From a virus (lineage: Duplodnaviria; Caudoviricetes): 58,277 nt of DNA. The stretch is taken from IMG/VR virus record IMGVR_UViG_3300037493_003821, positions 1-58,277 of that record. The stretch is one strand, 5' to 3'. The notes below the pieces were generated by a model. That model had not been told where the DNA came from. It searched no databases and saw only the letters and a program-made list of their open reading frames with translations. The position numbers and the translations under genes are program-made. How positions within the stretch are numbered: the first letter of the stretch is position 1; the number at the start of each line of letters is the position of its first letter. Shown here piece after piece: positions 1 to 58,277 of the stretch.

Positions 1-127
1 AGGCTGGTATTGCGAGCTATCGAAACTCCCGTATCGAGTATTCGCAGCGATGGAATCAGACGCCCGTTAGCCGTGAAGTGAATTACTGGCTCAAGCCGGA
101 TCGGAAAGACTATTTGGAGTTTGCGCC
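1..127. repeat. Terminal direct repeat copy 1 (circular assembly overlap)
   Basis: 1-127 is identical to 58151-58277, and an ORF reads through the junction in frame. Confidence 0.97.
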
Positions 128-1487
128 GATGGTCAGTTGGCAGAACATGGTGTTGTGCGGAACGTCGCCGCTAATTGCTTCACCCAACAACCCTGCATTC
201 GGGAAGCACCGATACTGTCGCGGCATGGTAGTGTTTGATGCTGATGCAATGTCCACGGCTGGACGAGACGGTTCTCCCGTGTGGCATGGGATGTGGAGCG
301 GGGTAAGACCTTGGGCGTTTTCGCAAGGCTACATCGGCAACGCCAACCGATGCTTTGCGTTCTCGTATGACAGGGATGGCAAGAATCGGCTTTACGAGTT
401 CACGCTTGCTGATGGGGATGATTTCTTTGAAGGGCAACCCAAGAAGATCGAAGGCAATTACACAACTTCCATGTTTGGGAATGTTGAAGGAGTCACCAAC
501 GCATTTGCGCCAAAGATTATCAACGGTGGCGTGATTGAGATGTCTGCCATTCGCAATGCGTCCAACTTTACCGTAGAGTATCGCCCTGATGGTTCGCCAT
601 GTTGGGTTTTTGTGGATCAAGGAAGTCCGGGATGCGATTGCCCGACAAGAGAAACCTGCGAAGAAAATCCAGAGCGTCCAATGACGGCTGCACCGCAATG
701 GGCGCGAAAGTATTTGCAGCAGGTTCCTTCAAACAAGTGCGTGCCGGGATCAATCCAACCAGCGAACAACTTTCATCATTGTCAGGTAAAAGTGAATACA
801 ATCGGCAGCTTCACGGTGGATCGAATGAACATCCGTTTCGAGATTCGTCCTGATGGTCAGATTGCGGAGTGCATGGGCAACAACTGTGCCCCGATTGATT
901 GCTGCCCGAACATTAACGATTACTCCTACTCGATTGCTCCTATTGGCGTGAACAACGAGATACCGAATCCACCTGAGTTGCCGGAAACGCTATACACAGC
1001 CACTAGGACGGTGCGTGTTTGCTGTTCAGACTTCCCGCTGATTTGCTACACGGCACAAGGGCAGGGCAGTTCGCTTATCAGCCAGATTGAGGCCGACAAG
1101 ATGGCGCAAGCAGCAGCGCAGCAGAACGCAAATGCTGGTCTGCAATGTCCAGAGTGCAGCACGGCAACACTGTCTGACACTTACGTTGTTTCCGGCGATG
1201 TGGTGGATTACAGCGAGTTCTTTGTGGCAGGAGAATACCTTGGATCAGTCGGTCAACCGATACGCCTTATTAACGTGCTTACCGATGCGCTGATAGTTGG
1301 AGGGATAGTGGATGAAACCGGAACGCTGGTAATTACTCAGCCATACGATTATCCCGATGGAACCTACAACACCACAACCAACATTTACACGGATGCCGGA
1401 GCAGGTAGCGCAAGGATTCAGCTTCAAATCGGATGCAGCTTTTTCGGTGATCCTACATGGCCGGAAGTCTTTCCATACGGAAGCTAG
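1..1487 (+). CDS. 3' part of tail tubular/nozzle protein (T7 gp12 / P22 gp10-like); full gene join(57274..58150,1..1487), ~787 aa
   Basis: The frame opened by ATG 57274 continues through the junction into ORF 78..1487. Size and position suit a podovirus nozzle; the C-terminal half is Cys-rich. Confidence 0.65.
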   Translation, partial: AGIASYRNSRIEYSQRWNQTPVSREVNYWLKPDRKDYLEFAPMVSWQNMVLCGTSPLIASPNNPAFGKHRYCRGMVVFDADAMSTAGRDGSPVWHGMWSGVRPWAFSQGYIGNANRCFAFSYDRDGKNRLYEFTLADGDDFFEGQPKKIEGNYTTSMFGNVEGVTNAFAPKIINGGVIEMSAIRNASNFTVEYRPDGSPCWVFVDQGSPGCDCPTRETCEENPERPMTAAPQWARKYLQQVPSNKCVPGSIQPANNFHHCQVKVNTIGSFTVDRMNIRFEIRPDGQIAECMGNNCAPIDCCPNINDYSYSIAPIGVNNEIPNPPELPETLYTATRTVRVCCSDFPLICYTAQGQGSSLISQIEADKMAQAAAQQNANAGLQCPECSTATLSDTYVVSGDVVDYSEFFVAGEYLGSVGQPIRLINVLTDALIVGGIVDETGTLVITQPYDYPDGTYNTTTNIYTDAGAGSARIQLQIGCSFFGDPTWPEVFPYGS

Positions 1488-1513
1488 ACATTAATTAAAA
1501 ATCAACGTATAAA
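1485..1513 (+). promoter_or_regulatory. Sigma70-like promoter, probably giving a leaderless mRNA
   Basis: TAGACA-N17-TATAAA, 6 nt before ATG 1520. Confidence 0.45.
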
Positions 1514-1519
1514 GAATAT

Positions 1520-2020
1520 ATGCCCACCAACACACAGATTGTAGCGACTCTTGGATGGACTGATGCGCCACCTGATCTCTCTTGTATTCCCGGCGATCTG
1601 AATGAACTCGGCAGGGTGATGGCGCAGTTCTTTAACGTCAATTCTACTACCAGCGAAATTGACACGGGTTCACAAAACTCGATTGCGCAGCAGGCACTTG
1701 AACAATCCGCTATTGCACTAGCTACGGCGCAAGAGGCGATTTCGGTTCAGCCGCAACTTAGAAGCAGCGGAGAACCGATACCACTAGCGACAGGAACATT
1801 TAACGAACTTCCGATTTCATGGACGCAACCAATGCCGGATACGAACTACATGGTGATCGGGACGTTCTACGGAGACACAGGAAATCTTGGAGCTCACAAA
1901 CCAACATTCCGTGTCATTACTGGAACGAGAACCACGACATCTTGCAGACTTGGAATGGAGGATATTCCGGTTGGTAAAAACTTTGCCTTCGCCTACCTGA
2001 TTCGCTCTCTGACACAGTGA
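1520..2020 (+). CDS. Small tail/structural protein with beta-rich C-terminal domain
   Basis: ISWTQPMPDTNYMV motif typical of tail-associated H-type-lectin-like domains; lies in the tail module. Confidence 0.45.
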   Translation: MPTNTQIVATLGWTDAPPDLSCIPGDLNELGRVMAQFFNVNSTTSEIDTGSQNSIAQQALEQSAIALATAQEAISVQPQLRSSGEPIPLATGTFNELPISWTQPMPDTNYMVIGTFYGDTGNLGAHKPTFRVITGTRTTTSCRLGMEDIPVGKNFAFAYLIRSLTQ

Positions 2021-2988
2021 AAACTCAACGCACCATAGTCAAAGACATTATAGAGGACATTGCGCCAATGGTGCTCGACAGCGGCGTATGCCCGACGACA
2101 CCGGAAGGGATTGAAGTCGTTCTATCGTTCTTGAACAAAGCCTGTTTTGAACTGCATACGCGCATTGATTCAGAGGGAACACTTTTTGAGTGGTATGTGC
2201 CAGTAGAGGAAAACTGCTTTGCGCTTCCGCAGGATTGCCGTGAAGCTCGTCAAATCGGCATTAACGGATTACCATTGCGCCAGCGGAGCGAGTTCTTCAT
2301 CGGCAAGGTTGCGACAGGCGGAAGCTACGGCGGTTGCGCCCCATACGAGTGCCGCGATCTCGGTGACTTCTATATCCCGAAATATCTACCCAAGACACGG
2401 GGTATCAGGATTGCGCTGGTAGCTACGGAAGATGCCGATGCAGGGAAAGAGGTTATAATTGAAATTACCAACGAACACGGGGTTCCCGTGCGTCAGACGT
2501 TGACGTTGCTAAAGGATGCGCTTCCCGTGGTAATGGATTCCGTTGCATTCGATGTCACGTTCTTCAAGAAGCCAAAGACAACTGGGCCTGTCTTGCTTCA
2601 ACTGCACTACGACGACGGGCAACGGTTCAACTTCTGCTCGTATCTACCGGATACAGAGGAAGGGCTATTCCGCAGGAAACAGCTTCCAGCGATGTGGTAT
2701 GGTTGCAACCTTGTCCGCATTCTCGGCAAAACGAGATTTGTGAAGATTGATTCCGTGGATCAGATTCTTCCGTTTAATCATCCAGTGGCAATCGGGTGGG
2801 CGTGTTCAGCGATTGCGGCATGGCGCAGGCGGGATGACGAGACGAACATAAAGCACATGAACCTTGCGCTGGAATCTTTAAAATCGCAGATGCGGGATGC
2901 CGACAGCGCAAGCAACGAGAAGCAGGTCAAGGTTCGCAGCAACTTCAACAACCCGTCTCTGGCAGGTAACTACAAACGCTGGTCATGA
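2017..2988 (+). CDS. Putative head-tail adaptor (tail tubular protein A-like)
   Basis: 323 aa in the tail module; helical N- and C-termini (FLNKACFEL; HMNLALESLKSQ) around a beta insert. Confidence 0.45.
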   Translation: MKTQRTIVKDIIEDIAPMVLDSGVCPTTPEGIEVVLSFLNKACFELHTRIDSEGTLFEWYVPVEENCFALPQDCREARQIGINGLPLRQRSEFFIGKVATGGSYGGCAPYECRDLGDFYIPKYLPKTRGIRIALVATEDADAGKEVIIEITNEHGVPVRQTLTLLKDALPVVMDSVAFDVTFFKKPKTTGPVLLQLHYDDGQRFNFCSYLPDTEEGLFRRKQLPAMWYGCNLVRILGKTRFVKIDSVDQILPFNHPVAIGWACSAIAAWRRRDDETNIKHMNLALESLKSQMRDADSASNEKQVKVRSNFNNPSLAGNYKRWS

Positions 2989-3518
2989 AGAAGCCTTTCA
3001 TCATTCTCGCCATGCCTCGCTCAATGACAGCGTGGACTTCCTGCTTCCTGACAATCGGCAACGTGTTTTGTCAGCATGAGATTCTGCGTAAAGACAGGCG
3101 CACGGATGTTGCGGTTCAGTCTATCCTCGGTCAGCCTTACAAGTATAGCGGGGCAGCGTGTCCAGGGTCGCTGATGGTGTGGCAGGAGTTGGTTCATCGG
3201 ATGCCCGATGCCAACTACATCTACATTCGCCGCTCTCCGGCACAATCATTGAAGTCATTGGCGAAAGTTGCGCAAGTGACAGAGGATATGATGGAAGTAG
3301 GGTATGAGCAACTGAATCAGAAGGCGCGGGAGTTCATGCAGGTTGCGGAGCCGAAGGTGATAGACTTTACAGAGCTTACCACGATGAAGGGGATGCGGAA
3401 GTTGTGGAATTGGGTTTGCCCCGAAGAACATTTGCCGGATCAACATTTAGTCAAGATGCACTCGCTGCACATCGAACAACGAAGGGAAATCATTCATGCA
3501 CAAGTATTGGGAAAATAA
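2985..3518 (+). CDS. Sulfotransferase-like P-loop protein
   Basis: FIILAMPRSMTAW (5'-PSB-like PRSxT), CQHE, YIYIRRSP. Confidence 0.6.
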   Translation: MKKPFIILAMPRSMTAWTSCFLTIGNVFCQHEILRKDRRTDVAVQSILGQPYKYSGAACPGSLMVWQELVHRMPDANYIYIRRSPAQSLKSLAKVAQVTEDMMEVGYEQLNQKAREFMQVAEPKVIDFTELTTMKGMRKLWNWVCPEEHLPDQHLVKMHSLHIEQRREIIHAQVLGK

Positions 3519-4047
3519 CGAATCACTCACTGAACCCGAAATGCGCCTGCTCGGTGCGCTTTATCATGCTCACGCGCAATGCGTGTTCCGTGAAAATTGC
3601 TCCACGATGGCACTTCAACAGGCGGCATTCGGAAGCCGTGATGTGGTCAATAGCTACATCGCCGCACTCGCAACGCTTGGCGAGGTTCACGGGCCGATTG
3701 TTGATGCTTACAAGGTCTTGGCGGGTGAGCGAACCAACGGCGACAGGGTTGCAGGATTCGGTAACAGCTTTATCAAGGGTGAGCCGGATGCCGCATTTGC
3801 GAAGGTGCATGAGTTGCTGAAAGAGCAAGCACCGCATCTCGTTGATCGGATTGAAAAGATTCAAGAAAACTTACTGCTTTCGGGCAAAAACCTGTTCCCG
3901 AATCCAGCGTGTTACACAGCGGCGGTTGCGCTGGCACTTGGGATGCCCGCTATCGTCGCTCCCTCTTTATTCGTGCAGGCGCGGATCGAGCCTTGGACGG
4001 TTCTCTTTTATCAAGTCGTTAAACCAAACGTGAAGGAGGAAAAATAA
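3496..4047 (+). CDS. Citrate synthase / citryl-CoA lyase-fold protein with altered catalytic residues
   Basis: CSTMA...AALATLGEVHGP...VAGFGN...FPNPACY...LFVQARIEPW follows the CS motif order. Confidence 0.65.
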   Translation: MHKYWENNESLTEPEMRLLGALYHAHAQCVFRENCSTMALQQAAFGSRDVVNSYIAALATLGEVHGPIVDAYKVLAGERTNGDRVAGFGNSFIKGEPDAAFAKVHELLKEQAPHLVDRIEKIQENLLLSGKNLFPNPACYTAAVALALGMPAIVAPSLFVQARIEPWTVLFYQVVKPNVKEEK

Positions 4048-4048
4048 T

Positions 4049-4939
4049 ATGGGCGCAATCATCGCCGGAGCCGTAATCGCAGCAGGAGGCGCAGCCTATG
4101 CTGCCAACGAATCATCCAAGGCATCCAAAGAAGCGCAATCCAGCATGGAGGCACTAGCTAAAAAAGGCCAGCTAGGCGATCCCGAATTGGTGGATTGGAT
4201 GAACGCTGGCAGGTATGCGACGGATCAGAATCAACAGAATTGGGGAAGAACCATGCGGCTCGCTGGCGGGGTGAACCGATTCCAGCAGAATCAGGCGTTG
4301 AAGGGCTACGAGAAGTTTCAGCCTTACTTCCGCCAGAATCAGGAACTCATCGGGCGCAACGCTGCATCATTTGCCCGTGGCGAGCTACCAAGCGATGTAG
4401 TTAGCAGCATTGGCAGGGCATCAGCGCAACGAGGCATCCAAGGCGGATTTGGCATGAGTCAAGGCGCAGGTGGTGGCGGCACGGCATTGGGTTCGCTGAA
4501 TCTGCGCAACCTTGGACTTTCATCGCTCGACCTGAGCAAATGGGGAACGCAATTCGCGCAGGAGGCGAACAAGGCGGGCGCATCCATGATGCCGGGACTC
4601 TTTGATCCAAGTAGCCAGTTCATCAACCCTGCTCTCGCGCTGAACGGGATGCAGTTCAACGCCAACGCAATCAATCAAACGAACCAACTGAATGCCGGAT
4701 ACGAGAACGCGATGGGCATGGGCATGATCGCCAATCAACAGCAATCGGCGTTGCAGCAGGGGCAGATGATACAAGGCGCAAGCAACACGGTTGCGGGGAT
4801 GATGGGGCAATATGCGCAGATGCAGCAGGCGCAGAAGATGCAGAACGGTTACAACCCGAACACAAGCAACATCCCAAATGCCGGAAACGTCCCAGGATAT
4901 ACCTACGGCGCGAACGGTTATTCACCGATCACCTCATAA
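4049..4939 (+). CDS. Ejection/pilot protein (P22 gp7 / T7 gp14-like)
   Basis: Gly/Ala-rich hydrophobic N-terminus MGAIIAGAVIAAGGAAYAA, Q/N/G-rich body, first of three ejection genes. Confidence 0.65.
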   Translation: MGAIIAGAVIAAGGAAYAANESSKASKEAQSSMEALAKKGQLGDPELVDWMNAGRYATDQNQQNWGRTMRLAGGVNRFQQNQALKGYEKFQPYFRQNQELIGRNAASFARGELPSDVVSSIGRASAQRGIQGGFGMSQGAGGGGTALGSLNLRNLGLSSLDLSKWGTQFAQEANKAGASMMPGLFDPSSQFINPALALNGMQFNANAINQTNQLNAGYENAMGMGMIANQQQSALQQGQMIQGASNTVAGMMGQYAQMQQAQKMQNGYNPNTSNIPNAGNVPGYTYGANGYSPITS

Positions 4940-4940
4940 T

Positions 4941-6263
4941 ATGCCACTAGGAATATCAGAAGGAAACCCGATGGCGATTGCCGCGATGAGCGAGCGATAC
5001 GGGGATCGCCTTGTCGGTCAACTCGCACAGGCTGGCGGCATGATCGAGAACGGGCTGAAAGCTGTAACCACGATGAAGGAGTTGCAGAGTCTTGGTCAGA
5101 ACCTTTCGCAGATTTCGCCGGAGTCACCGGACTACCAGCAGCAGTTGATGCAGTTGGGTGCAGCGCATCCGTTCGCCATGCAAGACCCGCGAGGGCAGGC
5201 GTTGGTCAGTATGGGCAATCAGCAGCATCTGCAATGGAAGAACCAGCAATTTGCGATGCAGCAAGCGGACAGACAGGAAGCACGGGCGGATCGGCGTGAT
5301 GAGGCATCATTTACAAGGCTCGGAAAGCGGGATGCTTCAATGCACGACTATCGTATGAAAGAAATTGATCAGCGATGGGGAGGAAACGGTGAAGGCGGGA
5401 TTGATTTTAGCGGAGGATTACCAACAAAAAATACGCCCGCATCCGGTTTTTCTGATGACACTTTAGGTGGAGCTTCGGCGGCGAATATGGGCGATCCATC
5501 TATGGTTCAAGCCGAACCGTCTCTTTTTATTGATGCAACATTAGAGGAACCCACTAGCCCGCCAGCCGGGTTTTCTGCCAGAGGTCAAGCGATGGGCGAT
5601 CCGAACGACAAGGAGCTTCAAGCCGCATACAGGGAGCGCGGAAGGATTGTTCAGCAAGCGTACGGGAATAGACCGCTTTCAAGGAAGGAGGTTGAACGAC
5701 TTGTAATTGCGCCAGTAAATAAGGAGCGTGCAGCGGGAGCTTCGGCTGATGATAAAGTGATCGCACAAGACAAGAGCTTGGCCGCTAGGAAGCAATCTGA
5801 AATTGATAAGCGCGAGTATGATACTCAGAAGCTCGAAAAGCTACAGAAAGCCAGCGTGGAAGCAGCAAAAACATTGGCAGATGCAAAAATAGAAGCGGCA
5901 AGCATTCTTGCTGCTGGCACGTTCACCGACATTCAGAAAGGGGAGTTGAAGCCCATGCAAGAAGAAATGATTCGTTCAATTAAATATGCCGATCTATTAT
6001 TGTTGAAGTTACGGGAAGCCGAACAAAGCGGCGAAGATTACCCGCAAATCCAGGCGCAGGCGACGGCGGCTAGAATTGCGGCAAATGAGTCCACAGAGCG
6101 TTACAAGAATTGGATGAAAGAAAATAATCGCGGGCGCACGACCAGCACGGGCAAGGTATTTAAAGATGAAGCAGATGCCCGCGCATCCGGTGCAAAGGCT
6201 GGCGACATAATTACTGCCATCAATCCTCAAACTGGAAAGCCAGCCCAATTTAGGATTAAATAG
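4941..6263 (+). CDS. Internal virion/ejection protein (gp15/gp20-like)
   Basis: ATG 4941 directly follows the previous stop; helical Q/A/E/K-rich; lies between the pilot and giant genes. Confidence 0.6.
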
Positions 6264-6267
6264 CCCT

Positions 6268-9200
6268 ATGGCACTTGAACTTCTGGACGAATCGCCCGCC
6301 TTGGCCGGAATGGAACTTCTGGATGAATCTTCCGCTATGGGCGGAATGGAGCTTGTTGACGAATCACCCAAGGAATCCATAACCCCGTCACAGGATTACG
6401 GCGGCGCAGGGACAGCAGGCAATGACGGACTTATTGAACCCGGAAACATAAATCTCAACAATCGCCCAAAGGTAAAAAATAAGGACGGGTCAATCAGCAC
6501 GGTTCGCTCAATCGGAATACAGGTTGATGGTAAGGAGTTTCTGATACCAACCGTCAGTGATGATGGGCGGATAATGAGCAACGAGGAAGCGGTTAATCAA
6601 TTCCGAACAACGAAAAAGCATTTAGGCGCATTCAAGACATCTGCCGATGCGGATAATTACGCTCGCAAGCTACATGATAGCCAAGCCGCGCAATACGTAG
6701 ATAGCGCAGGGACAGCAAACGATCCGTATCCTGTTACAGATTACGAGGCTCTACATCCGAATGTTCAGAAGTATCTAAAGGACAATCCAACGGTTGCTGG
6801 CATGGCGATGGGCGGAGGCGAAAATGGAACGGATGCGAATGAACCCCGCACCATTATTGTGAATCCTCACAATAAATATATGTCCGATCCGGTAAAGCGC
6901 GACGGACTGATAAAGATAGAGGCCGTAAGGCATCTTATGGGCGAGTCAGGATACAAGGCCAACTTCGCTGTCACGCCAAAGCAAAAGGAGTGGCAAAAGA
7001 CCCTTGGCGCATACGCCAATAATGATGAGGCGTTCAAGCACTCGATCATATCAAGATTAGTGGCGCATGATGATGTCCCTGATGCCACGCCAGAACAGAT
7101 CGCAGAGGCAAGAAGATTTGAGCTAGAGTTAAAAAAGAGAAAGCAGTCACCCGCACCAGCAACCGATCCATATCCCGCACCTCCTGCATGGATGGCTACG
7201 CCCGATCTGCCGGAAGCACCGCCAGAAGTCGCGCAGCAGGCACGGTATGCGCATGAATTGATGGGGCATGGCATAGACTCAATTACGCTCTCGTCAAAGC
7301 TGGATTGGAGTGGCGAGCTATCGCCGGAACAGAAGTGGACGGAACAGAACAGGCGCAGTGCCGAGGCTATGATTGAGCGGGATGAACTCAAGGCAAAGAT
7401 CAAAACCCCAAGCCGATTATCGCAGGAACCCTACAACCCCACATCTGCGCTCACGCCGGAGTATCGCGCTACGGCACAGGCAGAGGATCGTGTGAAGCAG
7501 TTGGATGCACAGATTGCCTCTCTCGAAGAATCCACAAAAAGCCAGACTGTCCTAGACTACGAGAAACGCGCCCGCGACAAGGAGAAGGAGCAGATGGATT
7601 TAGAGCAAATGCGAGAGCGCATTAAAAAAGAGATTTATGGCGAAGGCCCGAATCCTTTATGGGGAGGAATACTTTCACTCGGCGGAGCTTTAGCGGGTCA
7701 AGTGGGTGGCGCGGCTGCGTTCGTTACTAGAAACCATGAACAGGGATCGCTCGCCTACAATATGTCGAGTGTTGAGAATGAGATTAAACAGTATGTAGGC
7801 GTCAACGACAGCACAGCCAGCAGGATCGCCATGACTATCGGCCAAACGCTCGGATTGATTGTTGGGCCAACAGGGAAAAGCGGACTTGCCAGAAAAGCAT
7901 TTGGATTATCCACGGTGGCGAGGGCTGGTGTTCACGCCTACGGTTCTGCCCTTGCATCCGGTGCAGACGAAGGACAGGCGCAGAAATCAATGGTCATGTC
8001 GGTTGTGGAGATGGCTGCATTCCTCGGACTTGCACATAAGGGGAAAGGGGTGATCGAGGGTATTGTCGGCAAGCTATCCAAAGGTGCATCTCCGGCTGCG
8101 CTGGCAGCAGAGGAAATGCTGAAATCGGGTGTAGCGAATATGGGTGCAAGCGGTGCATTGCGATTCGCGCATGGCGAAGGATTCGCGCCTACGCTGGAAT
8201 CAACTGTAACGGATTGGACGTTTGCAGCGCATGGAGGGATGAACGCATTCGGTCAACGTCGGGCAGGTATGGCGGCTGTTGCGAAAGCTGACGCTATGCG
8301 GGGAACGCTATTTCCAGAGGGAGCTACCGAAGTTAAAACAGGTTACGATGCCGTTGTTCATACCGCTACAACCAGCGAATTGTTTTCAGCTTTAGTTAAT
8401 AGACAAAAAGAACTTGCACAAAAGCCAACCCGCACAAAAGCAGAGGAAAAAGAACTGAAAGAGCTTGATGCGGTTGATGGAGATCACCTTTCAATCAAGA
8501 AGATACTTGATGCCAAAGCGAAAGAGGCAGGGATACAGCGCGTCAGGGATACGGACAGAACGGAGTTTGAGCAGGCGATAAAAGAGAAAATCGCAGAACT
8601 GAAATCCCGCGAACTTGACGGACAGGAAGAAAGGCTATTGGAGACGCTGGAATCACAGCCAATAGAAGCTATCGCTACGATGTATGGCAAGAGGTTGTCG
8701 GAACCCGTATCCAGCCAAGCAGGGATGCAGCAGCAGCCGATCAACGTGAATGTTGTGCCGGAACCCGCACCTACTGCTAAAAAACCAGCAGCACCAGCCG
8801 CGACAGCCGCAAATCCGCTCCATGAGGCGGGAGCAGACAAGAACACCACGGCTATCAATGTTACCACGAAAACAGGAGATGCTGGAAATAGCAGAAGCAA
8901 TTCCATAGGTTTTTCATCCGAAGCGGAAGCAGCAAAATACATAGCAGAGGAACGCGCCAAGAATCCAGATGCAGTTATCACGGCATCAGGAGTGGATCAG
9001 TATGGGTTGAGCAAAGCGGAAGTAGCTAAAGCGGTAGATCGACTGAACGCTGAACCCGCGCCAACTGCTAAGAAACCAGCAGAACAAGACATAGACGCGA
9101 ACCGAGTTCCGCTGGCGTATAATGACAGGAGAGCATTACGCGATAGGGCGCAAGCAGCCGTAGATGCTTTGCCGCGAATGCAGCGAGTTCATGCTCAAAA

Positions 9201-12200
9201 GAGATTGGATTCGGCGGAACAAAATCATCGAGAACTACGCAGGGAATTGGAAGATGCAAAAACCGTAGGACAGAAACTTTCCGCAGAAATGGAGCTTGTG
9301 GAGCAAGAGAACAGGATGCGCAGAATTGCGGGAGAGCCAGAACTAGAAACTTCTCGCCCTGTAACCGAAGCAGACCAGAAAGCCAGTAGGGACTATCTTG
9401 CGAAGCGAATTACCGAAGTTGAAGCTAAGATTAAGGCCGGAGAACCGCTGACTAAGCAGGACAGGGGTGATTGGGTGACTGGCGGTAGAAAGGCATCGGA
9501 ATTACCCAAAGAATCAGAACCCGTAGCTACCCCAACTGCTGAAAAACCAGCAGAACCAGCACCCGAAAACCTTCCGCCAAAAGTTGAAACCGCAATCCGA
9601 GAAGGCACAGCAACCCCGGATCAGCTTCAAATCGCAACCGAGCAACCCTTGTTATTCGACACCCCAAAGCAGAAGCGGGATGCGTTTGTGCTGCGCGATG
9701 CTTTGCGGCAGAAGATTGACGAGGTTGAAGCTGGCGATTACAGCGATAGTCAGGCGAGGAAGCACGCGAGACTCACGGAAATGTTGGGTAAAGTGGAAAA
9801 GCAGATCGCGGATAATGCTAAGTCAGCGGATAAGCCGGAACCCGTGGTTGAGCCAGCACCCGTTGCGAAGGATGAGCCAGCGCGGGATGCTAGTAAGATG
9901 GAGGAAGCGGTTGATCCCGCTGCCGAAGTTATGGGTTCTGTTTTTGAAACTACCGTAAGGACGCATGAGGGAGAGGCGAAAAAGATGTTTGCCGTTCAGC
10001 GCGGCGTAAATCGAGGTATGGGCGATAGGGTTTTCAATACACGGGAGCAGGCAGAGGCGTTTTCCAAAGAGCAAGAAGCCGATATAAAGCGTGCCGCCGA
10101 CAAGAAGTTGGCTATCGAAAAAGAAGCAGCCGATAAAGCGAAGGCAGAGGCGGAAAGACCTAGAACTGATGTAGAGATTTACACCGATGGCATGACGCCG
10201 ATGCAGCGCGGAAAGATTTCTGCAACGCTGTCCGAATACGGAGGAAAGCGGGCTGGCGGAAAAATGTATGACGGGACAAGGGCGCAAGTAACCAAGCAGT
10301 TATTAGAGGCTGGCTATGTCCCGAAATCGGTTGAGGTTTCTGCTGTTAAGGAGTTGTCGGGTAATCGCATGAACAAGATGGATCAGCGCGAGCAGGATGC
10401 GTATGAAGCCAAGAGGAAAAAGGCAGGAACTAAAACCGAGTATAGGCTTGAAAAGGGCGATGGAGATAGCGTTTTTACCGTCACGAAAGCAGAGCATGAT
10501 TATGCGGTTCACCTAAAAAGCAAGGAACCAACTGCTGAAAAACCAGCAGAACCCGCAAAGGCAGAACCCGCACCCGTCCTACGCAAAGGCGAAAATCAGG
10601 GTGACTTGCTCAAGGGAAGATCGGATGACGCTTTCAACCTAGTGGGCGAAAAGCAGGCTGCACCTAAACCAGCGGAGCCGCCCGGCCCGTCAAAAGAGAA
10701 AATGGCTGATGCCGCGATGCGGGCATACGGCAGCTACGAGAGAGCCATTGAATCGCTCAATGTGCAGATGGAAGGCAAAATATCGGCAGAAGCGAAACAA
10801 CGGGTCAAGATAACCATCAACGAGCTAGAGCGCAGACGCGATAACGAATTGCGTGCCGAAATGGAGAAGGAGCAGATGGACGCTGTTCGTGAACACGAAG
10901 ATAGCGGCGGCGATGAACTGCTGACTGTCCTCAAGAGGCTAGGCGGGTTGCCGTTGATCGGGAAGGAGACGGTTCTTAGTGGCGAGTTCAAACGGGTATT
11001 TGAGATGGAGCGCGGGAAGCATCTGCGCATGAAGTGGACGAGCAAGCTGCAAGGCAAGTCGCTGGATGCCATTCGTCAGGAGCTAGAGGGGCATGGGTTT
11101 TACTTTGAAACGCCAGTAGAGATGCTGGATGCAATCGGTAGAGCGATGCGCGGTGAACTGATTGTCGGTAGCGAGAAGCCGATGGAGGGTGGGCGGGAGG
11201 ACTTGTTCAACCGTCAATCCATATCCGAAAAAGCTCCCGAAAACTCGATGCACGTTAATGCGGTGCAGAAGGCAACCGATGCGCTACGAGCAAGGTTCAA
11301 GGGTGCTGCTGAGACTACGGTTGTAGCCGATGGAGAGCAGTTGCCGGAAGCCGTGAAAGCCAAGGCGAGAGCACAGGGCGTTGCTCTGAATCGCATTGGC
11401 GGGGCTGTGCACGACGGCAAGGTGTATCTGAACGCTGCCGGACTTAGCTCTCCTGCGCGTGCTGCCGAAGTATTCTTTCACGAACAAGCGGGTCACGTTG
11501 GCGTGGATGCGCTGTTGGACGGGTTATCGCCCAAGTCGTCGTCGCGGCTGATGGATGCGCTGAGAAGGGAGTTTCCCGAAGAATCGAAGTATGCGGAGAA
11601 ATGGTATGAGCCAGATGAGCATTTGTCGGAATCCTTGGCGCGTATCATGGAGAAGTTCGGCCCTAAATCCGATGCCACCCCAAGGGAGCAATCGCGCTAT
11701 CGCAGGGTAGTAGATTTCATTCGCACGATTCTCGCCAAATCCGGCATCAAGAATTGGAGCAAGAACGACATCGAAGCTCTGTTGCGCCGTGGCATTGATA
11801 AGGTTCGCAGGGGTGACGGGAAGGCGGATACTGGGGATACGAGACTTAGCATCAACGATGAACCTGGTGGTCGTTCTGAGCGGAAATCCAAGTGGGATGC
11901 TTATAAGAAGGACACAGCGGGCATGAGTCGCGCAGAGATTGATCGTTTTATTGAGTCAAAGCGAAAGGCAGAAGAAGAAAAGGATGATATGTTTGCCGCT
12001 GCGCCAAAAGCGGAACCGATCCTCATGTCGAGCAAGAACGCTTTCCAAGCGGAAGAAGCGCGGAAGCGCGGCGAATCCCCGATTGAATCGGATTTCTACC
12101 GCTCAAATCCAGAGGTAGCCGAAGCAGCGCGGGTAGCGATGGACAAGAACCCCGAAGCCGTGGATTCGGTGATTAGGCATTTGCTAGAGGAAGGACGGGA

Positions 12201-15200
12201 CACCCGCAAAATCTCTATACAGGAAGAAGCGATGTTGGTTCATCGTGGGTTTGATCTGAAACGTCAGATCATGTCGGCTGAACGGATTCTTGAAAACGAA
12301 AACAGCACACCCGCGCAAAAAGCAATGGCGCAGGATAACATTACAGATGCACAGACGAAACTGATTGAGCTTGCAAATGCCATGCACGCATCCGGCGAGG
12401 TATGGGGCGCGTTCGGTTCATTCCGTCAGCGGATATTCCAGGATGACTTTTCGCCAGCTTCAATGGCGAGAACGCTGGAAAAGGCGAAGAACGATAAATT
12501 GACCGATGCAGAAATTGCAGAAATCGAGATTGAAGCCAAAAACATTGAAAGGCTACGCGCCGAAAAGGAAAAGGCGGAAGAAGCTGCCGTGGATATTCAG
12601 CGCGACGATGCTGCACAGGATGCCTTCGACAAAGCTGCACGGTATCATCCGAAGGTGCTGGAATATGCGGAGGGTATCGTTTCCAAGTGGGAAGCGGAAG
12701 CGATCAAAGCGCGGAAGGATTTACGCGAGGCTATGGGCATGGCATCGGCCAACCCGCTTTCCCTCAAGGTTGCTGCTGCTTTGTTCAAGATTGCACGGGC
12801 TAAGATTGCTCGCGGATCGTTAAACGCTGCTGAGTTCACAACGGAAATGGTTGAAGAGTTTGGCGACTCGATAAAAACGGCAATCCAACCTGCGTGGAAT
12901 CTGGCGATGAAGGCTATCGGCAAGCTGGACGCTAACAAGGAGCGCAAGAAAACGCCCAAGCAGAAGAAAGCCGAAAAGACCGCAATGGACGAAGCGGAAT
13001 CCATCGAGGACGGGATCAAGGCTGTGGCGAAAGACCCGAAGGCGTTGAATGACGGATTTGATTCATACGTGAAGAAGCTGGCGAATGAGTATGTCCGTAT
13101 GGGCGAAACCACTGTTGCCGGGGTAATCGCCAAGCTGCACAAGTTCTTTGACCCGATGATGCCGGATTTGACCGACAATGCGTTGAAAGATGCTTGGACG
13201 GATTACGGCAAGGGCAAAGAGGCGACAACCGATCCAACGAAAATGCTGCAAAGCCAGCTACGCTACGAGGCGTTGTTGGAGCGCAAGATTTCAGAACTTG
13301 AAAAGCTGAAAAGCCCTGCGGCTACTGCCAGCAAGCGCGTGAAACAGACTGAGCGAGCCGGGCGATTGCTAAAGGAGATCGCGGAACTCAAGAAGAAGCT
13401 GCCGCCCGATGAGGGCAATGCCGCTGGACGGCTGCAATCCTCGCTGGATGCGATGGAGACTCGCGCCCGCAATCGCATTGCGGAACTGCGCTACGAGATT
13501 GCCAAGGGTGAACGCACGCTGAAACAAAAAGGACTGCCGCCGACAAGCCCTAAACTGGAAGCACTTCGCGCAGAGCTAGAGGAAGTTAAGGCGGAACATT
13601 TGGAAAGATTCGGCAAGCGTCAGATGACGGAAGAACAGAAGCTAAAGGCTGCAATCCGTTCGGCTGAGAACTCGGAGAAAAAGGCAGTCGCGGAACTAGT
13701 CAACGCGAGGAAAGGTATCTTCGCGCAACCAGCCACAAAAGGCGTCAGTCGGTTCATAGAGGTTGAGGCGATACGCGCACGGGCGGAAGCTGCGCGGGCT
13801 GAGACGAAGGCGTTGAAGGACATGGATACGGCGATACAGGAGGCGAAGAAAGTAGCTGCGCTGGAATCGCAAATCGAGAAGCTGGAATCCACCATTGCCG
13901 AAGGTAAGTTTGCGCCGAAAGAGCAAGAATCCGATCCTACCGTGGAGACGGAAGCTGTCACACAGTTACAAGCCAAGCGGGATGCGCTCGCTGCTGAGTT
14001 GGCTGAGAAGCGCAAGGCTGCGCGTCCTGTGCCGGATGCAGAGTTACGCGAGTTGAAGCGGCTGGAAAGCGAACTGGCATCACTCATGGTCGGTAGGGCG
14101 AAACCGCAGAAGAAGATGACGGTGGACACGGAACAACAGGCGTTTGCACGGGAGCAGCTTGCGGCAAAACGCGCTGAATTGGCTGAGATTCGGGCGAACG
14201 ATGACAACCTAAAGATTTCCAACAGAAAAGCGGCAATCCTTCGCCAGATGGCAGACCTAGCGGATCGCACGGCTCGCGGAGATTTTGCCCCTCGCAAGAA
14301 AAAGCCCGCACTCGATATATCCAAAGACCCGGACGCGATGAGGCTCTCGGTGAAGCTGGCAAAGCAGAAAGCGGATTTCGCAAAGCGCGTAGAGGAATAC
14401 AGGCTGGCGCATCTGACACCCGTGCAGCGCGGGTTGATCAATCTCGGCAAGACTTGGGATGCTACCCGTAATCTTTTCCTCTCATTCGATTTAAGCGCAT
14501 TTCTGCAAACGGCAGCAGCGGCAGCAGCGCACCCGTTGGAAGCAGGAAAGGCACTCGGCAAAGGGGCTAAGGCGTTTGCCTTCACCCTGTTCTCGGATCG
14601 TTACGCGCATGAGCTTCAAGAGCGGGCACGGCAGGAACCGCTATACAAGAACGGCACGTTCAAGAAGATGGGGCTGGAAATCAGCGAGACGATGGGTGAG
14701 GCGCGTGAGGAAAACATGGTGAACGTGTTGGAGCGATTAGCTGATGTTCAGACGCGCTGGAAGGATATGCCGGAAGCCGTGAAAAAGCTGATCGGGATGC
14801 GCGGTGTCAGGAATATAATCAGCGGGCCTATGGATATGTTGAAGTATGCTGGTTACAGAAGCGGCATCGGGCGCGGACTCAAGGGGAGCAACGTGGCGTT
14901 TGGAGCTATCGCGGGGCATATGCGCATTGTCATGGCGAAATCACTTCTTCGCCGTTGGTTTCAAGACGGCAACGCGACAGACGCACAGCTTAAACTTTTA
15001 GGCAAGCTGGCGAACACATTCACGGGCAAGGGCGGAATCAAAAACGGCGGTGCGCTGAATCGGCTTTTCTTTGCGCCTAACTACTACCTCTCGATTATGA
15101 AGGGGCTTTTTGGATTGGATATGTTTATTCACGCTGCTCCTGCTTTCGAGGGAAAAGCTATGGCAGCTATGGCAGAGGAATACGTGCGAGCAATCGCTAC

Positions 15201-15738
15201 TATCGTTACCGTTGGCAGTATCGCGTATTTGCTTGGAGATAGGGACAAGCAGGACATTAATCCGCTCAGTAGCAACTTTGGAAAACTTGTTCTAAAAAGC
15301 GGCACAACCATAGATTTATCAATGGGGCGCGGGGCTTACGTCACACAGCTTGCAAGATACCTTTATGGGATGACGAAAGAGAACGGCAAGTATGTAAAAC
15401 GCGATAGGAATACAGGGCTTGCGCTTTTCCTCGCTGGCAGGTTCTCGCGTGAAATCAAAATGGCTACCGCGATTCTGGACGGGAAATCATACGACAAGAA
15501 ACTGGAAGGGCCGTTGGATTACTTCAAAGAGTCGTCGGTTCCGCTCGCATGGCGCGATCTGGATAAGGTGCTGGAAAAAGAGGGCATCACCCGTGGCGCA
15601 TTCCTGCAAATGCTCAACCTTCTCGGCATCACTTCGCGCATCCCCGATGAGAAAAAAAGCAGCGGAAGTTCAGTAAAAAGCATGGAGAGTCAAATCAAGC
15701 GCGAGATAAGAGATGACGTAGGTAAAATCGGTCTTTGA
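6268..15738 (+). CDS. Giant ejection / large polyvalent protein (3156 aa)
   Basis: Third ejection gene; N-terminal ELLDES x3; zincin-like HEQAGH at 11479-11496; coiled coils; repeated PTA(K/E)KPA linkers. Confidence 0.75.
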
Positions 15739-15794
15739 TATGCCCGACTATCAAGGTATCATAATAAAGTATTTAAGTCTTTTTGCATTTTAGT

Positions 15795-15826
15795 TATTGA
15801 CGGGATTTCGGGCATCTGCTTTAAGT
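15795..15826 (+). promoter_or_regulatory. Promoter of the replication/middle operon
   Basis: TATTGACG -35 in an AT-rich gap; weak -10 (TTAAGT) 7 nt before GTG 15834. Confidence 0.5.
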
Positions 15827-15833
15827 GGAATCC

Positions 15834-15989
15834 GTGAAAACAACCGACAAGAAACCGAAAGAAAAAGAGGTCGTAAAAACCCTCAACATTGATGCCTCGC
15901 TGCATCAGCGCATTCGCATTGCGGCTGCGCAGGAAGGCGTATCAATAAAGCAATGGATCAAGTTCGCTCTTGAAGCGATGCTGCCATGA
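15834..15989 (+). CDS. Ribbon-helix-helix DNA-binding protein, 51 aa (not in ORF track)
   Basis: MKTTDKKPKEKEVVKTLNIDASLHQRIRIAAAQEGVSIKQWIKFALEAMLP matches the Arc/HicB-C RHH pattern. Confidence 0.7.
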   Translation: MKTTDKKPKEKEVVKTLNIDASLHQRIRIAAAQEGVSIKQWIKFALEAMLP

Positions 15990-16126
15990 AGAAGTCCATC
16001 GAACAACTCAACCGCGAAGCCAACCGCGCACTAGCGCAATACCGGAAGGCTCGCAACGTCACAACCCTGCTCCTGATCGCTATTATCCTTAGCGGCATCA
16101 TGGTGGCAATTATCTACTCGCTATGA
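15986..16126 (+). CDS. Small single-TM membrane protein, 46 aa (not in ORF track)
   Basis: MKKSIEQLNREANRALAQYRKARNVTTLLLIAIILSGIMVAIIYSL; ATGA overlaps at both ends. Confidence 0.6.
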   Translation: MKKSIEQLNREANRALAQYRKARNVTTLLLIAIILSGIMVAIIYSL

Positions 16127-16326
16127 ACGATCCACATCAAGCTGCTGCAATCGAAGTATGGGATGCGATTCCGCACATGAACCGAACCACGACAACCCGC
16201 GCCGACTTCATCACGGCATTCACTTTAGGCAGAGTCTCCATGAAAGCCTGCTACGACAAATCGGAACTCCTGCGAGTGGGCGATGAGCCAAAACACTTTA
16301 GTCAAACAACAACAACAACCAAATAA
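16123..16326 (+). CDS. Hypothetical protein
   Basis: ATGA-coupled ORF within the operon. Confidence 0.5.
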   Translation: MNDPHQAAAIEVWDAIPHMNRTTTTRADFITAFTLGRVSMKACYDKSELLRVGDEPKHFSQTTTTTK

Positions 16327-16332
16327 ACAACA

Positions 16333-16914
16333 ATGAGTAACATCGTATTACGTAACGTCCGTCTATCCTTCCCTGCGCTCTGGAAGCCCAAAGCTGCCCA
16401 AGGTGGCGGCACACCCAAGTTCAGCGCATCCCTGCTGCTGGACAAAGCAACCAACGCCAAGGACATTGCCGCTGTCAAAGCCGCAATGTCGGAAGTGGGC
16501 AAAGCTAAATGGCCTACCGGAATCCCGAAAGGCTGCACCCCTTGCCTCAAGGAAGGCAACAGCAAAGATTACGACGGCTACGACGATAGCAATATGTTCG
16601 TCAGTGCGTCGTCCGATAAACGCCCGGTGATCGTGGACACCGATCCAACGGTTGCGCTGGTGGAAGAAGATGGGAAGCCTTATGCGGGCTGCATCATCAA
16701 CGCCAGCATCCGGCTATGGGCGCAAGATAACCAATTCGGCAAGCGCATCAACGCCCAACTCACGGGCATCCAGTTTGTCGAGGACGGTGAAGCGTTTGGC
16801 GATGCACCCTTGAATGCGGTGGATGTGTTTGGAGCGGTTGCAGGGAAGCCCGCTGCCAAGTCCACCACGAAACCCGAAGCAACGGAAGTCGTTGCCGACG
16901 ACATCCCTTGGTAG
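16333..16914 (+). CDS. ssDNA-binding protein (DUF2815 / gp2.5-like)
   Basis: NVRLSFPALW, YAGC, GKRINAQLTGIQF, acidic-aromatic tail DDIPW. Confidence 0.85.
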   Translation: MSNIVLRNVRLSFPALWKPKAAQGGGTPKFSASLLLDKATNAKDIAAVKAAMSEVGKAKWPTGIPKGCTPCLKEGNSKDYDGYDDSNMFVSASSDKRPVIVDTDPTVALVEEDGKPYAGCIINASIRLWAQDNQFGKRINAQLTGIQFVEDGEAFGDAPLNAVDVFGAVAGKPAAKSTTKPEATEVVADDIPW

Positions 16915-17021
16915 TCGAAACAACACTTTAGCGGAGTTGTTACCGCTGAACGGATAAACGCAATTCGTGTGTTCACAACAGCGTGACAGGTCGGAGAGAC
17001 GGCCACTTACTTTTACTTTTT

Positions 17022-17816
17022 ATGCACATCACCAACGGAATCCACAAAGGTCTAGCTGACCCAACTTACCGCGCAATCGAAGGACTCTCGCAAAGCGCGA
17101 TGAAGTCTTTAATGAGAAGCCCCGGTCACTTCAAACATCAACAGGAGAACCCGCGCACCGGAACCCCTGCTATGATTATGGGACGCTTGTTCCATCATCT
17201 CGCTCTCACCCCCGACGTTGCCCCGTGGTGGGCTATCAAGCCGGATGGGATGTCGTTTGCCACAAAGGAGGGCAAGGCATGGCGTGCAGAGCAGACAGGG
17301 GAAATCGTGAGTCAGGATCAATGGGAGCAGAGCAAGGGCATGGCTATGGCTGTGCGCCAGCATCCATCACTCCCGACTTTCGAGGCAACCGAAGTGTCGG
17401 TGTTCGGGGAGATGGACGGGGTGACGGTCAAGGCTAGGCTGGATGCGCTGGCTGGAGATATATGGGACTTGAAATCAACCGATGACGCGAGGCCGGAAGG
17501 ATTCGGCAAATCCATCTTCACCTACGGCTACTACATCCAAGCAGCGTTCTACCTTGATCTCTACAACGAGTTTGCGACGAAAAAGGCTGAGTCGTTTTAC
17601 TTCGTCGCGGTTGAATCTGAGCCACCGCACGGTTGCCGGATTTACCGCCTATCCGATGCTGCCGTGGAGCAGGGGCGCAACGAATACAGGAAGCTCCTTC
17701 AAGTGTTCAAGTTCTGCGCGGCTCACAATAGCTGGCCTATCTATGCCGATGAAGTATCGGAAATCGGGTTGCCGGGGTGGGCGATTAAAGAGGTTCCAGC
17801 CAATTTATTCCTATGA
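17022..17816 (+). CDS. RecE/exonuclease VIII-like PD-(D/E)XK nuclease (DUF3799)
   Basis: LSQSAMK, KARLD, WDLKST, YYIQAAFY, FYFVAVESEPP. Confidence 0.85.
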   Translation: MHITNGIHKGLADPTYRAIEGLSQSAMKSLMRSPGHFKHQQENPRTGTPAMIMGRLFHHLALTPDVAPWWAIKPDGMSFATKEGKAWRAEQTGEIVSQDQWEQSKGMAMAVRQHPSLPTFEATEVSVFGEMDGVTVKARLDALAGDIWDLKSTDDARPEGFGKSIFTYGYYIQAAFYLDLYNEFATKKAESFYFVAVESEPPHGCRIYRLSDAAVEQGRNEYRKLLQVFKFCAAHNSWPIYADEVSEIGLPGWAIKEVPANLFL

Positions 17817-18052
17817 ACGCTACACCAATAGATGACGGCGGGGACGCTTTCCCGCATCCAGATGGCAGCTTCGGTATGTCCCTGCGCGACTACTTCGCGG
17901 CGGCGTTAATGCCTTCAATTATGTTAAGGCGGTTTCAAATTATTGATGAAAACGAGGAAGAAAGAGGCATAGGAATTGAAACCAAAGAATTAGCCGAAGC
18001 TGCATACATAGCAGCCGATGCCATGCTCAAGGCACGAAATGAGCAGCTATGA
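17813..18052 (+). CDS. Conserved small phage protein (GGxAFP...GMSLRDYFAA type)
   Basis: GGDAFP, GMSLRDYFAA, AYIAADAMLKAR. Confidence 0.7.
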   Translation: MNATPIDDGGDAFPHPDGSFGMSLRDYFAAALMPSIMLRRFQIIDENEEERGIGIETKELAEAAYIAADAMLKARNEQL

Positions 18053-18189
18053 ACAACCCCGACACCGATTGCCGCAAATGCGGTGCGCCGATGAACCTTG
18101 TCGCCACATCCAATTTCACGATTACAGGGTATCGCTGCGAAAAGTGCGACCACTGGTTGGAGCGCAGGAAACCGAGGAAAAAGAAATAG
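18049..18189 (+). CDS. Small zinc-ribbon protein, 46 aa (not in ORF track)
   Basis: CRKC...CEKC with basic tail; ATGA overlap. Confidence 0.55.
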   Translation: MNNPDTDCRKCGAPMNLVATSNFTITGYRCEKCDHWLERRKPRKKK

Positions 18190-18190
18190 C

Positions 18191-18430
18191 ATGAAACACT
18201 CCTTTCGCAATTCAACCGGATCGGAAGTCCTCATTGACAGCAAGATGACGCTGCGCCAACTGATTGAAGCGGGCGTTGTTTCTATCCGACTATGCAAAGA
18301 CTCGGAGCCGCTTGAACTGAATTGGTGGCGCGAATCAGGAGCGGTGGATTGCGAGTATTGCAGGGGCCGAAGCAAACGAGACAAGGCGCATTGCGCTCTT
18401 TGCAGCGGAACCGGAAAAGTAATGACGTAA
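18191..18430 (+). CDS. Hypothetical protein with DnaJ-like CxxCxG motifs
   Basis: CEYCRG...CALCSGTG. Confidence 0.5.
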   Translation: MKHSFRNSTGSEVLIDSKMTLRQLIEAGVVSIRLCKDSEPLELNWWRESGAVDCEYCRGRSKRDKAHCALCSGTGKVMT

Positions 18431-18544
18431 ACACGTAAATAAATGCAATCGCAACTGTCTATCCCTGATTCAGTTAAAAACAATGTTCAACTTTGTTCAA
18501 CAATCCACTTGAACCCACGCCGAATCTCACATACAAGACGCTCT

Positions 18545-19444
18545 ATGTTCGCTAAAGTTTTCTCTCAAATCTTCGATTCCTCCATAGCCGAAAGCCATAC
18601 GGTCAGGCATATCTTCATGGACTTGCTGGTTCTGGCCGATGCAACGGGAGTCGTGGATATGACGATTCACGCCATATCCCGGCGCATCAATGTTCCGCTG
18701 GAAGATGTTCGTGCGGCAATCGAGAAGCTGGCAAGCCCTGATCCACTGTCGCGCTCAGAGAACGAGGAAGGGCGCAGGATTGTCTTGATTGACTCGCATC
18801 GGGATTGGGGCTGGCAGATTGTGAACTACGAGCATTACCGCAAGACTCAGGATGAAGATGCTCGCCGCTCTTATTTCCGAGATTACCGAAAGCAGGAAAG
18901 AGAGAAGAAGCGTGCAACTCTGTTCAATGATGTTCAAGTCGGTTCAACCGAGTTCAATAATGTCACACATGGAGAGGGAGATGCAGAGGAAAAAGAAAAA
19001 CAATACAGCGAAAAAGGCGGGAGATTTGCGGAATGGTTCAAAACCCTCTTACCGAAGAACACGAATACCCCATCTGGCTTTAAGGAGAAATGGGCGAATT
19101 GCTATGACGCCATGATTCGGTTGGACAAGAGAACCGATGAACAAATCATGTCAGTCTGCAAATGGGCTAGGAGCGATAGCTTTTGGAGTTCAAACTTTCA
19201 AAGCCCGTTGAAGCTAAGGAATCGAAACAAGGAAGGCGTTCAATACTTTGATGTGTTAATGGGAAAGATGAATCCCGCTCCTGCCCGTCCCGTTAAATCC
19301 CGTGGTCAATGTATTGGTGAAGCCGGACAACGCTATGCGATGCTAACGGATTACAACGATTGGCCGAAACGTCCTGACGGGACTAACCAGACACCCGATG
19401 AAGTCGGGGATGCGGATTGGCGGAAACAACTACCAGCACTATGA
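18545..19444 (+). CDS. Phage replication initiator protein
   Basis: FAKVFSQIFDSSI, GWQIVNYEHYR wHTH, linker, WARSDSFW...SPLKLR C-domain; upstream of DnaB. Confidence 0.75.
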   Translation: MFAKVFSQIFDSSIAESHTVRHIFMDLLVLADATGVVDMTIHAISRRINVPLEDVRAAIEKLASPDPLSRSENEEGRRIVLIDSHRDWGWQIVNYEHYRKTQDEDARRSYFRDYRKQEREKKRATLFNDVQVGSTEFNNVTHGEGDAEEKEKQYSEKGGRFAEWFKTLLPKNTNTPSGFKEKWANCYDAMIRLDKRTDEQIMSVCKWARSDSFWSSNFQSPLKLRNRNKEGVQYFDVLMGKMNPAPARPVKSRGQCIGEAGQRYAMLTDYNDWPKRPDGTNQTPDEVGDADWRKQLPAL

Positions 19445-19656
19445 ATCAGATACAGCTTATCAAGGCAATACTGCGTGACCTAAAGGTTGTTGCCGATAAA
19501 TACGTCAACGATCCGCATACACCGTATGCACTAAGCTACGCTCTGACTACCGCGCTTGTCGGCTTGCAGCTAGGGCTTCAAGGTGGAAGCAAGGACAGGG
19601 CACTAGAAGCGATTTCCAGCTACATCAATTCAGTCGTAAAGACTCAAATCCCATGA
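19441..19656 (+). CDS. Hypothetical protein
   Basis: ATGA-coupled ORF. Confidence 0.5.
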   Translation: MNQIQLIKAILRDLKVVADKYVNDPHTPYALSYALTTALVGLQLGLQGGSKDRALEAISSYINSVVKTQIP

Positions 19657-20090
19657 ACGCACAACCCGAACTCGACTTCTCCGCCCCTGATCCCCGGCGC
19701 AGAACCCGCACGGATCAGATACTTGACGCATTTGCCAAGTTTCATTCAGATAACCCCGAAGTATGGGCATTATTCCAGCGGTTCGCGCTCAATGTCATAT
19801 CAAGCGGACGCGCCAACTATTCAGCAAACGCAATCTTTGAGCGGATCAGGTGGCACACCGAAATCGAAACCAACACCGCCGAAGTAAAACTAAGCAACAA
19901 CTTCCGCGCTTACTATGCGAGAATGTTCCACTTAGCGCATCCTTTGCATGATGGGTTTTTCCGCAACAGGAAGCTGCGTAGCGAGGAATCGGACGCAAGC
20001 GATACCGATGTGCAGGTATTCAACACCGAGCCTCCATCAGAGGAAGAAGCAATCAATAATAGACTCAAGGACATTTTAGAAAAGCTATGA
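19653..20090 (+). CDS. Conserved hypothetical phage protein
   Basis: FHSDNPEV...ERIRW...SNNFRAYYAR...GFFR; coupled ORF. Confidence 0.6.
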   Translation: MNAQPELDFSAPDPRRRTRTDQILDAFAKFHSDNPEVWALFQRFALNVISSGRANYSANAIFERIRWHTEIETNTAEVKLSNNFRAYYARMFHLAHPLHDGFFRNRKLRSEESDASDTDVQVFNTEPPSEEEAINNRLKDILEKL

Positions 20091-21388
20091 GCGACAAGAC
20101 CTACCTTCCCGACATCCACCGGATGCTCCCGCAATCCGAGGAAGCCGAAAAAGGGGTGCTATCGTGCTTGGTTCTATCGCCAAACGAGGTAGGCGCGATA
20201 TGCAGCAAAATGGGCATTGACGCGAAGCATTTCCTGATTCCCTCTCACTCCCTGCTGTTCAGAGCGGCAACTGCGCTATGGAAAGCTGGAAAACCACTAG
20301 ACTTCATCACCCTAACTCAATTCCTCCGCGACAAGGGTAAGCTGGATCAAGCGGGTGGGGCTGCTGCCGTATCTTCCCTGTTCACGTTCCTGCCGACTGC
20401 CGCTAACGCTGAATACTATCTCGGATTACTCACAGAAAAGGCGATTGCCCGCGCTTTGATTCATCTCGGCACAAAGTATGCCTCTAAAGCGTATGACGAG
20501 CAGGGTGGGGTTAATGCGCTCGCCGCTGAACTGCACAGGGAAGTCTGTGAACTGCTAGGACAGGGCAGGATCAAGGATCAGCCGATAAAGGAAGTGCTGA
20601 AAGAGATTTTGCAGGAGATAGCCAGCGGAAAGGAGGACGAATCGAATCTACCAACCTACATCCCGGCACTCGATCAGAACCTAAAGCTCTATCGCTCTGA
20701 CTTTGTAGCTATCAAGGGTGGAACGGGATCGGGTAAATCCTCTCTAGGGTCACAGATTATCGTTGAGACGGCTATCAGGGGTAGCAATAACCTGTTTTTC
20801 CCGTTGGAGATGAGCGCGAAGCAATGCCTTAAACGGGCGATCGCGGGCATCAGCGGTCACAACATGGAGGCTGCGCGGTTTCAGATGAAGGTTGCGCTTA
20901 GGACAGGCGATATGTCAGGGACGCAGGAGATGCAGAGGGATGTAGCTAATGCCGTGCAACAGCTTATATCGAGCAACCTGCGTATGCCGAAGTCGTGCCG
21001 CACACTCAACTCGATTATCGGGGAGTGCCGTAGCGCGAATGCAGAGAAGCAGCTTGATTTTGTCCTGATAGACTACATCCAGTTGCTTCATATCGAGGGC
21101 ACATTCTCATCCCGCCAACTCTCCATCGGTCACGCGACTCAGACGTTGAAGCGGCTGGCCGATGAACTCAAGTGCATCATCATCACCCCGTCTCAGGTGA
21201 ACAAGGATGGAGTCAGCAGGGAAGCAGCGGACATCGAGAACGACGCAAACAGTGTAATCGCCATTGACTACAACAAGGATGACGGGGAGCGCAAGATACG
21301 CATAGACAAGCAGCGCGAGGGTGCATCGGGTATCGAGATACCGCTGGAATGGAATGGGCCTTTAACCAAGTTTGAGCCTATAAAATAA
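20087..21388 (+). CDS. dnaB: Replicative DnaB-like helicase
   Basis: PQSEEAEKGVL N-domain, GTGSGKS, IDYIQL, SQVN, IENDA, KQREG. Confidence 0.92.
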   Translation: MSDKTYLPDIHRMLPQSEEAEKGVLSCLVLSPNEVGAICSKMGIDAKHFLIPSHSLLFRAATALWKAGKPLDFITLTQFLRDKGKLDQAGGAAAVSSLFTFLPTAANAEYYLGLLTEKAIARALIHLGTKYASKAYDEQGGVNALAAELHREVCELLGQGRIKDQPIKEVLKEILQEIASGKEDESNLPTYIPALDQNLKLYRSDFVAIKGGTGSGKSSLGSQIIVETAIRGSNNLFFPLEMSAKQCLKRAIAGISGHNMEAARFQMKVALRTGDMSGTQEMQRDVANAVQQLISSNLRMPKSCRTLNSIIGECRSANAEKQLDFVLIDYIQLLHIEGTFSSRQLSIGHATQTLKRLADELKCIIITPSQVNKDGVSREAADIENDANSVIAIDYNKDDGERKIRIDKQREGASGIEIPLEWNGPLTKFEPIK

Positions 21389-21651
21389 TGAACACATACA
21401 TCATAGATTGGGGCGCGGGAGCCGATGGCGGAAGATACGCGCTGATCCAAGCAAAAACGATAAAACAGGCAATAGTGGATGCCGATCAAGTCGGCTGGCC
21501 TTTCACGATTGCGGAACTCAAGATTCCGGTGGGCTTAGGAATCCGCTACATGGAAATAGATAAACCCCGTGATCGCTATTCTGGTGCGAAGCTGTCAGAC
21601 ATCAAAATGCAGGATGCCGACTCTTGGATCAAAGACAAGCCGACAGCATGA
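21388..21651 (+). CDS. Hypothetical protein
   Basis: Coupled ORF. Confidence 0.5.
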   Translation: MNTYIIDWGAGADGGRYALIQAKTIKQAIVDADQVGWPFTIAELKIPVGLGIRYMEIDKPRDRYSGAKLSDIKMQDADSWIKDKPTA

Positions 21652-21809
21652 AAAGGAATTGGACGGAAATAATCTGCGATGGATGCGGTTGCGCTGAACA
21701 CTTTTCGCCTTCATGCTGGAAGCAATGCGCCCGCGAAATCGGATGGATAATAACCGCAAAAGGAAACCACTACTGCTCTAAGAAGTGTAAGAAACTTCCC
21801 CAAAAATGA
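21648..21809 (+). CDS. Small Cys-rich protein
   Basis: CDGCG...AREIGW...HYCSKKC. Confidence 0.55.
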   Translation: MKRNWTEIICDGCGCAEHFSPSCWKQCAREIGWIITAKGNHYCSKKCKKLPQK

Positions 21810-22345
21810 ACATCAAGTTTTCAAGAGAATGGGAAATGCCGTCGCATGATACACTGAGTATTCATCCGATTACGTGCTTTGCGATGCGCTACTTGCACGG
21901 TAGCGGGGTTTCCGTTGATCCGTTTGCTCGCAACTCTAGGCTGGCGACATACAGAAACGACTTGAACCCTGATACTGCGGCTGAGTATCACATGGATGCT
22001 TTAGAGTTTCTGTCCATGTTGGATGGGCGCGGCGTTAAGGCTGATGTAGTTATTTTTGATCCGCCTTATAGCTCAAGGCAAGTCGCGGAATGCTACGCGC
22101 AGGTTGGCAGGAAAACCACGCAAGAGGATACACAAGGCAAAAGCTGGAAGGATTGGAAGGCGGCTATCGTTCCTATCTGTGCAGATGGTGCGGTTGTGCT
22201 TTCATTCGGTTGGAACACTAACGGGATGGGCAAGAAGCTGGGCTTTGAGATAATCGAGATAATGAATGTTGCACATGGCGGGGTGCATAACGACACTATC
22301 TGCGTTGCGGAACGGATGCTGCCGAAAGAACAGATACTTCTATGA
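21806..22345 (+). CDS. Small amino-(adenine) DNA methyltransferase-like protein
   Basis: VDPFA (motif I), NDLNP, IFDPPYS (motif IV). Confidence 0.75.
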   Translation: MNIKFSREWEMPSHDTLSIHPITCFAMRYLHGSGVSVDPFARNSRLATYRNDLNPDTAAEYHMDALEFLSMLDGRGVKADVVIFDPPYSSRQVAECYAQVGRKTTQEDTQGKSWKDWKAAIVPICADGAVVLSFGWNTNGMGKKLGFEIIEIMNVAHGGVHNDTICVAERMLPKEQILL

Positions 22346-22719
22346 ACCCGCACACGATTAAACGCTTATTCCCAAACGCCTCTGCATCACTGATACAAGC
22401 CAACCTACAAGACTATGGACAAGCTCACACTGAAAATCCCCGGACGACTGCCAAGCCTAAATGCTCTATTGGGAATGAATCACTGGAGAAGGGCAAAGGA
22501 GAAAAAGCGGTATCTGGAAGAGTTCATTTCTGCATTATTTCTGTCAGAAAACGCCTTATCGATCCCGATAATCTTGTGCCGAAGTTCTACATTGACGCTT
22601 GCCGACGCTTGCGCCTTGTTGCGGGAGATGAGCACGACAAAATCACGCTCGAAACCGCGCAAAGGAAAGCGGCGAAAGGCGAAGCGGAATACACTGAAAT
22701 AACCATAACATATCCATGA
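22342..22719 (+). CDS. RusA-like resolvase catalytic (C-terminal) part
   Basis: RKRLIDPDNLVPKFYID...GD...EITI matches the RusA DxDN..K...D...D pattern. Confidence 0.65.
   Translation: MNPHTIKRLFPNASASLIQANLQDYGQAHTENPRTTAKPKCSIGNESLEKGKGEKAVSGRVHFCIISVRKRLIDPDNLVPKFYIDACRRLRLVAGDEHDKITLETAQRKAAKGEAEYTEITITYP
22415..22702 (+). CDS. Nested alternative-frame ORF carrying a RusA-like N-terminal part
   Basis: LTLKIPGRLPSLN...HWRRAKEKK resembles the RusA beta1-PSxN-helix1. Confidence 0.5.
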   Translation: MDKLTLKIPGRLPSLNALLGMNHWRRAKEKKRYLEEFISALFLSENALSIPIILCRSSTLTLADACALLREMSTTKSRSKPRKGKRRKAKRNTLK

Positions 22720-23069
22720 AATACACTATAACCAAATCATTCCGCTTTGAAGCGGCTCACTCACTCCCGCATCTGCCGGAAACTCATCAATGTCACCGAT
22801 GCCACGGGCACAGCTACGAAGTCATTATCGGAGTAACCGGGGCGATTGTGAATGAGTGGGTGCAGGATTATGCCGATATATCTGGCATGGTTAAGCCTCT
22901 GATTGACTCGCTCGACCATCGCAACATCAACGACATCCTGCCGTGCGCTACGACGGCGGAAAATCTCGCTTTGTGGCTATGGGAAAAGCTCAAGCCCGTT
23001 CTGCCTCTGTTATCGCTCATCGAAGTAAGGGAAACGCCAACATCCAATGTCATTCTGACCAATGAATAA
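22716..23069 (+). CDS. queD: 6-carboxytetrahydropterin synthase
   Basis: FEAAH, CxxxHGHSY, LDH, TAENLA, VRET. Confidence 0.93.
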   Translation: MKYTITKSFRFEAAHSLPHLPETHQCHRCHGHSYEVIIGVTGAIVNEWVQDYADISGMVKPLIDSLDHRNINDILPCATTAENLALWLWEKLKPVLPLLSLIEVRETPTSNVILTNE

Positions 23070-23688
23070 TCATCAACCGAGAACGCCAGATAGATACATT
23101 CACCTGTTCAGTGGTGGGTTGGATTCCACCGTTTTGCTCTACGACATCATTGCTCGCGGAGATACGGTGGAGTGCCTGCTATTCAACTACAACCAGCGGC
23201 ACGCCAAGGAACTCGACTTCGCACAGGCTACTTGCGTTAAGCTAGGCGTGAAATACAGCGTGCTTAGACTTCCGCATCAGCTATTCACGCGATCCGCGCT
23301 TGCCGGACGCGCATTGAAGGTGGATGAACTCAGCGGAAGCTCAACGGTTGTCCCTAACCGCAATATGGTCTTTATCAGCATGGCGACAAGCTATGCGCTA
23401 TCCACTGGCGCGAATATGGTATCGTGGGCCGTCAATTCAGACGATTCCAAGGTTTATCCAGACTGCCGCCTTGCGTTCTATAATCAGATACGGTTCGCAA
23501 TCGAGAAGTGCGATAATACCTTAGTCCTGCTACGCGCACCATTTTTGTCGAAAACTAAAGCGGAAGTTGTCGCTTTAGGTAAAACCCTTGGCGTGCCATT
23601 CGATGAAACGTGGTCGTGCTACGCCGGAAACGACACGCCTTGCGGTGAGTGCGGGGCGTGTAAGGTAAGAGAAACCGCAATGCTATGA
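23062..23688 (+). CDS. queC: 7-cyano-7-deazaguanine synthase
   Basis: SGGLDS, VPNRN, YPDCR, TWSCY..PCGECGAC. Confidence 0.95.
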   Translation: MNNHQPRTPDRYIHLFSGGLDSTVLLYDIIARGDTVECLLFNYNQRHAKELDFAQATCVKLGVKYSVLRLPHQLFTRSALAGRALKVDELSGSSTVVPNRNMVFISMATSYALSTGANMVSWAVNSDDSKVYPDCRLAFYNQIRFAIEKCDNTLVLLRAPFLSKTKAEVVALGKTLGVPFDETWSCYAGNDTPCGECGACKVRETAML

Positions 23689-24320
23689 TCGTGATGCCTG
23701 CGGACAACAACAATATGTATTGTGGATTTCTCGCCGGGAAATACGAGGGGCGTATTGCGTGGTTGATGACCGCTCATCGCAAGTGGAAAAATCCTAAGTG
23801 GTGGATGGATTGGGCGTTAGATAACGGGGCGTTTCCGGCATGGGAAAACAAGACGCCTTTTGATTTCGATAAGTTCTATTCGACACTTGAAGAATCCCGA
23901 AGGGTTAAGCGTCCGCGATGGGTTGTCGTGCCTGACTGCGTAGCGAATAGAGCGGAAACGCTAAGGCTATGGGGCGAACACGCATCAAGGGTCGCCGAGT
24001 ATGGATACCCGTTGGCTTTCGTAGCGCAAGACGGCATGACTCCTGACGATATACCGAGCAATGCCGATGTCGTGTTTATTGGCGGGACAACGCATTGGAA
24101 GTGGACTAACTTAAAAGCCTTCACATCCTCATTTCCGAGAATCCACGTTGGCAGGGTTGGCAGCGAAAGGATGCTCTGGATGGCGCATGAAGCTGGCGCG
24201 GAGTCCTGCGATTCTAGCGGCTGGTTCCGAGAAGGCGATAATCTCAACAGGGTTGGCGGGCTGGTCAATTATCTGGAAGAATCTACAAATGGAAAAAGGC
24301 AGCAACTACTACAACTATGA
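23685..24320 (+). CDS. Compact TGT-fold DpdA-like DNA-guanine transglycosylase
   Basis: WALDNGAF, VVPD, FIGG, HVGRV, SCDSSGW; directly after queC. Confidence 0.7.
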   Translation: MIVMPADNNNMYCGFLAGKYEGRIAWLMTAHRKWKNPKWWMDWALDNGAFPAWENKTPFDFDKFYSTLEESRRVKRPRWVVVPDCVANRAETLRLWGEHASRVAEYGYPLAFVAQDGMTPDDIPSNADVVFIGGTTHWKWTNLKAFTSSFPRIHVGRVGSERMLWMAHEAGAESCDSSGWFREGDNLNRVGGLVNYLEESTNGKRQQLLQL

Positions 24321-24541
24321 ACGAACTATTCACCCTACCCCCGTCACAGCCTTCACCCCTGCAATCCGCTCGACGCGCATTAGCTGATGCTGAACGCGAT
24401 TACGCTGCCGAGCGCGAACGCTGGAAAGAAAACTCGGTTGAACTTGAGCCGTATCGTCGCGCTGTGAACCGATACTCAGAACTCGTTAAAGCCGAAGAAC
24501 TTAAAGAACTTAATAACCGCGCTGTGCATTCAGCACTTTGA
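24317..24541 (+). CDS. Hypothetical protein
   Basis: ATGA-coupled helical ORF. Confidence 0.5.
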   Translation: MNELFTLPPSQPSPLQSARRALADAERDYAAERERWKENSVELEPYRRAVNRYSELVKAEELKELNNRAVHSAL

Positions 24542-24619
24542 TTGAATTGAGTCTGGGTAAAGAAACAAATCGATCAAACACTTGCATCCTAACGGGTGGG
24601 TGGCGCGACCTCTTTTTAC

Positions 24620-24922
24620 ATGAAAAAGCCAAAGCAGGAGGGTGATTTCGTAGCACAGTTCAACGCCTCAAAGCCTAAGCTCTCCGATTTCCTTAGAAAG
24701 CATGACGTATGCACCTACTACTCGAAAAACTGGACAATCGGTAACCCGTGGATCGCGTGGTTCAATCACCCCGCATCCGATCCAGAGCATCGCAGCTTCG
24801 TGCAACTTGTGGACAGATACAGCATGGAAGCGTGCGCCCGGCGCAACCTGTGCGCCACTGGCAGGGATAAGGAGGATGCTTGCAGGAATCTAGCGAGGAT
24901 CAACGGGCTGACATTCCCGTAA
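24620..24922 (+). CDS. Hypothetical protein
   Basis: ORF from ATG 24620. Confidence 0.5.
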   Translation: MKKPKQEGDFVAQFNASKPKLSDFLRKHDVCTYYSKNWTIGNPWIAWFNHPASDPEHRSFVQLVDRYSMEACARRNLCATGRDKEDACRNLARINGLTFP

Positions 24923-25143
24923 TCCGCATCTACGGCAACGGGCTGTTCTTCGTCCACTCGACTAACAGCGGGAAGGACTATCTCGTTGATCTGTCTGATC
25001 CAGAGTGGCCGGACGGTCAGTGCGATTGCGCCCATTTCCGCTATGTGCTGTATCCGCTGATCGTGCGCGGGCTGCCCCCGGCGAACAAGGCTTGCAAGCA
25101 TATTGAAGCTGTGATTGAATCGGGTCTATGGAAAAAGACATAA
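24880..25143 (+). CDS. SWIM zinc-finger protein (start uncertain)
   Basis: YLVDL...CDCAHF...CKHI. Confidence 0.65.
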   Translation: MQESSEDQRADIPVIRIYGNGLFFVHSTNSGKDYLVDLSDPEWPDGQCDCAHFRYVLYPLIVRGLPPANKACKHIEAVIESGLWKKT

Positions 25144-25652
25144 CTCCTTCGCCTGTCCCCGCCAGATCGGAATACTCGGATGAGCAGAAAGACGCGCTCA
25201 AGGTCTTGGTGATTGAGATCGGAGTTACGGCTACCAGCAACCGTCTCAAGATTCCCCGCACTACCCTGCAATCGTGGGTGGATCGTTACGGCTGGCTCAA
25301 GGACATCCCGAAGCACCTGTTGCCGAAGCGTCGGCGGAACAAGATGCCGATGAAGCCGAGTGACGCGCTGGTGCAGGAGTTCAAGGAACTGGATGGAGAT
25401 TCGCGGATCAACTTGGCGCGAGGACTGAACAAGGGTGCGCGAGCAATCGGGAAAATGAATGGAACGGAAGTCGTGGAAAAAGCAACCGAAGTTAAATCCG
25501 TGGTGCAGAGCATCGCCCTTACCCATGCTTGGGATTCCACTCGTCCAGTGAATAAGGTGTCGCTCTCGATCACGGGTAACGGCAAGGCGATTGAGGGTGC
25601 GATAGATGCGGAGTGGAGCGAGATCGGAGAGTCGAATCTGTTGGAGGATTAA
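25128..25652 (+). CDS. HTH protein, candidate terminase small subunit
   Basis: YSDEQK...LKIPRTTLQSW HTH, helical core, beta tail ending IDAEW. Confidence 0.5.
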   Translation: MEKDITPSPVPARSEYSDEQKDALKVLVIEIGVTATSNRLKIPRTTLQSWVDRYGWLKDIPKHLLPKRRRNKMPMKPSDALVQEFKELDGDSRINLARGLNKGARAIGKMNGTEVVEKATEVKSVVQSIALTHAWDSTRPVNKVSLSITGNGKAIEGAIDAEWSEIGESNLLED

Positions 25653-25659
25653 ACGGGAA

Positions 25660-25693
25660 TCGCCCCGCCCATGTCGAGACACAGACGGGGCGA
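25660..25693. terminator. Hairpin between convergent transcription units
   Basis: TCGCCCCG / CGGGGCGA stem; no clear U tract. Confidence 0.45.
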
Positions 25694-25716
25694 CTATCCA
25701 TCACCACAATGAAAGG

Positions 25717-25941
25717 TTAAGGTCTGTAAGGAATCATCTCTTTCGGGACATATCCGCCAGCACTTCTAAAGGCTCGCAATGCGCCGTCAATCCACAAACT
25801 ATTTCTTTTCCACTTCCTCCCCGCCAGTTGATAGGTTCGCCAGTTGCTTAATGCCCGATCCCAAGGGATTCCAAGCTCGTATGCGCGAACTCCGGCAACA
25901 CGGTATCCACTGTCGGCATATACGCGCCCGATTATCTTCAT
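25717..25941 (-). CDS. Early hypothetical protein
   Basis: Last ORF of an ATGA-coupled minus-strand chain. Confidence 0.55.
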   Translation of the reverse strand: MKIIGRVYADSGYRVAGVRAYELGIPWDRALSNWRTYQLAGRKWKRNSLWIDGALRAFRSAGGYVPKEMIPYRP

Positions 25942-26087
25942 AGCTCAACCTCCTGCTCTGCTGGTTGCGCGGGTTTTGGCTGCTCGGTTGTCGGGTTGTC
26001 GTTCTCCCCGCCACGCTGTTCAAGTTCTCGTCGGATAGCCTCGGCACGGGCGCGGTTGGTGTCGAGAATGAAGTGTAGCAGGTTCAT
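25938..26087 (-). CDS. Early hypothetical protein (MNLLHF...)
   Basis: ATGA-coupled start at 26087. Confidence 0.5.
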   Translation of the reverse strand: MNLLHFILDTNRARAEAIRRELEQRGGENDNPTTEQPKPAQPAEQEVEL

Positions 26088-26299
26088 GGCTTCACCTCCC
26101 CACCTATGCCTCGCGCTATTGTTGCGGCTGCGATGTCTCGGTTTGTTACCGTCTGCCCCATAAAGGTATGGGTTGCAACATATCGGATTGAAACGATCTC
26201 CCCTGCCAGATTCCGGGTTGTCAGCATATCGGTCACGGTGCATTCGGTTGCGTGCTTGCCTATCGGCGTGAACTTTGTGCCTATTGGATAATGGTTCAT
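26084..26299 (-). CDS. Early conserved hypothetical protein
   Basis: YPIGTKF...RYVATHTFMGQ; coupled. Confidence 0.6.
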   Translation of the reverse strand: MNHYPIGTKFTPIGKHATECTVTDMLTTRNLAGEIVSIRYVATHTFMGQTVTNRDIAAATIARGIGGEVKP

Positions 26300-26997
26300 G
26301 CCGCTACCTCCTGTAAAGCTGCTACGGTGTTCTGCAATTCCTCGACTAACGCGCCAATCGGGGCTGCAACTCTTACCCTGCGCCCCATTTCCACGGCTAC
26401 GCTGTAAGGGTGGATAGCAACGCCTACGGGATGCCCGATTGCGCGCTTCCTGCTCCCCGCCTTAGGCTTTTTACGGGTAATCGGTGGTGGTAGTGCCTGT
26501 CCCCGCCTTTCGTCTCCTAGCATCCCGTCTGTGAGTCCCGCAATGAATTGCCGTTTCACGTTTGCTTCTACTCCCGGTGTCTTGGCGAACTCCTGCCATA
26601 GTCGGGCGAAACTTTTGCCGATGGATTCCGCGAGTCGGCGCAAGCCGGGCATCGCGGATCGGGGTGAGGCTATGCGGACTTCCAACTTTACCCCTGCATA
26701 ACGGAAGCTCCCCGCCAATCCTAGTTGGCTTTCAAACGCCCACTTGATTGCTGAGGCTATATCCCCATCAGCATCGGGTAACTCGATCAGCGGGTGCGCT
26801 TCTCCAAGATTGCACCGGGGAAAGGTGAAGCCGGAAAAGATGTCGCCGGATGCTTCGGGTTCCGTTGTGAAGTCGTAACGGGTGCAAAGCTTGGCGAGTT
26901 TCACCTTTGCGCTTTCTCGCTCTCCATCGGTTCCGCGCTCGGCTAGTGCCGTTAGCTTCGCGTGGAGTGTCCAGGCTTTTGGGGTTGCGGGGTTCAT
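26296..26997 (-). CDS. DUF2786-like protein
   Basis: N-terminal KLTALAERGTDGERESAKVKLAKL pattern. Confidence 0.55.
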   Translation of the reverse strand: MNPATPKAWTLHAKLTALAERGTDGERESAKVKLAKLCTRYDFTTEPEASGDIFSGFTFPRCNLGEAHPLIELPDADGDIASAIKWAFESQLGLAGSFRYAGVKLEVRIASPRSAMPGLRRLAESIGKSFARLWQEFAKTPGVEANVKRQFIAGLTDGMLGDERRGQALPPPITRKKPKAGSRKRAIGHPVGVAIHPYSVAVEMGRRVRVAAPIGALVEELQNTVAALQEVAA

Positions 26998-27407
26998 GGT
27001 CTTGCCTCCTGTATCGTCTGAGCATCATCCGGGAATAGCCGCGCAAGGGTTACGGGTTCCCAGCGTCCGCCCCTGCTTTCGTGTAGCCTGTCGTGCAACC
27101 ATTGGTGACGCTCCTTGATCGTTAGCGTTCGCCCTTCGCGGAAGTCATTCACGAATGCCCCCGCCGCTTCTTTGACGTATAAGCCGATGTCGCATTTCTG
27201 CGCTTCCGGGCTGAGTCGTTCAAGTAAATCGGTGAAGTGCTGGCGCGGTGTGGTTTTCGGTCTGTCCCTCACGTCCTGAGCGTGTCGGCGGGCCTTGTCT
27301 GCTAGGTCCTGCGCTGCGGTTTCCCTGTTACGCTGATCTGTGTATCGTATGCCGTCGCGTATTTCGCGGGCTAGGGTGTCGGCTTGTCGGGTTTGTGCGG
27401 TGATCAT
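26994..27407 (-). CDS. Early hypothetical protein
   Basis: ATGA-coupled start MITAQ at 27407. Confidence 0.5.
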   Translation of the reverse strand: MITAQTRQADTLAREIRDGIRYTDQRNRETAAQDLADKARRHAQDVRDRPKTTPRQHFTDLLERLSPEAQKCDIGLYVKEAAGAFVNDFREGRTLTIKERHQWLHDRLHESRGGRWEPVTLARLFPDDAQTIQEARP

Positions 27408-27982
27408 TTGGTCGCTCCTTTCAAAGCTGTGCGGGCTGCTTCCCAAGCTACGTGGATCGCGCTTCCCTTGTGCTCCGGTAGTATTTCGGGCGGGAAATCG
27501 TATTTGGTGAACTCAACTTGACGGCAAAAATTTTCGAGCGCATCCCGCAACGCCTTGATCTCTGCTTCCGGATCGGTCATCCCGGCGCAAGCGTTCACGC
27601 ACGCGCAGATGCGGGCGGCGTTTGCGTATTCGCTCTCCCCGCCTGGCATCTGCTCAAGTTTCGCAACGCATAGGCTGCGCTTGTCGAGTATCCGCCAACT
27701 CTTAAAAGTGCGCGGGCCATCGGAATTATAGCAACGCCACGGTTCCGGTGAATGCTCCGGCGTGTGCGAAGGTGAAGCGGGCGCGGTGTCCCCGCCAACG
27801 GCGCGATCTGTTGTGGCGTCTCCCGTGATCTGCTGATAGCTTTTCTGTGTTGGCTCCTCGATGATCTCGCCGTCGAGACCTAGCTGCCGCGCTTCCCTGC
27901 TGTCTGCTTCGGCGGCGGCGCGTGTTGTCGCGGTGCTATATGGCGGCATTCCCGCCTTGCTGGTTATGGTGTAGGTTGTCAT
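27404..27982 (-). CDS. Early protein with HT/SPxPW...ANARxI type C-domain
   Basis: HSPEPW, ANAARICACVNACAG. Confidence 0.6.
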   Translation of the reverse strand: MTTYTITSKAGMPPYSTATTRAAAEADSREARQLGLDGEIIEEPTQKSYQQITGDATTDRAVGGDTAPASPSHTPEHSPEPWRCYNSDGPRTFKSWRILDKRSLCVAKLEQMPGGESEYANAARICACVNACAGMTDPEAEIKALRDALENFCRQVEFTKYDFPPEILPEHKGSAIHVAWEAARTALKGATK

Positions 27983-28089
27983 TTTGTGGTGATGTGGTGT
28001 TGTTGGTTGTTTAGTGCTGGGGTGAAAGGGTTTTGTGGTAGGTGTTCGGTGCTAGTTGTGCGGTCGGTGCGTCGGTGCTGGGTGCGCGT

Positions 28090-28308
28090 TCATCGTGTAG
28101 CCTCTTGTGCCTTTTTCTCTAGTGCGTCGGCAATCCTGTTGCGCATCTCGCGGCGTTTGCGGGTGTAGCGTTCGGGGGTTCCGCGCATTACTCCGTAGCT
28201 GTAAGCAAGCCCCGCCTGCGTTATCAGCTCAAAGGTGGAAACGTGGTTCACGTCGTCGTAATTGCATCGGAAAATTACGGCAAGGTTGTGCAGGTCGTGT
28301 GATTTCAT
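28090..28308 (-). CDS. Early hypothetical protein
   Basis: ATG preceded by a CA-rich leader. Confidence 0.55.
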   Translation of the reverse strand: MKSHDLHNLAVIFRCNYDDVNHVSTFELITQAGLAYSYGVMRGTPERYTRKRREMRNRIADALEKKAQEATR

Positions 28309-28334
28309 GGTTGTGATGTGGTGATGATGTTGGT

Positions 28335-28595
28335 CTATGGGTTCAGTTTTTGGATCGAGTGAAAGCCCCAGCGGTGGAATCCGTTCCTTCCAATTAAGAT
28401 TTCAACACTGTCGCCGCTGCGCTTTACGTGGGCCCCGCATTTGTAGCGGGCGCGAATTGCTCTCTTGGCATCCCTGATCATGAGGTTGAGTTCGTCGCGG
28501 GCTTCGCGGAGTGTGGCGAAGGTCGGGCAGCTTTCGTATCCTTGGGATAAAAGAATAAACTGCGATTTAGTTCTGATCGGCGTTGTCGTGTGCAT
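28335..28595 (-). CDS. Early hypothetical protein (MHTTTPIRT)
   Basis: CA-rich leader; shared N-terminus. Confidence 0.6.
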   Translation of the reverse strand: MHTTTPIRTKSQFILLSQGYESCPTFATLREARDELNLMIRDAKRAIRARYKCGAHVKRSGDSVEILIGRNGFHRWGFHSIQKLNP

Positions 28596-28689
28596 GGTGT
28601 GGCGATGTGGTGTTGGTTCGGTTGCGGGTTCATCCCGCCCCGCTGCCGCCCTGCTCTCCCTGTCACAGAGAGAAAAGCGGTGTGCGGGG

Positions 28690-29145
28690 CTAGTTGGTGC
28701 CCGTGATCTCCGGTGAGAGGATGCCGTAACCGCCCCAATCCGTGTGCATCTTCACGGCTTCGATTAGTGCGCGGCCTTCGGGTTTCTCGTTGTCAATTTT
28801 CAGCGCGTAGCCTCGCGGATCGCCGTTCACGAAAAAGGCGGGCGGGATAGTGCCGAAAAAGTCCTTGATCCGGTTCTCGATGTAGTCGTGGAAGCGGTCA
28901 AAGGCGTTTTCGTCTGCGCGGAAGTCAAAGCGCAAAGAGTAGCAGGTGAACGCCTCGCCGTTGCACCATGCCGTTGATCCGGCGTGTGCATCGCGTTCAA
29001 GTTGTAGTAGAAAAACACTGATCCGCTTTCCGTCAATCTTCGCGGCGGGCATACCAAGCGCGAACGCGAGGCGTTCACAGGTTGCATAGTGTGCTAGAAG
29101 TTGCGCGGCTCGGCGTTCGCGTTTGTTCGGTGTTTTGGTTTTCAT
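28690..29145 (-). CDS. Early conserved hypothetical protein
   Basis: FVNGDPRGYALKI...TDWGGYGILSPE. Confidence 0.65.
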   Translation of the reverse strand: MKTKTPNKRERRAAQLLAHYATCERLAFALGMPAAKIDGKRISVFLLQLERDAHAGSTAWCNGEAFTCYSLRFDFRADENAFDRFHDYIENRIKDFFGTIPPAFFVNGDPRGYALKIDNEKPEGRALIEAVKMHTDWGGYGILSPEITGTN

Positions 29146-29148
29146 GGT

Positions 29149-29643
29149 TTAAAGGTTAAAAAGTTCTGTCTTGGTTAATGTTTCGATAGTGTCTCGAAGC
29201 ACGGAAAGATCGGTTTTGTCGTTGTCGAGCATGGCAAAAACCTGCGCGGCGTCTGCGGTTTCGCCGTCTGCGTGCAATGCTTCGGCGCGTTCTTCTTCCT
29301 CGGTGATCTCTTCCTCCAAGGTTTCCGCCTCACTCTCTAAGTCGCTGACGAATTGATCCCGTGCTGCTTCGGCCTCGCGGGTGTCGTATGTCTCGCCGTC
29401 GATCTCTGTCCAGTCCATCGCATCGGCGTGATCGTTCACTCCGCAGCGGAAAGCCGTCGGGTCAAGCTCCTGCCAGATGCGCGAGGGCATAAAGGTCAAT
29501 CCGGCAACATTAACTCCGCCGGATTCGTCGAGCGATTCCGCGAAAGCGGTTTCTCGGTCTATCGTTTTGCACTCGTCGGCGATGTGCTGGATGAGTGCCT
29601 TTGTGGTTTCTTCTATGGTTCTGATCGGTGTCGTTGTTTGCAT
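29149..29643 (-). CDS. Acidic early protein (MQTTTPIRT)
   Basis: ATG 29643 after a CA-rich leader; PSRIWQELDPTAFRCG; strongly acidic C-terminus. Confidence 0.6.
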   Translation of the reverse strand: MQTTTPIRTIEETTKALIQHIADECKTIDRETAFAESLDESGGVNVAGLTFMPSRIWQELDPTAFRCGVNDHADAMDWTEIDGETYDTREAEAARDQFVSDLESEAETLEEEITEEEERAEALHADGETADAAQVFAMLDNDKTDLSVLRDTIETLTKTELFNL

Positions 29644-29684
29644 TGTGTTTTTGTGGTGTTTGGTTTGTTGTTGTTGTGCTGGGG

Positions 29685-29816
29685 TTAAAGGGACGCGGCG
29701 AATATGGCGGCCATGGTCAAGAGGGTGATCGTGATGATCGCCCGGTGGATCGCCTGTGCGCGGCGATACTGGGCGAGGTTGTGACGGATGCGGGGCGCGG
29801 TGGTGATGGGTCTCAT
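29685..29816 (-). CDS. Small single-TM protein, 43 aa
   Basis: MRPITTAPRIRHNLAQYRRAQAIHRAIITITLLTMAAIFAASL; ATGA-coupled. Confidence 0.55.
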   Translation of the reverse strand: MRPITTAPRIRHNLAQYRRAQAIHRAIITITLLTMAAIFAASL

Positions 29817-30148
29817 GCTTCCGATCCTTCCTCGGTTGCGTTCCAGCCTGTTTCCCATTGTGCCGGGGCTGCGCAGCATTGCTGTGCCGCATCTTGTCCT
29901 AGATACGACTGGCCGCATTCCCGGCATTCCCACGCTTCGAGGGCGTGGTGGTGTCGTCCGGTGCTTGCGCTGTAAACGTCGGAAACTACGGAGACCGGGT
30001 CGTTGGTGCTTCCCATACGCTCGGCGCGCTTGGCAAGGGTCAATGCGGACGCGCCTCCGTGGATCGTGTTTGCGCGTGCAAGTGCTGCGAAGTGGGCGCG
30101 TGTGCGCTCGTCGCGGTTGGTTAATGTGTTGTAGTGTGCTGCTTTCAT
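29813..30148 (-). CDS. Early hypothetical protein with Cys motif
   Basis: WECRECG...AQQCC. Confidence 0.55.
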   Translation of the reverse strand: MKAAHYNTLTNRDERTRAHFAALARANTIHGGASALTLAKRAERMGSTNDPVSVVSDVYSASTGRHHHALEAWECRECGQSYLGQDAAQQCCAAPAQWETGWNATEEGSEA

Positions 30149-30161
30149 GTGGTGCGGTGGT

Positions 30162-30518
30162 TTAGTTGTTGAGAATTGCGCGGGCCGTGGCGCGGAGTGC
30201 CTCGGTGTCGCGGTTTAACTTGCGACGTTGATCTTCGGTTGCTGCGGTTGCTGCTGCTGTGATCTGTTTCGCTTCGCGCATCGCTTGCGCCTTGATCTGT
30301 TCGGCGTCGGCTTTCGCTCCTTCGCGGATTTGCTTCGCGTGCGCTGCTGCGTGTGCTGGAAGTGCATCGGGAAAGATGTCGCTGGTGATGCTTCGGATGA
30401 TGGAAGGGATCGCGTATTGTAGCCACTCGGCAAGATAACTGTTATCTGGCAGGGATTTCGAGAAAGCCAGCAATGCGCTGATCTCCTGGTCTTTTGTGGG
30501 TGCGGTTGTTGTGTGCAT
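30162..30518 (-). CDS. Early coiled-coil protein (MHTTTAP)
   Basis: ATG 30518 after a CA-rich leader; SYLAEWL then Ala-rich coil. Confidence 0.6.
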   Translation of the reverse strand: MHTTTAPTKDQEISALLAFSKSLPDNSYLAEWLQYAIPSIIRSITSDIFPDALPAHAAAHAKQIREGAKADAEQIKAQAMREAKQITAAATAATEDQRRKLNRDTEALRATARAILNN

Positions 30519-30543
30519 TTGTGGTGATGTGTTGGTTGTTGGT

Positions 30544-30753
30544 TTAGTCTTGAATGCCATTACTTCCGGCGTGCTCTTTGCGCGGTTCTCCCCAGTGCAT
30601 TAAAGTGACATCTTCACCGCCTGCGCGGCCATAGCCTGTTTTGGATTGCTTCACGTATTCGGAAAACTTGCAACTAGCCTGCATGAAGTTGTTGCCATCG
30701 TAAACTGTCCCGATGTTTCCGACGATAACTTGAAAAGCGGTTTCTTTTTTCAT
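30544..30753 (-). CDS. Early hypothetical protein
   Basis: QVIVGNIGTVY...GRAGGEDVTL; CA-rich leader. Confidence 0.6.
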   Translation of the reverse strand: MKKETAFQVIVGNIGTVYDGNNFMQASCKFSEYVKQSKTGYGRAGGEDVTLMHWGEPRKEHAGSNGIQD

Positions 30754-30773
30754 TTGGTGCGGTTGGTTGTTGG

Positions 30774-30995
30774 TTAAACTGCGAAATAAAGCTGACCGGA
30801 TTGCGTGACGCGCTGCTGCGCGATTAAGAGGGCCATCAGTTGCTGGAACTGGTTAAGGGTGCATCCTTTTGCCATCAGCGCGGAGTAAAGCACGCCTCCC
30901 GGTGCGCCTTGTGTGCCGGATACGGCAATAGATTCCACGATTGCGTCGAGAATTAGGGTTAAGGGGTTTGCGGGTTGTGCGGTTGTTGTGTGCAT
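30774..30995 (-). CDS. Early small wHTH-like protein (MHTTTAQ)
   Basis: GAPGGVLYSALM...TLNQFQ. Confidence 0.6.
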   Translation of the reverse strand: MHTTTAQPANPLTLILDAIVESIAVSGTQGAPGGVLYSALMAKGCTLNQFQQLMALLIAQQRVTQSGQLYFAV

Positions 30996-31025
30996 TGTGT
31001 GTGGTGTTGGTTTTGTGGTTATGGT

Positions 31026-31223
31026 TTAGAGTTCTGAGATGTCTGCGACTGCCGTGGAAACTGCGTGTGCCTTGGTTACGGCTTCGGCATAGCTGAAACA
31101 GGAAAAGCGGCGGGTCTTTCCGTTCATGTATTGCGCTACGTAGGTTTTGCGGGTGTCGGTTGCGCGGTAATCGAGTGAGCCGATTCCCGGCGTGGGTGCT
31201 GGTGCTGGTGCTGTGGTGGTCAT
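31026..31223 (-). CDS. Early hypothetical protein (MTTTAPAP)
   Basis: ATG 31223 after a CA-rich leader. Confidence 0.5.
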   Translation of the reverse strand: MTTTAPAPAPTPGIGSLDYRATDTRKTYVAQYMNGKTRRFSCFSYAEAVTKAHAVSTAVADISEL

Positions 31224-31243
31224 TGGTTTTTGGTGGTGTTTGG

Positions 31244-31357
31244 TTAGCGGTTGGCGAGTGAGTAGATGACGAGCACGACGGGCAACAGCGGCACAAGGCA
31301 AGCTAGTATCGTCAATGCGTCTGCTATTTTCTCGGCGGTGGTAGATTTGGCGTTCAT
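31244..31357 (-). CDS. Small single-TM protein, 37 aa (not in ORF track)
   Basis: MNAKSTTAEKIADALTILACLVPLLPVVLVIYSLANR; same leader as the 31223 gene. Confidence 0.55.
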   Translation of the reverse strand: MNAKSTTAEKIADALTILACLVPLLPVVLVIYSLANR

Positions 31358-31377
31358 TGGTTTTTGGTGGTTATGGT

Positions 31378-31656
31378 TTAGTGTTTGCGGGCGCGGCTTC
31401 CGTCTGGAATCTCGCTGTAAATTGGATCGTGCTTGTAGTTGATCTGGGTCATTCGAAATTCGTCGCGCTCCTTATCTGCTGCGCTTGTTAGGGAATTATA
31501 TTCCGCGAGGTCGCAAGCGTCATCTTCTGCGATTTGCTCTTTTGTGCGATTGTCTGGGCGTGCGTAAAGCGCGGCAATGTCGGCAAGCGTATTGTCCCAA
31601 GTGTATGTGGGCTGCATCGCGCTCGCTGCGGTGGTGGTGGTGGATGTGGTAATCAC
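31378..31656 (-). CDS. First gene of the early operon (GTG start, probably leaderless)
   Basis: GTG lies 7 nt after the -10 box. Confidence 0.55.
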   Translation of the reverse strand: MITTSTTTTAASAMQPTYTWDNTLADIAALYARPDNRTKEQIAEDDACDLAEYNSLTSAADKERDEFRMTQINYKHDPIYSEIPDGSRARKH

Positions 31657-31663
31657 GTTGGGG

Positions 31664-31693
31664 AAGCTACACGTTGCGCGGATTGCGTCAATA
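31664..31693 (-). promoter_or_regulatory. Early promoter
   Basis: TATTGACG-N16-TAGCTT on the minus strand. Confidence 0.55.
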
Positions 31694-31799
31694 CTTATTT
31701 CGCTTTTATGTTAAAATAGTTTATAACGGAATAGCGGAAACCGTGCCAAGTCCGAAAAAGAGATATGCGGGAACACTGATTATTCGGGTGCGCGTAGCT

Positions 31800-32645
31800 T
31801 CGGCTTCTGTGGGTGCTGGTGCTGGTGCTGGTGCTGGTACTGCCGTTGTCGTTGTCGTTGTCGTTGTCGTGTCGAGCTTGTCCAGCATCTGCGCGTGCCG
31901 TGTTGTCGTGCTGCCGGGTGATCGTGGTTCGGTGGGTGCGGTGCTGGCCTTGTCCGGTGCTGCCGGGGTGCTGTGCTGCCGGGTGGCGCGGTTGTCCGGC
32001 GTTGTCGTGCTGATGTGCTGCCGCGCTGCCGGGTGGCGTGGATGCCGTTTTGGCGGGTGGCGTGTTGCGTCAAATGGCATTTCCGGCGATGCCCTGTTTC
32101 CGCCTTTGTCGGGCAAAGTGCTTCCGCTATTTCGTAAACCGTTCTGCTCCTCTGTTCCTGCTGGCCTGCTGCGGGTGCAGGTGCTGGTGCTGCGTCTTTT
32201 GGGTAATCCTGCTGCCGTGCTCCCGTGCTCCCGTGCTGCCGTGCTGCGCGGTGTCCGGTGTCCGGTGTCCGGTGTCGAGAGTGCTCGGTGGATCGCTGGT
32301 CGCGTTCTGCTCTGCTCCTGCGCTGCCGTGTAGCTCGGTGGTCGAGTGCTGCTCTGCTCCTGCGCTGCCGTGTAGCTCGGCCAAACAATCCCTTGCCCAG
32401 GAGCAACAGGCGATCCACGGTGGCAGGGGAGGGCGGTCGCTGGGGATGCGGTTCCGTTGGAACACCCGCGCAGATTTTACCTCTGAAACCGTTTTCAGCT
32501 GGATGCTGTTCACCCCTACATCCCTGCTGCTCGTTTGAACTGTGACTACTGTTCACTGTTCGGCTGCAACCCTGCAACCACGACAACCCTGCTACCCGAT
32601 ACCCCGACAACGCTGCACCCCCTGCTACCCGACAACCCTGCATCC
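31800..32645. repeat. Non-coding region of short tandem repeats (candidate genome end / packaging or origin region)
   Basis: (GGTGCT)n, (GTTGTC)n, (CCGGTGT)n, exact 32-bp repeat at 32307-32338 and 32349-32380, degenerate 8-mer array at 32564-32645. Confidence 0.75.
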
Positions 32646-32838
32646 GTTGTTACGGCTTATATCGGGGTGAAGTGCAGAAGGTGATCCACGGCAACGCTGT
32701 ATCCCTATTCCCCGATATAGCCATGATCCGCTTCGCGTTTATGATCTACACGCGAGGCAATCTGGAAACTTGAAACGTGTCAAGGATATATTTGGATTAC
32801 AGAGGAAAATAGATCAGGTGGTTAGGGTTCCTGATTAT

Positions 32839-33438
32839 TTAGGTGACTGTATTATTAACGGATGAGAGTAAGTCGTATTCCACCTGATTTCCCCATGCTG
32901 TCCAGTTGGGTCTTTGCAGTCGTGCGAATAGCTCTACTCGCTCCATGCCTGATGTGACTGATTCGATGATTTCGTGCATCTTGTCGGGTTTCGCGCTATG
33001 CCTGCCGACTTTGTTTCGGATGAGGTTTTTGACGGGAGAGCGAAAGGCTTTAACGTCACCCCTGATTCCGAGAAGGCAATGCTCGGTTACTCCGCGAAAC
33101 CAATAGCCCATGCCGCTGCCGTTTTCCTTTTCCCAAGTGAGAAGGGTTTTATACTTATACCCCCATGCCTTCATCACGGCAAACGCATCTGGAAGGAGTG
33201 GGTTTGTGGCCCAAAGGAATAACACGGCACTTTCTTCGCTGATTTCCTGCACAGGCATAGCCGCAATTTGCTCTGCCGTCATAGTGTTGTAGTAGTGGGT
33301 GACGCTACCCGGATGCTCGCCTCTGGATATACAGGGTCGCGGGGGTTCTGTCGGTTGCTTGCAGTCATACGCCCAAGGTGGATCAGCTAGGATGCAGTCG
33401 AACTTCCTGCCGTCTAGATCGTGGAATGGGCTATTCAA
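32839..33438 (-). CDS. MT-A70 family adenine methyltransferase
   Basis: ILADPPW, LFLWAT, AWGY, TEHCLLG, HSAKP, ELFAR, WGNQ; likely TTG start at 33438. Confidence 0.9.
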   Translation of the reverse strand: MNSPFHDLDGRKFDCILADPPWAYDCKQPTEPPRPCISRGEHPGSVTHYYNTMTAEQIAAMPVQEISEESAVLFLWATNPLLPDAFAVMKAWGYKYKTLLTWEKENGSGMGYWFRGVTEHCLLGIRGDVKAFRSPVKNLIRNKVGRHSAKPDKMHEIIESVTSGMERVELFARLQRPNWTAWGNQVEYDLLSSVNNTVT

Positions 33439-33634
33439 GGAAGTTGAGTAATGGGGTTTTGCCTTTTTCGAGTTCCCGGCAAGCTGCGCAGATTTTGCGG
33501 TGGTCGAGTAGCAGGGAGTCCCGTTCAAGGGATGCGGCGATGAGTTGGAGTTCAAGGGTCTTGGCGAACTGGATGAAGTCGGCCTTGGACTTGAGGGTGG
33601 ATATGGCGTTATTGGTTAGCGGGGTTGCGTTCAT
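33431..33634 (-). CDS. Hypothetical protein (TPLT...FAKTLE type)
   Basis: Coupled ORF. Confidence 0.55.
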   Translation of the reverse strand: MNATPLTNNAISTLKSKADFIQFAKTLELQLIAASLERDSLLLDHRKICAACRELEKGKTPLLNFLE

Positions 33635-33873
33635 ATCGTTTGTTGGATTTTAAGGCACAGGGCATCGAGCTTGCGCCGTAGGTCTTGGTTGATTTGAAAC
33701 TGCTCCTTGTCGTCCTCGTCTGCGATTTCAAGGAACAGGGAGTGGCAGGATTGCAGGAGATCGGATAACGTGGTGTCGGTTATCCGTTCGATTGCGGCTG
33801 CTACCTGATTGCAGTTGTCGGAACCAGCGGCTCCGAGTTTGGCGGCTTGGATGATGAGTTCTAGGTCAGTCAT
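33631..33873 (-). CDS. Hypothetical protein
   Basis: Coupled ORF. Confidence 0.55.
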   Translation of the reverse strand: MTDLELIIQAAKLGAAGSDNCNQVAAAIERITDTTLSDLLQSCHSLFLEIADEDDKEQFQINQDLRRKLDALCLKIQQTI

Positions 33874-33932
33874 TTGCCCTCCTTTGCGAGTTCGGCGTCT
33901 ATGGCGTTATCGGTTAGCGGTGTTGCGCTCAT
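33870..33932 (-). CDS. 20-aa mini-ORF MSATPLTDNAIDAELAKEGK
   Basis: ATGA-coupled at both ends; its start duplicates that of 33431..33634. Confidence 0.45.
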   Translation of the reverse strand: MSATPLTDNAIDAELAKEGK

Positions 33933-34291
33933 AAACCAGCCTCATCTTCTTTAATAATCAAACCTTGCTCTACGTAGTGGGCGAGTTCTGCTTTCAGCGC
34001 ATCCCTCTCTGCCATGAGTTGCGTTTCGCGCTCTATCCATGCTTCATCGGCTTTTTTTTCGCCGCGCTGCTCGGCATCCGTGATGAGCTTGTGCTGGTTG
34101 GCGATGGTGGCGGTTGCTAGGGATAGCTGCCGCTCCATTTCCACAGCAAAAGTGCAGAGGTCGGCTCTCAGAACATCCCGCTCGGCGGTGACGGCGGAAA
34201 GCTCGCGTTCAAGTTGGCGCGATAGCTCGAATAGGGCGTCACTCCTATATCGCAGGCTGTCCATTGCATCTGTTCGCGGTGTATCGCTCAC
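33929..34291 (-). CDS. Coiled-coil phage protein (MSDTPRTD...RQLEREL type)
   Basis: Characteristic N-terminus; coupled. Confidence 0.6.
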   Translation of the reverse strand: MSDTPRTDAMDSLRYRSDALFELSRQLERELSAVTAERDVLRADLCTFAVEMERQLSLATATIANQHKLITDAEQRGEKKADEAWIERETQLMAERDALKAELAHYVEQGLIIKEDEAGL

Positions 34292-34620
34292 AGCTCAACT
34301 CCTTTCACTTCCGCGAGTGCGCGGGTTCTCGCCCGCCATGTGGCGGTGATTATGCCAAGCGTAAGCTCGCCTCGGTATCCAAACATCGGATCAACAATGC
34401 GAGCCAAGGCGTCGAGGTAATCATGGCTTTCTTCCACCGTCAGCCCCGCCTCCACATACGAGCAGATGTAGAGTAGTTCGGTGTCGAGGACGCGAACGAA
34501 TAGGTGTGAATCTTGGCTGTAATTATGTGACCAGCAAAGCTCTCCGCTGTGGGAGAAATGCACCGTCTCCGGCAGCATCTTGGCGAGGATGGATTTTAGT
34601 TGGTCGTCGGTGATGATCAT
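34288..34620 (-). CDS. Hypothetical protein
   Basis: Coupled ORF; ATWRARTRAL C-terminus. Confidence 0.55.
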   Translation of the reverse strand: MIITDDQLKSILAKMLPETVHFSHSGELCWSHNYSQDSHLFVRVLDTELLYICSYVEAGLTVEESHDYLDALARIVDPMFGYRGELTLGIITATWRARTRALAEVKGVEL

Positions 34621-34847
34621 AGGTTTTTGTCGAGTAGTGCGAGAATTGCGAACCAGTTTTCCTTGGTCTTGAAGTAGATTTCCATCGTTGTATCAACGAG
34701 GTAGATGTCTATGCCGAACAAAAGGGTATCATCTTTGTAGGCGTAGTAGCCCTTGAAATCTATCTGGTTGAACGTGAACATTACGTAGCCGTCTACATAG
34801 ACCTTCACCCTGCCGTTGTAGATTTTGAAGTCGTAGGTGTGGCTCAC
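34617..34847 (-). CDS. Hypothetical protein
   Basis: Coupled ORF, aromatic-rich. Confidence 0.55.
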   Translation of the reverse strand: MSHTYDFKIYNGRVKVYVDGYVMFTFNQIDFKGYYAYKDDTLLFGIDIYLVDTTMEIYFKTKENWFAILALLDKNL

Positions 34848-35035
34848 GGCTGTTGTGTTTTGGATTTTGCCTGCAACTTCGCCTCACGCATTTGCACCCG
34901 TTGCGCCCGGCGACCCTCCTGCATCTTGGCGACCCATACGAGCCGTTGTTCCTTGGTCATACCGCGCCAACGGATTTTCCCTCCATCGGAGTATGCTTTG
35001 ACTTTCCAGACGAGTTTGCAGCGAGGACATTTCAT
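34844..35035 (-). CDS. Small basic protein (MKCPRC...GGKIRW...TKEQR)
   Basis: ATG 35035 downstream of TTGACC-N17-TATTAC on the minus strand. Confidence 0.55.
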   Translation of the reverse strand: MKCPRCKLVWKVKAYSDGGKIRWRGMTKEQRLVWVAKMQEGRRAQRVQMREAKLQAKSKTQQP

Positions 35036-35047
35036 AAGTGGACGTAG

Positions 35048-35129
35048 GTAATATGATACTTTGCTAGTAAGGTCAAGAAGATTTATTGAAAAAAGATTTG
35101 ACGGATGAAACGGGCATGGCAGTATCCGT
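35048..35129. promoter_or_regulatory. Divergent promoter pair
   Basis: TTGACC (-) at 35071-35076; TTGACG (+) at 35098-35103 overlapped by the ACGGAT/ATCCGT inverted repeat. Confidence 0.45.
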
Positions 35130-35137
35130 GCAGATCG

Positions 35138-35725
35138 CAAGCCGGAATCAGCGGAGCGAGCAAAGAACTGATGCCTTGGGTAACTAAGGCTAAATACAGT
35201 TGAAACCCAAACCGCTGATTCCGGTTTGGGTTTCGTTTTTTACGGGACTCATCTGCAATCCCGTGAACCTCTGTCACGTTAGCGCAGGGGCGTGAAAAAG
35301 CGTTACCCGCAGCCCTGCAACATGGTGAAGGCGGCAATTCGCTAACAGGCCCGATATGCAGCAAGCTCTATCGGTTAAAGAGTCACGAAGGCTCTGAGTC
35401 CTGTATTGTGCGGCAAACCAAGAGCCGCGCCGTCCGTAACAACGAGTTGGCGCAGGGTAGCGATTGACCGCTGGCCTACCTACGGGTTGTCACAAACGGC
35501 CTTGCGTCTTACCACCGAGACGCCCGCACAATACAGCATTTGGAGTTGTCGCGTGAGAGTCTGTCAGTTGCCGACGCACGGCAAGGAGGGCGAAGCCAAA
35601 AGAATACCTGCTCCTGATACTGACTATCCCGAAAGGGATGATGACGGAAACTGCTGGTGATACCATTATACGGATTATCCTGCTACCGACATAGCCTGCC
35701 CCGTAACAGGGCTTGCTATGTCCGT
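35138..35725 (+). ncRNA. Putative large structured non-coding RNA
   Basis: No credible ORF; many stems, a 13-bp long-range helix, GNRA loops. Confidence 0.5.
35202..35241 (+). terminator. Intrinsic terminator with a competing antiterminator
   Basis: GAAACCCAAACCG / CGGTTTGGGTTTC 13-bp stem followed by GTTTTTT. Confidence 0.75.
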
Positions 35726-35876
35726 GTGCTGCGGTTCCTCCATTACCGGATCACCCTTCTACATCGGATACACCTGCTGCCCTGCAACCCTATAACCCTA
35801 CAACCCCTGATCCATTTCACCCCGATAAATGCTATTGACGTAATCGTTAAACCCCGTAAAAGGTTAACTCACGTAT

Positions 35877-36035
35877 ATGGGATTACCGTTTGACATCTTG
35901 ACCGGGGAATTGACTGATGAGCAGTTGAATGAACTGGCTGACGAGCAGATTCGGCGTGAGCGCGAGGATCGGTTTCTTGCTGCATTGGAGCAGGAGCGTG
36001 AAGCGCAATCTGCTGAACCTGTGTTCTCGATTTAA
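35877..36035 (+). CDS. Small acidic protein, 52 aa (not in ORF track)
   Basis: MGLPFDILTGELTDEQLNELADEQ...; follows TATTGACG at 35833. Confidence 0.5.
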   Translation: MGLPFDILTGELTDEQLNELADEQIRREREDRFLAALEQEREAQSAEPVFSI

Positions 36036-36038
36036 CGT

Positions 36039-36917
36039 ATGCCGTCACTTGCTGAAACGCAGGCGAAGGACAGCATCGGGCTTCCCCGATTCGAGGAACA
36101 GCGATGCGGGGCAATGGTGAATCATGTCAGAAAGAATCGGCTGCTGGAATCGGAACCGCCCGACTGCACGGGATGCGGTATCGTGATAGCTGGTGGAGGG
36201 AAGTATCTGTCATGGAGTTGGGTGTTATGCCGGAGACTACGGGAATTGGGGTGCGAGTTGCCGATACAGGTGTGGCACATAGGCGAGAAGGAGATGCCAG
36301 CATGGGCCGCAAAAAGTTTTGCAGAGATGGGGGTAGAAACGGTCAATGTGTTTCACGTTTTAAAGAAGCATCCGGTTCGGCAGATGAGCGGGTGGGTGTT
36401 GAAGAATTACGCTGTCACGCATAGCCCTTGGCGTCATGTCATGTTCATAGATGCTGACTGCTTTCCTGTGGTAAAGCCGGAAACGATATTCAAGTTGTGC
36501 GAGGGCAAGACGTTATTCTTCAATGATGTGAAGCCGTGTCATCCGAGTCGCTGGGGATACACCTATTGCGGGTTAGCTCCGGAAATCGAGTGGGAAACCG
36601 GGCAATACGTGGTGGACAAGGTTGAAGGGTGGATGGGGTTGCGGTGGACGGGCTGGTTGAACGAGCATACGGATTGCTGGTTTAACATGGTGCATGGCGA
36701 CAAAGGAACTTTCGAGTTGGGGTTTCGGATGAGCGGGGTTCCGTTGCTAATGGGGGATGCGCCGAAGTGGGGTGGATTCGGCATCGCGCATAGCTACAAA
36801 GGGGTTGCTGTTTTCGAGCATTGCATGGCTACGAAGCGTGGCGAGTTTCCGATGTTCCCGTGGTTGAAGAATCTGTTTAAGGAATGGGATGCGGTGAGTC
36901 TAGGGAAGCAGAAATAG
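36039..36917 (+). CDS. GT71 / Mannosyl_trans3 (MNN-like) glycosyltransferase
   Basis: GIVIAGG, LPIQVWH, K.YAV..S, FIDAD, ETGQYVVDK, HGDKGTF. Confidence 0.8.
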   Translation: MPSLAETQAKDSIGLPRFEEQRCGAMVNHVRKNRLLESEPPDCTGCGIVIAGGGKYLSWSWVLCRRLRELGCELPIQVWHIGEKEMPAWAAKSFAEMGVETVNVFHVLKKHPVRQMSGWVLKNYAVTHSPWRHVMFIDADCFPVVKPETIFKLCEGKTLFFNDVKPCHPSRWGYTYCGLAPEIEWETGQYVVDKVEGWMGLRWTGWLNEHTDCWFNMVHGDKGTFELGFRMSGVPLLMGDAPKWGGFGIAHSYKGVAVFEHCMATKRGEFPMFPWLKNLFKEWDAVSLGKQK

Positions 36918-38792
36918 CTACCGCCCGCTATACACACTCCGCTGCTGTGTCCCGTATTTCCCTGCCGGATTGACCTTTTTCAAGTAGTCCTCCGGGTTGA
37001 ACGGCTTTGCTTCCCGCTTCTGCTCATATCCTGCAAGCCCGTTACGCATTGCCAGATGAATCAACAGACAGGCGGCATCAGCGTGATCCGGCGAACGGCG
37101 AATCCGTTCCTTCATGTCCTTCTTGCGCTCAATCGTCATGCGCTTCTTCTCGTCTGTCCCCATTTTACGGGCGCAGAGTTGCTTGGTGACGTTCGACTGA
37201 CTATTCATCCCGCCGACCGCCCTATTCATCACCGCAAGACGGGTAGTGCCCCAAATCTGGCATACCATGTTGGCAAACATCTCACGGGCCTTGCGCTTCT
37301 CGCCGGGAATCACAACCCGATTCTCTGCGATGCCGGAGAACGAGATAGCGTGAACGGTGAGGCTGTAAGACTGCTCGCGGGCTTCGCGCTCGATGTGCTG
37401 CAAAAGGATACCGCCGTCTCCGGTTACGTCCAAGGCGAGTTCATGGCAGCTTCGGCTGCGGCATTGCTCGATTACTAGCTTGGCGATCTGCACTTCAAAG
37501 GCTTCTTTCGATTGCTTCGGGGCAAGCGGCATCGCGTCCCGCTCCAAGGAAATCATGCGCTTGTAGCGTGCATCAATGTCGTCCTCATGCCTGCCGGAAC
37601 CCATTTTCCCGAATTGAATGACACAGGGATCGCCTCCTGCGCGGAAGCCAAGGTCGAGTCCTGCAATGGTGGATAGGTTGTTGTCCTGCCACACGATTTT
37701 CTGGAATGCACCGCAAGACTCCATCAGCTTTCCCGAAAGAACCTTGTCCGACACATCTACGGAAGGCGGGAATCCGTAGAACTGCTTCCAATACATCGGC
37801 GCGTCCTCGCCTCCTGCATCCGAAAGAATCTCTTTGCGGAAGTTCTCGTTCATCAGTCGCGGGAACGGTATCTTGCCTTCCTCTTTGAAGTTTGGTGACT
37901 TTGCGCCGTTGAAGTAAAGGCATAGACCTGATGAAGTGGGCCAGCTATCCACTGTGTCCTTGTCCAGCGATTTCCAGCCATCGGGATACTTGTCACCGAA
38001 AGGTGCGGCATCAATATACATCGGGTCGCCTTCTTCGGGTGCATTGCCTAGTCCGATGAATTGGGAAAACGGATTCGTGTTCAAGTTCACGCGAGCCGTC
38101 AATACGCCAACGTCCATAAACGGCATTTCGTCGCAAATCCACACCACGTTCGCGTTTTTACGTCCTACAATGGATGCGACTACGTTCTTACCCTCCTGCC
38201 CCGGCTTGATGTTGATGCACTTGATAACGTCACGGAAATCCCGCTCTTTCACGCCTTCCTCATCCCGCACTTCTTCATCTAGGGTAATCAGGTGGAGGGA
38301 ATCAATGCGCTTGCCGATTTTGAACTTGTCAGCCTTGTGCAAGTCCTTCACCGCGCCCCACGTTCTCGATTCGCCTGCTTCCGCTGATGTGGTGGATAGG
38401 AATACGGATGTGTTGAAAGGTCGCGCCTTCCAGATGGTGTAGGCGTAGGCGGCTGATGCTTGGGTTTTGCCCGATGAACCACAACCCATCAACAGCAGAC
38501 GGCGGGAGAAGCAGAACCCCTTCGCCATGCGGAACAGCCAATGGTTGAGGATGCCGTCATTCTCAAACTGAATCGTCTCCGGCCATTGCTGCATCCAGCA
38601 AAGGATCAGGAACTCGTATTTGAGCGGGTGCTTGTGCGGGAGTGCGCCGAATGTCGCCAGCAGGATTTCGTATTCCGTAGCATCCCGCCCCTCCTGCCGC
38701 CGAATATCCGGCGACAGGAGTTCCATTTGCTGCTCGTAGAGCGTTTCAGCGGCGGCAGAAGGTCGCCAGAGCTTTGTGATGCACGGTATCAA
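36918..38792 (-). CDS. terL: Terminase large subunit
   Basis: GSSGKT, VWICDE, GLGN, nuclease GLDLG..GGD, RSPDHADA. Confidence 0.88.
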   Translation of the reverse strand: MIPCITKLWRPSAAAETLYEQQMELLSPDIRRQEGRDATEYEILLATFGALPHKHPLKYEFLILCWMQQWPETIQFENDGILNHWLFRMAKGFCFSRRLLLMGCGSSGKTQASAAYAYTIWKARPFNTSVFLSTTSAEAGESRTWGAVKDLHKADKFKIGKRIDSLHLITLDEEVRDEEGVKERDFRDVIKCINIKPGQEGKNVVASIVGRKNANVVWICDEMPFMDVGVLTARVNLNTNPFSQFIGLGNAPEEGDPMYIDAAPFGDKYPDGWKSLDKDTVDSWPTSSGLCLYFNGAKSPNFKEEGKIPFPRLMNENFRKEILSDAGGEDAPMYWKQFYGFPPSVDVSDKVLSGKLMESCGAFQKIVWQDNNLSTIAGLDLGFRAGGDPCVIQFGKMGSGRHEDDIDARYKRMISLERDAMPLAPKQSKEAFEVQIAKLVIEQCRSRSCHELALDVTGDGGILLQHIEREAREQSYSLTVHAISFSGIAENRVVIPGEKRKAREMFANMVCQIWGTTRLAVMNRAVGGMNSQSNVTKQLCARKMGTDEKKRMTIERKKDMKERIRRSPDHADAACLLIHLAMRNGLAGYEQKREAKPFNPEDYLKKVNPAGKYGTQQRSVYSGR

Positions 38793-39655
38793 GAGAGTTT
38801 TGGATACTTGGCATCATAGACCATGTGAACGAGTTTGCGCAGGGATTTTCCGTTGGGGTTGATGCCGATCTTGAACGCTTCGGCTGCAACACCGTCCAGC
38901 CCCATAGCCATGATCTGCTTGAACTCCGGCGTCATCTGCGGGGCAATGCCCTTTGGACGAACACCAGGGGCAGGGAGCGCGGGATGAGTCGGTGGCGGGG
39001 TTGGTGCGGCTGCGGGTGCTAAGGCAGCGGGCGCGGGTGCTTCGTAGAACACGGGTGCAGGAGCAGCAGCGACAACTGGCGCAGGAGCAGGGTCTAATTT
39101 TGTCGGGACAACCGCCTTCTCCGCTTTCGGAACCACGGTTCCACTTTTCGTCTCCGGCAGCGAAGTTGGCCAAAGGATTGAGAAGGTTCCCGGCGTGAAT
39201 GGAGCAAACCATGCACCCTTCAAGCTGTTCAAGAACTCAATCCAGCTTTCGGGTTCGTAGTGATCGCTGTGCTGCGTCACCTTCATGTTCGCGGCTGGCG
39301 GATTCTTCACGAAGTCACCGAACACACGCTGAAAAGCGGATTCCTGCTCGGCGGCAGTCATCTTCTTGTAAGCGTTCTTCACGGATTCCGCTTTGTCGAG
39401 GATCGCGGCATCGAGCTTGAGCTTGTAGTTCTTTGCCCCTTCAAAGTCGAGACGGTCAGCACAGGCTTTCATCGCTTCGTTGATGTCGCGGATAGCAACG
39501 TCATGCTCCTTGGCGGCAGCAGCAGTATCTACGAGGACGGCAGGGCTGAACACCAGCCACACGCCTTCCGTGTTTAGTTTCTTGATTTCCCGTGATGCCG
39601 TGGCGAGCGCGGCGATGTCCTGTTGGGTTTGAGCGAGTAATATGATATTTTTCAT
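38789..39655 (-). CDS. Hypothetical protein with Pro/Ala linker
   Basis: Overlaps the terL start; ATG at 39655. Confidence 0.6.
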   Translation of the reverse strand: MKNIILLAQTQQDIAALATASREIKKLNTEGVWLVFSPAVLVDTAAAAKEHDVAIRDINEAMKACADRLDFEGAKNYKLKLDAAILDKAESVKNAYKKMTAAEQESAFQRVFGDFVKNPPAANMKVTQHSDHYEPESWIEFLNSLKGAWFAPFTPGTFSILWPTSLPETKSGTVVPKAEKAVVPTKLDPAPAPVVAAAPAPVFYEAPAPAALAPAAAPTPPPTHPALPAPGVRPKGIAPQMTPEFKQIMAMGLDGVAAEAFKIGINPNGKSLRKLVHMVYDAKYPKLS

Positions 39656-39739
39656 GTGAGGCGGGAAAAGTGACAAAAATGAATATATAGTTCAATCAGT
39701 TATTGACGGATACGAAGTAAAAGGGTAATTGCGTAACAA

Positions 39740-39973
39740 GTGAGCAAGCTACCCACATACGAAGAAAAGCCGATCCCGACAAGGGTTCCGATTACCAGCT
39801 TCGGTGAGATCATTGATCCGCGCCTTGCGCTGACACAGTGTAAAAGCGGATTCTCGTTTGTGGTGGATACGCACAAGTTTCGGCAGCGGGTTATTGGGTA
39901 TGCTCGCAGACTTGGCATTGAAGTGAGAACCGCGAAGAACGGCACGGGAAGATTCGACATCTGGCGTATATGA
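39740..39973 (+). CDS. Small putative DNA-binding protein
   Basis: GFSFVV...YARRLG..VRT...IWRI; follows TATTGACG at 39701. Confidence 0.55.
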   Translation: MSKLPTYEEKPIPTRVPITSFGEIIDPRLALTQCKSGFSFVVDTHKFRQRVIGYARRLGIEVRTAKNGTGRFDIWRI

Positions 39974-40794
39974 AAACTATCTGGACGCACAACCATTTCA
40001 ACCTTGGCGACAATCTGCTGTTCCTGCATCTGCTTCGCTCGATTGCAAAGTCGCATCCCGATCATTGGTTCGTCCACTTCTGCGCAGGTTGTCATGCAGA
40101 TGCGCTGCGAGACATGACACGCGACATTCCTAACATCCTCATTGATACCTTCGACATGAGAAGCCTATGGGATAACGTGAAGGACGTTTCGATTGATACG
40201 TGGAAGAACGCAGGCGCGGGAAACGGCAAGTTGGGGTTTTGGGAGCGCAGTCAATTCCGTTGGGACTTCTCCAACTTCTACCTTGAGCATCACGCATGGA
40301 CGGCAAGACGGATGGGCTTTAAGTCGCCATTCGTGATCAAGGAGCATCTGCTTTTTGATTATCCGGGGCTGGAGAATAAAGGCGATTACGTGTTCGATTT
40401 CCTAATCATCAATTCGGAGCCGTGCAGCGGTCAATTCGGCCCCATGAAGCAGCACGGAAGCGGCTATCTGGATGAACTGATACTCGACTTGGCGAAAAGG
40501 CATCGCGTGATTACGACAAACAAAGTCGGCAATCTGCCATGCACCCGCGCACCATTTGTCGCTGATCTGAGCATCACGGAGATCGGTCAAATGTCCTCGC
40601 GCTGCAAACATCATCTTATGGTCGCATCCGGCCCTATGTGGCCCACCATCAACACGCACAACAACCACGACAGAAGCGGCAGGATGCGAATCGCGCTACT
40701 GGATAACGGGGAACAACTGAATCTGCCAGAAATCCATCAATGCGCGACAGTGGATGAAGCGCGACAACTCTTATGCAGGGAAGGACTGTTATGA
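39970..40794 (+). CDS. GT-B (GT9/GT11-like) glycosyltransferase-like protein
   Basis: N-terminal HFNLGD; C-terminal VASGPMW. Confidence 0.55.
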   Translation: MKTIWTHNHFNLGDNLLFLHLLRSIAKSHPDHWFVHFCAGCHADALRDMTRDIPNILIDTFDMRSLWDNVKDVSIDTWKNAGAGNGKLGFWERSQFRWDFSNFYLEHHAWTARRMGFKSPFVIKEHLLFDYPGLENKGDYVFDFLIINSEPCSGQFGPMKQHGSGYLDELILDLAKRHRVITTNKVGNLPCTRAPFVADLSITEIGQMSSRCKHHLMVASGPMWPTINTHNNHDRSGRMRIALLDNGEQLNLPEIHQCATVDEARQLLCREGLL

Positions 40795-41318
40795 CATACA
40801 AGGAATCTTTGACAAATCAGATGAACTCGTTCGCCCGCGATCCGCTTGCCCGCTTTGTCGGCTACGGACTGCTCAACGGCAAGGGCGGCAATGGAACGAT
40901 GAAGGAAATCACGAATGACAAAATCTACGAAGTCACGGTTGCCGAGAACCTGATGATGGGCATGGCAATGGGACTGGCGTTAAAGGGACTTCGGCCAATG
41001 GTGATACTTGAGCGATTCGACTTCATCGGCAACTGCTTCGATGCGCTGGTGAACCACATTGATAAAGCGGCAATCATCAGCCGTGGTCAATGGACTCCCG
41101 GAGTAATCGTTCGCGTGGTTGTCGGGAATAGCCGGAAGCCGCTATTCACTGGCGCAACTCATACACAGGATTTTACGGAAGCGTTTCGCAAGATACTTCG
41201 GATGCCCGTGTATCGGGTGACAACGCCTGACGAGGTTGCCGCTGGATACGAGGCAGCAATCGCAGATCAGAAGCAGAATCGCAGCACGATGATTGTAGAA
41301 CTGAAAGACAACCTATGA
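40791..41318 (+). CDS. TPP enzyme E1-beta / transketolase pyrimidine-binding domain only
   Basis: VAENLMMGMAMGLALKGLRP...FDF...LVNH, THTQD. Confidence 0.85.
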   Translation: MTYKESLTNQMNSFARDPLARFVGYGLLNGKGGNGTMKEITNDKIYEVTVAENLMMGMAMGLALKGLRPMVILERFDFIGNCFDALVNHIDKAAIISRGQWTPGVIVRVVVGNSRKPLFTGATHTQDFTEAFRKILRMPVYRVTTPDEVAAGYEAAIADQKQNRSTMIVELKDNL

Positions 41319-42355
41319 AGGCGGCAATCCTCACACAACTGAACTCGCCCTTAGAGATATGGGACATCGAACACGCATCAACTTCATTCGGCAAAACCTG
41401 CGCCACTGGACAGGTGCGCGTGGAAATGCTGATGAGCGGCATCTGCGGTAGCCAGCTACAAGAGATTGCAGGCAACAAGGGCAACGCTGGATTTATGCCG
41501 CACCTTTTAGGTCATGAGGGATGCGGGATAATCCGCGAAGTCGGGGCTGGCGTGAATGTGCAGATGCTTGGGAAGAAGGTTGTCTGCCACTGGCGCAAAG
41601 GCGAAGGCAGCGATGCCTATCTTACTGCCCGTTACGAGACGAGCGGCGGCAAAACCCTTGGAGGCGGTCACGTAACCACGCTCTGCGAATCAGCCGTGGT
41701 CAGCCGCAACCGTGTTACCGTTGTTGACGACGATGTTCCGATGGAGCTATGCGCGTTGCTCGGATGCGGACTCAGCACGGCACTAGGAACCGTGGAGCAG
41801 GAAGCCAAGTTGAAGTTTGGCGAGAGCATCCTGATCATCGGGTGCGGTGGTGTGGGGATGAATCTTATACAGGCAGCTAAACTATCTTGCGCATACCCGA
41901 TTGTCGCCTGTGACGTTAATGAGGATAAAAGGTCAGCGGCAATGTATAATCAAGCCACCCATTATATCAACATAAGCGAACCATTTGAGCATCCAGTGGA
42001 GAAGTATGACGTAATCGTGGATACTACGGGCAACATCGAAGCGATTGAAGGCGCGATACAGCGGCTCGCCAGTGGCGGCAGATTTATCATGGTCGGGCAA
42101 CCGAAGCCGGGGCAGTCCTATCGCGTGTTGTCTGCTCTCGATATGTTCTTTGGCGAGGGAAAGACGATTATCGCTACGCAGGGTGGCGGGTTTCGCCCTC
42201 ATCTTGATATTCCGCGCTACGTGAATCTGTGGCGTGCGGGGTTGCTGGATTTGACGGGAACGATTTCGCACAAGTTGCCGCTGGAAAAGATTAACGATGG
42301 AATAGACCTAGTTCGCAACGGATTGGCTGGCCGAGTAATGATTTCACTGAAATGA
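41315..42355 (+). CDS. Zn-dependent medium-chain alcohol dehydrogenase
   Basis: GICGSQ, GHEGCG, LLGCG, GCGGVG. Confidence 0.9.
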   Translation: MKAAILTQLNSPLEIWDIEHASTSFGKTCATGQVRVEMLMSGICGSQLQEIAGNKGNAGFMPHLLGHEGCGIIREVGAGVNVQMLGKKVVCHWRKGEGSDAYLTARYETSGGKTLGGGHVTTLCESAVVSRNRVTVVDDDVPMELCALLGCGLSTALGTVEQEAKLKFGESILIIGCGGVGMNLIQAAKLSCAYPIVACDVNEDKRSAAMYNQATHYINISEPFEHPVEKYDVIVDTTGNIEAIEGAIQRLASGGRFIMVGQPKPGQSYRVLSALDMFFGEGKTIIATQGGGFRPHLDIPRYVNLWRAGLLDLTGTISHKLPLEKINDGIDLVRNGLAGRVMISLK

Positions 42356-42984
42356 ACCTGCATACCAAAGAATCACTGATCGCCTTTGAAAACCGAATCA
42401 AGGGCTTATGGGAAGAAGGAGAACTGCCTTCCTTGTTGCACTTATGCGGCGGCAACGAGGACGAGCTGATCGAGATTTTCAAGCGCATCAATCACGACGA
42501 TTGGGTGTTCACCAGCCACCGAGCGCATTATCACTGTCTCCTAAAAGGGATGAGCGAGGAACAGCTTGAAAAGGAGATACGCGAGGATCGCTCCATGTTC
42601 GTGTTCAGCAAAGAACTGAAAATCTATCAGTCGGCAATCCTTGGCGGCACTTGCGGCATCGCGGCTGGCGTTGCTGCCGGAATCAAGCGGGCAGGCGGGA
42701 ATGAACGGGTGTGGTGCTTCCTCGGTGATGGTGCATACGAGAACGGGCATTTGTTTGAGGCCGCGCTATACGTTACAGGACATGAACTGCCATGCACGTT
42801 CATCATTGAGAACAATAACAGACAGGTGGATACCAGCATCAAGGACAGGCGCGGGGATAACTCGCTTTCCTTCTCCATGAACGCGCCATGTGTCGAGGAA
42901 TACTACTACGATCCAACGTATCCTCATGCGGGGAGCGGCTGTAAATCCATCATCACTTTCAATCGAACCACGCCTTTACTATGA
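42352..42984 (+). CDS. TPP enzyme E1-alpha-like subunit (short)
   Basis: HLCGGNE, SHRAHYH, GDGA...ENN TPP motif. Confidence 0.88.
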   Translation: MNLHTKESLIAFENRIKGLWEEGELPSLLHLCGGNEDELIEIFKRINHDDWVFTSHRAHYHCLLKGMSEEQLEKEIREDRSMFVFSKELKIYQSAILGGTCGIAAGVAAGIKRAGGNERVWCFLGDGAYENGHLFEAALYVTGHELPCTFIIENNNRQVDTSIKDRRGDNSLSFSMNAPCVEEYYYDPTYPHAGSGCKSIITFNRTTPLL

Positions 42985-43880
42985 AAACGCTCATCGGAAT
43001 AGTCTCATACGGTAACTTGCCCTTCCTGCAACTCGCTATTCGCGGCATCAAGGAAACACTGACAAAGGATGCCGATATTCTAGTGGTGATAGCCGATCCG
43101 AAGGACTTCAATATGGAGCATTGGTTGTCGGCTGGCATGATCAACTACATCAAAGATACCGAGAACATCGGGTTTGCTGGAAGTATCAACGACATCTTTG
43201 AGTATGCGTGGGTGAAGGGCGATTACGACAACGTGATCATAATGGGGAATGACGTTATCCCGTATCCCGGCGCACTCGATGCCATGATCAACTGCGCGGA
43301 AACAACCGATTGGGAATGGATATGCGCGTCACAGTTTGACTCGAAATCCCTTGTCGCTCGTTACCCCGAAGCCGCGCAATACTTCAAAGGCGAAACGCTT
43401 GAGTTCACAGACTTCGACGCAAGACCGTGGGAACTGCACAAGGAAATCCATGCACCGAACATTGAGCCGGATGCGCTGAAAGACGTTCGCAATCTCGCGC
43501 TATTCAAGCGTAGTGTATTCGACAAGACGGGATATACCGATGTGAACTTCTGGCCGAATGGTTATTTTGAGGATAACGATGCCGCGAGACGGGCAAACCT
43601 ATGCGGGGTGAAGGCGTGCGGACTCAGCGAGGCTGCATACTTTCACTTTTGGAGTCGCACTATCCATCAGGGCAGCGAGAGGAATCACGGCAAGTTCTTT
43701 GCCCGTAACAGTGGTCACTATGTCCATAAATGGGGCGGGCCTGTTGGCGGGGAGCGGTATTCACAGCCCTACGATGGTCGGGGATTCCTGTTGTCGCCTG
43801 ACATATTCCTTGATCCAGCGATGCGGATTGCAGACCGCAACGACGAGAGGACGATTATCCGGTATTGGTCAACGCTATGA
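42981..43880 (+). CDS. GT2 family glycosyltransferase
   Basis: IGIVSY, NIGFAGSIN, GND, YFEDND, HFWSRT. Confidence 0.85.
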   Translation: MKTLIGIVSYGNLPFLQLAIRGIKETLTKDADILVVIADPKDFNMEHWLSAGMINYIKDTENIGFAGSINDIFEYAWVKGDYDNVIIMGNDVIPYPGALDAMINCAETTDWEWICASQFDSKSLVARYPEAAQYFKGETLEFTDFDARPWELHKEIHAPNIEPDALKDVRNLALFKRSVFDKTGYTDVNFWPNGYFEDNDAARRANLCGVKACGLSEAAYFHFWSRTIHQGSERNHGKFFARNSGHYVHKWGGPVGGERYSQPYDGRGFLLSPDIFLDPAMRIADRNDERTIIRYWSTL

Positions 43881-44500
43881 TACCGAAAATCATTCATCAG
43901 ATTTGGATCGGGGATAAGATGATTCCTTCTAGGGAATTGAAGTGGTCGTCTGATATGGAGGAAATGAATCGCGGGTGGAAGCATCGGCTACACGGCAACG
44001 AGCTATTACAGCGATACAAGGACGATCCGTTCGTGAGATACATGGTCGCAAAGGGTGAGCGCATTGCCTTCATCACGGATCGCCTGCGCGTGCTACTGCT
44101 GCAAGAGGAAGGCGGAATCTACGTGGATGTGGACAGCCAGCCGATACGCCCATTTGACTCGATTGACGTATGGAATCGGTTCGACTTTGTAGCTGGATTG
44201 CGCTCGCCATTCCGAAAAGACGTAGCCCTTCATCGCGCTGTCCCGATTGTGGACAACACGTTAATGGCATCTGTTCCGAACGGCAGAATGATCGGGATTA
44301 TCGCTGCACTCTGGACACCCGCGCAAATTACTTCCGCCAACCACGCGATTAACGGTCATAGGACAGGGCTTGCAATTATCGAGAACTGCGATTACACGAC
44401 TTGTTTGCTTAACCATCGTTACATATATTGTGAGCAGAAATATCCAGAAACCTTGATATTACACGACACTCATAACCTTGGAACTTGGACTAAGAACTGA
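43877..44500 (+). CDS. GT32 (Och1-like DxD) glycosyltransferase
   Basis: IPKIIHQIWIG, DRLR..LL..EGGIYVDVD. Confidence 0.88.
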   Translation: MIPKIIHQIWIGDKMIPSRELKWSSDMEEMNRGWKHRLHGNELLQRYKDDPFVRYMVAKGERIAFITDRLRVLLLQEEGGIYVDVDSQPIRPFDSIDVWNRFDFVAGLRSPFRKDVALHRAVPIVDNTLMASVPNGRMIGIIAALWTPAQITSANHAINGHRTGLAIIENCDYTTCLLNHRYIYCEQKYPETLILHDTHNLGTWTKN

Positions 44501-44501
44501 T

Positions 44502-44786
44502 ATGCCACGCATCAAAAACAGATCAATGGTTCCGTCAATCCCGATTATATGGAGGAACGGGAAGCACCTTGTAGAATGGCGAACCGTCCATGAGACGTTT
44601 AATCAGTGGGTCGGCAAGGTGAACAACTACTGCGCGGCAAACGGCATCACCGCACCGACAGAGGATGAGTTGGACGAACTCGCCTGCACTCAATTTCCGC
44701 ATCACGTATGCACGGGAAACAGGAACTACCACGCGCCAGTAATGCACCGGAGCGGTGGTTGCTCAAGCTGTGGAGGAAAGCGATGA
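44502..44786 (+). CDS. Hypothetical Cys-containing protein
   Basis: Ends GGCSSCGGKR. Confidence 0.55.
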   Translation: MPRIKNRSMVPSIPIIWRNGKHLVEWRTVHETFNQWVGKVNNYCAANGITAPTEDELDELACTQFPHHVCTGNRNYHAPVMHRSGGCSSCGGKR

Positions 44787-45076
44787 TCGAGTTCCTGCTA
44801 CGCATCGTAATCGGGTGTCTCGTTATCACGGGCGCATGGGCGGCGTGTGGCAAGGATATGATTCTTGAGCCGATTGCCGATGCGCTGGAAGTGGTTCTGC
44901 CGAAGTGGTTCTGCAAGCCCCTGTTTCTCTGCCCTGCTTGTATGTCGAGCGTATGGGGCACGACTGTCTATTTTTACACGGGAGGAAATGGTTATCATTA
45001 CCCTCTCTACCTTTTCGCCCTATGTGGGGCAATGCACCTGATCTCCATCCATCTACTCTCCAATGAGCGACAATAA
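44783..45076 (+). CDS. Membrane protein with CxxC motif (DUF1360-like)
   Basis: Hydrophobic segments; KPLFLCPACMSSVWG. Confidence 0.6.
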   Translation: MIEFLLRIVIGCLVITGAWAACGKDMILEPIADALEVVLPKWFCKPLFLCPACMSSVWGTTVYFYTGGNGYHYPLYLFALCGAMHLISIHLLSNERQ

Positions 45077-47594
45077 TTCACCCGCAGACACGACAATACT
45101 CAGCGTTCAAACAGTTGACTCCAAGGGCAAAGCTCCGAAACGCAGGGTAGCCACTACTACCGCTGCATGGTCGGCATACGTGAAGGCGCGTAACGCCAAC
45201 ATGAAACGGGATCAGCGGTTTGCGGACATTGCAGGCATCTATGCCGGATTCCCGCCAACGCCACCAGCGACACAGGAGGCAAACGGGCAGGCGGATATGC
45301 CCAACATCAACACCAAGCAGTTTCAAGCTAAGGTGGACACCTACCGCTCAACGTGGATGGCTATGGCGGCACAGGGAGACGGGTATGCGGAGGTAATGGC
45401 TGAACACGACGACTCGATGGAAGCGGAACGGCGCGGCAAAGTTATCACGGAAGAAATGAACTCGGCAATCCGCCGATGGGACAACCCTGATTTCGAGCAG
45501 GGCAATCAGTATATCCTAGAATCGGCAGCGCGAGATACTCAGATGGGACTTTTCGGTATCGGCATCGCGTTCTTCCCTGATTCCATAGACTTCCGGTTCA
45601 AGGTGATTCCGACGCGCAGGGTGTTACTCCCGGAAGGAACCCGCCTTTCAATGGACAACTGTTCAGCAATGTGGATCGAGGATCAGATTTCAGTGACAGA
45701 CCTTTACGGCAGATGCGGCATGGCTGGATGGAACGAGAAATCAATCCTCCGTAATCTCTATGAACACGTAGAGCTAACGTCGCAAACCAGCCAGCGCAGG
45801 TTCACATACAGCGAATGGGTCAATCAGATTCGCAACAATGACGCATGGCTTTTAAGCGAGTTTCTTCCGATTCGACTGATTCATATGTTCACCAAGGAGT
45901 TTGACGGGAGCATCACGCAAGTCACATTTACTGACCTATTCGGCACAGGACGCGCCGACGAGACAACAAAGGACGAGGATGCCAACTCGTTCATCTACGA
46001 AAGAACCAAAATAGCGAAACGCTGGCAGCAGATTATCGTTCCGTTTGCGGACAATGCAGGGCCGGAAAACGATTGGCACGGAGTAAAGGGATTTGGCGAT
46101 CTCATCTTTGACGGATGCCACTTGAACAACCTGATGTTCAACAGGGGTGCTACGGGAGCCGTGCTGACGAATATGCTGATGTTCAAGGGAATGTCGGAGT
46201 CAGACACGCAAAAGCTGGATCAGATCACCCTATCAAACCTTGGAATTATGGCTCCGGGATTGGAAATGGAACAGCAACGGTTTCAAGCGGACATCGAAGG
46301 TGCGCTGTCTATTGTCGGCATGGGTAGTCAGTTGATTGCAGAGAATACCCGCATCAGCCCGCAGAACGACAAAACGACAACAGGGGAGCAGCCAACAGCA
46401 ACACAGGTAACAGCGGACAGGGCAGACAGGGCGCAGTTCTCCACGTTGCAGATTATGGTGTATCGGTCAGTCGGACTCGATGTGCTTTTCAGCGAGATGT
46501 ATCGCAGGCTGGCGCAACCAGCGAGCAAGTATCCCGAATCATGGGGCGGCGGCGAAGTCGCAAAACGGTTCCGCGACAGATGCAAGAAGCGCGGGATTCC
46601 AGAGGGCGAATTGATGGATGTGAAGTGCGTTCGCGCCAACCGCAACATTGGCAGCGGCGACTTGTCGCTCGACCTGATGAAAGGCAAAGAACTTATGGGC
46701 GTAGCAACTCCAGGCAGAGGGCAGCTAAACGCCAGAAAGGAAATCGTAGCCGCGCTCAAGGGAGTGGAAATGGTATCGGCATTCGTGGAGGAAGAAGAAC
46801 CGCAGCCCGGACAGGATGCAGTTCAGATTGATAACGAGAACAACCTGATTCATCTTGGTCAGGTTCCGATTGCCTACGGATTCCAAGATCAGGAGCGTCA
46901 CGTATCAAAGCACATGGAATTGCTCTCGCAAGCATCGCAGGTGGTTCCGCAAATCATGGAGCAAGGTGTCAACCCGCAGAACCTAGAAGGCGCGAAAAAG
47001 CTGAACATTCTCATGGACGCAGGAGTGCAACACGTAGGACAGCACGTTCAACTCATGGCTTCAATTCCACGCGCAGGCAATCAACCCGCGCTCTACGAGC
47101 AAATGGTTGCCGCAATCACCAAGCAACTGCACAACCTGCAACAGTTGAGCACATCGCTGGCAGAGGACATTCAGAAAGCCGACGTTCAGCAGCAGCCGCA
47201 GGCATCGCCGGAGATGATGAAGGCGCAGCAGGAGATGCAGATTAAACAGGCGCAAGCTCAACAGGAAATGGCACTCAAGGATCAGGCGCACAAAGCCAAG
47301 CTCGGCAATCTTGCGGTGACAACACAAGCGCGGACTCAAATGAAGTTGTCGGATCATCAAATGACTCAGGCGCAGAAGGACGAACAGAAGCGGCAAGACT
47401 TGCTTCACCAACAGGCACAGGGAGCGCAAGACCTGACTTTTGGAGCGGCAAAAGCGCAACAGGATATTTTGGTAAAGCAAAAGTCCGATGAGATGAAACT
47501 CGCGGCAGAAGCCATTTCGACACGGCAAAACATCGCCAGAAAAGAAGCAATGAGCAAGCCAAAGAAAACCAAGAAACCAAAGAAAACCGAATAA
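45063..47594 (+). CDS. Portal protein (podovirus type, long C-terminal barrel)
   Basis: 843 aa, PTATQV motif, Q-rich coiled C-terminus, first gene of the head module. Confidence 0.75.
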   Translation: MSDNNSPADTTILSVQTVDSKGKAPKRRVATTTAAWSAYVKARNANMKRDQRFADIAGIYAGFPPTPPATQEANGQADMPNINTKQFQAKVDTYRSTWMAMAAQGDGYAEVMAEHDDSMEAERRGKVITEEMNSAIRRWDNPDFEQGNQYILESAARDTQMGLFGIGIAFFPDSIDFRFKVIPTRRVLLPEGTRLSMDNCSAMWIEDQISVTDLYGRCGMAGWNEKSILRNLYEHVELTSQTSQRRFTYSEWVNQIRNNDAWLLSEFLPIRLIHMFTKEFDGSITQVTFTDLFGTGRADETTKDEDANSFIYERTKIAKRWQQIIVPFADNAGPENDWHGVKGFGDLIFDGCHLNNLMFNRGATGAVLTNMLMFKGMSESDTQKLDQITLSNLGIMAPGLEMEQQRFQADIEGALSIVGMGSQLIAENTRISPQNDKTTTGEQPTATQVTADRADRAQFSTLQIMVYRSVGLDVLFSEMYRRLAQPASKYPESWGGGEVAKRFRDRCKKRGIPEGELMDVKCVRANRNIGSGDLSLDLMKGKELMGVATPGRGQLNARKEIVAALKGVEMVSAFVEEEEPQPGQDAVQIDNENNLIHLGQVPIAYGFQDQERHVSKHMELLSQASQVVPQIMEQGVNPQNLEGAKKLNILMDAGVQHVGQHVQLMASIPRAGNQPALYEQMVAAITKQLHNLQQLSTSLAEDIQKADVQQQPQASPEMMKAQQEMQIKQAQAQQEMALKDQAHKAKLGNLAVTTQARTQMKLSDHQMTQAQKDEQKRQDLLHQQAQGAQDLTFGAAKAQQDILVKQKSDEMKLAAEAISTRQNIARKEAMSKPKKTKKPKKTE

Positions 47595-48008
47595 ATGCTA
47601 CAAGAAATTGCAGTCCAACTAAGATTCCTCCAACTCCTTACGCACAACGCGCACAACCTAATCTCAGGAGTCACGTTTCTTGCGGATCATAAGTTTTTCG
47701 GAAAACTATATCCTATTTACGAAGCTGCTTACGATAAAATCGTAGAACGCGCTATCGGGACAGATAAGGAAATCGATCTATCAACCGTAGCCATGAATGC
47801 AGCAGAAATGGTTGAGAAGATGGAAGAAGATAATACGTCCGAAGATTGGTTCTACGCAATTCTCGCAGGTGAGCAAGGGCTGTGCGGCATGGTTGAGAAA
47901 TGCTTCAAAGAATCAAAGAAATACAGTCAAGGAACTTTGAACCTCCTAGCTCAAACTTGCGACGACTCCGAAGCACGCCAATACAAAATGCAACAACGCC
48001 TAAAATGA
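47595..48008 (+). CDS. Dps/ferritin-like protein
   Basis: HNAHNLISG..F..DH.FF..LY......DKIVER. Confidence 0.7.
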   Translation: MLQEIAVQLRFLQLLTHNAHNLISGVTFLADHKFFGKLYPIYEAAYDKIVERAIGTDKEIDLSTVAMNAAEMVEKMEEDNTSEDWFYAILAGEQGLCGMVEKCFKESKKYSQGTLNLLAQTCDDSEARQYKMQQRLK

Positions 48009-48286
48009 CAAAGAAAGAACTCCACTCTCACATCGGCCCGCAGGTTGCCACGATGATTTCCGACACCACGTTTGCGCATCTGCTTGAGTGCGCCCGTGAA
48101 GAAATGACAAACGTAGGCGCAATCACGGATGCCACCAGCATTATAAGAAACGAAGGATATATGCGTGGATGGATTGGCTGCATTGCATTCCTTAAAAACA
48201 TCGGGAAACTGAAAGTTGAAGAAGCCCCGAAACCACAAGTGCAGCTTTATTCCGATCCAATTTCAGACAACAGACCTAAACTTTAA
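48005..48286 (+). CDS. Small head-module protein
   Basis: Between portal and scaffold; RNEGY motif. Confidence 0.5.
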   Translation: MTKKELHSHIGPQVATMISDTTFAHLLECAREEMTNVGAITDATSIIRNEGYMRGWIGCIAFLKNIGKLKVEEAPKPQVQLYSDPISDNRPKL

Positions 48287-48289
48287 TCT

Positions 48290-49417
48290 ATGGAAACTAC
48301 AACCGAAACAACGACACCAGCAACCACACCCGTAATCCCTGCCGCACCACCAGCGGAGGAAAACAAAGGCCCGCTTACGCCGGAACAGGTGGATGCCGTA
48401 GTTGGTAATCTGCTCAAGCCAAAGGTCACAAACCTGCCGGAAATCCAGAAGCAAAAACCAAAGCAGGAAAAAGCTAAAGAGCCAGAAACTAAGGTCGAGG
48501 GTGATGCTGACAAAAACTTTGCCGCGCTCCGTAAGAAAGCAGAAGAAGCAGAGAAGCGTGCAACTGAACGCGAAGCAGAATTGACAAAGGTGCGCGAGGA
48601 ATACAACACCTTCAAAAAGAATCCCGTGCCGAAGGAATACGAGGAAAAGCTGACAGCAGCAGAAAAGCGGGCGCAGGAGTTGCAGGCGAATCTTCGCATC
48701 GCTGACCTTGCTCGCGATCCAGAGTTCCAAGGCAAATACAATAAGCCCATTGAGGCATCCGTGCGCGTGATGAGCAATCTTTTCGTAGAAGCCGGGGCTG
48801 ATGCCGCAGAGATTAAAACTGCAATCGCCACATGGAACGAAGAACAGTTTTCGGATTGGGCAGATATGCTGCCTGCATCTAAGCGTCTCCGATTCAATGC
48901 TGCATACCAAAAGGCAATCGAACTCGATATGCAGCGGAATCAGGAGTTGGCGGATTCCGAAACCACTTGGATCAATCTCCAAAAGCAGCGGCAAACAGAT
49001 GCAGAAAATAATCAGAAGCAGTATCTTGCATCGTTAAAATCTGAACGTAATTCCGTGTTTGCCGAAATTGAAGCAACACACAAAGAACTTCTAGCTGACC
49101 CTGACATCCGTAGGCAAACGGAGGAAATGCTGGATCGCGCAATCGGCGCAGACGGCAAAGGACTATCAACCCGTGATATGCTTTCAAGTCTCGCGCATAC
49201 GCACACCCTAGCGCATCACTTCAAACGTGTAGAAGGAGAACGCGCAAAACTTGCAGAGGAAAATACAGCACTCAAAGCGAAGTTGGAGGAACGTGATTCT
49301 TTCATCAAAGGCGTCAATGGTAGCATCCCTGTTCCAAGCGGCTCTACACCTTCGCACAGCGCGGCTGATTTAGATTCGATTGTCGGGAAACTTCTGCGCC
49401 CAACTGTTAGGGTTTAG
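48290..49417 (+). CDS. Scaffolding protein
   Basis: Low-complexity N-terminus, NFAALR, long coiled coil; precedes the capsid gene. Confidence 0.7.
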   Translation: METTTETTTPATTPVIPAAPPAEENKGPLTPEQVDAVVGNLLKPKVTNLPEIQKQKPKQEKAKEPETKVEGDADKNFAALRKKAEEAEKRATEREAELTKVREEYNTFKKNPVPKEYEEKLTAAEKRAQELQANLRIADLARDPEFQGKYNKPIEASVRVMSNLFVEAGADAAEIKTAIATWNEEQFSDWADMLPASKRLRFNAAYQKAIELDMQRNQELADSETTWINLQKQRQTDAENNQKQYLASLKSERNSVFAEIEATHKELLADPDIRRQTEEMLDRAIGADGKGLSTRDMLSSLAHTHTLAHHFKRVEGERAKLAEENTALKAKLEERDSFIKGVNGSIPVPSGSTPSHSAADLDSIVGKLLRPTVRV

Positions 49418-50150
49418 CTGCAAGGCGTTCGCGCCTGATAGCCCATGCCGCCCGCATTTTTGCGCGTATCTCAGGCGTTGTTCTCCATAGCTTCTTTTTA
49501 GCAATAGTCTCAGGAGAGTGCTTCCTGCCCATTCCGGCTGCGCTTAATTTAGCCCGATGATCGTCGGTTAATGGTTTGCATTTTCGTCCTTTCATGGCCG
49601 CGCTAAGATTCTTCCTATGATCCTCGGTAAAGACCCTTGCTTTCATTTTCTCAATGCTGTCCTGCCTGTGTTTCTTACCCTTCCTTGCCTTGCTCATTTT
49701 AGCTCTCACTTCGTCGGATGCTTTCTTCCCACGGCGGAACTCGCTCATTTTCTTTCGGGACTCTTTCGTGTGTTTTCTTGCCCTCATTTTCACTAAAGTT
49801 TCCTCGCTTCTTTTTACTCCAAGTTGCGAAAAAGCCGTTGGAGAAATGTTTAATCCAAAGTTCCTGTCGGCTGATTTAAGGAAATCAATATAATACTGCT
49901 CTCTTTCAATGCACTTATTTGGTTCACACAATTCCACAATAGAAAAAACGAAAGCATCTTCCCCGTATTTATTCCAAGCGTTCTGCAATAGTGCGCTATG
50001 ATGATTTCCATGCCTTAACTGATGACGATGCATATTCCATCTATGAAGAAAGCATCTCGATGCACTTCCGATGTAATTCCTTAAGGTGATAGTGCAATGG
50101 ATTCGATAAACTCCAGTGAGGAACCGTTCAATTTTAGATGGTGGTAACAT
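49407..50150 (-). CDS. GIY-YIG homing endonuclease with NUMOD3 repeats
   Basis: GVYRI...YIGSA, LQNAWNKYG, EREQYYID, repeated HS/T.E.R.KMS. Confidence 0.92.
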   Translation of the reverse strand: MLPPSKIERFLTGVYRIHCTITLRNYIGSASRCFLHRWNMHRHQLRHGNHHSALLQNAWNKYGEDAFVFSIVELCEPNKCIEREQYYIDFLKSADRNFGLNISPTAFSQLGVKRSEETLVKMRARKHTKESRKKMSEFRRGKKASDEVRAKMSKARKGKKHRQDSIEKMKARVFTEDHRKNLSAAMKGRKCKPLTDDHRAKLSAAGMGRKHSPETIAKKKLWRTTPEIRAKMRAAWAIRRERLAAKP

Positions 50151-50154
50151 ATAC

Positions 50155-50239
50155 AAAAAGGCCTTCGTAGCGTTCTACCCGCACTCGAATAAGCGCGGCA
50201 CTACGAAGGCAAAGTTGGTTTTTTATATCGGTAGAAACG
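50155..50239 (-). promoter_or_regulatory. Terminator/antiterminator leader of the endonuclease
   Basis: GCCTTCGTAG / CTACGAAGGC stem with a T5 tract on the minus strand; complementary element at 50230-50239. Confidence 0.55.
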
Positions 50240-50499
50240 ACAGCCCGCGCATTGCGGATATGCGAACCATAAACAGCGGCATGAAAATAACAACAAAAAA
50301 GATGTTGACCCGTCTTTATTATTCGATTAAACGGACATTCAGCGTAGCACAAATAGTGCAACCAGCGGAGTTTCTAATTCAGCCGTAACAGTAGGTAGTT
50401 TCCGGCGAACTACCAAGAGACAGAAGTTGGAGTGAGGATGAAGTCGCGGTCATCCAAGGTAATCAACTCACTCAACTCAACAACTAACTCTCTAATTAT

Positions 50500-51933
50500 A
50501 TGTCTGAAAGTATCATAGGAAGCATCGGCTGCTCTGCCGACATCTCAAATCATTTCTCGTTGGCCCAACATTATTTGGATCCGATATTCAAACGTCTTAA
50601 CGGACGTAATGGCGTGTGGGATGGGATGATTCCTGACGGCGGGCGTTTCCCCGTTGGATCGGGCTTTTCGTCCCGTGTCACTACACTCGCTCAACAGCGT
50701 CTCGGCTATGAGGACTTGAACCTCTGGCAGGACATGGTGGGCTTGCAATCCGATTGCGCTGTTACCTGCGACCCTCCTAACAAGGTGGTTGATCCCGGCA
50801 ACGCGAATCATCAATGGTATCGCTTGATGAACATCTCCTACAATACTACCCCGTATTGCTTGGAATCCATGTTCGCAGCATCGCTTTCGCTCGATCAGCA
50901 GATTGAGCAAATCTATAAAGACCTCATGTATATCCGCTCGGATGTCATGGATGAGTTCTACCGCAACAATCAGGTTGGACTTTCCGCCTTCCGCTGGATG
51001 GGCTACGACCCTGCCAGCACTCAGGCTGGTTCTCCGGCCCTGCTTAATGATCAATGGCGTTTTGCCACGGATGCAAATGGCATGGTGAACACAAAATACA
51101 TCATCCTCGATCCGACGGTGAACCCGAACAGCATTGCGCTGCTCTCGACTGATATTCTCAATCGCGTCCGTAACTACGGCATCCCGATGGGAACTTTCAA
51201 TCCAGAAGGCGAAATCAAGCTCATTACCGATTACGAAACATTCAGCGCATTGCCGCTGTATGACACCAATCGCCGCGAGGACAATCGCTTCCGTCAGCCC
51301 GTTTCGCTCAATCCCGAATACGTCGCAACCACGCATTATGCTGGTTACGCGCTCAAGAATGACTACTTCGCGCTGCGCTACAACTGGACGCTGACTGATC
51401 CACTCTATCCAGCGGGTGTTCTCAAGCGCGTCTATCAGTGGAGCAACCGAGCAATCAGCGAAGGCTGCTTCTCGCAAACCAATCAGGAATACATTGATGC
51501 AGATTTCAGCCTGCACATTCCTTGGAGCGACATGGATTCAGTCTTTGAAACGCAGAATGGCGAACAGCCGCTCTCCGCTGGTTCTGGCGCAAACTTCGCC
51601 GCTACTGCCTCTCCTTGGGATGGCACATGGCGTTGGATTAACGAAGTGAACGAAGTCACCCCATGCAACCAAGACCGCAACAAGGGTTACTGGCGCATGG
51701 TGTTGAAGAAAGCCGCAAAGCCCCTGATGTTTGGTCAGCGTGGTCATGTGGTTCTCTCACGCCGCTTCCCGCTTCGTGGTGTCACCCGCGCTTGTGCAAC
51801 GCTGCAAGTCAGCACAACCGGATCGGTGGATTGCACGAACAACTGTCCCGCACAGGACTTCTACCCACCAGCCCTTGTTACACGCTACACCTGTGGCGGT
51901 TGGAACAGCGGTGGTTCCTGCGCCTCGGCCTAA
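50500..51933 (+). CDS. Major capsid protein
   Basis: 477 aa after the scaffold, followed by a strong hairpin; called on position and size only. Confidence 0.7.
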   Translation: MSESIIGSIGCSADISNHFSLAQHYLDPIFKRLNGRNGVWDGMIPDGGRFPVGSGFSSRVTTLAQQRLGYEDLNLWQDMVGLQSDCAVTCDPPNKVVDPGNANHQWYRLMNISYNTTPYCLESMFAASLSLDQQIEQIYKDLMYIRSDVMDEFYRNNQVGLSAFRWMGYDPASTQAGSPALLNDQWRFATDANGMVNTKYIILDPTVNPNSIALLSTDILNRVRNYGIPMGTFNPEGEIKLITDYETFSALPLYDTNRREDNRFRQPVSLNPEYVATTHYAGYALKNDYFALRYNWTLTDPLYPAGVLKRVYQWSNRAISEGCFSQTNQEYIDADFSLHIPWSDMDSVFETQNGEQPLSAGSGANFAATASPWDGTWRWINEVNEVTPCNQDRNKGYWRMVLKKAAKPLMFGQRGHVVLSRRFPLRGVTRACATLQVSTTGSVDCTNNCPAQDFYPPALVTRYTCGGWNSGGSCASA

Positions 51934-51948
51934 CTGTAATCGTCCAAA

Positions 51949-51976
51949 CCCCTCTGCCGTCATAGCGGCAGAGGGG
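51949..51976 (+). terminator. GC-rich hairpin after the capsid gene (no U tract)
   Basis: CCCCTCTGCCG / CGGCAGAGGGG. Confidence 0.55.
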
Positions 51977-51998
51977 GATGGGCCAACTCTAAAACTAT

Positions 51999-52337
51999 AT
52001 GGCACTACCTACCTGCAATCCTTGGACAAGCAATACGGTGCGCGACAGTCAGCAAGTCGCCGCCTGCAAAGAAAAGAGCGCACGCGCTGGCGGACAGGAA
52101 CTTCAAGATGTCACGTTCCTACTCACGGTTCTCGATTCGCTTCAACGCCTTGCAGTCATTGGCGCGGAAGGCTTTCAGAACTTGTCCGGTTACAACCAAT
52201 GCGACGGAGAGGCTAACGCCCACAACGCATACGTCCAACTCAACGAACTCAGCCCACCGATACAGGCGAACTCCGCAGAATTGAAACAGTTGATTCTGTG
52301 GCAGCTTGCCAATCCGATGTGCTCACTAGGAGCATAA
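51999..52337 (+). CDS. Putative head decoration protein
   Basis: After the MCP; starts MALPTC. Confidence 0.45.
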   Translation: MALPTCNPWTSNTVRDSQQVAACKEKSARAGGQELQDVTFLLTVLDSLQRLAVIGAEGFQNLSGYNQCDGEANAHNAYVQLNELSPPIQANSAELKQLILWQLANPMCSLGA

Positions 52338-52338
52338 C

Positions 52339-52686
52339 ATGGCACTTCCTACTTGCGATTGCGTCAAGACACAGACACCGAATGAGGTTCAGCAGAGCAT
52401 CTACTGTGCGCTGCTATCCCTCATAGCCGCTTCTGGCGGGGATGTTGGTTCTGACGAATACACTTCTGCTCCCGCTCTCGTAACGTCCAGCGGATCAATT
52501 CCAGCCGGGGTTCTCGGTTGGAGTGTTACCGCGATCTCCGGCACAGTCACCGTCAACGGAACAGCCCTCGCCGTAGGTAATTCCGTCAATGGTGGTGGAT
52601 ATGGCGGGCGCACGCTTAAAACAGCAATCGCTTACACTGTTGCCGCTGCATCCAGCGCACTTGTAACCTACGACACACCAAGCTAA
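52339..52686 (+). CDS. Putative head decoration protein
   Basis: Starts MALPTC; beta-rich G/S/T C-terminus. Confidence 0.45.
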   Translation: MALPTCDCVKTQTPNEVQQSIYCALLSLIAASGGDVGSDEYTSAPALVTSSGSIPAGVLGWSVTAISGTVTVNGTALAVGNSVNGGGYGGRTLKTAIAYTVAAASSALVTYDTPS

Positions 52687-53663
52687 TGTCCGCTGGAACT
52701 AATCGCAGTATCCCGACTCCCGTAAGCGTCCCGAACGGGGGCACGGGATTAGCGGCTGGCACAAGCGGGGGTATCCCTGCTTACACCGGAGCTACAACCA
52801 TAGCCTCATCCGGGGTTCTTGCTGCTTACGAGCTTGTCATCGGCGGCGGTGCGGGCGTTGCGCCGTCCACGACTACCACGGGTGCGGGTGTTCTTGTAGC
52901 GAACATCAACCGCCCTGTATTCGCCACGACTGTCACGGCAGGAGCTTCAACACTAACTCTCACGGTCACAAGCGCGGCCACGCAGGAGTTCACCGGAACC
53001 AATTACCATTTAGTAAGGATGCCAAGTGTTGATACGCTAGTGGCAGGGTGGGCGACCCTGTTCATCAACAAGAGCACCGACACAATAACGATTCGGGCCA
53101 GCGATGATTCAAGTATTATTACAATTCTCTCCGCAGGGCAGTCGGTGTCATTGGTCTGCAACGACATAGCAGGCGGCACCACGGCAGCGGCTTGGGATGT
53201 GGTGGGGCTTTCGCCGCGACTCTGGCTCGCCGCGAAGAAAAGCGGCACACAGACATTGACGGATGGCTCATCCGATGTAGCCACACCATTCCAAACGATT
53301 CTTGGCGGCACCATGCAAAGCGCATGGAACACCGCAACAGGTGAGTTCACCGCGCCGATAAACGGACTTCTTAAAATCAGCGGTTTGGCACAGGGAGAAT
53401 CAGCGGCTTCTGGCGGCGGCTATCAAGAGGGATACTACGAGCTAAGAATCAAGCGCAGCGGCAGTGTGATTGCCTATCTGGTGGCCTGCGTCCCTGCTTA
53501 TAACGATAATTCATCTTACTACTCCTTGAATGAGAATCCCAATAGCTGCGTCGCCGTCACCGCTGGCGACGTTCTCTCCGTCGTTAGCTCATGGAGCGAA
53601 AGCAGCGGAATATCATTAAACCTCAACGTTGAGTCTCAAATTCAACTCGAATACCTACAATGA
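52686..53663 (+). CDS. Fibre protein with C1q-like tip
   Basis: VPNGGTG, T/G/A-rich shaft, GEFTAPINGL..I. Confidence 0.6.
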   Translation: MSAGTNRSIPTPVSVPNGGTGLAAGTSGGIPAYTGATTIASSGVLAAYELVIGGGAGVAPSTTTTGAGVLVANINRPVFATTVTAGASTLTLTVTSAATQEFTGTNYHLVRMPSVDTLVAGWATLFINKSTDTITIRASDDSSIITILSAGQSVSLVCNDIAGGTTAAAWDVVGLSPRLWLAAKKSGTQTLTDGSSDVATPFQTILGGTMQSAWNTATGEFTAPINGLLKISGLAQGESAASGGGYQEGYYELRIKRSGSVIAYLVACVPAYNDNSSYYSLNENPNSCVAVTAGDVLSVVSSWSESSGISLNLNVESQIQLEYLQ

Positions 53664-53932
53664 CACACGCCGAACGAATAGCAGAACTTGCGCCCCGCAA
53701 CAATCTACTCAAAGCATTGCGTGACGCCTACACCAATTTCTCTGACGGGGGAAAATGGGCGTTTGGCGCGGCTTACGATACCGTCGTCAATCACATCCGC
53801 CGTGGAGACATCGCCGCTGCCAAGCTCACCGTCCAGATAATTGCCATTCCTGCCGAAGTGCCCGGCGTTGCAGCGAAGGAGCTGGCAACGTGGAGCGCGA
53901 AGAAAACCGAAATCCTTGCTCTGTTTCCATGA
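53660..53932 (+). CDS. Hypothetical protein (possible fibre chaperone)
   Basis: Coupled to the fibre gene. Confidence 0.45.
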   Translation: MTHAERIAELAPRNNLLKALRDAYTNFSDGGKWAFGAAYDTVVNHIRRGDIAAAKLTVQIIAIPAEVPGVAAKELATWSAKKTEILALFP

Positions 53933-54159
53933 CACTCGAAAACGCTCTGCTCATCGCCGTTAGTTCCGTGACAGGCGCGTTATGTTTTTTGGCGAAAATC
54001 CTCTGGCATCGCAGCGAGCAATGCGAGGCTGACCGCAAGGAGCTGCGAAGCGCAATCGAGTCCGTAAAAACTCAAGCTGGCGAAAATCACGGTATGCTAA
54101 TGGCTTACAGGATGTGTCCCGGAAAGCCTTGCCCCTTTAAGGAATCCATAAACCCATGA
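53929..54159 (+). CDS. Single-TM coiled-coil lysis-module protein
   Basis: N-terminal TM then CEADRKELR coil. Confidence 0.5.
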   Translation: MTLENALLIAVSSVTGALCFLAKILWHRSEQCEADRKELRSAIESVKTQAGENHGMLMAYRMCPGKPCPFKESINP

Positions 54160-54341
54160 ACAAAACAAAACTCATTTCGCTCGTCCTTGCGTTTGCCGCA
54201 ATCCCGCTTTCCGTGGATGCTACCATTATCAAACTTCCAATCATTCCTGCGTCCGTATCTATGTATTGGCCGTTAATCATTGCAGTTGCCTCCGCCCTTC
54301 ACAAGTGGGCATCAACAATACAGGAAAAACCAAAGCCATGA
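54156..54341 (+). CDS. Putative holin
   Basis: Two hydrophobic segments, 61 aa, upstream of the endolysin. Confidence 0.5.
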   Translation: MNKTKLISLVLAFAAIPLSVDATIIKLPIIPASVSMYWPLIIAVASALHKWASTIQEKPKP

Positions 54342-54541
54342 AGCCGAAGTATTCTGCTTCATTTATCCTGCTCGCGATTTTCGCTGTTCTAGCCGCGCTC
54401 CACCTTACGGGCTGCTCCGCTATCCCGTATCGCGTATCTCTCCACTACGGGGTTGCTACGGCTTCTTATGACGGGAAGCGGGTGCTGTTAGATGTTAATG
54501 GGGATGCAATCGGAGAATCATTAAAAGGATATGCCAAGTGA
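54338..54541 (+). CDS. Lipoprotein (spanin-like)
   Basis: Signal peptide with LTGC lipobox. Confidence 0.55.
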   Translation: MKPKYSASFILLAIFAVLAALHLTGCSAIPYRVSLHYGVATASYDGKRVLLDVNGDAIGESLKGYAK

Positions 54542-55055
54542 TGAAATACGCTTGGCGATTCTTTCGCCAGAACAAGCGCGGGATGCCTTGGCTAGGATAG
54601 CCGAGAAGGAAATTGGCGTGCGCGAAATAGGCGGAAACAATCGCGGGCCAAGGGTGCGCGAGTATCAGTTGGCGACTTGGACTGAGCCTGGCGTTTGGCC
54701 TTGGTGCGCTGCGTTCATCTGTTGGATTATCCGCGAGTGGCTAACGTCACCAAGCGTTAAGGAGATTGCGCAATTCCACCGCCCAAAAACCACAGGCGCG
54801 TTTGACTTTATTCGTTGGGCTAAGGACGCAAAATTACAAGTAATGGGCGAGAATGATGCGTGCAGGCGTGGAGACATTGTAGTTTTTGATTTTTCGCATA
54901 TTGGGCTTGTGACAGCAGACAGCGAGCGCGGAGAAATTGAAAGCGTAGATGGAAATACTAACGGCAAGGGCGAACGCGACAGTGAATCTGGCGATGGTGT
55001 TTGGAGGAAGTATCGCCCGCGATCCGATGCTAAGGCTTTTATCCGTCTCGTATGA
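54531..55055 (+). CDS. CHAP-domain endolysin
   Basis: GVRE..GNNRG, PWCAAF, GDIVVF, SHIGLV, DGNT. Confidence 0.85.
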   Translation: MPSDEIRLAILSPEQARDALARIAEKEIGVREIGGNNRGPRVREYQLATWTEPGVWPWCAAFICWIIREWLTSPSVKEIAQFHRPKTTGAFDFIRWAKDAKLQVMGENDACRRGDIVVFDFSHIGLVTADSERGEIESVDGNTNGKGERDSESGDGVWRKYRPRSDAKAFIRLV

Positions 55056-55115
55056 ATCTTATGTCCATTGATATTCCGTGATTGCTTTATTCTAAAAAAC
55101 AACTAAAACACGCTC

Positions 55116-56213
55116 ATGTCCTGTAACACCGGCGGATCAACACAAGGCTGCAACTACATCGTAGAGCTACCAAACAACCCCGTAGTTGCATACACCTGCG
55201 CCAACATCAATCTCACCGGGATCGGCGTATATGATTCGCAGAACGGCAACGAGTTCGACTTTCGAGGAATCACCAGCGGCAACAACTCTTTGTTAGTGAC
55301 GCTGGATGCGGGCAACAACTCAATCCTGCTAACGTTCAACATTCAGCAGATCATTGACGACCTTCCTGATGCTACGACAACCCAGCGAGGGGTGCTGGAA
55401 ACAGCAACGGACGCAGAAGCAATCGGCAAAGCTCTTAACAACAAGATTCTTACTCCAAGCAATCTTGCAGCAATCGGTGCAACAACTACCTTTTCTGGAC
55501 TAATCGAGATTGCCACAAACGCAGAAGCATTAACGGGAGCATCAACCAGCCTTGCAATTACTCCTGCGAATCTGGCATACGTCAATGCCGCTCAACTCAC
55601 GACACGGGTATTCGCTGATGCGGTTGCGCGTGGAGCAGCGGTTGCTGATTTCATCGGGCAGTTCGGGTGTCAATCGGATAACACACAGCCGTATTATGCG
55701 TGGGGCCTTGGGGCTGGCGAATGGGGGGAAATGCTTTCAGAGACAGGACTAAATACGGCTACCTTCACAATGATGGGAGGACAAATAGGCCTGACCAGCA
55801 ATAGCATACTATCCGTTGGCAATGGGGTGGATACCTCTTATATTACGGTTCTTAGTGGCGCGAAGATAGCACTAGCAACAGGCGCAATTCTCGACCTCAC
55901 AACTGACTCCTTGCTGAAAATATCAAGCGTATCCATCCCCGCGAACAGCGTTGTCATAACGGGCGGTGTGGCCGGAAACCCATCAAGCAAGCTCATCAAC
56001 ACCTTCATCAGCACCAGCAACACGCAAACGGGATGGGGAATCCCAACTGGAAGCCTAGAGAGAACCACATTCACAACTTACGCTGGACAGACGATAAGTA
56101 ATCCTCCCACGCAGGCGGAAGTGCAAGTGATTGACAATAATCTAAGAGATGTATCCAAACGCCTTGGTGCTCTCATAACCGACATTTTAGCGGTCAAACT
56201 ACCAGCCACGTAA
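55116..56213 (+). CDS. Tail fibre protein
   Basis: ATTTQRGVLETATDAEA / ATTTFSGLIEIATNAEA fibre repeats. Confidence 0.7.
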   Translation: MSCNTGGSTQGCNYIVELPNNPVVAYTCANINLTGIGVYDSQNGNEFDFRGITSGNNSLLVTLDAGNNSILLTFNIQQIIDDLPDATTTQRGVLETATDAEAIGKALNNKILTPSNLAAIGATTTFSGLIEIATNAEALTGASTSLAITPANLAYVNAAQLTTRVFADAVARGAAVADFIGQFGCQSDNTQPYYAWGLGAGEWGEMLSETGLNTATFTMMGGQIGLTSNSILSVGNGVDTSYITVLSGAKIALATGAILDLTTDSLLKISSVSIPANSVVITGGVAGNPSSKLINTFISTSNTQTGWGIPTGSLERTTFTTYAGQTISNPPTQAEVQVIDNNLRDVSKRLGALITDILAVKLPAT

Positions 56214-56216
56214 CCT

Positions 56217-57269
56217 ATGTCCTGCTCCTGCTCTAACTCTCCTTGCTCCTGCTCACCCTGTCAGCCTGCCAACACCGTATATCAGGGAACTTGCACCGAT
56301 CCCGGTTCCGCTACAACCCTGCGACACATTCAAGGACTCGACAGTAGCTTCTGCGAACGTCGCCTACTTCCCGGCGACGGGGGCTATCTCGTAGCACGGG
56401 CTACGGGCAGCGGCGGTTGGCTGATCAACTTCACCACGGAGCCAGTGATTCCGCTTTCCAACATTACAGCCGTCCAGAGTCAGACATTTGGGCAGTTCAT
56501 TGTGCAGGGCAGCGACAACATCATGCGGACGTTGACAGGGCCAGCGACTGCCAACCTGTATCCTCGCACCAATGCGGCAGGGCAGATTACGTTTGAAACG
56601 CTTCCTAACGCTACGGTTCCTGATCCGCTGGTAGTGAATGACCTTACGGTTGTTACGAATGCACAAATTGCAGATTTACAGATTACAGGGACAGCAACGG
56701 CAACGGGGCTGGCAACTGGCACGCTCACGCAGTTTCTTGGCCTCAATGCTTCCGACGAGATCATCAAGGGCACGATTGCCGACACGGGTTCTCAGTGTGC
56801 CTCGTTTTACGAAACCGCATCATCTCCGGCTGGTGTCAATGTAACTCCAAACTTAGCTGCCACATCAGGGAATCCGCTGATTATAGGCAGCTGCTTGTTT
56901 GATAGTTCCACGGCTGGCGGCATAACCCCGACGCTAATTACCGTTGATAACCAAACTACGCTACGATGCGCGGTAGCAGGGGTGTATGTGATAGACTTTG
57001 GAGGCATGATAGCAAACTCATCTGGCGCGGCGGCTAATAACGGCAAGCCGAACATTTCTCTTTCAATCAACGGGGTTATCGTTAATTCCGGCAATGCGTC
57101 CAACAACAACTGCCAGAGGGGAGCTTGGCAAAACGTAGTAAGCCTATGGGGTCAGGAAATGCGCAGGCTCGCGGCGAACAGCACGATTCAGCTTATTCTC
57201 GGATCGAACACTAAGGCTGCATCCAAGGTGTATGAAGTCCGCTGCAACTTCACCCGACTAGGGGCGTGA
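56217..57269 (+). CDS. Fibre/spike protein with Cys-rich N-terminus and C1q/BclA-like tip
   Basis: MSCSCSNSPCSCSPC; VAGVYVIDF. Confidence 0.6.
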   Translation: MSCSCSNSPCSCSPCQPANTVYQGTCTDPGSATTLRHIQGLDSSFCERRLLPGDGGYLVARATGSGGWLINFTTEPVIPLSNITAVQSQTFGQFIVQGSDNIMRTLTGPATANLYPRTNAAGQITFETLPNATVPDPLVVNDLTVVTNAQIADLQITGTATATGLATGTLTQFLGLNASDEIIKGTIADTGSQCASFYETASSPAGVNVTPNLAATSGNPLIIGSCLFDSSTAGGITPTLITVDNQTTLRCAVAGVYVIDFGGMIANSSGAAANNGKPNISLSINGVIVNSGNASNNNCQRGAWQNVVSLWGQEMRRLAANSTIQLILGSNTKAASKVYEVRCNFTRLGA

Positions 57270-57273
57270 ACCG

Positions 57274-58277
57274 ATGCCCGCAACATATCACTATGACGGG
57301 CATCAGCAGCTAAAGGGCGTATTCGGCGGATCGCCGGACTCGGTTCCCGCCAACTATGCTCATCAAGCCGTTAATCGGTTTTTCCGCGAGGACTACAACC
57401 GCGCAAGACCGTCAATCCAGAACATCGAGTTGGAGTTTGAAAACGATGAAGAACGGATTTGGTTTCAAGGCGCGAATGGGCAGGGCGCAACATTCTACAA
57501 CGGCTATCCGTCCTACCTGACAAGTAAACTGATTGCGAGTGTTGGCGGCAGGATTTACACGATTGAAGTGAACGGCAGGCGCGGTGTAGTGACGAAGCTG
57601 TTTGACGGCAACTCGCGGCAGTTCATGCACACTTGGTTTGCGCAAGGGTTTCAATGGCTCGTCATTCAAGACGGGATTCATCCTCCGCTGTTTTGGGATG
57701 GGACAAATGCACCAAGACGATCTGATCTCGCCAAGAACGAGATGCCGATTGGCAGCGTCATGTCATTCATCCACGGCAGATTCGTGGTTGCCAGTTCAGA
57801 CGGCAAGAACAGCATCTACGTTGGCGACATAGCTTACGGCGGCACGCTGACAAGGCCTGACGATATACTGAGCTTCACCGAACAAACGTATTGGGCGGAA
57901 GGCGGCAGCTTCGGCACTCCTGTATTTGTTGGCGACATCATGGGGATGTATGCAATGCCGTTTCTTGATACAGGGACAGGGCAGAATGAATTGGTGATCG
58001 GCTGCACCAACGGATTTACGTCACTTGATTTATCGCAACCACGGAATCAGTGGATCAATACTTCTGTTCAACGTGTTGCGCTTATCGGCTCCGGCCTTGT
58101 CTCGTCTCACGGATTTGCAGGATTGAACGGGGATATGTTCTACCGTTCGCAGGCTGGTATTGCGAGCTATCGAAACTCCCGTATCGAGTATTCGCAGCGA
58201 TGGAATCAGACGCCCGTTAGCCGTGAAGTGAATTACTGGCTCAAGCCGGATCGGAAAGACTATTTGGAGTTTGCGCC
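57274..58277 (+). CDS. 5' part of the tail nozzle protein (continues at position 128 after circularisation)
   Basis: ATG 57274 MPATYHYDGH..., open to the window end; IQDG..PPLFWDG beta-propeller-like segments. Confidence 0.7.
   Translation, partial: MPATYHYDGHQQLKGVFGGSPDSVPANYAHQAVNRFFREDYNRARPSIQNIELEFENDEERIWFQGANGQGATFYNGYPSYLTSKLIASVGGRIYTIEVNGRRGVVTKLFDGNSRQFMHTWFAQGFQWLVIQDGIHPPLFWDGTNAPRRSDLAKNEMPIGSVMSFIHGRFVVASSDGKNSIYVGDIAYGGTLTRPDDILSFTEQTYWAEGGSFGTPVFVGDIMGMYAMPFLDTGTGQNELVIGCTNGFTSLDLSQPRNQWINTSVQRVALIGSGLVSSHGFAGLNGDMFYRSQAGIASYRNSRIEYSQRWNQTPVSREVNYWLKPDRKDYLEFA
58151..58277. repeat. Terminal direct repeat copy 2
   Basis: Identical to 1-127. Confidence 0.97.

Follow-up and report, generated by a model that had tools for sequence, protein, structure and literature searches.

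How does a phage come to hold what resembles one RusA-type Holliday junction resolvase in two overlapping reading frames? The locus in question lies in a stretch of Caudoviricetes DNA of 58,277 nucleotides (IMG/VR record IMGVR_UViG_3300037493_003821; the whole stretch is called the window here), within a phage replication and recombination region where a DnaB helicase adjoins. A sequence-only reading had taken it for a dual-coding locus that yields a resolvase of two chains, or else for a programmed frameshift, and the positions and peptides that it gave for the two open reading frames (ORFs) were correct on rechecking (Table 1). It had also described ATGA coupling at both ends of the enclosing ORF, here termed main, and both overlaps are present: the upstream ORF (21806..22345) shares 22342-22345 with the start of main, and the downstream ORF (22716..23069) shares 22716-22719 with its end. 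The nested ORF, alt, begins with MDKLTLKIPGRLPSLNALLGMNHWRRAKEKKRYLEEFISAL at an ATG located 73 nt into main; since alt lies one base downstream in frame, main is in the -1 frame relative to alt. The heptamer G_AAA_AAG that had been put forward as a slip site is present as well, in the register of alt.

Table 1. Features of the main/alt locus, in window coordinates
Feature	Position	Strand	Description
Main ORF	22342..22719	+	125 aa; N-terminal module, unconstrained linker, RusA-like catalytic half; ATGA overlaps with both neighbours
Alt ORF	22415..22702	+	95 aa; nested inside main, in the +1 frame of main
Main N-terminal module	22342..22413	+	aa 1-24, MNPHTIKRLFPNAS..., 5' of the nested ORF; from alignments
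Main linker	22414..22515	+	aa 25-58; sequence-variable (column entropies), predicted disordered; overprints the conserved alt N-half
Main RusA-like catalytic half	22516..22716	+	aa 59-125; strand, RKRLxDxDN loop, helix, two strands
Alt conserved N-half	22415..22549	+	aa 1-45; strand LTLKIPG, PSLN..M.HW motif, helix to FISAL
Alt tail	22550..22699	+	aa 46-95; open, no detectable amino-acid constraint; K/R-rich end
Doubly selected stretch	22516..22537	+	conservation of main G59-R60 onward and of alt F37-L41 coincides on these bases
Imperfect -1 slip site G_AAA_AAG	22501..22507	+	alt register, alt K30-K31

Which part of the locus is recognizably RusA? By sequence comparison, the C-terminal half of main, which carries RKRLIDPDN..K..D...GD, is homologous to RusA. 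Alignment of the main family by hhalign to the S2B RusA of a Caulobacter phage gave Prob 89.5 and E 2e-6 over 54 columns; this comparator, itself a PF05866 member at 72.3 bits (control), had come up earlier as the one weak tblastn match of main (E 0.6) among 50,697 phage records. Of 20 main relatives, 14 match the PHROG family phrog_34 ('RusA-like Holliday junction resolvase'; best E 6.4e-8) and seven match phrog_1682, also RusA-like Holliday junction resolvase. These matches span only strand 2 to helix 2 of the profile, starting from the strand before RKRL, and the window's own main protein has no PHROG match at E<=10. The RusA-type label given to this half on first reading thus holds, on the strength of the hhalign result and the PHROG matches among relatives. 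Likeness to the RusA family (PF05866; phrog_34, phrog_1682; 1Q8R) lies in the alignment of the main C-half to the catalytic region, with acidic and lysine residues conserved: D74, D76, K81 and D96 do not vary in any of 20 clade representatives. In a weak hhalign alignment with E. coli RusA (E 0.012), main D74, D76, N77, K81 and D96 fall on D70, D72, N73, K76 and D91. PMC1636454 names D70, D72, K76 and D90 of E. coli RusA as catalytic and D91 as part of the cation site, and it is with catalytic or cation-site residues of that account that the four invariant main residues align.

The locus differs from recognized RusA members in that neither frame, in the window or in 20 relatives, has a Pfam RusA match. 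The window's two ORFs match nothing in Pfam at E<=10; none of 20 main and none of 20 alt members matches PF05866 (gathering score 22.8 bits), so that the profile search proposed for each frame came back empty; and a six-frame search of the whole phage with PF05866 found none. Foldseek returned nothing for the main model at E<=1e-3, sequence-profile searches of the PDB with main and alt gave no RusA and weak chance matches to C3a and Sec66, and VIA-align placed 1q8r_A at rank 27 (Z 3.7, rmsd 4.2, 64 residues; model 58-125 on chain 52-117), with unrelated beta-alpha-beta-beta folds outscoring it (Z 5.0 vs 3.7).

The AF2 model of main comprises helices 3-9 and 15-20, disorder over 21-60, a strand at 62-69, a helix at 78-89 and strands at 102-109 and 117-123. 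Its N-terminal module forms the two short helices (block pLDDT ~80) and, according to alignments, is one of at least three alternative N-modules found among relatives; the linker falls below pLDDT 50 at residues 44-58. The RusA fold, a mixed sheet flanked by helices in a single chain, has four strands and two helices according to PMC1636454. In the model, main alone provides three strands and one helix of this core, the first strand and helix being absent, and no single frame holds all six elements.

Might the missing elements be encoded by alt? Residues P13, N16, M21, H23, W24, R26, K30, F37, A40 and L41 of its N-half are at least 90% conserved. Alone, alt is predicted as a helical hairpin (helices 23-47 and 53-79) with a basic tail, the block pLDDT of helix 23-47 being 83-89. 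Among Atlas features for alt 1-48, 18 of 30 named matches belong to a set in which 13% of members carry PF05866 (score 0.93), a language-model result that we treat strictly as a lead to RusA. Against the RusA-like PHROG profiles, one of 20 alt members matched, at E 0.26, and hhalign found nothing in a comparison of alt with two RusA proteins, both single sequences. The RusA-type label that the alt N-half had also received is therefore without a profile match, and what points to it are the language-model lead and the predicted complex described below; we presume this half to be the counterpart of RusA strand 1 and helix 1. No Shine-Dalgarno-like signal precedes the alt ATG, and few ORFs of this phage have one (14 of 92).

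A single-base error or a mutation of recent date would be expected to leave a gene split over two frames, and the absence of Pfam matches for both ORFs would also suit an artefact (an indel from sequencing or assembly) or decay (an ordinary RusA gene turned pseudogene by a recent frameshift). Against this stands the distribution of the layout. We compared the window and 80 viral loci, which deduplicate to 60 distinct DNA versions from 15 clades. In 60 of 60 the stop-to-stop length of the +1 frame is at least 101 codons, alt is nested within main, and the alt ATG lies upstream of the first strand. The two-frame layout also recurs in four of four loci from metagenome-assembled genomes (MAGs), in one of which (L087) the alt stop falls beyond the main stop. 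By comparison, an open +1 frame was found in 12 of 596 windows of 95 codons from other long ORFs at the same loci, and the openness of alt is therefore beyond chance. Independent contigs from three other runs that span the region differ only by substitutions, with no insertion or deletion; the assemblies differ in sequence, which makes a shared systematic error implausible. Purifying selection acts on each frame over its own half. Because the layout is conserved, the contigs are free of indels and each half is under purifying selection, decay and assembly error are excluded, and we regard them as practically negligible among the explanations for this locus. The initial preference for a functional locus 'rather than simple decay' is borne out, as is the expectation that both frames stay open in related phages: no indel was seen, no relative with the catalytic motif has a contiguous single ORF, and the frame starting at 22415 is strongly conserved.

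How widespread are the two proteins? Main has 64 full-length homologues and 537 main-type proteins by profile search, and an exhaustive profile search of a representative library returned 428 alt-type proteins at E<=1e-3. Each frame has thus been repeatedly called as a gene by gene callers. Among the 50,697 phage records, neither blastn with 21800-23100 nor tblastn with alt (E<=10) found a match. Genes neighbouring the locus are common to at most two of the 15 clades; they were tried as a control for synonymous-site saturation and dropped. A word-indexed search with the single alt sequence returned one match only.

Does selection leave its mark on each frame? We estimated pN/pS from 91 pairs of 14 clade representatives. 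Alt has the lower ratio over 22451-22537 (0.42, against 1.14 for main), and main the lower one over 22546-22662 (0.44, against 1.08 for alt). Selection changes frame along the locus, acting on alt first and on main after, and the conserved half of alt stops where the conserved half of main starts in all clades. At the junction, both frames are constrained on the same bases. Main R60 (conservation 0.97) is preserved through the codons AGA, CGA, CGT and CGC while the overlapping alt residue varies among E, D, V and A; conversely, alt S39 is preserved through TCT, TCA and TCC while the overlapping main residue varies among C, K and R. Protein-level selection thus acts on both frames over 22516-22537. 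The original proposal that both frames encode RusA elements over about 22505-22545 stands for this stretch and not for the remainder of that range. A corollary is that no single frameshift point can join both sets of residues in one chain.

The remainder of alt behaves differently. Its frame stays open for about 50 codons beyond the conserved half in all relatives, with a pN/pS of 1.08 that indicates no amino-acid constraint. Given the protein encoded by main, the chance of an open alt tail is 0.02-0.29 per sequence (mean 0.10), and the product of these chances over 15 clades is 10^-15.5; as an empirical control, 162 of 1341 windows of 52 codons were open. Both frames, in short, are open, selected and deeply conserved.

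Do the two products belong together physically? Main 56-125 and alt 1-48 are predicted to bind when co-folded as two chains, as the sequence-only reading had suggested trying: ipSAE was 0.72, 0.70 and 0.69 in three runs, compared with 0.02 for the best of three controls. Two halves of a known fold are prone to pass such a test because they resemble solved structures, and the test is blind to two chains versus one fused chain. The mark set for this tool is reached by 58 of 80 solved complexes and by two of 110 mismatched pairs. The predicted complex has 82 contacts and a partner pLDDT of 84, and the alignments that went into it were paired in the same locus order. In the model, alt 4-10 pairs with main 116-122, whose coding bases lie about 250 nt apart, and both alt 29-41 and main 65-70 are within the predicted interface; alt 31-48 and main 56-73 share DNA, so that some of the apparent coupling there could stem from the overlap itself. 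According to this prediction, the alt N-half would supply the strand and helix that are missing from main's half.

On balance, we favour the interpretation that these nested genes probably encode one RusA-like Holliday junction resolvase as two chains. Both options of the initial proposal, two-chain dual coding or programmed frameshift, find support in the locus, and the evidence favours the former because of the dual selection over 22516-22537, the opening of alt to near the end of main, its own ATG, the sparse occurrence of the perfect heptamer and the lack of notable RNA structure. We envision a scenario whereby main would be translated from its own ATG to give the variable N-module, the disordered linker and the catalytic half, the latter contributing strand 2, the basic and acidic loop RKRLxDxDN, helix 2 and strands 3 and 4. 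Alt would be initiated separately at its own ATG and supply the first strand and the first helix, followed by a tail of unconstrained sequence with a basic end. The alt strand is predicted to dock on the last strand of main and the alt helix to lie over main's sheet and helix, so that the sheet would have its four strands and the fold both of its helices. As in RusA, where a dimer cleaves Holliday junctions in a Mg-dependent manner, the completed unit may then dimerise and cut four-way junctions via D74, D76, K81 and D96. Separate initiation of alt, the stoichiometry of the heteromer and junction cleavage are features that we infer.

Could the two frames instead be joined in one polypeptide? 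Programmed -1 frameshifting is known from genes such as dnaX and the phage tail chaperone G/GT, and A_AAA_AAG is an efficient dnaX-type slip site in bacteria. Ribosomes starting at the alt ATG would slip back one base at K30-K31 and continue in the main frame. The chain so produced would run from strand 1 through a truncated helix 1 into strand 2 and the catalytic half, and it could either serve as the active enzyme or be made in addition to both unshifted proteins. The locus does share traits with such genes. It has an A-rich heptamer in the register of the upstream frame, G_AAA_AAG in the window and, for 31 of 60 sequences, a perfect A_AAA_AAG or A_AAA_AAA at that position; the passage of selection from alt to the -1 frame is the signature expected of a frameshifted gene; and selection in main (G59, R60) starts just downstream of the heptamer. 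However, the perfect heptamer is confined to four of 15 clades and missing in the other 11, nine of the 15 having none at all between the HW motif and RKRL, and a slippery X_XXY_YYZ sequence is accordingly not conserved. Slippage at K30-K31 would also forfeit alt F37, S39, A40 and L41, which are 90-98% conserved via synonymous codons and lie in the predicted interface. In all 60 sequences alt lacks an early stop past the site and continues for about 64 more codons, something that a frameshift gene could do without, and the downstream frame, main, has a conserved start and an N-module of its own. Nor is there unusual RNA structure downstream: in the window sequence, 22508-22590 folds at -15.9 kcal/mol, compared with -13.9 +/- 2.65 for shuffles (z -0.75), 39 of 200 of which fold as well. 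Finally, among 283 proteins there is no natural in-frame fusion with the catalytic motif, the sole fusion, P0064, being without it. We therefore consider such a frameshift unlikely. The abutting of the conserved halves of alt and main is also what would be expected of two parts of one fold, and this bears on another rival, namely that main and alt are two independent overlapping genes. Main would then be a nuclease without need of alt, perhaps as a reduced form of RusA or with help from its own N-module, and alt a separate small basic protein, for example a regulator or DNA-binding factor, whose resemblance to the RusA N-terminus is superficial. In viruses, the two proteins of an overlapping gene pair are usually unrelated; this reading is also in line with the lack of a RusA profile match for alt and with the helical hairpin with basic tail that is predicted for alt alone. 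On the other hand, main alone would have to do without the first RusA strand and helix, and its residues 21-60 are predicted to be disordered; alt 4-10 is confidently predicted beside main 116-122 (ipSAE 0.70 vs 0.02); and the Atlas features of alt 1-48 offer a lead to RusA. Independence of the two genes appears to us improbable, too.

A more exotic way to a single chain is conceivable: a ribosome might read alt to the end of helix 1 (~22537-22549) and resume 20-35 bases upstream in main at G59-R60 (22516). The doubly selected stretch would then be read twice and the canonical RusA order of helix 1, loop and strand 2 rebuilt, through a type of recoding that is so far undescribed. We rate this as highly improbable. 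A conventional frameshift just after alt L41 (22538-22546) was also considered and rejected; no slippery sequence occurs there in any clade, and its product would be without the pre-RKRL strand that the RusA-like PHROG profile aligns.

How, then, does a two-chain resolvase compare with known systems? The closest precedent in layout is lambda Rz/Rz1, in which a small +1-frame ORF with its own start lies within a larger one and the products, unrelated and with distinct folds, form the spanin. Alt likewise sits inside main in the +1 frame and has its own start, and we propose that its product binds that of main; the marks of an embedded pair (a nested ORF in another frame, an own start and selection on both) are all found, with nesting in each of the 60 viral sequences. 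Unlike Rz and Rz1, the two frames here would each carry one half of an ancient enzyme domain, and selection acts on both frames over 22 bases. The likeness to RusA extends beyond main's catalytic residues to the genomic setting beside the helicase and to the predicted two-chain assembly, which would have four strands and two helices as described in PMC1636454. In contrast to RusA, the fold would not reside in one polypeptide, its first strand and helix being placed in a nested +1-frame ORF, and there are additional parts, namely an N-module and linker in main and a 50-residue tail in alt.

A resolvase encoded as two pieces in overlapping frames has apparently not been described before. In a search confined to the full text of papers, we found no link of RusA with overlapping or frameshifted coding. 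Viral overlaps usually combine an old gene with a young, unrelated and often disordered protein that arose by overprinting. At this locus one old enzyme fold would be divided between the frames, half in each, and the 'new' part of each frame, the linker of main and the tail of alt, overprints the conserved half of the other. If the two-chain interpretation is true, its novelty lies in the division of a single ancient enzyme domain between two overlapping frames. Should the chains assemble as predicted, they would constitute a split enzyme of natural origin, its halves tied to each other by the DNA that they share, and a clean system for studying the origin and maintenance of dual coding.

There is also a consequence for annotation. 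Gene callers give only one of the two frames per locus, and hundreds of the resulting proteins are labelled 'hypothetical'; a recombination enzyme would therefore be missed in many environmental phages. These include carriers of 7-deazaguanine pathway genes, among them the window phage, which carries such genes as well.

The two overlapping reading frames, an enclosing frame (main) and a frame nested within it (alt), form a dual-coding locus that is real and deeply conserved. They lie in a complete phage record of 58,277 bp, the window, which carries direct terminal repeats; the ORFs, ATGA overlaps and G_AAA_AAG sequence described in the sequence-only reading were all correct when the window sequence was read again. 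Homologues of main numbered 64 in a word-indexed search, most of them 125 residues long and aligning end to end, and 537 in a profile search. Adding the window to 80 related viral loci that we fetched gave 60 different DNA sequences for this region. Each of the 60 has a +1 frame that is free of stops over at least 101 codons (stop to stop), contains an ATG upstream of the first strand, and ends 11-59 nt ahead of the stop of main. Both frames are also open in 4/4 loci from metagenome-assembled bacterial genomes (MAGs), whose labels are Verrucomicrobiaceae, Planctomycetales, Actinomycetes and Candidatus Poriferihabitaceae; the Poriferihabitaceae locus is on a contig of 865 kb. Over 22200-22800, Logan contigs from four runs, possibly including the run from which the window came, show substitutions only, with zero inserted or deleted letters. 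An assembly artefact is thus barely credible, and so is simple decay, against which the sequence-only reading had already leaned. When the alt alignment served as the profile in an exhaustive search, 428 representatives were found at E<=1e-3 (212 at E<=1e-10); the best 150 of the 428 cover the alt profile mostly or wholly, and gene callers have therefore often chosen the alt frame. Of the relatives found, the most divergent one (33% identity; L087:2041-2376, the Ca. Poriferihabitaceae MAG locus) probably lies in a prophage; its alt frame extends 22 nt beyond the stop of main rather than stopping before it, and its F.SAL motif reads FVSLS.

Features of the nested pair and its genomic surroundings
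Feature	Position	Size or Pfam match	Remark
Main	22342..22719	125 aa	Encloses alt
Alt	22415..22702	95 aa	Frame one base downstream of that of main
ATGA overlap	22342-22345		ATG of main on stop of upstream ORF
ATGA overlap	22716-22719		Stop of main on ATG of downstream ORF
G_AAA_AAG	22501-22507		Alt register
DnaB-type helicase	20087-21388		Neighbour of nested pair
179-aa ORF	21806-22345	No Pfam match	Upstream of main, ATGA-coupled to it; contains FDPPY
QueD/PTPS	22716-23069	PF01242, E 1.6e-27	Directly after putative resolvase locus
QueC	23062-23688	PF06508, E 1.3e-53	After QueD/PTPS
211-aa ORF	23685-24320	No Pfam match	Next after QueC

Column conservation across the 60 sequences changes frame within the locus. 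From 22423 to 22537 alt is highly conserved (P13 0.97, N16 0.98, M21 0.97, H23 0.97, W24 1.00, R26 0.97, K30 1.00, F37 0.98, S39 0.92, A40 0.90, L41 0.98) and main is variable; from 22546 on main is conserved (R69, K70, R71, L72, D74, D76, N77, K81, D85, R88, D96, E104, T105, Q107, K109, E116, T118, I120) and alt is variable. Grouping at 80% DNA identity yielded 15 clades, and Nei-Gojobori proportions for 91 pairs of 14 clade representatives (the L027 clade, with a one-codon insertion, omitted) gave pN/pS of 0.42 for alt and 1.14 for main over 22451-22537, and of 0.44 for main and 1.08 for alt over 22546-22662. The non-homologous part of each frame, namely the linker of main and the tail of alt, overprints the conserved half of the other. 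The stretch proposed to encode RusA elements in both frames, about 22505-22545, narrows to 22516-22537 when judged by selection: R60 of main (22519-22521; 0.97 conserved) is kept through AGA, CGA, CGT and CGC while the overlying alt residue varies among E, D, V and A, and S39 of alt is kept through TCT, TCA and TCC while the overlying main residue varies among C, K and R, so that selection acts at the protein level on both frames of this stretch. In main, the alternation of hydrophobic residues at V61-H62-F63 is partly forced, because the genetic code ties it to the F-I-S codons of alt.

The tail of alt is kept open as well. When each main protein was fixed and synonymous codons were resampled at the frequencies used in the loci themselves, 51-56 stop-free alt codons after ...SAL had a chance of 0.02-0.29 (mean 0.10) in the 55 of 60 sequences matched by the anchor pattern. 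For the 15 clade representatives the product of these chances is 10^-15.5, the clades being largely, not fully, independent, as judged from a four-fold-site identity between them of 262/635 (0.41). As an empirical control, 188 further long ORFs from these loci had an open +1 frame in 162 of 1341 52-codon windows (12%) and in 12 of 596 95-codon windows (2%). Since no amino-acid constraint was detected in the tail, it is its presence that is selected, not its sequence.

What kind of protein do these frames encode? Pfam gave no match at E<=10 for main or alt, and its RusA family was found in none of 20 main relatives, none of 20 alt relatives and none of the six frames of the whole phage. By more sensitive tests, the C-half of main is RusA-like. 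A weak tblastn match (E 0.6) led from main to gp048c of Caulobacter phage S2B, a bona fide RusA (PF05866, 72.3 bits), and hhalign of the main alignment against this protein paired main 74-125 with RusA 85-138 (Prob 89.5, E 2e-6, 54 columns, 37% identity). A weak hhalign match to E. coli RusA (E 0.012) placed D74, D76, N77, K81 and D96 of main on D70, D72, N73, K76 and D91; according to PMC1636454, D70, D72, K76 and D90 are critical for cleavage, D91 lies in the cation site, and the monomer is a four-stranded mixed sheet with two flanking helices. The profiles phrog_34 and phrog_1682, both named "RusA-like Holliday junction resolvase", were matched by 14 (best E 6.4e-8) and 7 of 20 main relatives, respectively; the window's own main protein matched no PHROG RusA-like profile. 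These matches start at the strand preceding RKRL, which therefore belongs to the homologous region and does not stem from the overlap alone. In its AF2 model (mean pLDDT 68.7), main has two short N-terminal helices, disorder at 21-60, a strand at 62-69, a helix at 78-89 and strands at 102-109 and 117-123, an order of elements equal to that of RusA minus its first strand and helix. Foldseek found nothing at E<=1e-3 with this model, and VIA-align of its residues 58-125 on RusA 1q8r_A 52-117 scored Z 3.7, below unrelated folds at Z 5.0.

The N-half of alt had been read as RusA-type; no profile test found RusA there, and what remains of that assignment is a protein-atlas result and a predicted complex. 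For alt 1-48, 18 of 30 named atlas matches fell in a set with PF05866 in 13% of its members (score 0.93), a lead only towards RusA. Alone, alt is predicted to form helices at 15-20, 23-47 and 53-79 (pLDDT 70.5). Prediction of main 56-125 with alt 1-48, from 20-row alignments each, gave ipSAE values of 0.72, 0.70 and 0.69 over three runs (best of three controls, 0.02), with 82 contacts and a partner pLDDT of 84, in a test that is prone to accept the two halves of a known fold because they resemble solved structures and that does not distinguish two chains from one fused chain; 58/80 solved complexes, as against 2/110 mismatched pairs, reach the mark of the tool. In the predicted complex alt 4-10 runs antiparallel to main 116-122, a signal not made by the overlap because the two segments are encoded about 250 nt apart. 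Helix residues 29, 30, 33, 34, 37, 38 and 41 of alt and strand residues 65 and 67-70 of main belong to the predicted interface; alt 31-48 and main 56-73 share common DNA, and coupled columns there may be artefactual.

The locus most likely encodes a resolvase of RusA-like type that is split into two chains from overlapping frames, all functional steps being predicted. We envision that the main product would consist of an N-module, a linker and the catalytic half, that the alt product would contribute strand 1, helix 1 and a tail, and that the two chains may assemble. Two assembling products, one of the options of the sequence-only reading, offer the simplest account of all conserved features, and we give them slightly better than even chances; selection on both frames at 22516-22537, the open tail and the distribution of slippery heptamers favour them over a programmed frameshift. 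A fusion made by frameshifting, as the active form or as an extra product in some clades, is unlikely. A perfect X_XXY_YYZ heptamer is present at K30-K31 of alt in 31/60 sequences, but these belong to 4/15 clades only, and 9/15 clades have none between the HW and RKRL motifs; the window's own G_AAA_AAG, proposed as a -1 slip site, does lie in the alt register but is imperfect, and the RNA downstream folds unremarkably (z -0.75). Slippage at K30-K31 would moreover forfeit alt F37-L41, which are among the best-conserved residues and belong to the predicted interface, and the openness of alt almost as far as the end of main, seen in every relative, would be explained neither by this shift nor by one after L41. 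Of the 283 proteins fetched, P0064 is the only one in which the N-motif of alt and the C-motif of main share a frame, and it is devoid of the catalytic DxDN. Two functionally independent overlapping genes are an equally improbable arrangement, and the remaining probability falls to mechanisms outside those considered.

A shift after alt L41 has no slippery sequence at its disposal, and it would lose the strand aligned by the RusA-like profiles. P0064 (91 aa, from a single 2409-nt contig; compare L022:2987-3291) joins the N-half of alt in frame to the C-terminal 46 residues of main, skipping the RKRL.D.DN loop; it resembles either a variant with a short deletion or an error of assembly.

Conceivably, an ordinary RusA gene was split in two by a frame-breaking change near the boundary between helix 1 and strand 2, after which a start codon farther upstream, in frame with the catalytic half, could have rescued that half. 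We found no counterpart of the nested pair in cultured phages, and a full-text literature search, judged from listings and abstracts, returned no paper linking RusA with overlapping, embedded or frameshifted coding. The kind of enzyme is known; its mode of encoding appears to be new.

Genes flanking the nested pair are common to at most 2/15 clades, and contigs of three runs carry a common different sequence immediately after 22720; the pair therefore moves as a unit and behaves as a mosaic cassette with junctions at ORF boundaries. Contigs of one run match the pair and diverge before 22340/22357. At least three unrelated N-terminal modules of main (MNPHTIRRLFPNAS..., M.LTPEIRRAMERKPVHR... and IPAGYVEVRKGVYERI...; alignments of relatives A1 and A3) precede the same linker and catalytic half, and such alternative modules might tether the enzyme to different partners. 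In one relative (P0173, 249 aa) a long ORF from upstream runs on into the alt frame; this ORF contains FPCQDIS, a typical motif of C5 cytosine methyltransferases. There the alt piece may have been assigned to the end of the gene before it, through either a real fusion or an effect of gene calling.

The genes downstream of the nested pair, QueD/PTPS, QueC and the 211-aa ORF, suggest a 7-deazaguanine DNA-modification module in this phage. Upstream, the FDPPY of the 179-aa ORF corresponds to the signature of motif IV in N6-adenine/N4-cytosine DNA methyltransferases. Many genes of the phage are ATGA-coupled, and Shine-Dalgarno-like 4-mers precede only 14 of 92 window ORFs of at least 90 aa; the absence of such a motif before the alt ATG is uninformative because these motifs are rare phage-wide. 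This rarity, together with the Verrucomicrobiaceae and Planctomycetales MAG matches, hints at a host that leans little on Shine-Dalgarno pairing.

What the first reader, a model, noticed from the sequence alone, without database searches (positions are those of the whole stretch)
35138..35725. ~590-nt multi-domain structured non-coding element behind a terminator/antiterminator switch
Seen: after TTGACG (35098), CAAGCCGGAATCAGCGG (35138-35154) is complementary to 35212-35228 (17 bp, one G-U). That pairing excludes the 13-bp terminator at 35202-35241. Between them is GCCTTGG-GTAA-CTAAGGC (GNRA loop). Downstream are GGACTCA/TGAGTCC (35245/35395), GTTAGCG/CGCTAAC (35278/35340) and CCGATA/TATCGG. 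A perfect 13-bp helix (35401-35413 with 35524-35536) closes a junction with three hairpins (35427-35453, 35456-35480, 35504-35523). Then come TTGCCG/CGGCAA, GGC-GAA-GCC, ATCCC-GAAA-GGGAT and GACATAGC/GCTATGTC (35688-35722). The region has no convincing ORF in an otherwise densely coding genome. Inference: an attenuation-controlled large phage ncRNA (or structured ssDNA origin) that I cannot assign to a known family.
Basis: partly seen in the sequence, partly recalled or inferred. Interest (0 to 1): 0.8.

Follow-up and report, generated by a model that had tools for sequence, protein, structure and literature searches.

The report
New modular structured phage RNA gene
The gene-free stretch in this freshwater phage is a real gene for a large folded non-coding RNA of a family not yet catalogued, sitting behind a self-pairing terminator switch, in a slot where closely related phages carry quite different RNA cargo.

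Summary
The described pairings are in the sequence. The region holds the three most strongly folding 150-nt windows of 582 across the phage genome. No Rfam family reaches threshold and no frame looks coding.

The element has two modules on the + strand. Module 1 (35133-35241) is a leader whose 5' end pairs with the loop and 3' arm of its own terminator. That pairing covaries: 5 of 17 pairs are compensated in one relative, and five sequence types share the layout.

Module 2 (about 35257-35727) is a large folded RNA. Two distant homologues lie in other phage contigs (L046, L062; about 70% identity). They keep 60 of 62 pairs in 12 helices, with 18 compensatory changes against 0-2 in slid controls.

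The 13-bp-closed three-hairpin junction (35383-35556) is an insertion found only in this lineage. None of 18 near-identical relatives has this module 2; they carry three unrelated cargoes between the same breakpoints, 35140 and 35754.

Three of its helices are not. Function and expression remain unshown.

The parts
35043..35075 (-). Inferred promoter of the leftward operon (TTGACC-N17-TATTAC). It lies back to back with the RNA promoter. The first gene of that operon starts at ATG 35035.
   Evidence: Read from the sequence. Conserved in all 18 relatives. Not called by the consensus scan.
35098..35125 (+). Inferred promoter of the RNA: -35 TTGACG (35098-35103), a 16-nt spacer, and an extended -10 TGgCAGTAT (35117-35125). 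The start of transcription is expected near 35132.
   Evidence: Sequence. The block is conserved in 18 of 18 related loci, while the sequence diverges from 35140 onwards. The scan found 0 promoter-like sites because the -10 matches only 3 of 6. No transcript data.
35133..35241 (+). Module 1, a leader of about 105 nt. It holds the 5' segment, a GUAA-capped hairpin, the intrinsic terminator and the U run.
   Evidence: z = -8.0 on the + strand. Covariation. Five sequence types share the same layout.
35138..35154 (+). 5' arm of the antiterminator helix. It pairs with 35212-35228 (17 bp, one G-U).
   Evidence: Pair probability 0.98. 5 of 17 pairs are compensated in L031; 0 of 500 shuffles reach this.
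35166..35201 (+). Central hairpin of module 1: AACUG/CAGUU and GCCUUGG-GUAA-CUAAGGC.
   Evidence: Probability 0.98-1.00. Two pairs change on one side only, through U-G.
35202..35241 (+). Intrinsic terminator: a 13-bp stem (35202-35214 with 35222-35234), the 7-nt loop CUGAUUC, and U6 at 35236-35241.
   Evidence: Terminator scan. 13 pairs, 100% paired in 6 sequences, with 1 compensatory and 1 one-sided change.
35257..35652 (+). Core of module 2, closed by helix P1 (35257-35266 with 35642-35652). Its helices:
- P2: 35269-74 with 35284-89
- P3: 35290-94 with 35346-50
- P3a: 35299-302 with 35340-43
- P4: 35307-10 with 35331-34. In its 20-nt loop, 19 bases are the same in all three sequences.
- P5: 35351-56 with 35369-74
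- P7: 35563-67 with 35620-24
- P8: 35569-73 with 35579-83
- P9: 35585-88 with 35611-14
- P10: GNRA hairpin, 35625-40
   Evidence: Alignment with L046 and L062. 26 pairs with 10 compensatory in block A. 62 pairs with 18 compensatory overall; slid controls give 0-2. The covariance model built on block A hits only these three loci.
35383..35556 (+). Lineage-specific expansion domain. A long rod (5 + 10 + 13 bp, including the perfect 13-bp helix 35401-13 with 35524-36) carries three hairpins (35427-53, 35454-77, 35504-23).
   Evidence: Helix probabilities 0.83-0.99. z = -3.8 (+) and -4.6 (-) for 35395-35540. L046 and L062 have only short unrelated segments here. No covariation data.
35688..35722 (+). 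3' hairpin, P11 (GACAUAGC/GCUAUGUC) with inner P12 (GCCC/GGGC). It may serve as a 3' end-protecting stem.
   Evidence: Probability 0.95-0.99. Kept in L046 and L062 with two one-sided G-U changes. The protective role is inference.
35141..35753 (+). The exchangeable cassette (module 1 plus module 2) between conserved flanks.
   Evidence: A contig in run X2 joins 35140 to 35754 with 508 other letters in between. The 18 relatives carry three other cargo types between the same flanks.
35746..35823 (+). C-rich, G-poor tract conserved in relatives (32 C and 7 G in the 78 nt at 35753-35830). It holds an 8-nt repeat, CCCTACAA x3.4, at 35780-35806. It is either an unstructured spacer or a Rho-loading site.
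   Evidence: Second highest C-over-G peak on the + strand of the genome. Tandem repeat. The function is inference.
35835..36917 (+). Downstream unit: a second TTGACG promoter block, a 52-aa ORF (35877-36035) and a mannosyltransferase-like gene (36039-36917).
   Evidence: ORFs. Pfam PF11051, E 1.2e-19. Conserved at 93-95% in 11 viral contigs.

Best explanation
The stretch 35133 to about 35750 is a non-coding RNA gene on the + strand of a complete 58-kb freshwater phage genome with direct terminal repeats. It starts from a conserved sigma-70-type promoter that stands back to back with the promoter of the leftward operon.

The transcript has two parts.

Module 1 is a 105-nt leader. It can fold as an intrinsic terminator (13-bp stem plus U6), which would release a short RNA. 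Alternatively its 5' end can pair with the terminator's loop and 3' arm (17 bp), which dissolves the terminator and lets the polymerase continue. The 5' arm is made first, so read-through should be the default. Termination should need something that occupies the 5' arm.

Module 2 is reached only by read-through. It is a multi-helix RNA of about 470 nt, closed by a long-range helix, with a nearly invariant 20-nt loop, a conserved GNRA hairpin and a 3' stem. It belongs to a family that no library lists. In this phage it carries an extra 174-nt rod-and-three-hairpin domain.

The transcript probably ends in or beyond the C-rich tract at 35746-35823.

The unit behaves as a cassette. Modules 1 and 2 reassort independently, and closely related phages carry other RNA cargo (one with a protein ORF) at the same breakpoints.

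Shown: the structure, the covariation, the modularity, the cassette exchange and the absence of a coding signature. Inferred: the promoter, the direction of the switch, the transcript ends and any function.
For: Structure beyond chance: z -6.64, and the three lowest z of 582 genome windows lie here.

Module 1:
- Antiterminator helix: 17 pairs, 5 compensated in L031, 95% of cells paired, 0 of 500 shuffles, slid controls 0-1.
- Terminator: 13 pairs, 100% paired, 1 compensatory change. That change breaks an outer antiterminator pair, so both folds look constrained.
- The 5'-segment-to-terminator-loop complementarity recurs in five sequence types (window, L031/L046, L003, L013, L062). Cognate duplex energies are -35.0, -26.9, -18.9, -21.1 and -20.4 kcal/mol. 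The fractions of 1000 shuffles that do as well are 0.000, 0.003, 0.012, 0.005 and 0.109.

Module 2:
- Homologues L046 (in a 27-kb contig of a distant relative) and L062 were found through conserved blocks.
- Block A: 26 pairs, 10 compensatory, 98.7% paired, slides 0-1.
- Whole core, window against L046: 62 pairs, of which 18 compensatory, 4 one-sided, 38 identical and 2 broken. Slides give 0-2 compensatory and 44-48 broken.
- The P10 loop stays GNRA: GAAA, GUGA, GCGA.

Strand:
- With stems of at least 5 bp, tetraloop hairpins are on the + strand only: 2 in the window cassette and 3-4 in the type A and C cargoes. The genome background is 0.45 per kb (+) and 0.26 per kb (-).
- With stems of at least 4 bp, one - strand hairpin appears in the window cassette.

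Not coding:
- Substitutions fall 18/18/21 over the three codon positions, against 64/39/111 in the GT gene.
- There are stops in all six frames.
- No family hits.

Autonomy: in G001 the RNA lies at a different genomic place, again beside a divergent gene start.

Cassette behaviour:
- 0 of 18 related loci carry this module 2. Types A, B and C occur in 6, 3 and 8 loci, and 1 locus is truncated.
- The two alleles coexist in one sample.
- 35141-35734 is identical in contigs of two other studies, while their flanks differ by about 1.6-2%.
Against: - No transcript evidence. The two RNA runs laid were contigs and do not cover 34843-35842.
- The promoter fails the consensus scan.
- Covariation for module 2 rests on two lineages only, because L046 and L062 are nearly identical in the core. 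The structure was partly derived from the same alignment.
- The 174-nt insertion, 35245-35256 and the region after 35652 have little or no comparative support.
- Only in the window type is the antiterminator the minimum-energy fold. In the L031, L003, L013 and L062 types the terminator stays in the MFE and the 5' segment matches mainly the loop. The cis-switch reading may therefore not generalise.
- L062's cognate duplex is not significant (0.109) and cross-reacts with L013.
- In the G001/G002 lineage an antisense ORF of 255 and 233 aa runs through the RNA. No shuffle of 2000 gives so long an open frame, and 9 protein clusters of it exist.
Confidence: 0.72

Rival explanations
1. Module 1 works in trans as a type-specific RNA lock and key. 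An RNA carrying the terminator-loop sequence (the short terminated or processed leader of the same or a co-infecting phage) binds the 5' segment of nascent transcripts and forces termination. This gives feedback control or RNA-based exclusion between phages of the same type. The different types would be orthogonal specificities. This extends the best explanation more than it excludes it.
For: - Phages that are 93-95% identical in the flanking protein carry four different co-varying pairs of 5' segment and loop. More distant phages carry related types: L046 has the L031 type, and L062 has a fifth.
- Cognate duplexes are the strongest in 4 of 5 rows of the cross matrix.
- In three types the match is confined to the 6-10-nt terminator loop, as in kissing-loop systems.
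- All five loops contain a YUNR tetranucleotide. The sequences are; the significance of YUNR is recalled, not taken from a call.
- Precedents: P4 CI RNA pairs with seqA and seqC of its own leader to cause termination, and short IsrK acts on its own read-through isoform (passages of PMC4825925). pT181 attenuators become orthogonal through loop and upper-stem changes (passages of PMC3753616).
Against: - In a released short RNA the loop would be occupied in cis by its own 5' segment.
- No sign of lysogeny: no integrase or repressor among the 30 ORFs scanned against Pfam (10 also against PHROGs) or the 10 large ORFs scanned against PHROGs. Most ORFs have no hit at all.
- The L013 and L062 types cross-react (-22.0 against -20.4).
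- No Rfam match to C4, IsrK or similar.
- No experiment.
Confidence: 0.25
2. The element is a long cis-acting 5' leader of the downstream 52-aa ORF and glycosyltransferase operon. It would act as a riboswitch-like or processive-antitermination RNA, not as a free-standing RNA gene.
For: It lies upstream of, and on the same strand as, orf52 and the GT gene. It contains a terminator/antiterminator. A complex fold with a nearly invariant loop could be a binding site.
Against: - The switch lies upstream of the complex fold, so it cannot report that fold's state during transcription.
- A second conserved promoter block (35835) stands between the RNA and orf52.
- Relatives keep orf52 and GT while replacing the RNA with unrelated cargo.
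- In G001 the homologous RNA is about 7 kb from the GT homologue and is followed by genes on the opposite strand.
Confidence: 0.08
3. The conserved sequence is, or was, a protein-coding gene on the - strand, as called in the G001/G002 lineage. The window would hold a decayed copy, and the RNA folds would be incidental.
For: - An antisense ORF of 255 aa (G001) and 233 aa (L062) has its ATG overlapping the stop of the upstream - strand ORF.
- 0 of 2000 dinucleotide shuffles reach 255 open codons.
- 9 clusters of such proteins exist, 183-255 aa. One has 37% identity; its alignment row was not compared residue by residue.
Against: - Window against L046: substitutions fall evenly over codon positions, 18/18/21 (p 0.89), against 64/39/111 in the GT control.
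- L046 against L062: 10/7/10, with 5 synonymous and 16 non-synonymous codon differences.
- Indels of 1, 5, 25 and 174 nt, and stops in all six frames of the window.
- 18 compensatory pairs cannot arise from coding constraint.
- The C-termini of the 9 clusters are unrelated, and no cluster has a Pfam domain.
- Only variants whose frame happens to be open can appear in a protein collection.
Confidence: 0.05
4. The element acts at the DNA level, as a replication origin, a recombination hotspot or a single-strand initiation signal whose hairpins form in DNA.
For: It is an intergenic site between divergent promoters. The inverted repeats fold on both strands (z -5.4 on the - strand). The locus is clearly a recombination-prone slot.
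Against: - No iterons within the cassette. The only tandem repeat in 34500-36500 is an 8-nt unit in the conserved flank.
- The composition profile shows no local drop in G+C here.
- GNRA/UNCG loops and G-U intermediates favour the + strand.
- A terminator with a U run follows a promoter.
- Helices are conserved through compensatory change while primary sequence is free, which is the pattern of a folded RNA.
Confidence: 0.04

Closest known systems
GOLLD and ROOL, the large 'ornate' orphan RNAs often carried by phages and prophages (Rfam RF01998, RF03087; accession numbers recalled)
   Same: A non-coding RNA several hundred nt long with many helices and conserved loops. It is carried by phages, found in lake samples, and has no known function. 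Seen only in a search listing and the first lines of the abstract of PMC12286853, which says these RNAs form homo-oligomers.
   Different: No sequence or structure match. No Rfam family reaches its gathering score, and neither appears even at E<=10 in 34900-36100. This RNA is preceded by a self-pairing terminator leader and sits in an exchangeable slot. Oligomerisation is untested.
Intrinsic terminator/antiterminator attenuators (leader switches of the trp, pyr and T-box kind)
   Same: A GC-rich stem plus U run. A mutually exclusive upstream helix consumes the terminator's 3' arm. Both folds are conserved by covariation.
   Different: No leader peptide, no recognisable sensor domain and no known effector. 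The regulated product is an RNA, not an operon. In three of the five types the complementarity is limited to the terminator loop.
Phage P4 CI RNA immunity (seqB pairing with seqA and seqC of the same leader) and Gifsy-1 IsrK (a short terminated isoform acting on its own read-through isoform)
   Same: A phage leader RNA with same-strand self-complementarity. A terminator separates a short isoform from a long one. RNA-RNA pairing decides termination or activity (passages of PMC4825925).
   Different: No homology. One complementary pair instead of seqA/B/C. No evidence of lysogeny, processing or trans action here. The downstream product is a structured RNA.
pT181-type antisense-RNA transcription attenuators and their engineered orthogonal variants
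   Same: The fate of the terminator is set by whether a 5' leader segment is free. Specificity resides in the loop and upper stem. Families of non-cross-reacting variants exist (passages of PMC3753616), as in the 5 x 5 duplex matrix here.
   Different: pT181 uses a counter-transcript from the opposite strand. No opposite-strand promoter was found here. Here the complementary partner lies on the same RNA.
P22 sar RNA (Rfam RF00262)
   Same: The best permissive Rfam match: 28.6 bits, E 0.0026, at 35198-35267 on the - strand.
   Different: Below the gathering score of 43. It lies on the opposite strand, and the match covers essentially the terminator stem-loop. Not a member.

Membership tests
Any Rfam 15 family (4227 models) | Covariance-model score at or above the family's gathering threshold | tested here: not met
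   0 matches in the whole window and 0 in six related loci. At E<=10 in 34900-36100 there are four sub-threshold hits, the best being sar at 28.6 bits against 43.
Intrinsic-terminator attenuator | GC-rich hairpin followed directly by a U run | tested here: met
   A 13-14-bp stem with 7 G-C pairs, a 7-nt loop and a TTTTTT tail. 100% paired in 6 sequences.
Intrinsic-terminator attenuator | Mutually exclusive alternative helix, conserved in evolution | tested here: met
   The helix 35138-54 with 35212-28 overlaps the loop and 3' arm. 5 of 17 pairs are compensated; 0 of 500 shuffles reach this. In the L031, L003, L013 and L062 types the overlap is mainly with the loop.
Intrinsic-terminator attenuator | A signal (peptide translation, protein, tRNA, ligand or RNA) that selects between the folds | not testable with these tools
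   No leader peptide or sensor was recognised. This needs in vitro transcription and genetics.
P4 CI / P1 c4-type RNA immunity | Same-strand complementary segments in the leader that covary between specificity types | tested here: met
   Five co-varying types. Only one complementary pair per leader.
P4 CI / P1 c4-type RNA immunity | Temperate or plasmid lifestyle, with the RNA acting in trans on incoming copies | tested here: inconclusive
   No integrase or repressor among the ORFs scanned, but most have no hit at all. The record has direct terminal repeats. Trans action is untested.
pT181-type antisense attenuation | A counter-transcript promoter on the opposite strand within the leader | tested here: not met
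   0 promoter-like sites on either strand in 34500-36500. The scan is a crude consensus match.
Large ornate orphan RNAs (GOLLD/ROOL kind) | More than 400 nt, multi-helix architecture supported by covariation, non-coding | tested here: met
   A core of about 470 nt, or 620 nt with the leader. 12 helices, 18 compensatory pairs. No codon signature.
Large ornate orphan RNAs (GOLLD/ROOL kind) | Homology to the GOLLD or ROOL models | tested here: not met
   No hit even at E<=10.
Riboswitch | Aptamer upstream of its expression platform, and a conserved regulated gene downstream | tested here: not met
   The terminator switch precedes the complex fold. The downstream genes differ between the window and G001. 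Relatives swap the RNA but keep the genes.

The most novel reading that the evidence does not exclude
The locus is a natural, modular RNA device. A family of orthogonal 'lock-and-key' leaders (a 5' segment matched to its own terminator loop) gates the synthesis of interchangeable large folded RNA cargoes. The cargoes act in competition between co-infecting phages or against host defence, and the allele types are kept diverse by frequency-dependent selection. The module 2 RNA of this phage, with its nearly invariant 20-nt loop and GNRA hairpin, would then be a new functional RNA class (a ribozyme, a protein decoy or a self-assembling particle) and not a passive leader.
Probability: 0.2. Interest if true: 0.9.

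Novelty: new variant of a known kind. Interest (0 to 1): 0.72.

Why it matters
Few large structured RNAs of phages are known, and their functions are mostly open. This one has clear covariation support and no match in Rfam 15.

It also has two unusual properties. First, its leader's self-complementary 5' end and terminator loop exist in at least five co-varying specificities. Second, phages whose flanking glycosyltransferase protein is 93-95% identical exchange the whole RNA for unrelated RNA cargo at fixed breakpoints. In samples from two other studies the cassette is base-for-base identical, while the surrounding genes differ by about 2%.

That pattern (young, mobile, allele-rich) is what defence, counter-defence and exclusion loci show. 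It points to an RNA-level arms race that could be tested directly. The natural set of leaders that mostly do not cross-react is also of interest for RNA circuit engineering.

Tried and rejected
Similarity searches that found nothing:
- DNA searches of the intergenic region and of cassette types B and C against 50,697 GenBank phage records, and of the window cassette against 72,556 plasmids: no match.
- The 16-mer GTCCTGTATTGTGCGG in viral contigs: 4 chance hits with no further similarity.
- The 20-mer of the module 1 hairpin: 17 of 18 new loci were an unrelated coding sequence.
- The 19-mer of the conserved loop: 2 of 4 hits were chance matches in coding DNA.
- A two-block pattern, and two protein-style scans using the antisense translation, found only L046 and L062 again.
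- Covariance model R1 found no copy in the other cassette types (20 sources). It found none in 3 + 151 genomes of the phylum that holds the closest GT homologues. That is a sample, not evidence of absence.

Expression: the RNA runs X19 and X20 are contigs and leave 34843-35842 uncovered. This says nothing either way.

Covariation inside cassette types A, B and C: too little variation to test. There are 5, 10 and 4 substitutions in 465, 533 and 394 nt. The RNAalifold counts were set aside as biased by the method.

Partial back-translation of the nine antisense 'proteins' to test the helices in more lineages: only 8-15 pairs were fully determined and the slid controls looked similar. Uninformative.

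Target search: no significant complementarity between the cassette and the rest of the genome. The best match has E 0.11, a 14-mer at 53375-53388.

tRNA or tmRNA: none in the window or in six loci.

Host: GT homologues of 35-40% identity in filamentous cyanobacterial MAGs are only a hint. If the host were a cyanobacterium, the Rho-site reading of the C-rich tract would fail, because cyanobacteria lack Rho (recalled, not from a call).

Earlier-findings look-ups by place and by sequence returned nothing.

Supplementary files of papers were not consulted.
Full report
**Setting**

The window is a complete 58,277-bp virus record with direct terminal repeats. Few of its proteins match known families. 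The matches are a DnaB-type helicase, a PDDEXK nuclease, an MT-A70 methyltransferase, tail-fibre domains and a block of sugar-modifying enzymes. No match was found for 10 of 10 neighbours in PHROGs except the methylase, nor for the 3156-aa ORF.

The finding lies in an 840-nt gap. On one side a leftward gene starts at 35035. On the other a rightward 52-aa ORF starts at 35877, followed by a mannosyltransferase-like gene.

- The 588 nt fold with z = -6.64 on the + strand and -5.42 on the - strand.
- I scanned 582 windows of 150 nt over the whole genome (+ strand; mean z -0.16, sd 1.23). The three lowest values all lie in the element (35101: -5.51; 35601: -4.57; 35401: -4.54), and 35201 ranks seventh.
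- Two stretches are unremarkable on their own: 35245-35400 at z -0.85 and 35540-35752 at z -1.8.
- No Rfam family reaches threshold in the window. With permissive settings the best hit is 28.6 bits (gathering score 43) to sar, on the opposite strand, over the terminator stem.
- No tRNA or tmRNA is found.
- The ORFs are short (at most 93 aa) and have no family match.

**A cassette slot**

The flanking glycosyltransferase brought in 11 viral contigs at 93-95% protein identity. A conserved promoter-region 25-mer brought in 7 metagenome contigs. At least one of those is the same contig held in both collections: L032 equals L004.

In all 18 loci the flanks are conserved. Window 35040-35139 is at 93-100% identity and 35753-35900 at 85-95%. 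None has the window's 35250-35752. They carry three unrelated cargoes instead:

| Type | Size | Loci |
|---|---|---|
| A | about 355 nt | 6 |
| B | about 830 nt, including a + strand ORF | 3 |
| C | about 400 nt | 8 |

One further locus is truncated.

The first 100 nt after the start site also come in several forms, and these reassort independently of the cargo.

Contigs of two lake-water studies do hold the window's form. One covers 35111-35783 with a single difference (at 35764). The other covers 35131-36128 with eight differences, all at or beyond 35735. The flanking genes in the same runs differ by about 1.6-2%. In one of these samples a second allele joins 35140 to 35754 with 508 other letters in between.

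So the unit 35141-35753 is exchanged as a block. It is younger or more constrained than its surroundings.

**Module 1 (35133-35241)**

Downstream of the conserved TTGACG-N16-TGgCAGTAT block, the RNA would begin near 35132. This is an inference: the consensus scan called no promoter.

The leader contains three elements:
- a 5' segment (35138-35154)
- a GUAA-capped hairpin
- a terminator with a 13-bp stem, the loop CUGAUUC and U6

The 5' segment pairs with 35212-35228, which is the terminator's top, loop and 3' arm. In the window this is the minimum-energy fold, at -47.4 kcal/mol against -34.7 when the 5' end is held single-stranded.

In an alignment of six distinct leaders, 5 of the 17 antiterminator pairs change on both sides in L031. 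This compares with 0 of 500 shuffles and 0-1 in slid controls. All 13 terminator pairs stay paired, with one compensatory change. That terminator compensation costs the antiterminator one outer pair, which suggests both folds matter.

Three further, unalignable leader types show the same principle: L003, L013 and the more distant L062. In each the 5' segment is complementary to the terminator loop. Cognate duplex energies beat 1000 shuffles at fractions of 0.000, 0.003, 0.012 and 0.005, but 0.109 for L062. L062 also cross-reacts with the similar L013 type.

Only the window type has the antiterminator as its MFE. In the others the match is essentially to the loop. This leaves room for a pseudoknot or an intermolecular kissing contact.

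**Module 2 (about 35257-35727)**

A scan with the conserved module 1 hairpin found L046, a piece of a 27-kb contig (G001). There the leader (L031 type) is followed by a sequence 71% identical to window 35131-35368. A conserved 19-mer then found L062.

G001 is a distant relative of the window phage: tblastx gives 50-85% identity with long syntenic blocks. But the RNA sits elsewhere in its genome, again next to a divergent gene start. It is therefore a self-contained module.

The covariation evidence:
- In block A (35257-35377), 26 pairs include 10 with changes on both sides. 98.7% of cells are paired, slid controls give 0-1, and 0 of 500 shuffles match.
- A hand-made structural comparison of the whole core (window against L046) gives 62 pairs in 12 helices: 18 compensatory, 4 one-sided (all through G-U), 38 identical and 2 broken. 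Slides give 0-2 compensatory and 44-48 broken.
- The strongest cases are P5 (5 of 6 pairs), P7 (5 of 5) and P3a (3 of 4).
- In the 20-nt loop of P4, 19 bases are the same in all three sequences. The P10 loop stays GNRA as GAAA, GUGA and GCGA.

Caveats. L046 and L062 are almost identical in the core, so this is a two-lineage comparison. Part of the structure was derived from the same alignment.

The homologues replace it with about 28-55 unrelated nt. It folds strongly (z -3.8; probabilities 0.83-0.99), but it is a lineage-specific expansion.

Three reader helices are displaced or unsupported: GTTAGCG/CGCTAAC, GGC-GAA-GCC and GGACTCA/TGAGTCC.

**Strand and coding**

With stems of at least 5 bp, GNRA/UNCG hairpins occur only on the + strand of every cassette type: 2 in the window, 3 in type A and 4 in type C. 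The genome background is 0.45 per kb (+) and 0.26 per kb (-). With stems of at least 4 bp one - strand hairpin appears in the window cassette.

Substitutions between the window and L046 fall evenly on the three codon positions, 18/18/21 (p 0.89). This excludes all six frames. The neighbouring GT gene, at similar divergence, gives 64/39/111.

One thing remains unexplained. In the G001/G002 lineage an antisense frame stays open for 255 and 233 codons, and starts with an ATGA overlap. No shuffle of 2000 reaches that length, and nine protein clusters correspond to it.

Against its being a gene:
- L046 against L062 shows 10/7/10 differences by codon position, with 5 synonymous and 16 non-synonymous codons.
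- The clusters' C-termini are unrelated, and none carries a Pfam domain.
- The window has stops in all frames.

**Mechanism**

The best-supported reading is an RNA gene whose body is made only when the leader terminator is bypassed.

The order of synthesis favours the antiterminator. A factor that occupies the 5' arm would therefore switch the locus to producing only the short leader. That factor is unknown. An RNA with the loop sequence (self or co-infecting) would make the system type-specific. This is the logic of P4 CI RNA and of IsrK (passages of PMC4825925) and of pT181 attenuators (passages of PMC3753616).

The C-rich, G-poor tract at 35746-35823 is the second highest such peak in the genome. 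It may load Rho or may simply be a spacer. If the host is a cyanobacterium, as weak GT similarity hints, the Rho reading fails, because cyanobacteria lack Rho (recalled).

What module 2 does is unknown. It has no significant complementarity to the rest of the genome.

**Comparison and novelty**

In kind, it resembles the large orphan phage RNAs GOLLD and ROOL, but it matches neither model. The leader resembles terminator/antiterminator attenuators and RNA-controlled leaders, but it is not a member of any catalogued family.

A literature search for large structured phage RNAs returned only the known classes; I saw listings and the first lines of abstracts. I did not find this RNA described, but two searches cannot establish that it is absent from the literature.

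I rate it a new variant of a known kind: a new structured RNA family, with an unusual swappable self-pairing leader and cassette behaviour.

Noticed in passing
G001 (L066) 5687-6454, - strand; L062 557 onwards: An antisense ORF of 255 and 233 aa runs through the whole RNA gene in the second lineage. Its ATG overlaps the stop of the upstream ORF. It is longer than any open frame in 2000 shuffles, yet shows no codon-position or synonymous bias.
   Followed up: partly
L046 380-1200; L062 (oriented) 3858-4470: The intergenic region around the RNA in the second phage lineage is studded with copies of CCCCGCC(A/G). This may be a lineage-specific promoter or regulator motif. The motif does not occur around the window's RNA.
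   Followed up: no
L003 1555-1600 / L013 (type C cargo): The type C cargo contains a T-arm-like GGGTTCAATTCCC hairpin and a UUCG hairpin. ARAGORN finds no tRNA or tmRNA there.
   Followed up: partly
L004 2665-3255 (type B cargo): The type B cassette combines about 350 nt of structured non-coding RNA with a + strand ORF. The ORF is 196 aa from the first ATG, or 104 aa from an internal ATG, and ends inside the second promoter block.
   Followed up: no
window 6268-15738: A 3156-aa ORF with no Pfam or PHROG match at the thresholds used. It is probably a giant virion or injected protein.
   Followed up: no
window 36039-44500: A block of sugar-metabolism genes (mannosyltransferase-like, transketolase-like, zinc alcohol dehydrogenase, GT2). 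The closest genomic homologues of the first are 35-40% identical, and six of the seven loci found are in cyanobacterial MAGs, several of them filamentous (the seventh is an Ekhidna MAG). This is a weak hint to the host.
   Followed up: partly
window 35780-35806: An 8-nt tandem repeat, CCCTACAA x3.4, inside the conserved C-rich tract between the RNA and the second promoter.
   Followed up: no
window 35134-35143 and 35710-35719: The RNA's conserved 5' end, AUCGCAAGCC, is 9/10 complementary to the invariant GGCUUGCUAU block of the 3' hairpin. The same holds in L046 but not in L062.
   Followed up: partly
window 53375-53388 and 45211-45222: Two + strand sites inside genes are complementary to the terminator's left arm plus loop (14 and 12 nt; E 0.11 and 1.7). 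Probably chance.
   Followed up: no
window 50901-51050 and 28001-28150: These are the next most strongly folding 150-nt windows of the genome outside the element (z -3.75 and -3.72).
   Followed up: no
window 35699-35710, 35852-35863; L004 cargo: The motif CCCCGTAA(C/A)AGG occurs in the 3' hairpin of the RNA, in the spacer of the second promoter and in the type B cargo.
   Followed up: no
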